Positions 1 through 64,000 of a stretch of DNA of 64,000 bases are shown one piece after another (the stretch's first letter is position 1; each line of letters begins with the position of its first letter). The stretch comes from Eledone cirrhosa (Eukaryota). Where the stretch lies: positions 415,586,001 to 415,650,000 of the forward strand of contig OZ024741.1 of the NCBI GenBank assembly GCA_964016885.1. Direction: 5' to 3'. The notes under the pieces were generated by a model. The model did no database searches and was not told the DNA's origin. It saw only the letters and a program-made list of their open reading frames with translations. The translations under genes and the position numbers were made by a program.

Positions 1-3000
1 TTTATGTCACATTGCTCCAGTCCACTGTGTCCTTGAGCAAGACACTTTATGTCACATTGCTCCAGTCCACTGTGTCCTTGAGCAAGACACTTTATGTCAC
101 ATTGCTCCAGTCCACTGTGTCCTTGAGCAAGACACTTTATGTCACATTGCTCCAGTCCACTGTGTCCTTGAGCAAGACACTTTATGTCACATTGCTCCAG
201 TCCACTGTGTCCTTGAGCAAGACACTTTATGTCACATTGCTCCAGTCCACTGTGTCCTTGAGCAAGACACTTTATGTCACATTGCTCCAGTCCACTGTGT
301 CCTTGAGCAAGACACTTTATGCCACATTGCTCCAGTCAACTGTGTCCTTGAGCAAGACACTTTATGTCACATTGCTCCAGTCAACTGTGTCCTTGAGCAA
401 GACACTTTATGTCACATTGCTCCAGTCAACTGTGTCCTTGAGCTAGACACTTTATGTCACATTGCTCCAGTCCACTGTGTCCTTGAGCAAGACACTTTAT
501 GTCACATTGCTCCAGTCAACTGTGTCCTTGAGCAAGACACTTTATGTCACATTGCTCCAGTCAACTGTGTCCTTGAGCAAGACACTTTATGTCACATTGC
601 TCCAGTCCACTGTGTCCTTGAGCAAGACACTTTATGTCACATTGCTCCAGTCCACTGTGTCCTTGAGCAAGACACTTTATGTCACATTGCTCCAGTCAAC
701 TGTCCTTGAGCAAGACACTTTATGTCACATTGCTCCAGTCCACTGTGTCCTTGAGCAAGATACTTTATGTCACATTGCTCCAGTCAACTGTGTCCTTGAG
801 CAAGACACTTTATGTCACATTGTTCCAGTCCACTGTATCCTTGAGCAAGACACTTTATGTCACATTGCTTCAGTCAACTGTGTCCTTGAGCAAGATACTT
901 TGTCACATTGCTCCAGTCCACTGTGTCCTTGAGCAAGACACTTTATGTCACATTGCTTCAGTCAACTGTGTCGTTGAGCAAGACACTTTATGTCACATTG
1001 CTCCAGTCCACTGTGTCCTTGAGCAAGACACTTTATGCCACATTGCTCCAGTCCACTGTGTCCTTGAGCAAGACACTTTATGTCACATTGCTCCAGTCCA
1101 CTGTGTCCTTGAGCAAGACACTTTATGTCACATTGCTCCAGTCCACTGTCTCCTTGAGCAAGACACTTTATGTCACATTGCTCCAGTCCACTGTTTCCTT
1201 GAGCAAGACACTTTATGTCACATTGCTCCAGTCCACTGTGTCCTTGAGCAAGACACTTTATGTCACATTGCTCCAGTCCACTGTGTCCTTGAGCAAGACA
1301 CTTTATGTCACATTGCTTCAGTCAACTGTGTCCTTGAGCAAGATACTTTGTCACATTGCTCCAGTCCACTGTGTCCTTGAGCAAGACACTTTATGTCACA
1401 TTGCTTCAGTCAACTGTGTCCTTGAGCAAGACACTTTATGTCACATTGCTCCAGTCCACTGTGTCCTTGAGCAAGATACTTTGTCACATTGCTCCAGTCC
1501 ACTGTGTCCTTGAGCAAGACACTTTATGTCACATTGCTCCAGTCCACTGTGTCCTTGAGCAAGATACTTTGACACATTGCTCCAGTCCACTGTGTCCTTG
1601 AGCAAGACACTTTATGTCACAATGCTCAAGACCACTGTGTCCTTGAGCAAGACATTTTATGTCACATTGCTCCAGTCAACTGTGTCCTTGAGCAAGACAC
1701 TTTATGTCACATTGCTCCAGTCCACTGTGTCCTTGAGCAAGACACTTTATGTCACATTGCTTCAGTCAACTGTGTCCTTGAGCAAGACACTTTATGTCAC
1801 ATTGCTCCAGTCCACTGTGTCCTTTAGCAAGATACTTTGTTACATTGCTCCAGTCCACTGTGTCCTTGAGCAAGACACTTTATGTCACATTGCTCCAGTC
1901 CACTGTGTCCTTGGGCAAGACACTTTATGTCACATTGCTCCAGTCCACTGTGTCCTTGAGCAAGATACTTTGTTACATTGCTCCAGTCCACTGTGTCCTT
2001 GAGCAAGACACTTTATGTCACATTGCTCCAGTCAACTGTGTCCTTGAGCAAGACACTTTATGTCACATTGCTCCAGTCCACTGTGTCCTTGAGCAAGACA
2101 CTTTATGTCACATTGCTCCAGTCCACTGTGTCCTTGAGCAAGACACTTTATGTCACATTGCTCCAGTCCACTGTGTCCTTGAGCAAGACACTTTATGTCA
2201 CATTGTTCCAGTTCACTGTGTCCTTGAGCAAGATACTTTATCACATTGCTCCAGTCCACTGTGTCCTTGAGCAAGATACTTTGTCACATTGCTCCAGTCC
2301 ACTGTGTCCTTGAGCAAGACACTTTATGTCACATTGCTCCAGTCCACTGTGTCCTTGAGCAAGATACTTTGTTACATTGCTCCAGTCCACTGTGTCCTTG
2401 AGCAAGACACTTTATGTCACATTGCTCCAGTCCACTGTGTCCTTGAGCAAGACACTTTATGTCACATTGCTCCAGTCAACTGTGTCCTTGAGCAAGACAC
2501 TTTATGTCACATTGCTCCAGTCCACTGTGTCCTTGAGCAAGACACTTTATGTCCCATTGCTCCAGTCAACTGTGTCCTTGAGCAAGACACTTTATGTCAC
2601 ATTGCTCCAGTCCACTGTGTCCTTGAGCAAGACACTTTATGTCACATTGCTCCAGTCCACTGTGTCCTTGAGCAAGACACTTTATGTCACATTGCTCCAG
2701 TCCACTGTGTCCTTGAGCAAGACACTTTGTGTCACATTGCTCCAGTCAACTGTGTCCTTGAGCAAGACACTTTATGTCACATTGCTCCAGTCAACCATGT
2801 CCTTGAGCAAGACACTTTATGTCACATTGCTCCAGTCAACTGTGTCCTTGAGCAAGACACTTTATGTCACATTGCTCCAGTCAACTGTGTCCTTGAGCAA
2901 GACACTTTATGTCACATTGCTCCAGTCCACTGTGTGCTTGAGCAAGACACTTTATGACACATTGCTCCAGTCAACTGTGTCCTTGAGCAAGAAACTTTAT

Positions 3001-6000
3001 GTCACATTGCTCCAGTCAACAGTGTCCTTGAGCAAGACACTTTATGTCACATTGCTCCAGTCAACTGTGTCCTTGAGCAAGACACTTTATGTCACATTGC
3101 TCCAGTCCACTGTGTCCTTGAGCAAGACACTTTATGTCACATTGCTCCAGTTAACTGTGTCCTTGAGCAAGACACTTTATGTCACATTGCTCCAGTCCAC
3201 TGTGTCCTTGAGCAAGACACTTTATGTCACATTGCTCCAGTCAACTGTGTCCTTGAGCAAGACACTTTATGTCACATTGCTCCAGTCCACTGTGTCCTTG
3301 AGCAAGACACTTTATGTCACATTGCTCCAGTCAACTGTGTCCTTGAGCAAGACACTTTATGTCACATTGCTCCAGTCTACTGTGTCCTTGAGCAAGACAT
3401 TTTATGTCACATTGCTCCAGTCAACTGTGTCCTTGAGCAAGACACTTTATGTCACATTGCTCCAGTCCACTGTGTCCTTGAGCAAGACACTTTATGTCAC
3501 ATTGCTCCAGTCCACTGTGTCCTTGAGCAAGACACTTTATGTCACATTGCTCCAGTCAACTGTGTCCTTGAGCAAGACACTTTATGTCACATTGCTCCAG
3601 TCAACTGTGTCCTTGAGCAAGACACTTTATGTCACATTGCTCCAGTCAACTGTGTCCTTGAGCAAGACACTTTATGTCACATTGCTCCAGTCAACTGTGT
3701 CCTTGAGCAAGACACTTTATGTCACATTGCTCCAGTCAACTGTGTCCTTGAGCAAGACACTTTATGTCACATTGCTCCAGTCCACTGTGTCCTTGAGCAA
3801 GACACTTTATGCCACATTGCTCCAGTCAACTGTGTCCTTGAGCAAGACACTTTATGTCACATTGCTCCAGTCCACTGTGTCCTTGAGCAAGATACTTTAT
3901 GTCACATTGCTCCAGTCAACTGTTTCCTTGAGCAAGACACTTTATGTCACATTGCTCCAGTCCACTGTGTCCTTGAGCAAGACACTTTATGTCACATTGC
4001 TCCAGTCCACTGTGTCCTTGAGCAAGACACTTTATGTCACATTGCTCCAGTCCACTGTGTCCTTGAGCAAGACACTTTATGTCACATTGCTCCAGTCCAC
4101 TGTGTCCTTGAGCAAGACACTTTATGTCACATTGCTCCAGTCTACTGTGTCCTTGAGCAAGACACTTTATGTCACATTGCTCCAGTCAACTGTGTCCTTG
4201 AGCAAGACACTTTATGTCACATTGCTCCAGTCAACTGTGTCCTTGAGCAAGACACTTTATGTCACATTGCTCCAGTCCACTGTGTCCTTGAGCAAGACAC
4301 TTTGTGCCACATTGCTCCAGTCAACTGTGTCCTTGAGCAAGACACTTTATGTCACATTGCTCCAGTCCACTGTGTCCTTGAGCAAGATACTTTATGTCAC
4401 ATTGCTCCAGTCAACTGTTTCCTTGAGCAAGACACTTTATGTCACATTGCTCCAGTCCACTGTGTCCTTGAGCAAGACACTTTATGTCACATTGCTCCAG
4501 TCAACTGTGTCCTTGAGCAAGACACTTTATGTCACATTGCTCCAGTCCACTGTGTCCTTGAGCAAGACACTTTATGTCACATTGCTCCAGTCCACTGTGT
4601 CCTTGAGCAAGACACTTTATGTCACATTGCTCCAGTCCACTGTGTCCTTGAGCAAGACACTTTATGTCACATTGCTCCAGTCAACTGTGTCCTTGAGCAA
4701 GACACTTTATGTCACATTGCTCCAGTCCACTGTGTCCTTGAGCAAGACACTTTATGTCACATTGCTCCAGTCAACTGTGTCCTTGAGCAAGACACTTTAT
4801 GTCACATTGCTCCAGTCCACTGTGTCCTTGAGCAAGACACTTTATGTCACATTGCTCCAGTCAACTGTGTCCTTGAGCAAGACACTTTATGTCACATTGC
4901 TCCAGTCTACTGTGTCCTTGAGCAAGACACTTTATGTCACATTGCTCCAGTCAACTGTGTCCTTGAGCAAGACACTTTATGTCACATTGCTCCAGTCAAC
5001 TGTGTCCTTGAGCAAGACACTTTATGTCACATTGCTCCAGTCAACTGTGTCCTTGAGCAAGACACTTTATGTCACATTGCTCCAGTCAACTGCGTCCTTG
5101 AGCGAGACACTTTATGTCACATTGCTCCAGTCAACTGTGTCCTTGAGCAAGATACTTTGTCACATTGCTCCAGTCCACTGTGTCCTTGAGCAAGACACTT
5201 TATGTCACATTGCTCCAGTCCACTGTGTCCTTGAGCAAGACACTTTATGTCACATTGCTCCAGTCCACTGTGTCCTTGAGCAAGACACTTTATGTCACAT
5301 TGCTCCAGTCCACTGTGTCCTTGAGCAAGACACTTTATGTCACATTGCTCCAGTCAACTGTGTCCTTGAGCAAGACACTTTATGTCACATTGCTCCAGTC
5401 TACTGTGTCCTTGAGCAAGACACTTTATGTCACATTGCTCCAGTCAACTGTGTCCTTGAGCAAGACACTTTATGTCACATTGCTCCAGTCAACTGTGTCC
5501 TTGAGCAAGACACTTTATGTCACATTGCTCCAGTCAACTGTGTCCTTGAGCAAGACACTTTATGTCACATTGCTCCAGTCCACTGTGTCCTTGAGCAAGA
5601 CACTTTATGTCACATTGCTCCAGTCAACTGTGTCCTTGAGCAAGATACTTTGTCACATTGCTCCAGTCCACTGTGTCCTTGAGCAAGACACTTTATGTCA
5701 CATTGCTCCAGTCCACTGTGTCCTTGAGCAAGACACTTTATGTCACATTGCTCCAGTCCACTGTGTCCTTGAGCAAGACACTTTATGTCACATTGCTCCA
5801 GTCCACTGTGTCCTTGAGCAAGATACTTTGTCACATTGCTCCAGTCCACTGTGTCCTTGAGCAAGACACTTTATGTCACATTGCTCCAGTCCACTGTGTC
5901 CTTGAGCAAGACACTTTATGTCACATTGCTCCAGTCAACTGTGTCCTTGAGCAAGACACTTTATGTCACATTGCTCCAGTCAACTGTGTCCTTGAGCAAG

Positions 6001-9000
6001 ACACTTTATGTCACATTGCTCCAGTCCACTGTGTCCTTGAGCAAGACACATTATGTCACATTGCTCCAGTCCACTGTGTCCTTGAGCAAGATACTTTGTC
6101 ACATTGCTCCAGTCCACTGTGTCCTTGAGCAAGACACTTTATGTCACATTGCTGAAGACCACTGTGTCCTTGAGCAAGACACTTTATGTCACATTGCTTC
6201 AGTCAACTGTGTCCTTGAGCAAGACACTTTATGTCACATTGCTCCAGTCCACTGTCTCCTTGAGCAAGACACTTTATGTCACATTGCTCCAGTCCACTGT
6301 TTCCTTGAGCAAGACACTTTATGTCACATTGCTCCAGTCCACTGTGTCCTTGAGCAAGACACTTTATGTCACATTGCTCCAGTCCACTGTGTCCTTGAGC
6401 AAGACACTTTATGTCACATTGCTTCAGTCAACTGTGTCCTTGAGCAAGATACTTTGTCACATTGCTCCAGTCCACTGTGTCCTTGAGCAAGACACTTTAT
6501 GTCACATTGCTTCAGTCAACTGTGTCCTTGAGCAAGACACTTTATGTCACATTGCTCCAGTCCACTGTGTCCTTGAGCAAGATACTTTGTCACATTGCTC
6601 CAGTCCACTGTGTCCTTGAGCAAGACACTTTATGTCACATTGCTCCAGTCCACTGTGTCCTTGAGCAAGATACTTTGACACATTGCTCCAGTCCACTGTG
6701 TCCTTGAGCAAGACACTTTATGTCACAATGCTCAAGACCACTGTGTCCTTGAGCAAGACATTTTATGTCACATTGCTCCAGTCAACTGTGTCCTTGAGCA
6801 AGACACTTTATGTCACATTGCTCCAGTCCACTGTGTCCTTGAGCAAGACACTTTATGTCACATTGCTTCAGTCAACTGTGTCCTTGAGCAAGACACTTTA
6901 TGTCACATTGCTCCAGTCCACTGTGTCCTTTAGCAAGATACTTTGTTACATTGCTCCAGTCCACTGTGTCCTTGAGCAAGACACTTTATGTCACATTGCT
7001 CCAGTCCACTGTGTCCTTGGGCAAGACACTTCATGTCACATTGCTCCAGTCCACTGTGTCCTTGAGCAAGATACTTTGTTACATTGCTCCAGTCCACTGT
7101 GTCCTTGAGCAAGACACTTTATGTCACATTGCTCCAGTCAACTGTGTCCTTGAGCAAGACACTTTATGTCACATTGCTCCAGTCCACTGTGTCCTTGAGC
7201 AAGACACTTTATGTCACATTGCTCCAGTCCACTGTGTCCTTGAGCAAGACACTTTATGTCACATTGCTCCAGTCCACTGTGTCCTTGAGCAAGACACTTT
7301 ATGTCACATTGTTCCAGTTCACTGTGTCCTTGAGCAAGATACTTTATCACATTGCTCCAGTCCACTGTGTCCTTGAGCAAGATACTTTGTCACATTGCTC
7401 CAGTCCACTGTGTCCTTGAGCAAGACACTTTATGTCACATTGCTCCAGTCCACTGTGTCCTTGAGCAAGATACTTTGTTACATTGCTCCAGTCCACTGTG
7501 TCCTTGAGCAAGACACTTTATGTCACATTGCTCCAGTCCACTGTGTCCTTGAGCAAGACACTTTATGTCACATTGCTCCAGTCAACTGTGTCCTTGAGCA
7601 AGACACTTTATGTCACATTGCTCCAGTCCACTGTGTCCTTGAGCAAGACACTTTATGTCCCATTGCTCCAGTCAACTGTGTCCTTGAGCAAGACACTTTA
7701 TGTCACATTGCTCCAGTCCACTGTGTCCTTGAGCAAGACACTTTATGTCACATTGCTCCAGTCCACTGTGTCCTTGAGCAAGACACTTTATGTCACATTG
7801 CTCCAGTCCACTGTGTCCTTGAGCAAGACACTTTGTGTCACATTGCTCCAGTCAACTGTGTCCTTGAGCAAGACACTTTATGTCACATTGCTCCAGTCAA
7901 CCATGTCCTTGAGCAAGACACTTTATGTCACATTGCTCCAGTCAACTGTGTCCTTGAGCAAGACACTTTATGTCACATTGCTCCAGTCAACTGTGTCCTT
8001 GAGCAAGACACTTTATGTCACATTGCTCCAGTCCACTGTGTGCTTGAGCAAGACACTTTATGACACATTGCTCCAGTCAACTGTGTCCTTGAGCAAGAAA
8101 CTTTATGTCACATTGCTCCAGTCAACAGTGTCCTTGAGCAAGACACTTTATGTCACATTGCTCCAGTCAACTGTGTCCTTGAGCAAGACACTTTATGTCA
8201 CATTGCTCCAGTCCACTGTGTCCTTGAGCAAGACACTTTATGTCACATTGCTCCAGTCAACTGTGTCCTTGAGCAAGACACTTTATGTCACATTGCTCCA
8301 GTCCACTGTGTCCTTGAGCAAGACACTTTATGTCACATTGCTCCAGTCAACTGTGTCCTTGAGCAAGACACTTTATGTCACATTGCTCCAGTCCACTGTG
8401 TCCTTGAGCAAGACACTTTATGTCACATTGCTCCAGTCAACTGTGTCCTTGAGCAAGACACTTTATGTCACATTGCTCCAGTCTACTGTGTCCTTGAGCA
8501 AGACATTTTATGTCACATTGCTCCAGTCAACTGTGTCCTTGAGCAAGAACACTTTATGTCACATTGCTCCAGTCCACTGTGTCCTTGAGCAAGACACTTT
8601 ATGTCACATTGCTCCAGTCCACTGTGTCCTTGAGCAAGACACTTTATGTCACATTGCTCCAGTCAACTGTGTCCTTGAGCAAGACACTTTATGTCACATT
8701 GCTCCAGTCAACTGTGTCCTTGAGCAAGACACTTTATGTCACATTGCCAGTCAACTGTGTCCTTGAGCAAGACACTTTATGTCACATTGCTCCAGTCCAC
8801 TGTGTCCTTGAGCAAGACACTTTATGTCACATTGCTCCAATCCACTGTGTCCTTGAGCAAGACACTTTATGTCACATTGCTCCAGTCAACTGTGTCCTTG
8901 AGCAAGACACTTCATGTCACATTGCTCCAGTCAACTATGTCCTTGAGCAAGACACTTTATGTCACATTGCTCCAGTCCACTGTGTCCTTGAGCAAGACAC

Positions 9001-12000
9001 TTTATGTCACATTGCTCCAGTCCACTGTGTCCTTGAGCAAGACACTTTATGTCACATTGCTCCAGTCCACTGTGTCCTTGAGCAAGATACTTTGTCACAT
9101 TGCTCCAGTCCACTGTGTCCTTGAGCAAGACACTTTATGTCACATTGCTCAAGACCACTGTGTCCTTGAGCAAGACATTTTATGTCACATTGCTCCAGTC
9201 AACTGTGTCCTTGAGCAAGACACTTTATGTCACATTGCTCCAGTCCACTGTGTCCTTGAGCAAGACACTTTATGTCACATTCCTTCAGTCAACTGTGTCC
9301 TTGAGCAAGACACTTTATGTCACATTGCTCCAGTCCACTGTGTCCTTGAGCAAGATACTTTGTTACATTGCTCCAGTCCACTGTGTCCTTGAGCAAGACA
9401 CTTTATGTCACATTGCTCCAGTCCACTGTGTCCTTGAGCAAGACACTTTATGTCACATTGCTCCAGTCCACTGTGTCCTTGAGCAAGACACTTTATGTCA
9501 CATTGCTCCAGTCCACTGTGTCCTTGAGCAAGACACTTTATGTCACATTGTTCCAGTTCACTGTGTCCTTGAGCAAGATACTTTATCACATTGCTCCAGT
9601 CCACTGTGTCCTTGAGCAAGATACTTTGTCACATTGCTCCAGTCCACTGTGTCCTTGAGCAAGACACTTTATGTCACATTGCTCCAGTCCACTGTGTCCT
9701 TGAGCAAGACACTTTATGTCACATTGCTCCAGTCAACTGTGTCCTTGAGCAAGACACTTTATGTCACATTGCTGCAGTCAACCATGTCCTTGAGCAAGAC
9801 ACTTTATGTCACATTGCTCCAGTCCACTGTGTCCTTGAGCAAGACACTTTATGTCACATTGCTCCAGTCAACTGTGTCCTTGAGCAAGATACTTTATGTC
9901 ACATTGCTCCAGTCAACTATGTCCTTGAGCAAGACACTTTATGTCACATTGCTCCAGTCCACTGTGTCCTTGAGCAAGACACTTTATGTCACATTGCTCC
10001 AGTCAACTGTGTCCTTGAGCAAGACACTTTATGTCACATTGCTCCAGTCAACTGTGTCCTTGAGCAAGACACTTTATGTCACATTGCTCCAGTCCACTGT
10101 GTCCTTGAGCAAGACACTTTATGTCACATTGCTCCAGTCCACTGTGTCCTTGAGCAAGACACTTTATGTCACATTGCTCCAGTCCACTGTGTCCTTGAGC
10201 AAGACACTTTATGTCACATTGCTCCAGTCCACTGTGTCCTTGAGCAAGACACTTTATGTCACATTGCTCGAGTCAACTGTGTCCTTGAGCAAGACACTTT
10301 ATGTCACATTGCTCCAGTCAACTATGTCCTTGAGCAAGACACTTTATGTCACATTGCTCCAGTCCAATGTGTCCTTGAGCAAGACACTTTATGTCACATT
10401 GCTGCAGTCAACTGTGTCCTTGAGCAAGACACTTTATGTCACATTGCTCCAGTCCACTGTGTCCTTGAGCAAGACACTTCATGTCACATTGCTCCAGTCA
10501 ACTGTGTCCTTGAGCAAGATACTTTATGTCACATTGCTCCAGTCAACTGTGTCCTTGAGCAAGTCACTTTATGTCACATTGCTCCAGTCCACTGTGTCCT
10601 TGAGCAAGACACTTTATGTCACATTGCTCCAGTCCACTGTGTCCTTGAGCAAGACACTTTATGTCACATTGCTCCAGTCAACTATGTCCTTGAGCAAGAC
10701 ACTTTATGTCACATTGCTCCAGTCCACTGTGTCCTTGAGCAAGACACTTTATGTCACATTGCTCCAGTCAACTGTGTCCTTGAGCAAGATACTTTATGTC
10801 ACATTGCTCCAGTCAACTATGTCCTTGAGCAAGACACTTTATGTCACATTGCTCCAGTCCACTGTGTCCTTGAGCAAGACACTCTATGTCACATTGCTCC
10901 AGTCAACTGTGTCGTTGAGCAAGACACTTTATGTCACATTGCTCCAGTCCACTGTGTCCTTGAGCAAGACATTTTATGTCACATTGCTCCAGTCAACTGT
11001 GTCCTTGAGCAAGACACTTTATGTCACATTGCTTCAGTCAACTGTGTCCTTGAGCAAGACACTTTATGTCACATTGCTCCAGTCCACTGTGTCCTTGAGC
11101 AAGACACTTTATGTCACATTGCTTCAGTCTACTGTGTCCTTGAGCAAGACACTTTATGTCACATTGCTCCAGTCAACTGTGTCCTTGAGCAAGACACTTT
11201 ATGTCACATTGCTCCAGTCAACTATGTCCTTGAGCAAGACACTTTATGTCACATTGCTCCAGTCAACTGTGTCCTTGAGCAAGACACTTTATGTCACATT
11301 GCTTCAGTCAACTATGTCCTTGAGCAAGACACTTTATGTCACATTGCTCCAGTCAACTGTGTCCTTGAGCAAGACACTTCATGTCACATTGCTCCAGTCA
11401 ACTGTGTCCTTGAGCAAGATACTTTATGTCACATTGCTCCAGTGAACTGTGTCCTTGAGCAAGACACTTTATGTCACATTGCTCCAGTCCACTGTGTCCT
11501 TGAGCAAGACACTTTATGTCACATTGCTCCAGTCCACTGTGTCCTTGAGCAAGACACTTTATGTCACATTGCTCCAGTCCACTGTGTCCTTGAGCAAGAC
11601 ACTTTATGTCACATTGCTCCAGTCCACTGTGTCCTTGAGCAAGACACTTTATGTCACATTGCTCCAATCCACTGTGTCCTTGAGCAAGACACTTTATGTC
11701 ACATTGCTCCAGTCAACTGTGTCCTTGAGCAAGACACTTTATGTCACATTGCTCCAGTCCACTGTGTCCTTGAGCAAGACACTTTATGTCACATTGCTCC
11801 AGTCAACTGTGTCCTTGAGCAAGACACTTTATGTCACATTGCTCCAGTCAACTGTGTCCTTGAGCAAGACACTTTATGTCACATTGCTCCAGTCCACTGT
11901 GTCCTTGAGCAAGACACTTTATGTCACATTGCTCCAATCCACTGTGTCCTTGAGCAAGACACTTTATGTCACATTGCTCCAGTCAACTGTGTCGTTGAGC

Positions 12001-12125
12001 AAGACACTTTATGTCACATTGCTCCAGTCAACTGTGTCCTTGAGCAAGACACTTTATGTCACATTGCTCCAGTCCACTGTGTCCTTGAGCAAGATACTTT
12101 ATGTCACATTGCTCCAGTCCACTGT
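1..12125. repeat. 45-bp satellite array (~270 units, runs off the left edge), consensus TTTATGTCACATTGCTCCAGTC(C/A)ACTGTGTCCTTGAGCAAGACAC
   Basis: Direct 45-bp periodicity; C/A dimorphism (GTCCAC/GTCAAC); recurrent 43-bp variant (GATACTTTGTCAC). Unit matches the central domain of the SINE at ~31474-31512. Confidence 0.99.
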
Positions 12126-12286
12126 CGTTGAAAGCAAGTTATTAAAGATGTCATTGGTTCTTCCAAATTGTATCAGCTTGAACAATGTTGATGGTATAGA
12201 GAAGATAACTGGTATTCTTGAGTGACTGTTGGTTTTCTGCAAAACTTGTTAGCTCGGCTTGTAACTTGGAGAAGGACTTTACATGT

Positions 12287-13060
12287 GAAATATGTATTTA
12301 ATATTATAACTATATATTCACTATTTAATATAAAATATGTATTTAATATTATAACTATATATTCACTATTTAATATAAAATATGTATTTAATATTATAAC
12401 TATATATTCACTATTTAATATAAAATATGTATTTAATATTATAACTATATATTCACTATTTAATATAAAATATGTATTTAATATTATAACTATATATTCA
12501 CTATTTAATATAAAATATGTATTTAATATTATAACTATATATTCACTATTTAATATAAAATATGTATTTAATATTATAACTATATTCACTATTTAATATA
12601 AAATATTTTTGTAACTATTATGTGATATAACTATATTTTTTTAATATAAAACATTTATTTAATAATCTAACTCTACATTTATAAAATATATATTTAATAA
12701 TATAATTATATATCTATTTACTATAAAATATCTATTTAATAATATAACTATATATTTTATTACTATAAAATATATATTTAATAATATAACTATGTATCTA
12801 TTTACTATAAAATATATATTTAATAATATAACTATGTATGTAACATCGTAGTTATATATTCACTAATATAAAATATGTTTGTAAACATCTCTAATATCTA
12901 TTTTATATAATTTCCACTATTTAATATTATAACTATATTGTAACCATTTATTATATTTATTTATCTATATGTTCAATATTTAATATAAAGTATTTATTGT
13001 AACTATTTATTATATCTATTTAATATATTCAATATAAAATATTAAAATAAAATAATAATA
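12287..13060. repeat. AT-rich 45-bp minisatellite (~7 near-perfect copies, 12287-12605) decaying into degenerate copies
   Basis: Unit ATATGTATTTAATATTATAACTATATATTCACTATTTAATATAAA starts at 12290, 12335, 12380 etc.; related motifs (TATAACTATAT, TATTTAATATAAAA) continue to ~13060. Confidence 0.93.
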
Positions 13061-13175
13061 ATTAAATTATTGTGTACAGTGCTCAGGTGCACTACAACTC
13101 ATCAAATGTGCATCTATAGTACATAGAGTAATTTACAAATGTCAGGAAAGTAAACAGTGTATGAGTCATGATATA
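13050..13175 (-). mobile_element. LINE 3' UTR fragment (CR1-like), same family as 28411-28652
   Basis: TTATTGTGTACAGTGCTCAGGTG...GAGTCATGATATACA matches ~28435-28545; AAT-rich tail on the left. Confidence 0.65.
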
Positions 13176-13368
13176 CATACACACACCACACATATCATAC
13201 AGACACACACACACATATATATATCATACATACACACACCACACATATCATAGAGACACACACATATATCATACATACACACACCACACACATATATATA
13301 TATACACACACACACACCATGTACATTTTCACCATTTAATATTATAACTATTCATTATTTAATATTAT

Positions 13369-13900
13369 GGGCGGTGGATTGGTAGTATCGGTAGAGGGTC
13401 GGACGCCATGCTTTCTAGCATAGTTACGTCCCTTTACGATCTGAGTTCAAATCCCGCCGAGGTTGACTTTGCCTTTCATCCTTACGGGGTCGATAAAATA
13501 AAGTACCAGTGAGGCACTGGGTAGTTGCTGGCCTTGTGCCTAAAGTAGAAACAATTATTTAATATTATGGGGTCGATAAAATAAAGTACCAGTAATGTAC
13601 TGGGTAATTGCTGGCCTTGTGCCAAAAGTAGAAACAATTATTTAATATGGCTTGGCAGTATCGGTAGAGGGTCGGACGCCATGCTTTGATGCATAGAGTT
13701 ACGGCCCTTTATGGTCTGAGTTCAAATCTCTCCGAGGTTAACTTTACCTTTCATCCTTACGGTGGTTGATATAATAAAGTACCAGTAATACACTGGATAA
13801 TTGCTGGCCTTGTGCCAAAAGTAGAAACAATTATTTAATATAGAAAGTACCAGTAATACACTGAGGTAATTGCTGGCCTTGTGCCAAAAGCAAAAACAAT
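13369..13900 (+). mobile_element. Cluster of tRNA-derived SINEs (family A): two near-full copies (13369-13553, ~13649-13832) plus two tandemly duplicated 3' ends
   Basis: A-box-like TGGTAGTATCGG, B-box GAGTTCAAATCC, conserved core CTTTGCCTTTCATCCTTACGGGGTCGATAAAATAAAGTACCAGT, 3' end TTGCTGGCCTTGTGCCAAAAGTAGAAAC present four times. Confidence 0.9.
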
Positions 13901-14149
13901 TATATAATATAGAATATTTATGTAACTATATATTATATATATAAAGTGTGTGTATATATATATGTATATAAATATATACACGTGTGTATATAGAGTGTAT
14001 GTGTATATATATGTATATAAATATGTACACGTGTGTATATAAATACCATTGTATAATATGTTATCAATAAAATGTCTTGAAAACAGTAAATATGTTATTT
14101 ATGTCTCAGTAATTATTGTTTGACTTATGTCTCATGTTGGCATGGGTTA

Positions 14150-14480
14150 ACTTGACCTCTGACTCATGTTGACCTCTCTGACCCATGTTGATCTCTCTCT
14201 CTCTCATGTTGACCTCTCTAACCCATGTTGACCTCTCTCCCATGTTGACCTCTCTCTCTCATGTTGATCTCTATCTTCCATGTTGACCTCTATCTCCCAT
14301 GTTGATCTATCTCCCACGTTGACCTCTCTCTCCCATGTTGACCTCTCTCTCTCCCATGTTGACCTCTCTCTCTCCCATGTTGACCTCTCTCCCATGTTGA
14401 CCTCTATCTCCCATGTTGACCTCTCTCTCCCATGTTGACCTCTATCTCCCATGTTGACCTCTATCTCCCATGTTAACCTG
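14150..14480. repeat. ~19-23-bp minisatellite CCCATGTTGACCTCT(CT)n
   Basis: About 15 copies differing in the length of the internal CT tract. Confidence 0.92.
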
Positions 14481-14696
14481 GGTTGGCTTTCCCTATCTCT
14501 CCCATGTTATCCCAGGGTTCACTGTTGACATGGGTTGACTAGGTCTGTATTTCTCTATTCTAACCTATCCTAGGTATATCATCCAACACAATATTCTCAC
14601 ATGGTTCCCTCACTTCTACTTCTTAATACTTCTTTACCTTTTACCCCTGAAATGAACAAAAATAATAAATATGTCACATAATTTATCATTATATAT

Positions 14697-15016
14697 ATCA
14701 TCATCATCATTTTACGTCCGCTTGTTCCCTGCTTGCAAGGGTGGGACGGGAACTGATTCTGGCTTGATTCCTCCAGCTGGATGCCCTTCCTAACACTAAC
14801 CTCATTTACAGTGAGTGCCAGGTGTTTTTTTGCCGTGGCACCTCCATGACCTCTTTGCAGTGGAATGATAGGGACCCCAGTCCCTATCATCTCATTTCTA
14901 CAGCTGAGTAAACTGTAGCAATGTGAAATAAAGTGTCTTGCTCAAGGAAACAACACATCACCCGGTCTGAGAATTGAACCCACAACCTTTCGATTGCAAG
15001 CCAAGCCATGTGCCTC
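14697..15016 (-). mobile_element. tRNA-derived CORE-type SINE (family B) with RTE-like 3' tail and (GAT)n end
   Basis: Minus strand: GGCACATGGCTT (head partly deleted), B-box GGTTCAATTC, core TCCTTGAGCAAGACACTTTATTTCACATTGCT..CAGTTTACTCAGCTGTAGAAATGAG (resembles the MIR-type CORE), tail GTGTTAGGAAGGGCATCCAGC...CGGACGTAAAATGATGATGAT. Confidence 0.9.
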
Positions 15017-15086
15017 TATATATATATATATATATATATATTAAGAGAGTAAAACAAAGAAGCCTTTAATACATCAAAAGTTTTTA

Positions 15087-15129
15087 TTAGCCGACAATGT
15101 TTCGTCCCATTAAGGACTCATCAGGGCAA
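15087..15129 (-). ncRNA. Minimal type I hammerhead ribozyme (intact core)
   Basis: Minus strand reads GCC CUGAUGA GUCCU-UAAU-GGGAC GAAAC AUU GUC/GGC: complete CUGAUGA and GAAA boxes, stem II, short stem III, GUC cleavage triplet, stem I GCC:GGC. Confidence 0.88.
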
Positions 15130-15239
15130 TTAAAACAACAAGAAGTAATATCGGCAGATACAAGCCGGAAGCCCCGAAGAATATGGAGTGTACATACACT
15201 AAAGTCTTGCAAAAATATATAATAAAAATAATAATAATA

Positions 15240-18200
15240 TATTTTTTTTTTTTTTTTTTGTTATCTATTTAAGGTTTAAATACGGTGTTTTTGTCGTATT
15301 GAACAGAACAAATCTTGCAGTTTTGCTTTTTGTTAAATCGCTTGTTAAACATTCATAACCTTCCAGCTAGCTACCCCACACCCCTCCCTCCCGCCCCCAC
15401 ACGCCACCATACTTAATACGTGGACCAATCATAAGCCAGAGCCCCCCCCCCCACGCATCACCATTATTATTATTACGCGGACCAAATCATAAGCCAGAGG
15501 CCTATACTATCGCTTGCACGGTTGCCTTCGATATATGATGGATGGATGGACGGACGGACTGCGGAATCCTGGAGAGTGGAAGGGAGAGAAAAATCTGGAC
15601 GCTCAGAGCGAAAATGCCAAAGTTAAAGTCAAATTCACCTCGTGGACGAGAATGCGAGCACTTCTCTTTGTTTCGTCCGCGGATGGCTAACATAACCCTA
15701 TCTCCTCCCGCCCCCCACCACCCCCACCCTCCAAACGCAACCCAAAACTTCAGAGTTGGTACCATAAATGTAGGCACCCTAAAGGGTCGCGCTAACGAGG
15801 TTGTAGAAATGTTTGAACGTAAGGAGGTCGATGTTTGTTGTATTCAAGAGACCAGGTGGAGGGGTGGGTCCGCTAGATTCATTGAGGGTAAAAAACGATG
15901 TTATAAGCTTTTCTGGGTGGGAAACGACGATGGGCTGGGTGGAGTAGGAATCATGGTAGCAGAAAAGTGGGCAGATAAGATAATAGACGTAAATAGAGTG
16001 AACGACAGAATAATTAAAATAAGACTTGTCCTCAATAGAACTACGGTGACAGTAATATCTGCGTACGCACCCCAATCCGGACTGCCCGGCACTATAAAAG
16101 ACAGATTCTATGAGACACTGTTGCTAACTACCTCCCAAATATCTGACAGTGACTATATAATTATTGCAGGCGACCTAAATGGTCACGTTGGACAACATTG
16201 TGACGGCTACGACGAAATCCATGGAGGCTATGGGTTTGGTACTAGAAATGAGGAAGGCTCCAGAATCCTGGAATACTGTGATGCAAATAACCTAACTATC
16301 TGTAACACTAACTTCAAAAAACGTGACAATCACCTGATTACCTATAGATCCGGGGAACACACAAGCCAGGTAGATTATATCCTTACCAGAAGACGTGACA
16401 GAGTGTCTGTTGTAAACACTAAATCCCTCCCCCATGAAGAATGCACCTCCCAACATAGACTGATAATTAGCGACCTCATAGTCAGGACGAGACGTACCCG
16501 ACAGCAGAAGAGGACTATCCTCAGGAGGAAAATATGGAAACTAAAGGACCCCACAGCCAGAAATAAATTTCAAAGCATATTACTTGATGCTTTCGACAGT
16601 AAGGAAGAGCATCTAGAATCGGACAATATAGAGGGACAGTGGGAATTTCTGAAAGCAAACCTGCTGTTGGCGACAGACGAAGTCTGTGGCTGGAGCAGGC
16701 CTGTAGGCAGGAGGAGAGTAACATGGTGGTGGAACAGTAGGGTGGAGGGGTCAATTAAGGCCAAAAAGCAGGCTTGGAAAGTATGGCGGGATGGGGGAAG
16801 TAGAGTAGACTATCAAGTGGCCAGGAGGGAAGCTAGGAGAGAAGTGTACTTAGCAAGAAGGGAAGCTGAGGAAAGAAAGTTCAAGCATGTTCTACAACGC
16901 GATGACCAAAAACGTGAGGTGTTCAGGATTGCCAGGCAATGCGTCAAGGAAAACCGTGATATTGTCGGGGAGAAGTGTGTACTTAACGATGATGGCATAC
17001 TTGCCATCACCGACACTGATAAGAAGGTAGCTTGGAAGTGTCACTATGAAAGGCTACTAAATGAGGAGAATAAATGGGAGAAAGACAGTCTCCCCCATAT
17101 CGACCCGATAGAGGGACCAGCAGTGTTAGTCGAGGGGAGTATAATAAGTAAGGCAATCAAGGATATGAAGACTGGTAAGGCGGCTGGGCCTTCGGAAATA
17201 GTTGCTGAAGGCATCTGGCACGGTGGGACACACCATGGTCACCCGCATAGTTAACCAAGTCGTACAGAATGGGGTTGTTCCGAAGGACTGGCATAGCAGC
17301 ATCATCGTTAACTGTTATAAGGGTAAAGGAGACGCCCTAGATAGGAGTAACTATAGAGGCATTAAATTAATCGACCAGGTCATGAAGGTCACGGAAAAAG
17401 TAATAGCGCAACTAATCAGAGAGAGAATTGATCTAGATGAAATGCAGTTCGGGTTTGTGTCAGGCAAAAGCACCACAGACGCTCTTTTCATAGTACGACA
17501 ACTACAGGAGAAGTACCTAGCTAAAGGTAAACCCCTCTACTTAGCTTTTGTCGACCTGGAGAAAGCCTTCGACAGAGTCCCCCGCTCCATTATCTGGTGG
17601 GCTCTTAGAAAACTAGGCGTTGACGAATAGCTTGTGAGGGCTATACAAGCCATGTATAAAGAAACAGTCAGCAAGGTTAGAATTAACAACGAATATAGTG
17701 AAGAGTTTAGCGTAAAAGTTGGCGTCCATCAGGGCTCTGTTCTCAGCCCCCTACTATTTATTATTGCCCTTCAGGCTATAACAGAGGAGTTCAAGACAGG
17801 CTGCCCATGGGAACTCCTATACGCAGACGACCTGACACTCATAGCGGAATCAATGGCCGAGCTAGAGAAGAAATTCCAAACATGGAAGCACGGCCTAGAG
17901 ACAAAAGGACTTAAAATTAACCTGGCTAAGACCAAAGTTCTAGTTTGTAGGAAAGAAAACAAGGCGGCGGTCCCTTCTGGGAAATGGTCGTGCTCGGTAT
18001 GTAGGAAAGGCGTAGGTAGAAACTCCATCTTATGTCCTAAATGCAAAGTATGGGTGCATAAAAGATGTAGTGGGATCACAGGTAAGCTAACTAAGAACAT
18101 AGACTTTACATGTGGCCGGTGTTCTGGTGCAATAAGTAGCAGCAAGTGCCCACAAAATACTAGCTCTTTCAATTGCGCAGAGGGTTCTATAGAAATAGTG

Positions 18201-19136
18201 GACAGCTTCCGTTACCTGGGCGATAAAATCAGCAGTGGGGGAGGGTGCTCTGAAAGTACTGTAGCTAGAGTCAGAACTGGTTGGAAAAAGTTCAGAGAGC
18301 TTATACCACTATTAGCTGCTAAAGGGTTCTCCCTAAAAATGAAAGGCAGGTTGTACGATGCCTGCATACGAACAGCAATGTTGCATGGTAGTGAGACCTG
18401 GGCATTGTGTGCAGAGGATATACGCAGACTAGAGAGGAACGAAGCTTGCATGCTCCGCTGGATGTGTAACAGTAATATACGTGAACGGCAAAGCATAAAC
18501 GAACTAAGGAAAAAATTAGAGATAAGAGGGATCAGATGTTGTTTACTCGAGAGAAGGCTGCGTTGGTATGGACACGTGATGCGCATGAAAGTCGATAGCT
18601 GTATTACAAAGTGCAGGGCAATAAAGATAGACGGTAGCCACGGAATAGGCAGACCTAGAAAAACATGGGATGAGCTGATAAACTCCGACCTCACACACTT
18701 ACACCTCTCCAAGACAATGTCACTGGACCGTGACCTTTGGCGGTACTCAGTAACAGAGAAGACCCGCCTTGCCAGTAGGCATCTCTAACAAACTACACCC
18801 CGTCCCGCCACCACCCCCACCCCATCCACACCACCCCGTTCTATGTAAAGTTATGTTGGTGCCGCGCCATCCAGGCCGAAACAAATGAGATCGTGTATGT
18901 GTCACGACAAAAAAACACACAGTCCATGCTGTAATGTGGCCGTGTAGGCAACACGGTAAAAACCTCCCAGACCCACACTGTAAATGTGGTTGGTGTTAGG
19001 AAGGGCATCCAACTGTAGAAAACCTGCCAGACAGTCCTATGCGACAATCACTCTTGCCTCAAGTGGGACTACCCCCGTCCAAACCCATGCAAGCGTGGAA
19101 CACGGACGTTAAACGTTGATGATGATGATGATGATG
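15240..19136 (+). mobile_element. Near-full-length RTE-clade LINE
   Basis: Single APE+RT ORF, short 3' UTR ending GGACGTTAAACGTT(GAT)n; 5' region has a duplicated CG(T/C)GGACCAATCATAAGCCAGAG (~15419, ~15476). 5' boundary approximate. Confidence 0.93.
15542..18788 (+). pseudogene. RTE LINE polyprotein (APE endonuclease + reverse transcriptase + PHD-like finger), disrupted by one frameshift and one nonsense codon
   Basis: APE motifs VGTINV, IQETRW, AYAPQ, GDLNGHVG, VDYIL; RT motifs NYRGIKL, QFGF, FVDLEKAFDRVP, GVHQGSVLSPLLF, YADD, FRYLG; C-terminal RLRWYGHVMR and GRPRKTW. Frameshift near 17205-17215; TAG at 17628-17630 where GVDE(W) is expected. Confidence 0.95.
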
Positions 19137-20847
19137 AATAAGAATAACTAAGGATGTATATAACATTAAAAACCATATTACAAATATAGTCCAAAGCAAA
19201 TAACCTAGAGCTAAACAAAGGTGGTTATATAGAGCAGGAATTATATATAACACAATGTAATATAATATAATACATTATAATAATATACCTTTACCAACAT
19301 TAAAATTACAATAAAAATCAAAAGGTACAATATGCACATGTATATATGTGCGCACACGCACACACACACACACACACAACAATACGCACATCTATCTTCA
19401 ACTACATAAATTTAACCTTATTAGGAGTTTGAATATAAAATAAGCATGATAAGAGTGAAAATAATAATAATAATAATACCAATACATCTACCCAATCTAC
19501 ATGAGGTAATAATATGATATAATTACAAGAAACACATATAATAAATAATAAACAATACAATTATATAATTCAATATAATAGATGATCCCCGGTTAATTTA
19601 CACAAACAATATAGATGTCACAATAATAATATAATAATAATATATTAACAATGTACTAACATTTACAATAAACAATATATAATGGTACTCAAGTAAACAA
19701 ATCGATTCATACTGGGTTACAGAGTAAATGAGGAAAAATAAATTATACAATACTCAAAAAACATTATGATGGTACAGAAAAATACAAACATCTTACATGA
19801 TATATAAAGTTTAAATATCATAATGTTACATATAATGAACAGTAAGTAATAAGGATCAATATTACAATACAATATAATATAATATATTATATAAAATAAA
19901 TTGACATAATATAATATATAATTACTTATAATTACAAGGTTAGTAGACAGACATATGTGGATGTGTAAGTAAGTGCCAGACAGTGAATAGTAAATAGTAA
20001 ATATAATGCCCAGTAGTATTTCAAATAAAATATAGAATATAAAATATAGAATAAAATAAATAAATATAATCAACCGGAAATTACAAAACAAAAACAAACA
20101 TATACATTTAGGTCTCACATGCGGTTAAGTAGTTAAGTAAAAACTAAGGAAAACAATCCCTGTAAATGACTTGAAAACCCTATTTGATAAATTAATATTA
20201 AAAATATTTAAACTATCCAATAAGGTAGTATAATATTAGCTATAGTTTAAGTCATTAAAGTTTATAAACTTTATTGTTTCGTTACAAATGTTTACAAAAA
20301 GGAATGAAATTTTTTACTATCATATACGCAACGATATCTAAAAAACTGACTTAAGTAGAATTAAGGTAGGCTAATGGGACAGAATTGAAGAAATATATGG
20401 AGGATGCAAAGGGGCATAAAATATAGTCGATATACTATAATAAATAATAGAACGGAGCGTAAAAGAGGGGGGGGGTTAAATATAATCATAGTCAATTTGG
20501 AGGGGTTGACAATAAGTTTATGTGCGCATGGGGGGAGGGGGGTATCCAAAGATGAATCTGAATAAAAATAAAAATAAAATTAAAAATAAAATTAAAATTA
20601 AAAATAAAAATAAAAATGAAGATAATAATAAAATAAGGTAAATAGCGTAAAGTATGTAATCTTATATATATTCACAAGGTGTAATAGTGAAAATTTAATG
20701 CGTAAGAAGACAGATATGGTACAGTAGCCAAATGATTATGAGAGCTAGAATAAAGAGTCATCAAAAACCAATGATAATAATGATGATAATAATAATGTTG
20801 GCAAACAAAAGAACCTAAACTAAAAAATAAGTAATGAAATATATCTG

Positions 20848-21741
20848 CTAATGGGTACAATTTGTACTACTAGAACGTTTAGGTTTATAATAAAAGTAAG
20901 AATTAGAAATAGCGTGGGGGCAAGAAGAGAATATCTCAGACTTTCTATTAAGTAAGGATACGCTAGAGAAAATTATAGAGTGTGTCTCAAGGATACAGAG
21001 ATTACAAAACTTAGTATGCGTAGAAAGGTGGTTAGAGCATGCTACTAAACGCCAGTTAAGGCTATATGGTATATAAGCTTCCTTAAGATCCCAGATATAA
21101 TGTGCTAAAGAAGTAGAATTCTTAAACTTAACATGTTTGAAGTTAGAGATATGAGAGTTAAACCTAGTCTTAAAAGTGTTTGATGTAGATCCTATATAAG
21201 TTCTATTAGAGGAATTAGTTATAACTTCGCAAGCGTAGACAATGTTCTTAGAAAGGCAGTTACCGTTTAAAGGGCAGTTAGCACTCACTCTACAATTGCA
21301 CTTCCGGGTGTTATTGGTTGGCTCGAGTGGTGATATATTACACGTAGGATTGCTATTAGATAAGGACTGTTCTGGTGGTAAAGCATTGTCAGATCTGTTC
21401 AGACTAGTAGTATGTAGAGAGGAGAATCCATCCCTAATTTTCCTATTATTAGTGCTAGCTAAATGAGAACTAATATTAGGGGTGGTAGAGAATGAGAGTT
21501 TAATAACATTTTTATTAAAAATACTATGGTATTTATGAGAAGGGGGGAAATTTTTCTCTAAGATAGTGAAGAAAGACCTAGGGATATTAGTTGATACATC
21601 CTGATTATATGGCGGGCTAAAATAAGTATTTAATCGCCTTCTATTTTTATTCTTACCGACTCTACCTTTATCAAAAGTCCCACCATCGAGACTAGGGTTA
21701 CTACAAGGATTAGTTAAAGCCACATTCATAGAATCAGCCAT
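20848..21741 (-). pseudogene. C-terminal part of a Penelope-like ORF: thumb/linker + GIY-YIG endonuclease (no RT core present)
   Basis: YFSPPYNQDVSTNI...FPPSHKYHSIFNKNVIKLSFS linker; CNC..CPLNGNCL, IVY...YIGST..FKTRFNSH, SLAHYIWDLK, CNLCILE, resembling Naiad-type PLE endonucleases; frame ends upstream at the inversion junction. Confidence 0.88.
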
Positions 21742-21926
21742 AATTTCGTTATGTCTATTATAGACGAAACATTGTCGGCTAATAAAAACTTTTTATGTAT
21801 TAAAGGCTTCTTTGTTTTACTCTCTTAATTTTTCGGCTCTGTTTAACTGCATTGAGCTATACCTTTTACTGTCATTTCTATAATACGAAGAGGGTGTTTA
21901 ACTCCAACACGCTCCAGTATTTTAAT

Positions 21927-22300
<374 letters not shown>

Positions 22301-22301
22301 C

Positions 22302-22945
22302 ATTAGTTTTGCAACGTTTTTTATATGAAATCGTATGTCGAAACAAATATTGTTATACTTGCGGAGGGTCATATTTGTGTAATATTGCCAGAATTAATAA
22401 CAGAACACACTCACTGTTTGGTTGGTTTTCGCTTTTCGCTTCTGTGTCTTTTATATCGATAATCTAATTTATTCGGTCCTCAATGTTGCCATTGACTGAC
22501 CAACGGTAAAAAATAATACAGATACAATATAGACACAAACACATATATATAGTTTATCAAAGTTCTTTCGTTGCACATCTGCAACATCGTCAGTGGTGCT
22601 ATTGTTTCCTCCCGTTACATTGTATGTCTACACCATTTTTATTTAGTCTGTCTAAATAAAAATGGCGTAGACATACAATACAACGGGAGGAAACATAATA
22701 GCACCACTGACGATGTTGCAGATGTGCAACGAAAGAACTTTGATAAACTATATATATGTGTTTGTGTCTATATTGTATCTGTATTATTTTTTACCGTTGG
22801 TCAGTCAATGGCAACATTGAGGACCGAATAAATTAGATTATCGATATAAAAGACACAGAAGCGAAAACCAACCAAACAGTGAGTGTGTTCTGTTATTAAT
22901 TCTGGCAATATTACACAAATATGACCCTCCCTAAGTATAACAATA
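22302..22945. mobile_element. Foldback element (~300-bp arms, 22348-22945, 5-nt loop at 22647-22651), probable inverted PLE pseudo-LTR pair
   Basis: Arms are near-perfect reverse complements (a few substitutions and small indels); each arm has a hammerhead core; unpaired ~46-bp tail at 22302-22347; TA-rich flanks. Confidence 0.8.
22703..22744 (+). ncRNA. Minimal hammerhead ribozyme-like motif (mirror copy on - strand at ~22555-22597)
   Basis: ACCA CUGACGA U GUUGCA-GAUG-UGCAAC GAAAG AA CUU/UGAU: both core boxes intact, 6-bp stem II, minimal stem III, stem I with one mismatch. Confidence 0.72.
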
Positions 22946-22970
22946 CATATATACATATATACATATATAC

Positions 22971-23293
22971 ATCATCATCTTTTACGTCCACTTTTCCCTG
23001 TTTGCAAGGGTGGGACGGGAACTGATTCTGGCTTAATTTCTACACCTGGATGCCCTTCCTAACACCAACCTCATTTACAGTGAGTGGTGGGTGCTTTTTT
23101 GCCGTGGCACCTCCACGACCACTTTGCAGTGGAATGATAGGGTCTGGGGTCCCTATCATTCCACTGCAAAGTGGTCTCATTTCTACAGCTGAGTAAACTG
23201 GAGCAATGTGAAATAAAGTGTCTTGCTCAAGGGAACAACACATCACCCGGTCTGAGAATTGAACTCACAACCTTTCGATTGCAAGCCCAATGC
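22971..23293 (-). mobile_element. CORE-type SINE (family B) copy
   Basis: Highly similar to 14697-15016 along its length, including the RTE-like tail. Confidence 0.9.
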
Positions 23294-23369
23294 ATACATA
23301 CATACATACATATATAGATACATACATACATAGATACATACAAGAACATACATACATACAAGAACAAGT

Positions 23370-23800
23370 CAACATCATTGGAGGTGTTATATCAGAGTTT
23401 TCCTTCTCCTAGAATTCTGCCTTGACAAAGGCTAAAGGGTCATCTCTCCCGGTGATTTTGGATGGCCATTGACTCTTAAGAGCTCCTTTGCCCTTTGCCA
23501 GGTTTTGTTTTTAGTCCTCCAGGATGTCCAAAGTCACCCTCCTCACCAAGAAACCTTGGTGGGGTTGCCAGTTTAGTGGCCAACGACCCGACCATGAGAC
23601 AGGTTGTACTGGGATACATGTTACCAGTAGCACCAACTGGTGACCTGACATATCTCTTAAATGGGGCCCTAACAGGTACTACTACTCCGGGCCAGAGCAG
23701 ACCTGGGAGTTATGACAACTAAGGAGTAACTCCACATTCCCCACAGCTCCTGAACTCGAGCCTTGCCACTGGATGTAGTTTAATGTCATACCCAGGATAT
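23370..23800 (-). mobile_element. Non-coding interspersed repeat (family C), possibly derived from an RTE-type 5' UTR
   Basis: GC-balanced block between (CATA)n tracts; minus strand contains CTAGGAGAAGGAAAACTC, which I recall from RTE 5' UTRs; a second partial copy lies at 26776-26935. Confidence 0.6.
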
Positions 23801-23884
23801 ACATACATACATACATACATACAATACATACATACATATAAGCAAGAAAGTAAGTGTTGGTAAAATCCAGTACTTCAGTATGTG

Positions 23885-24138
<254 letters not shown>

Positions 24139-24170
24139 TTGGAAAATGTGAGATCCTTGGTACAGTTAGG

Positions 24171-24298
24171 TATATTTGAAAAAAATGAAAAGAATTTATG
24201 ATTTAATGTTATAATATAATATTATATTATAACATTAAATCATACATTTTTTAACACTATAAGTGAAGTCATTCTTTTCATTTTTTTTTCAAATATGT
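24171..24298. repeat. AT-rich imperfect hairpin with a perfect central palindrome (~24197-24244)
   Basis: TATGATTTAATGTTATAATATAAT/TATATTATAACATTAAATCATA, flanked by ATATTTGAAAAAAATGAAAAGAAT and ATTCTTTTCATTTTTTTTTCAAATAT. Confidence 0.8.
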
Positions 24299-24319
24299 AT
24301 ATATAAAATACACTATATA

Positions 24320-24790
24320 AATGTATATACAGTGTATTTTACAATACACTGTATGCTTAATTAAAAGCATTTCAAAGACCTTATGCTATTGTTTTAAAGT
24401 AGTGACAGACTCACTTATTTTAATTTCAGCAAACAGGGGGAGATAAAGCTGACAACGCCTTGTTTCACATTTATTGAAGCTTATCAAAGCCAACTACTCC
24501 TGTCCGCTGAAATCATGGATGTTTGGTTCTTATAGAATTCTAGTAAATAATCAGGAACTGATTATACAGAGCGGTTGCCGGTCAAGCAGAAATTGAAAAT
24601 TAGAATTGGTGCTCTATTTCAGAGCACCAATGTTTGCTGAAAATTAAAGTAAGCGAGTCTGTCACTACTCTAAAAAATTTAGCATAAGGTCTTCGAAATG
24701 CTTTTAATTAAGCATACAGTGTATTGTAAAATACGCTATATATACATTGATATATATATAGCTATTTCAGAGCACCAATTCTAATTTATA
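24320..24790. mobile_element. Inverted-repeat element (~115-bp arms 24320-24435 / 24631-24748) enclosing a degenerate hammerhead-like motif
   Basis: Arms are diverged reverse complements; minus strand 24448-24490 reads GCU UUGAUAA...GAAAC AA-GGCG-UU GUC AGC; nested short inverted repeat at ~24598-24614 / 24769-24787. Confidence 0.65.
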
Positions 24791-24803
24791 TATATATATA
24801 TAT

Positions 24804-25037
24804 AACACACAGTCCACGCTGTAATGTGGCCGTGTAGGTAACACGGTAAAAACGTCCCAGTCCACACTGTAAATGTGGTTGGTGTTAGGAAGGGCATCCA
24901 GCCATAGAAAACCTGCCAGACAGTCCTATACAAGCGAGGCACGGTCACCCAACCAACCTTGCCTCAAGTGGGACAACGCCTGTCTAACCCAGGCTAGCGT
25001 GGAAGATGGACGTTAAACGAAGATGATGATGATGATA
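24804..25037 (+). mobile_element. 5'-truncated RTE 3' UTR copy
   Basis: Matches ~18914-19136 (CACACAGTCCA.GCTGTAATGTGGCCGTGTAGG...GGACGTTAAACG(GAT)n). Confidence 0.92.
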
Positions 25038-25039
25038 TA

Positions 25040-26760
25040 GGACCATAGAATGAACCAAATTCTTCGAACACACGATATCATAAAGAGCAAAAGACAATCT
25101 AAGTCAATGAAAAACATCCTAACACATGCCAAAGTACTGCCAACCACAACAACGAAACCCACAGTAAAAAAATGCGATAGACCCAACTGTGGCATATGCA
25201 TCAACCTAATAGAGAGTTTGGAATTCTATTTCAAAGAAGGACAACATTTTATAGTAAAACACAATTTCACATGCGCATCAGAAAATCTAATATATGTATT
25301 AACTTGCTCAGGTTGTCGAGAACAATACATAGGCCAGACTAAAACAGTCTCCGCCAACGCATGACTGTCCATAGATCCCAAATTAAAATACGGGAATACA
25401 GGAAAATACCACTGAGTGAACACATTGATACCTGTGCCGCCCAAAATCATCCAAACTTTAGAATTTTTCCCCTCTACAAATTTAAAGATAATGCCACCCA
25501 CACCCAGCGCATCAGCAAGGAATCTCACTTTATTAACAAATACGGACCCCGTCTAAACACTTCTCCCTAAGACGAACCCACAACATACACACGTTGACAT
25601 ACCTACATCAGCATACATCCTACATACATTTCTATCCACATATAAACACAATGACATACGTAAACACACATGTTCTATGGTGCAACACAAATATACACAA
25701 ATTCGCACACCTTTGGATGTTTATAGATATAAACGTGCCGACACACACATACACATACGCACACATGTATTGCATATTGATGGGTGAATAGATATTTGTA
25801 CACAAGTATCCCATATGGCAGGGCCTCATGGATTCCCCTTGAAGTACGTACAATCTAGACACTCACACACACCTTGGTGTTATGACAATACTATACATCA
25901 TTTCACCCCTTTTATTATTAATGTTTTTGATGTTCTTTTGAGAGAATCGTTTTTGCAAATGATTGAAAATATCGAATAATGTACACCATTTTTACCAGTA
26001 CCACAAAAATACTGGTCCATCCACATACACACACACACATACACATGCACACGCAAAGGCTAACATACAGACAGACATACACACCCACACACACACACTT
26101 CTCCATAAAGGACAAGAGCTGAAAAATGTGTTTCAACATGTTAAAATACCCACCCCAACCCACACACACACACACACATACCTATTGACCGATTCATTTC
26201 CATTATCACAACAATGAACCACTTTGCTACACACACATATTTGTCTTAATAGACACCTGAACTGTTGACCTCTCAACATGACTGCAACTCAATCAAGCGA
26301 AAAATGACACTCTTCAACAAACCTACATTTGGTATGAAACCAGTTCGCACTAAAATCAATTTAAACATTCATGTGACCTCTACCGACCAATCAAAATTGT
26401 TTTGACTACAAGAATTTTTGCAACACGAATTGACGCGAAATTTATAGTGCTTATTCACGTGACATTCAACAACCAGATCTTAATGCCTCCCAAACTACTT
26501 TTTTCACATAAAACAGGAAGAATTTCCAAAACTGATCAGATTAGAGCAAACATCACGAGCACTCTATCTCAAAATTATTTTTGAAAAGCATAAGAAATGC
26601 GCAACCGGTAAAAACTTAAAACTAAAACTGAATACTAACTAATACTTATTACTAATTTATACTTATTCTTAATTAAACTATTTTTCACTGAGAAAAATTT
26701 GTCAGCATTTTCTTTTCCTTTTTACTAATATATCACAACTCGTGTGTCACACCTCTATTT
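25040..26760 (+). mobile_element. 5'-truncated Penelope-like element (Neptune-like): GIY-YIG fragment plus long 3' region ending at (TA)n
   Basis: Coding fragment 25050-25570; degenerate hammerhead-like motif at 26577-26614; 3' boundary inferred from the (TA)n tract. Confidence 0.65.
25050..25570 (+). pseudogene. PLE GIY-YIG endonuclease fragment (frameshift near 25345)
   Basis: KKCDRPNCGIC linker, FTCASENLIYVLTCSGCREQYIGQT, then in the shifted frame LRQRMTVHRSQI...LSEHI...RISKESHFI...PRLN. Confidence 0.88.
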
Positions 26761-26775
26761 TATATATATATATAT

Positions 26776-26935
26776 ATATCAGGTCAGGTCAGGTCAGGTC
26801 AGCCTCTTACTGGTACCATGTAACCCAGTATATTACTGGTACTATGTAAACCAGTATGCTACTGGTACCATGTAACCCAGTATATTACTGGTACCATGTA
26901 ACCTAGTACAAATCTATTTCAAGGTTGAGTGGTCA
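26776..26935 (+). repeat. Family C fragment with internal (CAGGT)n and 26-bp tandem amplification (~4 copies)
   Basis: Unit TACTGGTACCATGTAACCCAGTATAT at 26808, 26834, 26860, 26886; matches the reverse complement of ~23595-23652. Confidence 0.85.
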
Positions 26936-26948
26936 TATATATATATAC

Positions 26949-26980
<32 letters not shown>

Positions 26981-26981
<1 letters not shown>

Positions 26982-27190
26982 AGTCCCGGGTTCAATCGGG
27001 GGTAACCACAGTTAGTAAGGTACTCAATACATTAGTAAAGTGTAAATATCATGTTTAATATATAAATGGCTTCTACAGGACTAGAACTGTCTCATTCAAA
27101 AGAAATCATCAGGAAAGCCCTTCCTGGTGATTTCTTTTGAATGAGACAGTTCTGGTCCTGTAGAAGCCATTTATATATTAAACATGATAT
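26981..27190. mobile_element. Foldback element (~70-bp arms, 27046-27190) with degenerate hammerhead motif; probable PLE pseudo-LTR remnant
   Basis: Near-perfect palindrome centred ~27118; minus strand reads GGCUUUC CUGAUGA UUUC-UUUU-GAAU GAGAC AG...CU GUA GAAGCC; unpaired tail 26981-27045; flanked by (TG)n and (TA)n. Confidence 0.75.
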
Positions 27191-27834
27191 ATATATATAT
27201 ATATATTCATCGCCATTTAACGTCTATCCGCCCCATGGTATCTCTCTCAGCCATCCCACTTACTTGCCAAACATTGTTCAGAAAGTAATAAAATATTTTA
27301 TTTAACCAGTCACTGCCTTCTTCAGTTGACATGACACACTGGAATGTTGAAGCAACCAATAGTTCTCTTTACAGAACAAGACACCAGCCTGTTGTCACGT
27401 AATGTCAACGTCTCAACAAGACACTACTCCTTCCCACCCCTCTATACATGTATAGTGACACAACTGAACCTCCTACGTAGTTGCTCGACTTTCTGGGGGA
27501 ACTCTCAGGACTTGGATAACCCCACCACATCACATCACATCCGGTCATTAAATGTTGCTACTTTATCCCCTGTGAAATTTTATTGTGAATCACATTGATA
27601 CAGCAGCTGGAGAATCTAATAATTTTATTTTACATTAAAACAACATTATACATGACAAAAAAAAAGCATTACAAGAAATTCCATATTTACGAATGGACTT
27701 TTTTTGTCATGTATATTATTTTTTTATGTCTAAAGAAATTTAATTGTCGCGAGAATGTTGCCACTTAAAATAAAATTTCGCTGGAGATAAATTAGCAAAA
27801 TTTAATAAGTGGGAGGTGGGGGGTTATTCGAGAC

Positions 27835-28215
27835 CTGAGAGTATATATAGACCTGTAACCCTTCCCTGGTGGAGTCGTGGGAGCACCGTAGTGACATAAG
27901 AGTTTATATCTAGGGCGAGTAAAATTCCCGTGATAAAAGATAAGTTTCTTGGATATTTATTTTTAAAAAACTGGCGGAGCCCATCTCCTCTCCAAGTCTG
28001 AACACAGCAGATTTCTTCCAGAGAAGAAGACACAGAATGATAGAAAATAATGAGAAAGAGATATAAAGAAAGAATTAACCCAGTATTAGACTGGTACTTC
28101 ATTTTTATCGACTTCGAATAGACGAAAGACAAAGTTGACCTCGGTGGGATTTGAACTGAAAGAACCGGAACCACAAAGCATTCTATCTGACGTTCTAACA
28201 ACTCTGACCTTCTAG
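27835..28215 (-). mobile_element. Family A SINE variant with extended 3' region (A-ext)
   Basis: Minus strand B-box AGTTCAAATCCC, family A core, then CAGTCTAATACTGGG...CTGGAAGAAATCTGCTGTG...GAGATGGGCTCC; paralogous to 29520-30005 and 32300-32600. Confidence 0.75.
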
Positions 28216-28233
28216 AAACAATAATAATAATTA

Positions 28234-28407
28234 TTTCTACTTTTGGCACAAGGCCAGCAATTATCTCAGTACATTACTGGTACTTTATTTTATCGACCCC
28301 GTAAGGATGAAAGGCAAAGTTAACCTCGGCGGGATTTGAACTCAGATCATAAAGCGCCGTAACTCTATGCTGCAAAGCATGGCGTCCGACCCTCTACCGA
28401 TACTGCC
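28234..28407 (-). mobile_element. Family A tRNA-SINE copy
   Basis: Reverse complement of the 13649-13832 copy. Confidence 0.9.
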
Positions 28408-28410
28408 AAA

Positions 28411-28652
28411 ATAATAATGATAATAATAATGAAATATTGTGTACAGTGCTCAGGTGACTACAACTCATCAAAGGTGTATGTATAGTACATAGGGTAATGT
28501 ACAAACGTCAGGAAAATGAACAGTGCACGAGTCATGATATACACATGTGTGCATGTGTATAGAAGGGGTACATCAGGTGTAGTTTTGGGGGATTTCGGGA
28601 AACATGAGTGTTTTAAAGGATGCAGTGTCTCGGCAGCTAACAACTGACGCAG
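28411..28652 (-). mobile_element. CR1-like LINE 3' end (ORF2 tail + 3' UTR + (ATT)n)
   Basis: Minus strand translates ASVVSCRDTASFKTLMFPEIPQNYT*, like CR1/L2 C-termini (P.SVV....SFK); UTR repeated at 13050-13175 and ~29385-29410. Confidence 0.65.
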
Positions 28653-28842
28653 CCAAACCTCCCTCAACTCACAACCTGTCATCTTTAAAAAAGGACACAT
28701 TGAATAATGTGAACGAGTGTCTGTAATCCCTCCTCCCGCACCAAAGAATAAATTAAGACGATATGGTCACGACTGGAACGTCTTTTGATCTCGCTCCGAT
28801 TTTACTCTGGGGTAAACAACAATGTAAATAAGTTTTTTACAG

Positions 28843-28949
28843 CTAGAAAGTTATATAAAGACAATAACGACGGTCCTAGAAGTGATGGTACAAGTGGTGT
28901 TACATATTTTAATAGCGGCCAGCATATCCCTTTAATTGTCGATCAGCAC
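28843..28949 (+). CDS. Candidate 107-nt internal exon of an unidentified gene
   Basis: TTTTTTACAG| acceptor, |GTACGT donor, one open frame RKLYKDNNDGPRSDGTSGVTYFNSGQHIPLIVDQH in non-repetitive-looking sequence; no recognisable homology. Confidence 0.3.
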
Positions 28950-29229
28950 GTACGTCCACATACGTAGAGTGGGTGATTCCATTTAGTACAAGACCTTTTT
29001 CTCCTAATCCAGCAGTCAAGCATTGTCTGTCTACCGTTAAAGATGTATAGAAGTCTGACCCCTAAACTCCTTATGGCAGTGAGATCTGTAAGTATTAAGG
29101 CTCTTAGCAATAATTAATTGATTATGTGTATCTCTATTTAATCTTATAAAATAAATTTATTCACAATTGTATAACATTACAAATTGTTTATGATTCTTGC
29201 AGAATGAAAATGTTTATCGACGACATTTA

Positions 29230-29367
29230 ACATAGTTACGTCCCTTTATGATCTGAGTTCAAATCCCGCCGAGGTTAATTTTGCCTTTCATCCTTACGGG
29301 GTCGATAAAATAAAGTACCAGTAATGTACTGGATAATTGCTGGCCTTGTGCCAAAAGTAGAAACAAT
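29230..29367 (+). mobile_element. 5'-truncated family A SINE
   Basis: Matches ~13419-13553. Confidence 0.9.
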
Positions 29368-29425
29368 TATATTTGTAATGTTATAATAATGAAATTATTG
29401 TGTACAGTGTGTATTGTGTACATAT

Positions 29426-29461
<36 letters not shown>

Positions 29462-29519
29462 TAATAAAAGTTTATTGAACAAAAATATAACAAATACAAT
29501 TAATTATTGCAAGGGTTAC

Positions 29520-30005
29520 CTAATGTATGTATGGTCCCATAACTCTGGGAGAATTGTAAGGAGGCCGTATTGATATACGGCGCTTCTTGGGCATTTTAAG
29601 CTTGGTGGAGCCCATCTCTCTCCAGGCCTGACCTGGTGGAGCCCATCTCTCTCCAGGCCTGACCTGGTGGAGCCCATCTCTCTCCAGGCCTGACCTGGTG
29701 GAGCCCATCTCTCTCCAGGCCTGACCTGGTGGAGCCCATCTCTCTCCAGGCCTGACCTGGTGGAGCCCATCTCTCTCCAGGCCTGACCTGGTGGAGCCCA
29801 TCTCTCTCCAGGCCTGAGCATAACTGATTTCTTCAAGAGAAAGATAGAAAGTAAGAAAGAGATATAGAGGAAGAATCGACCCAGTACTAGACTGCTACAT
29901 TTTTTTATTGACCTCGAAAGGATGAAAGGCAAAGTTGACCTCAGCGGGATTTGAACTCAGAAAGCTGGAACAAATTCCACGAAGCATTCTATCTGACATT
30001 CTAAC
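29520..30005 (-). mobile_element. A-ext SINE copy carrying an internal 31-bp tandem array
   Basis: Minus-strand B-box GAGTTCAAATCCC near 29947-29959, family A core, and tail homologous to 27835-28215 and 32300-32600. Confidence 0.78.
29604..29817. repeat. 31-bp minisatellite GGTGGAGCCCATCTCTCTCCAGGCCTGACCT, ~7 identical copies
   Basis: Units start at 29604, 29635, 29666, 29697, 29728, 29759, 29790. Confidence 0.97.
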
Positions 30006-30169
30006 TATTTTACAAATATAACTCACCACAAATTAATACAGCCACTTAAAGAAATTCCTTTTGTCTGCTTAGAGTAATGGTTATACAAAGGCAAATGTAA
30101 AAAGCATTCACACTAAGTGGAAACTGCAGATATAAGACATCTGACTGATATAATGACAAGTCAGTCAAT

Positions 30170-30425
30170 CATATTGGTGGCCTCCCCACAGCCCCGGCGG
30201 ACAGAATGGAGAAGGCGTTTCCCCGGAGGACGGCAAAGGAGACGCGCTGGAAAAGCCATTCCAGCTCGCGAGGCTCACACCTGCGGCTGGCCAGCTCAGC
30301 GCCTATGGTGGTGAGTAGTGAGGTGGCCCTAGGGCCGAGGACACTAGAGGTCTCCAATGCCTGTCGGAGAGCGACCGGTATTTGGAGGGTTTGGCCTCCT
30401 CAGCCCGACGTGCAGCAGAACCTGG
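30170..30425 (-). mobile_element. CRE-like non-LTR retrotransposon fragment (restriction-like endonuclease C-terminus)
   Basis: GSAARRAEEAKPSKYRSL / LETSSVLGP...ELEWLFQRVSFAVLRGNAFSIL fits the AA..AE..K..KY, ET.G..G and FQR.S.A..RGNA motifs of CRE-clade ORFs. Confidence 0.78.
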
Positions 30426-30539
30426 GTTAGTCGCAGATTACACCAGGTTGCAGCTGATCAATGCGAAAGAAAGACAAATAAACAAAACCAACCATCAATT
30501 CTGCAGTGTCGATCACACATCACACCACAAGAGTCAACA

Positions 30540-31155
30540 GAATATTTTGAGGCAAGACAACACTCTGGCAGAATTACAGCAGGTGATGGTGAGGTTCTGA
30601 AACAACCAAGCACCCTCACGGGTATCACCTGATACATCGGTAAGGCCGGGTGATAGCATGGCTAAGTCACTGGAACAACTAAACACCCTCACCAGGAATA
30701 TCACCTGATACTTCGGTAAGGCCAGGTGATAGCGTGGATAAGTCACTGGAACAACCAAGCACCCTCACCGGGAGCACCACCTGACACTTTAGTAGGCGAA
30801 CCGCCAACAATGCAATGACAATAAAAGATACTTTTTAGTTCTAAAATAAACATTAATTTCCTTCAACAAACATATTTATAGGTACCATCTTTAAATTTCA
30901 AGAATTACATATGTATGTGTATGAAATGATAACAAGAACTTCGCTGTCAGCGGCCCAGCTCTACCAAACGTTTCTAACGCTACAGGCTGGAAAAAATAAT
31001 TATTAGATAAATCAGGCATTTCTGAATTTTATTCCGTCCGGCAACGGAAGCAGTGACCCTCACATTTACCGCGGCATCCATGACATGGGTATGAGCAAAA
31101 GAGTCACTGATTGTGACGTCCCAGGTGAGACACCTGCTTCTTACCCAGGGACATG
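30540..31155 (-). mobile_element. Second CRE-like endonuclease fragment, interrupted by ~135 bp of AT-rich DNA, with a ~75-bp internal tandem repeat
   Basis: PWVRSRCLTWDVTISDSFA...NKIQK/DLSNNYFFQPVALETFGRAGP (31155-30935), resuming with EGAWLFQ; the EGAWLFQ-coding segment recurs near 30600, 30675 and 30750. Confidence 0.75.
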
Positions 31156-31222
31156 TACTTCTATTTAATCTTATGTATTTGTTATAGGATAATAAACCTT
31201 TAAAACATAGTTCTAGCTATAC

Positions 31223-31748
31223 CAGTGTTTCCCAACCTATGGCAAATTTCAGGTGTGTCACAAAAATTATATAATTTTTTCTGTCATACTTAGGAAAAAT
31301 TGTAAAAATAGGAGATGCGAAATATTTTAGATGTTTGTGAAATTGTGTCCAAATAGTTGTATCGTTATTGGATATATTCTATGTAAAATGTGAAGGCACA
31401 TGGCTTAGTGGTTAGAGCATCGGGATTGCAATCGAAAGGTTGTGAGTTCAATTCTCAGACCGGGTGATGTGTTGTTTCCTTGAGCAAGACATTTTATTTC
31501 ACATTGCTCCAGTTTACTCAGCTGTAGAAATGAGATGATAGGACTGGCGTCCCTATCATTAAATCACCCAAGACACCTCCAACGAGATATACCTTGGAGG
31601 AGGCCAGCTAAACCTGCATAGGTGTGAGATGTAACATACATTCTATGTAAAGTGGAAGTAATTTTTTTACATTGTAATAATTTCATGGGCCACAGAAAAA
31701 TTCTGGGTTGAAAGTGGGCCGTGAGCTAAAAATGGTTGGGAACCACTG
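31223..31748. mobile_element. Non-autonomous hAT (Charlie-like) DNA transposon / MITE
   Basis: TIRs CAGTGTTTCCCAACC / GGTTGGGAACCACTG; 8-bp TSD AGCTATAC (31215-31222) vs AGCCAGAC (31749-31756), 6/8 identical. Confidence 0.82.
31388..31639 (+). mobile_element. Family B CORE-type SINE inserted in the MITE, with an alternative 3' end
   Basis: A-box TGGCTTAGTGG, B-box GAGTTCAATTC, core TCCTTGAGCAAGACATTTTATTTCACATTGCTCCAGT; 12-bp TSD ATTCTATGTAAA at 31376-31387 and 31640-31651. Confidence 0.88.
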
Positions 31749-32059
31749 AGCCAGACAAACAATCTAGTAATGTCCTAAGTCAACGAATTACTGTCTTCTG
31801 TTATTGGATAACTACGGCCTAATACGTTAATGTCATTATTAAGTAATGTAGTTTATTTCCATACAACAAATATATTAGATGAAATATTTAGAGGCGAAGA
31901 AAAGAAAGAAAAATTAGTAAGGTAGGAAAAGAAAAGGGTGGGGAAAGAAACAAAAAGGAAAAAAAAACATTAACAGGTAATACTCACATCTTTTAATGTT
32001 GCAATATTAAAGAAAATGTAAAGGAAGAGGTGAACAACCGAGCCAACACCAAAGCAAAA

Positions 32060-32225
32060 GACAGCAGCGAGAAGTACTGGGCAACCTCTCTAATGATTTT
32101 TTGAGGCAAGAGAGCATACTCGCAGTGTTGCCTCGGGTGATGACGAGGCTAATGCGCTGGAACAGCCAAACGCTTTCATGAGCATCACCAGTTACCTCTG
32201 TTAGGCGAGCCGCCTGTGATGACAA
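32060..32225 (-). mobile_element. Third CRE-like C-terminal fragment
   Basis: RLTEVTGDAHESVWLFQRISLVITRGNTASMLSCL. Confidence 0.75.
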
Positions 32226-32299
32226 GAACTACCTAATTAAGGACAAAAGAGTAAGTTATAAAATTTCTTGGTTGAAGTATTTTACTGGAGTTACAATGT

Positions 32300-32600
32300 C
32301 TAAGGTGGTGATTCCAGCTCTCTGCTGTCTGAGTTCAAATCCCACCAAGGTCAACTTTGCCTTTCAGTCCTTTCGACATCGATAAAAAAAAAGTACCAGT
32401 CTAATACTGGGGTCGATTCTTCCTCTATATCTCTTTCTCATTTCCTTTCTCTCACTCTTTCTTTCTCTGGAAGATATCTGCTGTATTCAAACCTGGCGAG
32501 AGGAGATGAGCTCAACCAGGTTTAAAAATACCCAAGACACTGTATGTCAATTCGGCACCACTACAACCCCAGTAGAAGTAACAAGTCCATACATACAATA
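32300..32600 (+). mobile_element. A-ext SINE copy
   Basis: GAGTTCAAATCCC, family A core, then CAGTCTAATACTGGGGTCGATTCTTCCTCTATATCTC...CTGGAAGATATCTGCTG...GAGATGAGCTC. Confidence 0.78.
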
Positions 32601-32605
32601 ATGGT

Positions 32606-32860
32606 TTCTTATATAGGCACAAGACCAGCAATTTTGGAGGAGGAGAAAGTCGATTAAATCGACCCAGTGCGTGACTGGTACTTTATTTTATCGACCCCGT
32701 AAGGATGAAAGGAAAAGTTAACCTCGGCGGGATTTGAACTCAGATCATAACTCTATGCTGCAAAGCATGGCGTCCGACTCTCTACCGATACTGCCAAAAT
32801 AATTGTCTCTACTTTAGGCACAAGGCCAGCAATTACCCAGTGCATTACTGGTTGCCAAAA
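32606..32860 (-). mobile_element. Family A SINE copy plus an adjacent 3'-end fragment
   Basis: Reverse complement of the family A head and core (32670-32797); extra GGCACAAGGCCAGCAATTACCCAGT at ~32817-32841. Confidence 0.85.
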
Positions 32861-33206
32861 TAATGATACCTCTTTCATCAATCCCCGGCCTAATAAGCCT
32901 CCAAACATAAAACAGACTTTAGAAGGAGTTATCTAAGAGGGATCACTGTTATTTTGTCACCAGTTTTATCGTAAATAAAGAGAATACTGGGAGACAACAT
33001 CAACCTGTTAGAAACAGCAGATCAGTAGATCCCACTCTGATTACGCTATCTTTCAAATTGAAGGACACATTGTGTAATATAGCCCTAGAAATACCTTTTA
33101 AACATTTAGATAGCCATAAATACAATGGCGTTTGAGAGAGTTTTCAGCATTAAATAACAGAGTTATCTCCCTTTGTACGTTTCAATCAACTTTATTAAAT
33201 TCCCTT

Positions 33207-33415
33207 TAACTGGTACAGCTAGTCGTTGGGGTAACACTCTAGACGGTGGCACCCATCTCCCCATAACTGGTACAGCTAGTCGTTGGGGTGGCACCCTAGA
33301 CGGTGGCACCCATCTCCCCATAACTGGTACAGCTAGTCGTTGGGGTGCCACCCTAGACGGTGGCACCCATCTCCCCATAACTGGTACAGCTAATTATTGG
33401 GGTGCCACCCTAGAC
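33207..33415. repeat. 57-bp minisatellite, ~3.7 copies
   Basis: TAACTGGTACAGCTAGTCGTTGGGGTGGCACCCTAGACGGTGGCACCCATCTCCCCA at 33207, 33264, 33321, 33378. Confidence 0.95.
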
Positions 33416-33863
33416 ATTTGACTGTGTGTCCATCGTGGTGTTTGGGTCTTAGAGATACTTGGCACGCATCTCCTTACAACGTAATGGTACTTCTTGTTTT
33501 GGGGTATTATTGTAGAAAGAAACCCCTACCAATTTCGGGGGGGGGGGGGGAATAATTTTTTTCCTTTGGTTTTATGGTGTGCTATCATTTAAACTTACCT
33601 CCTAATATGGCGAAAAGGGAGGGGGGAACCATCGGACTTTCCCCTCCCAGTTTTCTTTACCAAATCTTTCTCCCTCTGCTACCAACTAATCTTACCTCCG
33701 AACATCTCCCTCTTCCATTTTCCAGGGGAAAAGTCCCTTGCAGTATTTTTGGAGATAAGTTTAATTGATAGCACATTAAAAAATAAAATAAAATAAAATT
33801 ATTTATCATACTTCATTACTTTGCCATGTTCTCATATTTATTACGTTTATCTAAATACAAAAG

Positions 33864-34048
33864 TGGAGCAAATTGGTAGAACCGATAGAGCATCAGACAA
33901 CATTCTTTACATTCTAAGTTCAAATCGTGTTCAGGTTAACTTTGTCTTTCATCCTTATGGGAGTCGATAAAATAAAGTACCATTGGGGTCTATTTAATCA
34001 ACTTTCACCTCCCCTTCAAATTGCTGGCCTTGTGCCAAAGTAGAAATT
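33864..34048 (+). mobile_element. Diverged family A SINE just upstream of the 21-bp satellite
   Basis: AAGTTCAAATCG B-box-like motif, CTTTCATCCTTATGGGAGTCGATAAAATAAAGTACC, TTGCTGGCCTTGTGCCAAAGTAGAAA. Confidence 0.82.
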
Positions 34049-34123
34049 ATGTAAAAATAACAAACTATCATTAAATACTTGAAATATATTTTTTAAATCT
34101 CCATAATGTCATCTACTTGACAT

Positions 34124-37100
34124 TCTCTGTTATATTAACTGGGGTCTCTGTTATATTAACTGGGGTCTCTGTTATATTAACTCGGGTCTCTGTTATATTA
34201 ACTGGGGTCTCTGTTATATTAACTGGGGCCTCTGTTATATTAACTGGGGTCTCTGTTATATTAACTGGGGTCTCTGTTATATTAACTGGGGCCTCTGTTA
34301 TATTAACTGGGGCCTCTGTTATATTAACTGGGGTCTCTGTTATATTAACTGGGGCCTCTGTTATATTAACTGGGGCCTCTGTTATATAAACTGGGGTCTC
34401 TGTTATATTAACTGGGGTCTCTGTTATATTAACTGGGGCCTCTGTTATATTAACTGTGGTCTCTGTTATATTAACTGGGGTCTCTGTTATATTAACTGGG
34501 GCCTCTGTTATATTAACTGTGGTCTCTGTTATATTAACTGGGGCCTCTGTTATATTAACTGGGGCCTCTGTTATATTAACTGGGGTCTCTGTTATATTAA
34601 CTGGGGTCTCTGTTATATTAACTGGGGTCTCCGTTATATTAACTGGGGTCTCTATTATATTAACTGGGGTCTCTGTTATATTAACTGGGGTCTCTGTTAT
34701 ATTAATTGGGGTATGTTATATTAACTGGGGTCTCTGTTATATTAACTGGGGTCTCTGTTATATTAAATGGGGTCTCTGTTATATTAACTCGGGTCTCTGT
34801 TATATTAACTGGGGCCTCTGTTATATTAACTGAGGTCTCTGTTATATTAACTGGGGTATGTTATATTAACTGGGGTCTCTGTTATATTAACTTGGGTCTC
34901 TGTTATATTAACTGGGGTCTCTGTTATATTAAATGCGGTCTCTGTTATATTAAATGGGGTCTCTGTTATATTAACTCGGGTCTCTGTTATATTAACTGGG
35001 GCCTCTGTTATATTAACTGGGGCCTCTGTTATATTAACTGGGGCCTCTGTTATATTAACTGGGGTCTCTGTTATATTAACTGGGGCCCCTGTTATATTAA
35101 CTGGGGCCTCTGTTATATTAACTGGGGCCTCTGTTATATTAAATGGGGTCTCTGTTATATTAACTGGGGCCTCTGTTATATTAAATGGGGCCTCTGTTAT
35201 ATTAACTGAGGTCTCTGTTATATTAACTGGGGCCTCTGTTATATTAACTGGGGTCTCTGTTATATTAACTGGTGCCTCTGTTATATTAAATGGGGTCTCT
35301 GTTATATTAACTGGGGCCTCTGTTATATTAACTGGGGCCTCTGTTATATTAACTGGGGTCTCTGTTATATTAACTGGGGTCTCTGTTATATTAACTGGGG
35401 TCTCTGTTATATTAACTGGGGCCTCTGTTATATTAACTGAGGTCTCTGTTATATTAACTGGGGCCTCTCTTATATTAACTGGGGTCTCCGTTATATTAAA
35501 TGGGGTCTCTGGTATATTAACTGGGGCCTCTCTTATATTAACTGGGGTCTCTGTTATATTAACTGGGGTCTCTGTTATATTAACTGGGGTCTCTGTTATA
35601 TTAACTGGGGTATGTTATATTAACTGGGGTTTCTGTTATATTAACTGGGGCCTCTGTTATATTAACTGGGGCCTCTGTTATATAAACTGGGGCCTCTGTT
35701 ATATTAAATGGGGTCTCTGTTATATTAACTGGGGTCTCTGTTATATTAACTGGGGTCTCTGTTATATTAACTGGGCCTCTGTTATATTAACTGGGGCCTC
35801 TGTTATATTAACTGGGGCCTCTGTTATATTAACTGGGGTCTCTGTTATATTAACTGGGGTCTCTGTTATATTAACTGGGGTATGTTATATTAACTGGGGT
35901 CTCTGTAATATTAACTGGGGTCTCTATTATATTAACTGGGGTCTCAGTTATATTAACTGGGGTCTCTGTTATATTTACTGGGGTATGTTATATTAACTGG
36001 GGTCTCTGTTATATTAACTGGGCCCTCTGTTATATTAATTGGGGCCTCTGTTATAATAACTGGGGTCTGTGTAATATTAACTGGGGTCTGTGTAATATTA
36101 ACTGGGGTCTCTGTTATATTAACTGGGGTCTCTGTTATATTAACTGGGGTCTCTGTTATATTAACTGGGGTCTCTGTTATATTAACTGGGGTCTCTGTTA
36201 TATTAACTCGGGTCTGTTATATGAACTGGGGTCTCTGTTATATTAACTCGGGTCTGTTATATGAACTGGGGTCTCTGTTATATTAACTGGTGTATGTTAT
36301 ATTAACTGGGGTCTCTGTAATATTAACTGGGGTCTCTATTATATTAACTGGGGTCTCTGTTATATTAACTGGGGTCTCTGTTATATTAACTGGAGTCTCT
36401 GTTATATTAACTGGGGTCTCTGTTATATTAACTGGGGCCTCTGTTATATTAACTGGGGCCTCTGTTATATTAACTGGGGCCTCTGTTATATTAACTGGGG
36501 CCTCCGTTTTATTAACTGGGGTCTCTGTTATATTAACTGGGGTCTCTGTTATATTAAATGGGGTCTCTGTTATATTAACTGGGGTTCTGTTATATTGACT
36601 GGTGCCTCTGTTATATTAACTGGGTTCTCTGTTATATTAACTGGGGCCTCTGTTATATTAACTGGGGTCTCTGTTATATTAACTGGGGTCTCTGTTATAT
36701 TAACTGGGGCCTCTGTTATATTAACTGGGGCCTCTGTTATATTAACTGGGGGCTCTGTTATATTAACAGGGGCTTCTGTTATATTAACTGGGGTCTCTGT
36801 TATATTAACTGGGGCCTCTGTTATATTAAATGGGGTCTCTGTTATATTAACTGGGGTCTCTGTTATATTAACTGGGGCCTCTGTTATATTAGCTGGGGCC
36901 TCTGTTATATTAACTGTGGTCTCTGTTACATTAAATGGGGTCACTGTTACATTAAATGGGGTCTCTGTTATATTAACTGGGGCCTCTGTTATATTAACTG
37001 GTGCCTCTGTTATATTAACTGGGGTCTCTGTTATATTAACTGGGGTCTCTGTTATATTAACTGGGGTATGTTATATTAACTGGGGTTTCTGTTATATTAA

Positions 37101-40100
37101 CTGGGGCCTCTGTTATATTAACTGGGGCCTCTGTTATATAAACTGGGGCCTCTGTTATATTAAATGGGGTCTCTGTTATATTAACTGGGGTCTCTGTTAT
37201 ATTAACTGGGGTCTCTGTTATATTAACTGGGCCTCTGTTATATTAACTGGGGCCTCTGTTATATTAACTGGGGCCTCTGTTATATTAACTGGGGTCTCTG
37301 TTATATTAACTGGGGTCTCTGTTATATTAACTGGGGTATGTTATATTAACTGGGGTCTCTGTAATATTAACTGGGGTCTCTATTATATTAACTGGGGTCT
37401 CAGTTATATTAACTGGGGTCTCTGTTATATTTACTGGGGTATGTTATATTAACTGGGGTCTCTGTTATATTAACTGGGCCCTCTGTTATATTAATTGGGG
37501 CCTCTGTTATAATAACTGGGGTCTGTGTAATATTAACTGGGGTCTGTGTAATATTAACTGGGGTCTCTGTTATATTAACTGGGGTCTCTGTTATATTAAC
37601 TGGGGTCTCTGTTATATTAACTGGGGTCTCTGTTATATTAACTGGGGTCTCTGTTATATTAACTCGGGTCTGTTATATGAACTGGGGTCTCTGTTATATT
37701 AACTCGGGTCTGTTATATGAACTGGGGTCTCTGTTATATTAACTGGTGTATGTTATATTAACTGGGGTCTCTGTAATATTAACTGGGGTCTCTATTATAT
37801 TAACTGGGGTCTCTGTTATATTAACTGGGGTCTCTGTTATATTAACTGGAGTCTCTGTTATATTAACTGGGGTCTCTGTTATATTAACTGGGGCCTCTGT
37901 TATATTAACTGGGGCCTCTGTTATATTAACTGGGGCCTCTGTTATATTAACTGGGGCCTCCGTTTTATTAACTGGGGTCTCTGTTATATTAACTGGGGTC
38001 TCTGTTATATTAAATGGGGTCTCTGTTATATTAACTGGGGTTCTGTTATATTGACTGGTGCCTCTGTTATATTAACTGGGTTCTCTGTTATATTAACTGG
38101 GGCCTCTGTTATATTAACTGGGGTCTCTGTTATATTAACTGGGGTCTCTGTTATATTAACTGGGGCCTCTGTTATATTAACTGGGGCCTCTGTTATATTA
38201 ACTGGGGGCTCTGTTATATTAACAGGGGCTTCTGTTATATTAACTGGGGTCTCTGTTATATTAACTGGGGCCTCTCTTATATTAACTGGGGTCTCCGTTA
38301 TATTAAATGGGGTCTCTGGTATATTAACTGGGGCCTCTCTTATATTAACTGGGGTCTCTGTTATATTAACTGGGGTCTCTGTTATATTAACTGGGGTCTC
38401 TGTTATATTAACTGGGGTATGTTATATTAACTGGGGTTTCTGTTATATTAACTGGGGCCTCTGTTATATTAACTGGGGCCTCTGTTATATAAACTGGGGC
38501 CTCTGTTATATTAAATGGGGTCTCTGTTATATTAACTGGGGTCTCTGTTATATTAACTGGGGTCTCTGTTATATTAACTGGGCCTCTGTTATATTAACTG
38601 GGGCCTCTGTTATATTAACTGGGGCCTCTGTTATATTAACTGGGGTCTCTGTTATATTAACTGGGGTCTCTGTTATATTAACTGGGGTATGTTATATTAA
38701 CTGGGGTCTCTGTAATATTAACTGGGGTCTCTATTATATTAACTGGGGTCTCAGTTATATTAACTGGGGTCTCTGTTATATTTACTGGGGTATGTTATAT
38801 TAACTGGGGTCTCTGTTATATTAACTGGGCCCTCTGTTATATTAATTGGGGCCTCTGTTATAATAACTGGGGTCTGTGTAATATTAACTGGGGTCTGTGT
38901 AATATTAACTGGGGTCTCTGTTATATTAACTGGGGTCTCTGTTATATTAACTGGGGTCTCTGTTATATTAACTGGGGTCTCTGTTATATTAACTGGGGTC
39001 TCTGTTATATTAACTCGGGTCTGTTATATGAACTGGGGTCTCTGTTATATTAACTCGGGTCTGTTATATGAACTGGGGTCTCTGTTATATTAACTGGTGT
39101 ATGTTATATTAACTGGGGTCTCTGTAATATTAACTGGGGTCTCTATTATATTAACTGGGGTCTCTGTTATATTAACTGGGGTCTCTGTTATATTAACTGG
39201 AGTCTCTGTTATATTAACTGGGGTCTCTGTTATATTAACTGGGGCCTCTGTTATATTAACTGGGGCCTCTGTTATATTAACTGGGGCCTCTGTTATATTA
39301 ACTGGGGCCTCCGTTTTATTAACTGGGGTCTCTGTTATATTAACTGGGGTCTCTGTTATATTAAATGGGGTCTCTGTTATATTAACTGGGGTTCTGTTAT
39401 ATTGACTGGTGCCTCTGTTATATTAACTGGGTTCTCTGTTATATTAACTGGGGCCTCTGTTATATTAACTGGGGTCTCTGTTATATTAACTGGGGTCTCT
39501 GTTATATTAACTGGGGCCTCTGTTATATTAACTGGGGCCTCTGTTATATTAACTGGGGGCTCTGTTATATTAACAGGGGCTTCTGTTATATTAACTGGGG
39601 TCTCTGTTATATTAACTGGGGCCTCTGTTATATTAAATGGGGTCTCTGTTATATTAACTGGGGTCTCTGTTATATTAACTGGGGCCTCTGTTATATTAGC
39701 TGGGGCCTCTGTTATATTAACTGTGGTCTCTGTTACATTAAATGGGGTCACTGTTACATTAAATGGGGTCTCTGTTATATTAACTGGGGCCTCTGTTATA
39801 TTAACTGGTGCCTCTGTTATATTAACTGGGGTCTCTGTTATATTAACTGGGGTCTCTGTTATATTAACTGGGTTCTCTGTTATATTAACTGGGGTATGTT
39901 ATATTAACTGGGGTCTCTGTTATATTAACTGGGGTCTCTGTTATATTAACTGGGGTATGTTATATTAACTGGGGTCTCTGTTATATTAACTGGGGCCTCT
40001 GTTATATTAACTGGGGTATGTTATATTAACTGGGGTCTCTGTTATATTGACTGGGGTACGTTATATTAACTGGGGTCTCTGTAATATTAACTGGGGTCTC

Positions 40101-43100
40101 TATTATATTAACTGGGGTCTCTGTTATATTAACTGGGGCCTCTGTTATATTAACTGGGGCCTCTGTTATATTAACTGGGGTCTCTGTTATATTAACTGGG
40201 GCCTCTGTTATATTAACTGGGGTCTCTGTTATATTAACTGGCGCCTCTGTTATATTAACTGGGGCCTCTGTTATATTAACTGGGGCCTCTGTTATATTAA
40301 CTGGGGTCTCTGTTATATTAACTAGGGTCTCTGTTATGTTAAATGGGGTCTCTGTTATATTAACTGGGGTCTCTGTTATATTAACTGGTGCCTCTGTTAT
40401 ATTAACTGGGGTCTCTGTTATATTAACTGGGGCCTCTGTTATATTAACTGGGGCCTCTATTATATTAACTGGGGTCTCTGTTATATTAACTGGGGTATGT
40501 TATATTAACTGGAGCCTCTGTAATATTAACTAGGGTCTCTATTATATTAACTGGGATCTCTGTTATATTAACTGGGGTCTCTGTTATATTAACTGGCGCC
40601 TCTGTTATATTAACTGGGGCCTCTGTTATATTAACTGGGGTCTCTGTTATATTAACTGGGGTCTCTGTTATATTAACTGGGGCCTCTGTTATATTAAATG
40701 GGGTCTCTGTTATATTAACTGGGGTCTCTGTTATATTAACTGGGGCCTCTGTTATATTAGCTGGGGCCTCTGTTATATTAACTGTGGTCTCTGTTACATT
40801 AAATGGGGTCTCTGTTACATTAAATGGGGTCTCTGTTATATTAACTGGGGCCTCTGTTATATTAACTGGGGCCTCTGTTATATTAACTGGGGTCTCTGTT
40901 ATATTAACTGGGGTCTCTGTTATATTAACTGGGTTCTCTGTTATATTAACTGGGGTATGTTATATTAACTGGGGTCTCTGTTATATTAACTGGGGTCTCT
41001 GTTATATTAACTGGGGTATGTTATATTAACTGGGGTCTCTGTTATATTAACTGGGGCCTCTGTTATATTAACTGGGGCCTCTGTTATATTAACTGGGGCC
41101 TCCGTTATATTAACTGGGGTCTCTGTTATATTAACTGGGGTCTCTGTTATATTAACTGGTGCCTCTGTTATATTAACTGGGGTCTCTGTTATATTAACTG
41201 GGGTCTCTGTTATATTAACTGGGGTCTCTGTTATATTAACTGGGGCCTCTGTTATATTAACTGGGGCCTCTGTTATATTAACTGGGGGCTCTGTTATATT
41301 AACTGGGGCCTCTGTTATATTAATTGGGGTCTCTGTCATATTAACTGGGGTCTCTGTTATGTTAACTGGGGCCTCTGTTATATTAACTGGGGCTTCTGTT
41401 ATATTAACTGGGGCCTCTGTTATATTAACTGGGGCCTCTGTTATATTAAATGGGGTCTCTGTTATATTAACTGGCGCCTCTGTTATATTAACTGGGGCCT
41501 CTGTTATATTAACTGGGGCCTCTGTTATATTAACTGGGGTCTCTGTTATATTAACTAGGGTCTCTGTTATGTTAAATGGGGTCTCTGTTATATTAACTGG
41601 GGTCTCTGTTATATTAACTGGTGCCTCTGTTATATTAACTGGGGTCTCTGTTATATTAACTGGGGCCTCTGTTATATTAACTGCGGCCTCTGTTATATTA
41701 ACTGGGTCTCTGTTATATTAACTGGGGTCTCTGTTATATTAACTGGGGTATGTTATATTAACTGGGGCCTCTGTAATATTAACTAGAGTCTCTATTATAT
41801 TAACTGGGATCTCTGTTATATTAACTGGGGCCTCTGTTATATTAACTGGGGTCTCTGTTATATTAACTGGGGTCTCTGTTATATTATCTGGAGTCTCTGT
41901 TATATTAACTGGGGTCTCTGTTATATTAACTGGGGCCTCTGTTATATTAACTGGGGCCTCTGTTATATTAACTGGGTCTCCGTTATATTAACTGGGGTCT
42001 CTGTTATATTAACTGGGGTCTCTGTAATCTTAAATGGTGCCTCTGTTATATTAACTGCGGTCACTGTTATATTAGCTGGGGCCTCTGTTATATTAACTGG
42101 GGTCTCTATTATATTAACTGGGGTCTCTGTTATCTTAAATGGGGTCTCTGTTATATTAACTGGGACCTCTGTTATATTAACTGGGGTCTCTGTTATATTA
42201 ACTGGGGGTCTCTGTTATATTTACTGGGGTATGTTATATTAACTGGGGTCTCTGTTATTTTAACTGGGCCCTCTGTCATATTAATTGGGGCCTCTGTTAT
42301 AATAACTGGGGTCTGTGTAATATTAACTGGGGTCTGTGTAATATTAACTGGGGTCTATGTTATATTAACTGGGGTCTCTGTTATATTAACTGGGGCCTCT
42401 GTTATATTGACTGGGGCCTCTGTTATGTTAACTGGGGCCTCTGTTATATTAACTGGGCTCTCTGTTATATTAACTGGGGTCTCTGTTATATTAACTGGGG
42501 TCTCTGTTATATTAACTGGGGTCTCTGTTATATTAACTCGGGTCTGTTATATTAACTGGGGTCTCTGTTATATTAACTGGTGTATGTTATATTAACTGGG
42601 GTCTCTGTAATATTAACTGGGGTCTCTATTATATTGACTGGGGTCTCTGTTATATTAACTGGGGTCTCTGTTATATTAACTGGGGTCTCTGTTATATTAA
42701 CTCGGGTCTCTGTTATATTAACTGGGGGCTCTGTTATATTAACTGGGGCTTCTGTTATATTAACTGGGGTCTCTGTTATATTAACTGGAGCCTCTGTTAT
42801 ATTAAATGGGGTCTCTGTTATATTAACTGGGGTCTCTGTTATATTAACTGGGGCCTCTGTTATATTAGCTGGGGCCTCTGTTATATTAACTGGGGTCTCT
42901 GTTACATTAAATGGGGTCTCTGTTACATTAAATGGGGTCTCTGTTATATTAACTGGGGCCTCTGTTATATTAACTGGGGCCTCTGTTATATTAACTGGGG
43001 TCTCTGTTATATAAACTGGGGCCTCTGTTATATTAACTGGGTTCTCTGTTATATTAACTGGGGTATGTTATATTAACTGGGGTCTCTGTTATATTAACTG

Positions 43101-46100
43101 GGGTCTCTGTTATATTAACTGGGGTATGTTATATTAACTGGGGTCTCTGTTATATTAACTGGGGCCTCTGTTATATTAACTGGGGCCTCTGTTATATTAA
43201 CTGGGGCCTCCGTTATGTTAACTGGGGTCTCTGTTATATTAACTGGGGTCTCTGTTATATTAACTGGTGCCTCTGTTATATTAACTGGGGTCTCTGTTAT
43301 ATTAACTGGGGTCTCTGTTATATTAACTGGGGTCTCCTGTTATATTAACTGGGGTCTCTGTTATATTAACTGGGGCCTCTGTTATATTAACTGGGGCCTC
43401 TGTTATATTAACTGGGGGCTCTGTTATATTAACTGGGGCCTCTGTTATATTAATTGGGGTCTCTGTCATATTAACTGGGATCTCTGTTATGTTAACTGGG
43501 GCCTCTGTTATATTAACTGGGGCTTCTGTTATATTAACTGGGGCCTCTGTTATATTAACTGGGGCCTCTGTTATATTAACTGGGGTCTCTGTTATATTAA
43601 CTGGCACCTCTGTTATATTAACTGGGGCCTCTGTTATATTAACAGGGGCCTCTGTTATATTAACTGGGGTCTCTGTTATATTAACTAGGGTCTCTGTTAT
43701 GTTAAATGGGGTCTCTGTTATATTAACTGGGGTCTCTGTTATATTAACTGGTGCCTCTGTTATATTAACTGGGGTCTCTGTTATATTAACTGGGGCCTCT
43801 GTTATATTAACTGGGGCCTCTGTTATATTAACTGGGGTCTCTGTTATATTAACTGGGGTATGTTATATTAACTGGGGCCTCTGTAATATTAACTAGGGTC
43901 TCTATTATATTAACTGGGATCTCTGTTATATTAACTGGGGCCTCTGTTATATTAACTGGGGTCTCTGTTATATTAACTGGGGTCTCTGTTATATTGTCTG
44001 GAGTCTCTGTTATATTAACTGGGGTCTCTGTTATATTAACTGGGGCCTCTGTTATATTAACTGGGGCCTCCGTTATATTAACTGGGGTCTCTGTTATATT
44101 AACTGGGGTCTCTGTTATCTTAAATGGGGTCTCTGTTATATTAACTGGGGTCTCTGTTATATTAACTGGTGCCTCTGTTATATTAACTGGGGTCTCTATT
44201 ATATTAACTGGGGTCTCTGTTATCTTAAATGGGGTCTCTGTTATATTAACTGGGACCTCTGTTATATTAACTGGGGTCTCTGTTATATTAACTGGGGTCT
44301 CTGTTATATTTACTGGGGTATGTTATATTAACTGGGGTCTCTGTTATATTAACTGGGCCCTCTGTTATATTAATTGGGGCCTCTGTTATAATAACTGGGG
44401 TCTGTGTAATATTAACTGGGGTCTGTGTAATATTAACTGGGGTCTATGTTATATTAACTGGGGTCTCTGTTATATTAACTGGGGCCTCTGTTATATTGAC
44501 TGGGGCCTCTGTTATGTTAACTGGGGCCTCTGTTATATTAACTGGGCTCTCTGTTATATTAACTGGGGTCTCTGTTATATTAACTGGGGTCTCTGTTATA
44601 TTAACTGGGGTCTCTGTTATATTAACTGGGGTCTCTGTTATATTAACTCGGGTCTGTTATATTAACTGGGGTCTCTGTTATATTAACTGGGGTATGTTAT
44701 ATTAACTGGGGTCTCTGTAATATTAACTGGGGTCTCTATTATATTAACTGGGGTCTCTGTTATATTAACTGGGGTCTCTGTTATATTAACTGGAGTCTCT
44801 GTTATATTAACTGGGGTCTCTGTTATATTAACTGGGGCCTCTGTTATATTAACTGGGGGCTCTGTTATATTAACTGGGGCTTCTGTTATATTAACTGGGG
44901 TCTCTGTTATATTAACTGGAGCCTCTGTTATATTAAATGGGGTTTCTGTTATATTAACTGGGGCCTCTGTTATATTAGCTGGGGCCTCTGTTATATTAAC
45001 TGGGGTCTCTGTTACATTAAATGGGGTCTCTGTTACATTAAATGGGGTCTCTGTTATATTAACTGGGGCCTCTGTTATATTAACTGGGGCCTCTGTTATA
45101 TTAACTGGGGTCTCTGTTATATAAACTGGGGCCTCTGTTATATTAACTGGGTTCTCTGTTATATTAACTGGGGTATGTTATATTAACTGGGGTCTCTGTT
45201 ATATTAACTGGGGTCTCTGTTATATTAACTGGGGTATGTTATATTAACTGGGGTCTCTGTTATATTAACTGGGGCCTCTGTTATATTAACTGGGGCCTCT
45301 GTTATATTAACTGGGGCCTCCGTTATGTTAACTGGGGTCTCTGTTATATTAACTGGGGTCTCTGTTATATTAACTGGTGCCTCTGTTATATTAACTGGGG
45401 TCTCTGTTATATTAACTGGGGTCTCTGTTATATTAACTGGGGTCTCCTGTTATATTAACTGGGGTCTCTGTTATATTAACTGGGGCCTCTGTTATATTAA
45501 CTGGGGCCTCTGTTATATTAACTGGGGGCTCTGTTATATTAACTGGGGCCTCTGTTATATTAATTGGGGTCTCTGTCATATTAACTGGGATCTCTGTTAT
45601 GTTAACTGGGGCCTCTGTTATATTAACTGGGGCTTCTGTTATATTAACTGGGGCCTCTGTTATATTAACTGGGGCCTCTGTTATATTAACTGGGGTCTCT
45701 GTTATATTAACTGGCGCCTCTGTTATATTAACTGGGGCCTCTGTTATATTAACTGGGGCCTCTGTTATATTAACTGGGGTCTCTGTTATATTAACTAGGG
45801 TCTCTGTTATGTTAAAAGGGGTCTCTGTTATATTAACTGGGGTCTCTGTTATATTAACTGGTGCCTCTGTTATATTAACTGGGGTCTCTGTTATATTAAC
45901 TGGGGCCTCTGTTATATTAACTGGGGCCTCTGTTATATTAACTGGGGTCTCTGTTATATTAACTGGGGTATGTTATATTAACTGGGGCCTCTGTAATATT
46001 AACTAGGGTCTCTATTATATTAACTGGGATCTCTGTTATATTAACTGGGGCCTCTGTTATATTAACTGGGGTCTCTGTTATATTAACTGGGGTCTCTGTT

Positions 46101-49100
46101 ATATTGTCTGGAGTCTCTGTTATATTAACTGGGGTCTCTGTTATATTAACTGGGGCCTCTGTTATATTAACTGGGGCCTCCGTTATATTAACTGGGGTCT
46201 CTGTTATATTAACTGGGGTCTCTGTTATCTTAAATGGGGTCTCTGTTATATTAACTGGGGTCTCTGTTATATTAACTGGTGCCTCTGTTATATTAACTGG
46301 GGTCTCTATTATATTAACTGGGGTCTCTGTTATCTTAAATGGGGTCTCTGTTATATTAACTGGGACCTCTGTTATATTAACTGGGGTCTCTGTTATATTA
46401 ACTGGGGTCTCTGTTATATTTACTGGGGTATGTTATATTAACTGGGGTCTCTGTTATATTAACTGGGCCCTCTGTTATATTAATTGGGGCCTCTGTTATA
46501 ATAACTGGGGTCTGTGTAATATTAACTGGGGTCTGTGTAATATTAACTGGGGTCTATGTTATATTAACTGGGGTCTCTGTTATATTAACTGGGGCCTCTG
46601 TTATATTGACTGGGGCCTCTGTTATGTTAACTGGGGCCTCTGTTATATTAACTGGGCTCTCTGTTATATTAACTGGGGTCTCTGTTATATTAACTCGGGT
46701 CTGTTATATTAACTGGGGTCTCTGTTATATTAACTGGGGTATGTTATATTAACTGGGGTCTCTGTAATATTAACTGGGGTCTCTATTATATTAACTGGGG
46801 TCTCTGTTATATTAACTGGGGTCTCTGTTATATTAACTGGAGTCTCTGTTATATTAACTGGGGTCTCTGTTATATTAACTGGGGCCTCTGTTATATTAAC
46901 TGGGGCCTCTGTTATATTAACTGGGGCCTCTGTTATATTAACTGGGGCCTCCGTTTTATTAACTGGGGTCTCTGTTATATTAACTGGGGTCTCTGTTATA
47001 TTAAATGGCGTCTCTGTTATATTAACTGGGGTTCTGTTATATTGACTGGTGCCTCTGTTATATTAACTGGGGTCTCTGTTATATTAACTGGGGCCTCTGT
47101 TATATTAACTGGGGTCTCTGTTATATTAACTGGGGTCTCTGTTATATTAACTGGGGTCTCTGTTACATTAAATGGGGTCTCTGTTATATTAACTGGGGCC
47201 TCTGTTATATTAACTGGGGCCTCTGTTATATTAACTGGGGCCTCTGTTATATTAACTGGGGTCTCTGTTATATTAACTGGGGCCTCTGTTATATTAACTG
47301 GGGCCTCTTTTATATTAACTGGGGGTCTCTGTTATATTAACTGGGGTCTCTGTTATATTAACTCGGGTCTCTGTTATATTAACTGGGGGCTCTGTTATAT
47401 TAACTGGGGCTTCTGTTATATTAACTGGGGTCTCTGTTATATTAACTGGGGCCTCTGTTATATTAACTGGGGTCTCTGTTATATTAACTGGGGTCTCTGT
47501 TATATTAACTCGGGTCTCTGTTATATTAACTGGGGGCTCTGTTATATTAACTGGGGCTTCTGTTATATTAACTGGGGTCTCTGTTATATTAACTGGGGCC
47601 TCTGTTATATTAAATGGGGTCTCTGTTATATTAACTGGGGTCTCTGTTATATTAACTGGGGCCTCTGTTATATTAGCTGGGGCCTCTGTTATATTAACTG
47701 GGGTCTCTGTTACATTAAATGGGGTCTCTGTTACATTAAATGGGGTCTCTGTTATATTAACTGGGGCCTCTGTTATATTAACTGGGGTCTCTGTTATATT
47801 AACTGGGGCCTCTGTTATATTAACTGGGTTCTCTGTTATATTAACTGGGGTATGTTATATTAACTGGGGTCTCTGTTATATTAACTGGGGTCTCTTTTAT
47901 ATTAACTGGGGTATGTTATATTAACTGGGGTCTCTGTTATATTAACTGGGGCCTCTGTTATATTAACTGGGGCCTCTGTTATATTAACTGGGGCCTCTGT
48001 TATATTAAATGGGGTCTCTGATATATTAACTGGGGTCTCTGTTATATTAACTGGGGCCTCTGTTATATTAACTGGGGCCTCTGTTATATTAACTGGGGCC
48101 TCTGTTATATTAAATGGGGTCTCTGTTATATTAACTGGCGCCTCTGTTATATTAACTGGGGCCTCTGTTATATTAACTGGGGCCTCTGTTATATTAACTG
48201 GGGTCTCTGTTATATTAACTAGGGTCTCTGTTATATTAAATGGTGCCTCTGTTATAATAACTGGGGTCCCTGTTATATTAACTGGGGCCTCTGTTATATT
48301 AACTGGGGTCTCTGTTATATTAACTGGGGTCTCTGTTATATTAACTGGGTTATGTTATATTAACTGGGGTCTCTGTAATATTAACTGGGGTCTCTATTAT
48401 ATTAACTGGGGTCTCTGTTATATTAACTGGGGCCTCTGTTATATTAACTGGGGTCACTGTTATATTAACTGGGGCCTCTGTTATATTAACTGGGGCCTCT
48501 GTTATATTAACTGGGGCCTCCGTTATATTAACTGGGGTCTCTATTATATTAACTGGGGTCTCTGTTATCTTAAATGGGGTTTCTATTATATTAACTGGGG
48601 TCTCTGTTATATTAACTGGTGCCTCTGTTATATTAACTGGGGTCTCTGTTATATTAACTGGGGCCTCTGTTATATTAACTGGGGTCTCTATTATATTAAC
48701 TGGGGTCTCTGTTATATTAACTGGGGTCTCTGTTACATTAAATGGGGTCTCTTTTATATTAACTGGGGCCTTTGCTATATTAACTGGGCTCTCTGTTTTA
48801 TTAACTGGGGTCTGTGTTATATTAACTGGAGTCTCTGTTATATTAACTGGGGTCTCTGTTATATTAACTGGGGCCTCTGTTATATTAACTGGGGCCTCTG
48901 TTATATTAACTGGGGCCTCTGTTATATTAACTGGGGCCTCCGTTTTATTAACTGGGGTCTCTGTTATATTAACTGGGGTCTCTGTTATATTAAATGGCGT
49001 CTCTGTTATATTAATTGGGGTTCTGTTATATTGACTGGTGCCTCTGTTATATTAACTGGGGTCTCTGTTATATTAACTGGGGCCTCTGTTATTTTAACTG

Positions 49101-52100
49101 GGGTCTCTGTTATATTAACTGGGGTCTCTGTTATATTAACTGGGGTCTCTGTTACATTAAATGGGGTCTCTGTTATATTAACTGGGGCCTCTGTTATATT
49201 AACTGGGGCCTCTGTTATATTAACTGGGGCCTCTGTTATATTAACTGGGGTCTCTGTTATATTAACTGGGGCCTCTGTTATATTAACTGGGGCCTCTTTT
49301 ATATTAACTGGGGGTCTCTGTTATATTAACTGGGGTCTCTGTTATATTAACTCGGGTCTCTGTTATATTAACTGGGGGCTCTGTTATATTAACTGGGGCT
49401 TCTGTTATATTAACTGGGGTCTCTGTTATATTAACTGGGGCCTCTGTTATATTAACTGGGGTCTCTGTTATATTAACTGGGGTCTCTGTTATATTAACTC
49501 GGGTCTCTGTTATATTAACTGGGGGCTCTGTTATATTAACTGGGGCTTCTGTTATATTAACTGGGGTCTCTGTTATATTAACTGGGGCCTCTGTTATATT
49601 AAATGGGGTCTCTGTTATATTAACTGGGGTGTCTGTTATATTAACTGGGGCCTCTGTTATATTAGCTGGGGCCTCTGTTATATTAACTGGGGTCTCTGTT
49701 ACATTAAATGGGGTCTCTGTTACATTAAATGGGGTCTCTGTTATATTAACTGGGGCCTCTGTTATATTAACTGGGGTCTCTGTTATATTAACTGGGGCCT
49801 CTGTTATATTAACTGGGTTCTCTGTTATATTAACTGGGGTATGTTATATTAACTGGGGTCTCTGTTATATTAACTGGGGTCTCTGTTATATTAACTGGGG
49901 TATGTTATATTAACTGGGGTCTCTGTTATATTAACTGGGGCCTCTGTTATATTAACTGGGGCCTCTGTTATATTAACTGGGGCCTCTGTTATATTAAATG
50001 GGGTCTCTGATATATTAACTGGGGTCTCTGTTATATTAACTGGGGCCTCTGTTATATTAACTGGGGCCTCTGTTATATTAACTGGGGCCTCTGTTATATT
50101 AAATGGGGTCTCTGTTATATTAACTGGCGCCTCTGTTATATTAACTGGGGCCTCTGTTATATTAACTGGGGCCTCTGTTATATTAACTGGGGTCTCTGTT
50201 ATATTAACTAGGGTCTCTGTTATATTAAATGGTGCCTCTGTTATAATAACTGGGGTCCCTGTTATATTAACTGGGGCCTCTGTTATATTAACTGGGGTCT
50301 CTGTTATATTAACTGGGGTCTCTGTTATATTAACTGGGTTATGTTATATTAACTGGGGTCTCTGTAATATTAACTGGGGTCTCTATTATATTAACTGGGG
50401 TCTCTGTTATATTAACTGGGGCCTCTGTTATATTAACTGGGGTCACTGTTATATTAACTGGGGCCTCTGTTATATTAACTGGGGTCTCTGTTATATTAAC
50501 TGGGGCCTCCGTTATATTAACTGGGGTCTCTATTATATTAACTGGGGTCTCTGTTATCTTAAATGGGGTTTCTATTATATTAACTGGGGTCTCTGTTATA
50601 TTAACTGGTGCCTCTGTTATATTAACTGGGGTCTCTGTTATATTAACTGGGGCCTCTGTTATATTAACTGGGGTCTCTATTATATTAACTGGGGTCTCTG
50701 TTATATTAACTGGGGTCTCTGTTACATTAAATGGGGTCTCTGTTATATTAACTGGGGCCTCTGTTATATTAACTGGGCTCTCTGTTTTATTAACTGGGGT
50801 CTCTGTTATATTAACTGAGGTCTCTGTTATATTAACTGGGGTCTCTGTTATATTAACTGAGGTCTCTGTTATATTAACTGGGGTCTCTATTATATTAACT
50901 GGGATCTCTTTTATATTCACTGGGGTCTCTGTTATATTAACTGGGGTATGTTATATTAACTGGGGTCTCTGTTATATTAACTGGGTTCTCTGTTATATTA
51001 GCTGGGGTATGTTATATTAACTGGGGCCTCTGTTATATTAACTGGGCTCTCTGTTATATTAACTGGGTTCTCTGTTATATTAACTGGGGTCTCTGTTATA
51101 TTAACTAGGGTCTCTGTTATATTAACTGGGGCCTCTGTTATATTAACTGGGGCCTCTGTTATATTAACTGGGGCCTCTGTTATATTAACTGGGGCCTCTG
51201 TTATATTGATTGGGGTCTCTGTCATATTAACTGGGGTCTCTGTTATGTTAACTGGGGCCTCTGTTATATTAACTGGGGCCTCTGTTATATTAACTGGGGC
51301 CTCTGTTATATTAACTGGGGCCTCTGTTATATTAAATGGGGTCTCTGTTATATTAACTGGGGTCTCTGTTATATTAACTGGTGCCTCTGTTATATTAACT
51401 GGGGTCTCTGTTATATTAACTGGGGCCTCTGTTATATTAACTGGGGCCTCTGTTATATTAACTGGGGTCTCTGTTATATTAACTGGGGTCTCTGTTATAT
51501 TAACTGGGGTATGTTATATTAACTGGGGCCTCTGTAATATTAACTAGGGTCTCTATTATATTAACTGGGGTCTCTGTTATATTAACTGGGGCCTCTGTTA
51601 TATTAACAGGGGCCTCTGTTATATTAACTGGGGCCTCCGTTATATTAACTGGGGTCTCTGTTATATTAACTGGGGTCTCTGTTATCTTAAATGGGGTCTC
51701 TGTTATATTAACTGGGGTCTCTGTTATATTAACTGGTGCCTCTGTTATATTAACTGGGGTCTCTGTTATATTAGCTGGGGCCTCTGTTATATTAACTGGG
51801 GTCTCTATTATATTAACTGGGGTCTCTGGTATCTTAAATGGGGTCTCTGTTATATTAACTGGGACCTCTGTTATATTAACTGGGGTCTCTGTTATATTAA
51901 CTGGGGTCTCTGTTATATTTACTGGGGTATGTTATATTAACTGGGGTCTCTGTTATATTAACTGGGCCCTCTGTTATATTAATTGGGGCCTCTGTTATAA
52001 TAACTGGGGTCTGTGTAATATTAACTGGGGTCTGTGTAATATTAACTGGGGTCTATGTTATATTAACTGGGGTCTCTGTTATATTAACTGGGGCCTCTGT

Positions 52101-55100
52101 TATATTGACTGGGGCCTCTGTTATGTTAACTGGGGCCTCTGTTATATTAACTGGGCTCTCTGTTATATTAACTGGGGTCTCTGTTATATTAACTGGGGTC
52201 TCTGTTATATTAACTGGGGTCTCTGTTATATTAACTCGGGTCTGTTATATTAACTGGGGTCTCTGTTATATTAACTGGGGTATGTTATATTAACTGGGGT
52301 CTCTGTAATATTAACTGGGGTCTCTATTATATTAACTGGGGTCTCTGTTATATTAACTGGAGTCTCTGTTATATTAACTGGGGTCTCTGTTATATTAACT
52401 GGGGCCTCTGTTATATTAACTGGGGCCTCTGTTATATTAACTGGGGCCTCTGTTATATTAACTGGGGTCTCTGTTATATTAACTGGGGTATGTTATATTA
52501 ACTGGGGCCTCTGTTATATTAACTGGGCCTCTATTATAGTAACTGGGGTCTCTGTTATATTAACTGGGGTCTGTTATATTAACTGGGGTCTCCTTCATAT
52601 TAACTGGGGTCTCTGTTATATTAACAGGGGTCTCTGTTATATTAACTGGGGTCTCTGTTATATTAACTGGGGCCTCTGTTATATTAACTGGGGTCTCTAT
52701 TATATTAACTGGGGTCTCTGTTATATTAACTGGGGTCTCTGTTACATTAAATGGGGCCTCTGTTATATTAACTGGGCTCTCTGTTTTATTAACTGGGGTC
52801 TCTGTTATATTAACTGAGGTCTCTGTTATATTAACTGGGGTCTCTGTTATATTAACTGAGGTCTCTGTTATATTAACTGGGGTCTCTATTATATTAACTG
52901 GGATCTCTTTTATATTCACTGGGGTCTCTGTAATATTAACTGGGGTATGTTATATTAACTGGGGTCTCTGTTATATTAACTGGGTTCTCTGTTATATTAA
53001 CTGGGGTATGTTATATTAACTGGGGTCTCTGTTATATTAACTGGGGCCTCTGTTATATTAACTGGGGCCTCTGTTATATTAAATGTGGTCTCTGTTATAT
53101 TAGCTGGGGACTCTGTTATATTAACTGTGGTCTCTGTTACATTAAATGGGGTCTCTGTATATTAACTGGGGCCTCTGTAATATTAACTGGGGTATGTTAT
53201 ATTAACTGGGGCCTCTGTTATATTAACTGGGGCCTCTGTTATATTAACTGGGGCCTCTGTTATATTAAATGGGGTCTCTGTTATATTAACTGGCGCCTCT
53301 GTTATATTAACTGGGGCCTCTGTTATATTAACTGGGGCCTCTGTTATATTAACTGGGGTCTCTGTTACATTAAATGGGGTCTCTGTTATATTAAATGGTG
53401 CCTCTGTTATATTAACTGGGGTCTCTGTTATATTAACTGGGGCCTCCGTTTTATTAACTGGGGTCTCTGTTATATTAACTGGGGTCTCTGTTATATTAAA
53501 TGGGGTCTCTGTTATATTAACTGGGGTTCTGTTATATTGACTGGTGCCTCTGTTATATTAACTGGGGCCTCTGTTATATTAACTGGGGGTCTCTGTTATA
53601 TTAACTGGGGTCTCTGTTATATTAACTCTGGTCTCTGTTATATTAACTGGGGGCTCTGTTATATTAACTGGGGCTTCTGTTATATTAACTGGGGTCTCTG
53701 TTATATTAACTGGGGCCTCTGTTATATTAACTGGGGTCTCTGTTATATTAACTGGGGTCTCTGTTATATTAACTCGGGTCTCTGTTATATTAACTGGGGG
53801 CTCTGTTATATTAACTGGGGCTTCTGTTATATTAACTGGGGTCTCTGTTATATTAACTGGGGCCTCTGTTATATTAAATGGGGTCTCTGTTATATTAACT
53901 GGGGCCTCTGTTATATTAACTGGCGCCTCTGTTATATTAACTGGGGTCTCTGTTATATTAACTGGGGTCTCTGTTATATTAACTGGGTTCTCTGTTATAT
54001 TAACTGGGGTATGTTATATTAACTGGGGTCTCTGTTATATTAACTGGGGTCTCTGTTATATTAACTGGGGTATGTTATATTAACTGGGGTCTCTGTTATA
54101 TTAACTGGGGCCTCTGTTATATTAACTGGGGCCTCTGTTATATTAACTGGGGCCTCCGTTATATTAACTGGGGTCTCTGTTATATTAACTGGGGTCTCTG
54201 TTATATTAACTGGTGCCTCTGTTATATTAACTGGGGTCTCTGTTATATTAACTGGGGTCTCTGTTATATTAACTGGGGCCTCTGTTATATTAACTGGGGC
54301 CTCTGTTATATTAACTGGGGCCTCTGTTATATTAACTGGGTGCTCTGTTATATTAACTGGGGCCTCTGTTATATTAATTGGGGTCTCTGTCATATTAACT
54401 GGGGTCTCTGTTATGTTAACTGGGGCCTCTGGTATATTAACTGGGGCTTCTGTTATATTAACTGGGGCCACTGTTATATTAACTGGGGCCTCTGTTATAT
54501 TAAATGGGGTCTCTGTTATATTAACTGGCGCCTCTGTTATATTAACTGGGGCCTCTGTTATATTAACTGGGGCCTCTGTTATATTAACTGGGGTCTCTGT
54601 TATATTAACTAGGGTCTCTGTTATGTTAAATGGGGTCTCTGTTATATTAACTGGGGTCTCTGTTACATTAAATGGGGTCTCTGTTATATTAACTGGGGTC
54701 TCTGTTATATTAACTGGGGCCTCTGTTATATTAACTGCGGCCTCTGTTATATTAACTGGGGTCTCTGTTATATTAACTGGGGTCTCTGTTATATTAACTG
54801 GGGCCTCTGTAATATTAACTAGGGTCTCTATTATATTAACTGGGATCTCTGTTATATTAACTGGGGCCTCTGTTATATTAACTGGGGTCTCTGTTATATT
54901 AACTGGGGTCTCTGTTATATTATCTGGAGTCTCTGTTATATTAACTGGGGTCTCTGTTATATTAACTGGGGCCTCTGTTATATTAACTGGGGCCTCTGTT
55001 ATATTAACTGGGTCTCCGTTATATTAACTGGGGTCTCTGTTATATTAACTGGGGTCTCTGTTATCTTAAATGGTGCCTCTGTTATATTAACTGCGGTCAC

Positions 55101-58100
55101 TGTTATATTAGCTGGGGCCTCTGTTATATTAACTGGGGTCTCTATTATATTAACTGGGGTCTCTGTTATCTTAAATGGGGTCTCTGTTATATTAACTGGG
55201 ACCTCTGTTATATTAACTGGGGTCTCTGTTATATTAACTGGGGTCTCTGTTATATTTACTGGGGTATGTTATATTAACTGGGGTCTCTGTTATATTAACT
55301 GGGCCCTCTGTCATATTAATTGGGGCCTCTGTTATAATAACTGGGGTCTGTGTAATATTAACTGGGGTCTGTGTAATATTAACTGGGGTCTATGTTATAT
55401 TAACTGGGGTCTCTGTTATATTAACTGGGGCCTCTGTTATATTGACTGGGGCCTCTGTTATGTTAACTGGGGCCTCTGTTATATTAACTGGGCTCTCTGT
55501 TATATTAACTGGGGTCTCTGTTATATTAACTGGGGTCTCTGTTATATTAACTGGGGTCTCTGTTATATTAACTCGGGTCTGTTATATTAACTGGGGTCTC
55601 TGTTATATTAACTGGTGTATGTTATATTAACTGGGGTCTCTGTAATATTAACTGGGGTCTCTATTATATTAACTGGGGTCTCTGTTATATTAACTGGGGT
55701 CTCTGTTATATTAACTGGGGTCTCTGTTATATTAACTCGGGTCTCTGTTATATTAACTGGGGGCTCTGTTATATTAACTGGGGCTTCTGTTATATTAACT
55801 GGGGTCTCTGTTATATTAACTGGAGCCTCTGTTATATTAACTGGGGTATGTTATATTAACTGGGGTCTCTGTTATATTAACTGGGGCCTCTGTTATATTA
55901 ACTGGGGCCTCTGTTATATTAACTGGGGCCTCCGTTATGTTAACTGGGGTCTCTGTTATATTAACTGGGGTCTCTGTTATATTAACTGGTGCCTCTGTTA
56001 TATTAACTGGGGTCTCTGTTATATTAACTGGGGTCTCTGTTATATTAACTGGGGTCTCTGTTATATTAACTGGGGTCTCTGTTATATTAACTGGGGCCTC
56101 TGTTATATTAACTGGGGCCTCTGTTATATTAACTGGGGGCTCTGTTATATTAACTGGGGCCTCTGTTATATTAATTGGGGTCTCTGTCATATTAACTGGG
56201 ATCTCTGTTATGTTAACTGGGGCCTCTGTTATATTAACTGGGGCTTCTGTTATATTAACTGGGGCCTCTGTTATATTAACTGGGGTCTCTGTTATATTAA
56301 CTGGGGTCTCTGTTATATTAACTGGGGTCTCTGTTATATTAACTGGGGCTTCTGTTATATTAACTGGGGCCTCTGTTATATTAACTGGGGCCTCCGTTAT
56401 ATTAACTGGGGTCTCTGTTATATTAACTGGGGTCTCTGTTATATTAACTGGTGCCTCTGTTATATTAACTGGGGTCTCTGTTATATTAACTGGGGTCTCT
56501 GTTATATTAACTGGGGCCTCTGTTATATTAACTGGGGCCTCTGTTATATTAACTGGGGCCTCTGTTATATTAACTGGGTGCTCTGTTATATTAACTGGGG
56601 CCTCTGTTATATTAATTGGGGTCTCTGTCATATTAACTGGGGTCTCTGTTATGTTAACTGGGGCCTCTGGTATATTAACTGGGGCTTCTGTTATATTAAC
56701 TGGGGCCACTGTTATATTAACTGGGGCCTCTGTTATATTAAATGGGGTCTCTGTTATATTAACTGGCGCCTCTGTTATATTAACTGGGGCCTCTGTTATA
56801 TTAACTGGGGCCTCTGTTATATTAACTGGGGTCTCTGTTATATTAACTAGGGTCTCTGTTATGTTAAATGGGGTCTCTGTTATATTAACTGGGGTCTCTG
56901 TTACATTAAATGGGGTCTCTGTTATATTAACTGGGGTCTCTGTTATATTAACTGGGGCCTCTGTTATATTAACTGCGGCCTCTGTTATATTAACTGGGGT
57001 CTCTGTTATATTAACTGGGGTCTCTGTTATATTAACTGGGGCCTCTGTAATATTAACTAGGGTCTCTATTATATTAACTGGGATCTCTGTTATATTAACT
57101 GGGGCCTCTGTTATATTAACTGGGGTCTCTGTTATATTAACTGGGGTCTCTGTTATATTATCTGGAGTCTCTGTTATATTAACTGGGGTCTCTGTTATAT
57201 TAACTGGGGCCTCTGTTATATTAACTGGGGCCTCTGTTATATTAACTGGGTCTCCGTTATATTAACTGGGGTCTCTGTTATATTAACTGGGGTCTCTGTT
57301 ATCTTAAATGGTGCCTCTGTTATATTAACTGCGGTCACTGTTATATTAGCTGGGGCCTCTGTTATATTAACTGGGGTCTCTATTATATTAACTGGGGTCT
57401 CTGTTATCTTAAATGGGGTCTCTGTTATATTAACTGGGACCTCTGTTATATTAACTGGGGTCTCTGTTATATTAACTGGGGTCTCTGTTATATTTACTGG
57501 GGTATGTTATATTAACTGGGGTCTCTGTTATATTAACTGGGCCCTCTGTCATATTAATTGGGGCCTCTGTTATAATAACTGGGGTCTGTGTAATATTAAC
57601 TGGGGTCTGTGTAATATTAACTGGGGTCTATGTTATATTAACTGGGGTCTCTGTTATATTAACTGGGGCCTCTGTTATATTGACTGGGGCCTCTGTTATG
57701 TTAACTGGGGCCTCTGTTATATTAACTGGGCTCTCTGTTATATTAACTGGGGTCTCTGTTATATTAACTGGGGTCTCTGTTATATTAACTGGGGTCTCTG
57801 TTATATTAACTCGGGTCTGTTATATTAACTGGGGTCTCTGTTATATTAACTGGTGTATGTTATATTAACTGGGGTCTCTGTAATATTAACTGGGGTCTCT
57901 ATTATATTAACTGGGGTCTCTGTTATATTAACTGGGGTCTCTGTTATATTAACTGGGGTCTCTGTTATATTAACTCGGGTCTCTGTTATATTAACTGGGG
58001 GCTCTGTTATATTAACTGGGGCTTCTGTTATATTAACTGGGGTCTCTGTTATATTAACTGGAGCCTCTGTTATATTAACTGGGGTATGTTATATTAACTG

Positions 58101-61100
58101 GGGTCTCTGTTATATTAACTGGGGCCTCTGTTATATTAACTGGGGCCTCTGTTATATTAACTGGGGCCTCCGTTATGTTAACTGGGGTCTCTGTTATATT
58201 AACTGGGGTCTCTGTTATATTAACTGGTGCCTCTGTTATATTAACTGGGGTCTCTGTTATATTAACTGGGGTCTCTGTTATATTAACTGGGGTCTCTGTT
58301 ATATTAACTGGGGTCTCTGTTATATTAACTGGGGCCTCTGTTATATTAATTGGGGTCTCTGTCATATTAACTGGGATCTCTGTTATGTTAACTGGGGCCT
58401 CTGTTATATTAATTGGGGTCTCTGTCATATTAACTGGGATCTCTGTTATGTTAACTGGGGCCTCTGTTATATTAACTGGGGCTTCTGTTATATTAACTGG
58501 GGCCTCTGTTATATTAACTGGGGTCTCTGTTATATTAACTGGGGTCTCTGTTATATTAACTGGGGTCTCTGTTATATTAACTGGGGCCTCTGTTATATTA
58601 ACTGGGGCCTCTGTTATATTAACTGGGGTCTCTGTTATATTAACTGGGGTATGTTATATTAACTGGGGCCTCTGTAATATTAACTAGGGTCTCTATTATA
58701 TTAACTGGGATCTCTGTTATATTAACTGGGGCCTCTGTTATATTAACTGGGGTCTCTGTTATATTAACTGGGGTCTCTGTTATATTGTCTGGAGTCTCTG
58801 TTATATTAACTGGGGTCTCTGTTATATTAACTGGGGCCTCTGTTATATTAACTGGGGCCTCTGTTATATTAACTGGGGCCTCCGTTATATTAACTGGGGT
58901 CTCTGTTATATTAACTGGGGTCTCTGTTATCTTAAATGGGGTCTCTGTTATATTAACTGGGGTCTCTGTTATATTAACTGGTGCCTCTGTTATATTAACT
59001 GGGGTCTCTGTTATATTAGCAGGGGCCTCTGTTATATTAACTGGGGTCTCTATTATATTAACTGGGGTCTCTGTTATCTTAAATGGGGTCTCTGTTATAT
59101 TAACTGGGACCTCTGTTATATTAACTGGGGTCTCTGTTATATTAACTGGGGTCTCTGTTATATTTACTGGGGTATGTTATATTAACTGGGGTCTCTGTTA
59201 TATTAACTGGGCCCTCTGTTATATTAATTGGGGCCTCTGTTATAATAACTGGGGTCTGTGTAATATTAACTGGGGTCTGTGTAATATTAACTGGGGTCTA
59301 TGTTATATTAACTGGGGTCTCTGTTATATTAACTGGGGCCTCTGTTATATTGACTGGGGCCTCTGTTATGTTAACTGGGGCCTCTGTTATATTAACTGGG
59401 GTCTCTGTTATATTAACTGGGGTCTCTGTTATATTAACTGGGGTCTCTGTTATATTAACTGGGGTCTCTGTTATATTAACTGGGGTATGTTATATTAACT
59501 GGGGTCTCTGTAATATTAACTGGGGTCTCTATTATATTAACTGGGGTCTCTGTTATATTAACTGGGGTCTCTGTTATATTAACTGGAGTCTCTGTTATAT
59601 TAACTGGGGTCTCTGTTATATTAACTGGGGCCTCTGTTATATTAACTGGGGCCTCTGTTATATTAACTGGGGCCTCTGTTATATTAACTGGGGCCTCCGT
59701 TTTATTAACTGGGGTCTCTGTTATATTAACTGGGGTCTCTGTTATATTAAATGGCGTCTCTGTTATATTAACTGGGGTTCTGTTATATTGACTGGTGCCT
59801 CTGTTATATTAACTGGGGTCTCTGTTATATTAACTGGGGTCTCTGTTATATTAACTGGGGTCTCTGTTATATTAACTGGGGTCTCTGTTATATTAACTGG
59901 GGTCTCTGTTACATTAAATGGGGTCTCTGTTATATTAACTGGGGCCTCTGTTATATTAACTGGGGCCTCTGTTATATTAACTGGGGCCTCTGTTATATTA
60001 ACTGGGGTCTCTGTTATATTAACTGGGGCCTCTGTTATATTAACTGGGGCCTCTGTTATATTAACTGAAGGTCTCTGTTATATTAACTGGGGTCTCTGTT
60101 ATATTAACTCGGGTCTCTGTTATATTAACTGGGGGCTCTGTTATATTAACTGGGGCTTCTGTTATATTAACTGGGGTCTCTGTTATATTAACTGGGGCCT
60201 CTGTTATATTAAATGGGGTCTCTGTTATATTAACTGGGGTCTCTGTTATATTAACTGGGGCCTCTGTTATATTAGCTGGGGCCTCTGTTATATTAACTGG
60301 GGTCTCTGTTACATTAAATGGGGTCTCTGTTACGTTAAATGGGGTCTCTGTTATATTAACTGGGGCCTCTGTTATATTAACTGGGGTCTCTGTTATATTA
60401 ACTGGGGCCTCTGTTATATTAACTGGGTTCTCTGTTATATTAACTGGGGTATGTTATATTAACTGGGGTCTCTGTTATATTAACTGGGGTCTCTGTTATA
60501 TTAACTGGGGTATGTTATATTAACTGGGGTCTCTGTTATATTAACTGGGGCCTCTGTTATATTAACTGGGGCCTCTGTTATATTAACTGGGGCCTCTGTT
60601 ATATTAAATGGGGTCTCTGATATATTAACTGGGGTCTCTGTTATATTAACTGGGGCCTCTGTTATATTAACTGGGGCCTCTGTTATATTAACTGGGGCCC
60701 CTGTTATATTAAATGGGGTCTCTGTTATATTAACTGGCGCCTCTGTTATATTAACTGGGGCCTCTGTTATATTAACTGGGGCCTCTGTTATATTAACTGG
60801 GGTCTCTGTTATATTAACTAGGGTCTCTGTTATATTAAATGGTGCCTCTGTTATAATAACTGGGGTCCCTGTTATATTAACTGGGGCCTCTGTTATATTA
60901 ACTGGGGTCTCTGTTACATTAAATGGGGTCTCTGTTATATTAACTGGGGCCTCTGTTATATTAACTGGGCTCTCTGTTTTATTAACTGGGGTCTCTGTTA
61001 TATTAACTGGGGTCTCTGTTATATTGTCTGGAGTCTCTGTTATATTAACTGGGGTCTCTGTTATATTAACTGGGGCCTCTGTTATATTAACTGGGGCCTC

Positions 61101-64000
61101 TGTTATATTAACTGGGGCCTCCGTTATATTAACTGGGGTCTCTGTTATATTAACTGGGGTCTCTGTTATCTTAAATGGGGTCTCTGTTATATTAACTGGG
61201 GTCTCTGTTATATTAACTGGTGCCTCTGTTATATTAACTGGGGTCTCTGTTTTATTAGCAGGGGCCTCTGTTATATTAACTGGGGTCTCTATTATATTAA
61301 CTGGGGTCTCTGTTATCTTAAATGGGGTCTCTGTTATATTAACTGGGACCTCTGTTATATTAACTGGGGTCTCTGTTATATTAACTGGGGTCTCTGTTAT
61401 ATTTACTGGGGTATGTTATATTAACTGGGGTCTCTGTTATATTAACTGGGCCCTCTGTTATATTAATTGGGGCCTCTGTTATAATAACTGGGGTCTGTGT
61501 AATATTAACTGGGGTCTGTGTAATATTAACTGGGGTCTATGTTATATTAACTGGGGTCTCTGTTATATTAACTGGGGCCTCTGTTATATTGACTGGGGCC
61601 TCTGTTATGTTAACTGGGGCCTCTGTTATATTAACTGGGCTCTCTGTTATATTAACTGGGGTCTCTGTTATATTAACTGGGGCCTCTGTTATATTAACTG
61701 GGGCCTCTGTTATATTAACTGGGGTCTCTGTTATATTAACTAGGGTCTCTGTTATATTAAATGGTGCCTCTGTTATAATAACTGGGGTCCCTGTTATATT
61801 AACTGGGGCCTCTGTTATATTAACTGGGGTCTCTGTTATATTAATTGGGGTCTCTGTTATATTAACTGGGGTATGTTATATTAACTGGGGTCTCTGTAAT
61901 ATTAACTGGGGTCTCTATTATATTAACTGGGGTCTCTGTTATATTAACTGGGGTCTCTGTTATATTAACTGGGGTCACTGTTATATTAACTGGGGCCTCT
62001 GTTATATTAACTGGGGCCTCTGTTATATTAACTGGGGCCTCCGTTATATTAACTGGGGTCTCTATTATATTAACTGGGGCCTCTGTTATATTAACTGGGG
62101 CCTCTGTTATATTAACTGGGGCCTCTGTTATATTAAATGGGGTCTCTGTTATATTAACTGGGGTCTCTGTTATATTAACTGGTGCCTCTGTTATATTAAC
62201 TGGGGTCTCTGTTATATTAACTGGGGCCTCTGTTATATTAACTGGGGCCTCTGTTATATTAACTGGGGTCTCTGTTATATTAACTGGGGTCTCTGTTATA
62301 TTAACTGGGGTATGTTATATTAACTGGGGCCTCTGTAATATTAACTAGGGTCTCTATTATATTAACTGGGGTCTCTGTTATATTAACTGGGGCCTCTGTT
62401 ATATTAACTGGGGCCTCTGTTATATTAACTGGGGCCTCCGTTATATTAACTGGGGTCTCTGTTATATTAACTGGGGTCTCTGTTATCTTAAATGGGGTCT
62501 CTGTTATATTAACTGGGGTCTCTGTTATATTAACTGGTGCCTCTGTTATATTAACTGGGGTCTCTGTTATATTAGCTGGGGCCTCTGTTATATTAACTGG
62601 GGTCTCTATTATATTAACTGGGGTCTCTGGTATCTTAAATGGGGTCTCTGTTATATTAACTGGGACCTCTGTTATATTAACTGGGGTCTCTGTTATATTA
62701 ACTGGGGTCTCTGTTATATTTACTGGGGTATGTTATATTAACTGGGGTCTCTGTTATATTAACTGGGCCCTCTGTTATATTAATTGGGACTCTGTTATAA
62801 TAACTGGGGTCTGTGTAATATTAACTGGGGTCTGTGTAATATTAACTGGGGCCTCTGTTATATTAACTGGGGCCTCTGTTATATTAACTGGGGCCTCTGT
62901 TATATTAACTGGGGTCTCTGTTATATTAACTGTGGCCTCTGTTATATTGACTGGGGCCTCTGTTATGTTAACTGGGGCCTCTGTTATATTAACTGGGCTC
63001 TCTGTTATATTAACTGGGGTCTCTGTTATATTAACTGGGGTCTCTGTTATATTAACTGGGGTCTCTGTTATATTAACTGGGGTCTCTGTTATATTAACTC
63101 GGGTCTGTTATATTAACTGGGGTCTCTGTTATATTAACTGGGGTATGTTATATTAACTGGGGTCTCTGTAATATTAACTGGGGTCTCTATTATATTAACT
63201 GGGGTCTCTGTTATATTAACTGGGGTCTCTGTTATATTAACTGGAGTCTCTGTTATATTAACTGGGGTCTCTGTTATATTAACTGGGGCCTCTGTTATAT
63301 TAACTGGGGCCTCTGTTATATTAACTGGGGCCTCTGTTATATTAACTGGGGCCTCTGTTATATTAACTGGGGGCTCTGTTATATTAACTGGGGCCTCTGT
63401 TATATTAATTGGGGTCTCTGTCATATTAACTGGGATCTCTGTTATGTTAACTGGGGCCTCTGTTATATTAACTGGGGCTTCTGTTATATTAACTGGGGCC
63501 TCTGTTATATTAACTGGGGTCTCTGTTATATTAACTGGGGTCTCTGTTATATTAACTGGGGTCTCTGTTATATTAACTGGGGCCTCTGTTATATTAACTG
63601 GGGCCTCTGTTATATTAACTGGGGTCTCTGTTATATTAACTGGGGTCTCTGTTATATTGTCTGGAGTCTCTGTTATATTAACTGGGGTCTCTGTTATATT
63701 AACTGGGGCCTCTGTTATATTAACTGGGGCCTCTGTTATATTAACTGGGGCCTCCGTTATATTAACTGGGGTCTCTGTTATATTAACTGGGGTCTCTGTT
63801 ATCTTAAATGGGGTCTCTGTTATATTAACTGGGGTCTCTGTTATATTAACTGGTGCCTCTGTTATATTAACTGGGGTCTCTGTTATATTAGCAGGGGCCT
63901 CTGTTATATTAACTGGGGTCTCTATTATATTAACTGGGGTCTCTGTTATCTTAAATGGGGTCTCTGTTATATTAACTGGGACCTCTGTTATATTAACTGG
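34124..64000. repeat. 21-bp satellite array (~1400 units, runs off the right edge), consensus CTCTGTTATATTAACTGGGG(T/C), with kb-scale higher-order repeats
   Basis: Direct 21-bp periodicity; GGGGT/GGGGC dimorphism; 19-bp variants (GGGGTATGTT, CGGGTCTGTT); variant patterns recur at kb offsets. Confidence 0.99.

What the first reader, a model, noticed from the sequence alone, without database searches (positions are those of the whole stretch)
26776..33415. Satellite nursery: several independent tandem repeats caught emerging from hairpin-containing transposon segments
Seen: the 26-mer at 26808-26909 comes from family C; the 31-mer at 29604-29817 from the A-ext SINE tail; the ~75-mer at 30600-30790 from a CRE ORF; the 45-mer from SINE B; SINE A 3' ends are tandemly duplicated at 13500-13900. 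Most units contain a short inverted repeat: TACTGG..CCAGTA (26-mer), CCAGG..CCTGG (31-mer), GTGTC.TTG..CAAGACAC (45-mer), GGGTG.CACCC (57-mer), GTTA.TAT.TAAC (21-mer). Inference: copy numbers from 2.5 to hundreds form a series suggesting a locus-wide, hairpin-assisted amplification process that turns TE fragments into satellites.
Basis: partly seen in the sequence, partly recalled or inferred. Interest (0 to 1): 0.75.

Follow-up and report, generated by a model that had tools for sequence, protein, structure and literature searches.

The report
Retrotransposon minisatellites copied between element copies
Four of the short tandem repeats here are pieces of jumping elements that are repeated the same way at many other places in this animal genome, so they were likely copied in by DNA repair rather than born here, and hairpins are no commoner in such repeats genome-wide than in ordinary jumping-element DNA.

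Summary
The arrays are real and five come from retroelement segments. The 21-mer has no detectable parent. They are not a local nursery. The 31-, 26-, 73/76- and 45-bp units are tandem, with the same junction, at many loci on other contigs, while unselected SINE copies are single-unit (28 of 28). The window lies 0.65 Mb from a contig end inside a satellite patchwork. Its array density is about 7 times that of giant-contig interiors but equals its neighbours', and 6 of 105 sampled 10-kb stretches match it. The window's nine units are hairpin-rich (percentile 0.85, post hoc), but 76 independently sampled unit families are not (0.50; TE-derived 17: 0.49). Inner units are younger than their host copies and share variants across nearby, unrelated hosts. 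This suggests rare births followed by ectopic gene conversion into single-unit copies; the proximity signal rests on one marker. The class is known (SINE-derived satellites, PMC10702118). This scan noted the same pattern before on other DNA of this genome.

The parts
1..12125 (+). 45-bp satellite from the body of tRNA-type SINE B; starts 8.2 kb upstream of the window; no SINE flank at either end
   Evidence: same unit and junction on C28, C18, C20, C13, C21, C22, C133 and C2:412.75 Mb
13482..13914 (+). Two SINE A copies, each followed by a truncated repeat of its own 3' end (83 and 69 bp, two copies each); not true minisatellites
14165..14479 (.). 19-bp low-complexity minisatellite, no dispersed parent found
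23541..23700 (-). Single-unit family-C copy (younger subfamily) holding the segment that forms the 26-mer
26780..26935 (+). About 155-bp family-C cassette with the 26-bp array (26807-26908), bounded by (TA)n; near-identical cassette at C7:35.58 Mb and 44 kb upstream on C2
27960..28160 (-). Single-unit SINE A-ext copy (parent state of the 31-mer)
29526..30010 (-). SINE A-ext host with an internal 31-bp array (29603-29817, 7 units); host about 11% from family centre, inner units identical to each other and 1 of 31 from the family unit
30150..30446 (-). Young 5'-truncated copy of a related RT-element family (C-terminal end only); separate from the array host
30480..31213 (-). Decayed 3' end of a single-ORF RT element; array 30597-30789 has two 76-type units then one 73-type unit
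31395..31530 (+). Single-unit SINE B copy (parent state of the 45-mer)
32088..32318 (-). Single-unit copy of the RT-element end (parent state of the 73/76-mer)
32320..32540 (+). Single-unit SINE A-ext copy
33207..33470 (-). 57-bp array (33207-33415) in a dispersed element; shares its junction with a 105-bp array at C2:210.1 Mb and looks like that unit minus about 48 nt; best candidate for a local variant
34124..64000 (.). 21-bp satellite, found only at this end of C2, no TE parent found

Best explanation
The 26-, 31-, 73/76- and 45-bp arrays are internal pieces of abundant retroelements that are tandem with the same junction at many loci of this genome, and the copies here were likely imported rather than born in place. 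Shown: the units, their parents, the shared junctions, the rarity of the array state and the satellite-rich setting at a contig end. Inferred step 1: a rare first duplication arises in one element copy, often between short direct repeats and sometimes without them. Inferred step 2: the array passes to other, single-unit copies of the same element by ectopic homologous repair (gene conversion), which leaves the host's own edges in the first and last unit; the 26-mer and the flankless 45-mer would have moved as DNA cassettes. Inferred step 3: arrays grow and homogenise by slippage and unequal exchange, mostly near contig ends and on small contigs. Hairpins are not required.
For: Same 31-bp junction at 27 distinct loci, 18 on the 31-Mb contig C23, 5 to at least 94 units, each inside its own SINE copy with different flanks. 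Array state is rare: 28 of 28 unselected non-satellite copies on C1 and 11 of 11 in systematic samples are single-unit. The junction motif hits only 3 loci on C1-C4, so an evenly spread dimer master fits badly. Hosts are not clustered (14 label changes against 14.4 shuffled; 21+21 rows). Inner units differ 5.3% from the family unit against 10.6% for monomers. Edge-only variants 33 of 300 sites against 10 of 300 in inner consensus (p=0.0004). One site is A in 22 of 26 inner consensuses, 14 of 28 monomers and 10 of 20 last units. One derived variant is in 10 of 17 C23 loci, 0 of 9 others and 1 of 17 monomers. Arrays under 2 Mb apart share variants (Jaccard 0.20 against 0.06, p<0.001) while their flanks do not (0.741 against 0.746). 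The window's 76-type signature is in 4 of 20 loci (window, C2:409.7 Mb, two on C1000), and 76-type units sit among 73-type units at C4:64.7, C26 and C24. The 26-mer cassette shares 25-26 of 28 flank bases and its end point with two other loci. Hairpin test null.
Against: The proximity signal falls to p=0.19 when the one C23 variant is dropped. Array loci were found with the window's own unit as query (best 40 of 5583 candidates), which favours consensus-like units and the same junction. The host tree has no supported branch, so one origin followed by retrotransposition is not excluded. For the window's own 31-mer the low divergence (1 of 31) is only suggestive. No empty orthologous allele was seen.
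Confidence: 0.58

Rival explanations
1. A minor master copy of each element already held the duplication and spread it by retrotransposition; arrays then grew in place where the chromosome region allows.
For: One junction per family at many loci. A SINE with a built-in 46-49-bp dimer exists here and expands to 20-209 copies. Ahmed and Liang propose this for LTR12 (PMC3389668, passage seen). Single origin not ruled out by the tree. The 26-mer cassette has identical ends at three loci.
Against: Two-unit copies are scarce: one single-junction locus among the 10 listed on C1-C15, 0 of 28 unselected copies. 18 of 27 loci lie on a contig that is 1% of the genome, where 21 sampled stretches held no such SINE copy. 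Unit variants follow position, not host flanks.
Confidence: 0.2
2. Each array arose independently in its own host copy because the sequence, perhaps a hairpin, fixes both breakpoints.
For: Window units are structured (percentile 0.85). In the 26- and 31-mers a 5-6-bp stem ends at the unit end (chance 0.03-0.11 each). Their junctions have 0-1 nt microhomology. The same segments gave other periods elsewhere (22-mer on C1; 31-mer from family C on C17; 41, 45 and 105 from the 57-mer parent). Arrays of 20 copies or more had stem percentile 0.60 (p=0.018, one of 10 tests).
Against: No hairpin excess in 76 sampled families or the 17 TE-derived ones, none at breakpoints. Host edge mutations are mostly absent from inner units. 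A 3-bp insertion variant sits inside arrays at unrelated loci.
Confidence: 0.14
3. A locus-specific nursery: this 22-kb spacer makes new arrays because it lies between two giant satellites.
For: Density 2.3 per 10 kb against 0.32 in giant-contig interiors (p=0.002) and 0.40 at 20 other sites 0.65 Mb from contig ends (p=0.008), both post hoc. No second 57-bp array was found.
Against: Four of five TE-derived units exist elsewhere with the same junction; 6 of 105 sampled stretches are as dense.
Confidence: 0.05
4. Assembly artefact.
For: Repeat-rich region; the 31-mer units are 100% alike.
Against: A short-read contig covers 30606-30768 of the 76-mer array with no difference (may be the assembly's own sample). 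Units carry shared and private variants across loci.
Confidence: 0.03

Closest known systems
SINE-derived satellites (sSat1-3) of squamates, Vassetzky et al. 2023, PMC10702118 (read parts 1, 3 and 4 of 5 and term passages; no supplements)
   Same: Tandem units cut from part of a SINE, a few to hundreds of copies, one dominant variant at many loci, subtelomeric bias, some arrays with both SINE ends kept.
   Different: Invertebrate genome; shorter units (26-76 bp against about 70-290); LINE-type ends contribute too; arrays with both parent flanks are the rule for the 31-mer. The paper does not mention hairpins and names conversion only in a reference title.
TE-derived minisatellites of the human genome, Ahmed and Liang 2012, PMC3389668 (passages seen)
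   Same: About 23% of minisatellites come from TEs (here at least 17 of 76 sampled families); hot segments inside some elements; most lack flanking direct repeats.
   Different: Human arrays mostly have two units and no genomic hotspot; here the same junction recurs at dozens of loci and arrays reach tens of kb.
Haber-Louis direct-repeat model of minisatellite birth (as described in PMC6947457, passages seen)
   Same: 6 of 9 usable sampled TE-derived units have direct repeats of about 6-15 nt at their ends.
   Different: The window's 26-, 31-, 45- and 73-bp junctions have 0-1 nt.
Spread of Rsp-like satellite into 1.688 clusters in Drosophila simulans, Sproul et al. 2020, PMC7403614 (passages seen)
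   Same: A rare junction forms once and is shared by many loci; spread to sites that already hold homologous sequence, by interlocus conversion or circular DNA.
   Different: Here the landing sites are dispersed single retroelement copies, not satellite clusters; circular DNA was not tested.

Membership tests
SINE-derived satellites (sSat) | Unit is a part of a dispersed SINE, shorter than the SINE | tested here: met
   45-mer and 31-mer match single-unit copies at 87-97%; not met for the 21-mer
SINE-derived satellites (sSat) | At least four head-to-tail units, terminal unit continuing into SINE sequence | tested here: met
   31-mer: 7 units, both SINE flanks. The window's 45-mer has no SINE flank, but its relatives on C20, C28 and C133 do
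SINE-derived satellites (sSat) | One variant at many loci | tested here: met
   27 loci for the 31-mer; at least 9 other arrays for the 45-mer
SINE-derived satellites (sSat) | Subtelomeric bias | tested here: inconclusive
   Window is 0.65 Mb from a contig end; satellite share 0.26 near ends against 0.10 in giant interiors; true telomeres not checked; many loci are internal on small contigs
tRNA-derived SINE (A, B); CORE-SINE OR2 | tRNA-like head with A and B boxes; CORE domain | not tested
   Box-like motifs read by eye; ARAGORN found no tRNA. CORE likeness of the 45-mer segment is recalled; PMC4758252 only states that octopus OR2 is a CORE SINE
RLE-type non-LTR retrotransposon | Single ORF with RT followed by a C-terminal restriction-like endonuclease (PD..D, KxxKY) | tested here: met
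   Array region aligns to the C-terminus of about 980-aa RT proteins; PD and KxxKY seen in sister-family copies; motif described in PMC5678591. Pfam gave no hit on the short pieces
CRE clade | RT phylogeny groups with CRE | not tested
Haber-Louis minisatellite | 5-10-bp direct repeats flank the unit in the parent | tested here: not met
   0-1 nt at the window's 26-, 31-, 45- and 73-bp junctions; met in 6 of 9 sampled families
Hairpin-assisted amplification | Units richer in hairpins than length- and GC-matched TE windows | tested here: not met
   76 families 0.50/0.53; 17 TE-derived 0.49/0.48; window's own nine 0.85/0.81, post hoc
Interlocus gene conversion | Unit ancestry discordant with host ancestry; donor and empty recipient allele identifiable | tested here: inconclusive
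   Discordance seen but one marker carries the proximity signal; no empty allele seen

The most novel reading that the evidence does not exclude
Minisatellites home into retrotransposon copies: a hairpin in the single-unit copy makes it break-prone, the break is repaired off a nearby array-bearing copy, and the array spreads from copy to copy along chromosome ends and small chromosomes, turning a dispersed SINE or LINE family into a network of landing sites for one satellite. Hairpins would then drive spread, not birth, and only in the recurrent, microhomology-free families.
Probability: 0.15. Interest if true: 0.7.

Novelty: new member of a known kind. Interest (0 to 1): 0.35.

Why it matters
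It extends SINE-derived satellites, described in reptiles, to an invertebrate and to LINE-type ends, in a genome where the same units run from 2 to thousands of copies. It warns that an array sitting inside its parent element can look born in place when it was likely imported. If conversion between dispersed copies is confirmed, it makes an open question testable at base resolution: how one satellite variant reaches many chromosomes. No function is shown, and the hairpin nursery as proposed is not supported.

Tried and rejected
Hairpin enrichment: positive in the window, null in 76 independent families (105 arrays merged into families, the window's 26-, 45- and 21-mer families dropped). My own idea that one unit end sits at a stem base: not supported in 9 usable of 17 sampled families (8 dropped for partial parents or built-in repeats). 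A host clade for array-bearing SINEs: none found, tree unresolved (6 array loci and 9 rows of the unselected set dropped for missing anchors). A TE parent for the 21-mer: none. Rfam on 26000-34200: 12 matches, all below gathering score, on palindromes or microsatellites. Pfam on the two short RT-element ends: nothing; a first protein search with the 76-aa piece found nothing. Higher-order period in the large arrays: not resolved because of indels. Small contigs were sampled less than planned (23 stretches plus 20 on C23; C25-C27 not sampled). No atlas result was obtained for the endonuclease piece. Seven paper searches listed no paper on cephalopod SINE-derived satellites; PMC13282606 (part 1 of 3 and term passages) does not discuss them in what I saw. 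Supplements were not read and may bear on this.
Full report
Setting. The window is G000:C2:415,586,001-415,650,000 in a 3.0-Gb animal genome; C2 is 416,293,306 bp, so it lies 0.64-0.71 Mb from the contig end. An octopod identity is my recall of the SINEs and was not tested. A 22-kb spacer of SINEs, LINE pieces and microsatellites lies between a 45-bp and a 21-bp satellite. Of 17 stretches sampled in the last 2 Mb of C2, 87% of the bases are long arrays of 21, 39, 44, 45 or 58 bp.

Observation. TRF confirms every array at the stated place. The 45-mer matches three single-unit SINE B copies in the window, the 31-mer two single-unit SINE A-ext copies, and the 76-mer a single-unit copy at 32134-32209. 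The 26-mer matches a family-C copy near 23600. The 76-mer region aligns to the C-terminus of about 980-aa reverse-transcriptase proteins from 31213 to 30555 on the minus strand, so it is the end of an RLE-type element; the CRE label is untested. The 57-mer has a dispersed parent. The 21-mer and the 19-mer have none in the sampled DNA, and the 21-mer's genome hits are all in its own array. The 83- and 69-bp items are two-copy repeats of SINE 3' ends.

Not born here. The 31-mer is tandem at 27 distinct loci among the 30 fetched, 18 of them on C23, with 5 to at least 94 units, the same junction, and each inside its own SINE copy. The query carried that junction, so these counts are biased towards it. 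The 73/76-mer is tandem at most of 19 other fetched loci. The 26-mer is tandem on C7 and at three other C2 sites, and the same segment gives a 31-bp array on C17. The 45-mer forms arrays on C28, C18, C20, C13, C21, C22, C133 and at C2:412.75 Mb. Those on C20, C28 and C133 sit inside whole SINE copies, whereas the window's 20.3-kb array has no SINE flank. The window's 26-mer cassette shares 25-26 of 28 right-flank bases and its end point with copies on C7 and 44 kb upstream. Only the 57-mer has no twin; it shares a junction with a 105-bp array at C2:210 Mb and looks like a deletion product of it (inference).

The array state is rare. A SINE end motif has 1052 exact matches; of the first 30, all on C1, 28 are single-unit and 2 lie in a 22-bp satellite made from the same segment. 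Eleven of 11 copies in systematic samples are single-unit. The junction motif has 267 matches; the first 100 fall at 10 loci, only 3 of them on C1-C4, which hold over half the genome.

Density. I sampled 119 preset 10-kb stretches away from the window plus 17 beside it. Small arrays of at least 2.5 copies per 10 kb of non-satellite DNA: window 2.27 (5 in 22 kb), neighbours 2.21, C23 1.18, other small contigs 0.83, sites 0.65 Mb from contig ends 0.40, giant interiors 0.32, mid-size contigs 0. Six of 105 usable stretches reach the window's value. The window is high but was chosen for that. The excess belongs to a type of domain, not to this locus.

Hairpins. Against length- and GC-matched windows from 285 kb of repeat-covered DNA, the window's nine units average percentile 0.85 for folding energy and 0.81 for longest stem (0.81 and 0.81). 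This is the set that prompted the idea. In 76 independent families the means are 0.50 and 0.53, and in the 17 with dispersed parents 0.49 and 0.48. Arrays of 20 copies or more gave 0.60 for stems (p=0.018, one of 10 tests). Stems at breakpoints were not enriched (mean 0.44, 9 usable of 17), and 6 of the 9 have about 6-15 nt of direct repeat. So a general hairpin rule fails. The gap between the window's units and the 76 families (p=0.0003) is unexplained except by post hoc choice or by the novel case.

How the same junction reached many hosts. Array-bearing hosts do not cluster in a tree of flanks (14 changes, 14.4 shuffled; no supported branch; 21 and 21 rows after dropping 6 and 9). Inner units are half as diverged as monomers (5.3% against 10.6%). 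The outer edges of first and last units carry host-age mutations that the inner consensus lacks (33 against 10 of 300 sites; the 10 counted by hand). One site is A in 22 of 26 inner consensuses but in half of monomers and last units. Arrays within 2 Mb share variants (0.20 against 0.06; 48 and 277 pairs) although their flanks are no more alike. This rests on one variant, found in 10 of 17 C23 loci and 0 of 9 others; without it p=0.19. In the 73/76 family a 3-bp insertion type sits among 73-type units at unrelated loci, and the window's 76, 76, 73 array shares its signature with C2:409.7 Mb and two C1000 loci only. These patterns are what repair of a single-unit copy off an array-bearing donor would leave. 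They are inference; a dimer master and recurrent precise duplication remain possible.

Known kinds. The class matches SINE-derived satellites of squamates (PMC10702118) and human TE-derived minisatellites (PMC3389668). Births fit the direct-repeat model in part (PMC6947457). The spread resembles Rsp-like in Drosophila (PMC7403614). PMC9659126 was seen as passages only. Seven searches listed no paper on this in cephalopods; supplements were not read. Eight earlier notes of this scan on other DNA of the genome report the same pattern; they are unreviewed and not independent support. I gave conversion 20% before reading them and raised it.

Verdict. Real TE-derived arrays of a known kind; local hairpin nursery not supported; import between element copies likely but unproven. 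Interest 0.35.

Noticed in passing
G000:C23, about 22-26 Mb: Dense cluster of 31-bp arrays in separate SINE copies; 9 of the 10 loci with one derived unit variant lie here.
   Followed up: partly
G000:C1:10.49-10.70 Mb (L220, L221): A 22-bp satellite made from the same SINE segment as the 31-mer, with another junction.
   Followed up: no
L091-L107 (C2:414.5-416.2 Mb): The end of C2 is a patchwork of 39-, 44-, 58-, 45- and 21-bp satellites; the 44-mer comes from a dispersed element with a direct repeat at the unit ends.
   Followed up: partly
L110, L156, L170, L204, L291, L294: A SINE with a built-in 46-49-bp dimer expands to 8-209 copies at many loci.
   Followed up: no
window 22348-22945, 27043-27193, 24314-24754, 23117-23176: Long near-perfect palindromes (arms up to 171 nt at 100%). 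A GIY-YIG-like ORF at 20851-21792 (Pfam E=3e-4, below cut-off) suggests Penelope-like ends.
   Followed up: no
window 15539-18788: Near-full LINE with APE-type endonuclease, RT and a PHD finger after the RT; broken by a frameshift and a stop.
   Followed up: no
L108, L114, L116, L134, L152, L159, L161, L163, L203: Young family-C copies begin directly after (TA)n or (TATG)n tracts, suggesting a microsatellite target or tail.
   Followed up: no
window 34124-64000: Identical variant runs recur about 2.2 kb apart in the 21-mer hits, hinting at larger duplicated blocks; autocorrelation did not resolve them.
   Followed up: partly
window 29603-29817: The 31-bp unit holds a GGTGG word like the minisatellite core and chi motif (recalled, untested).
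   Followed up: no
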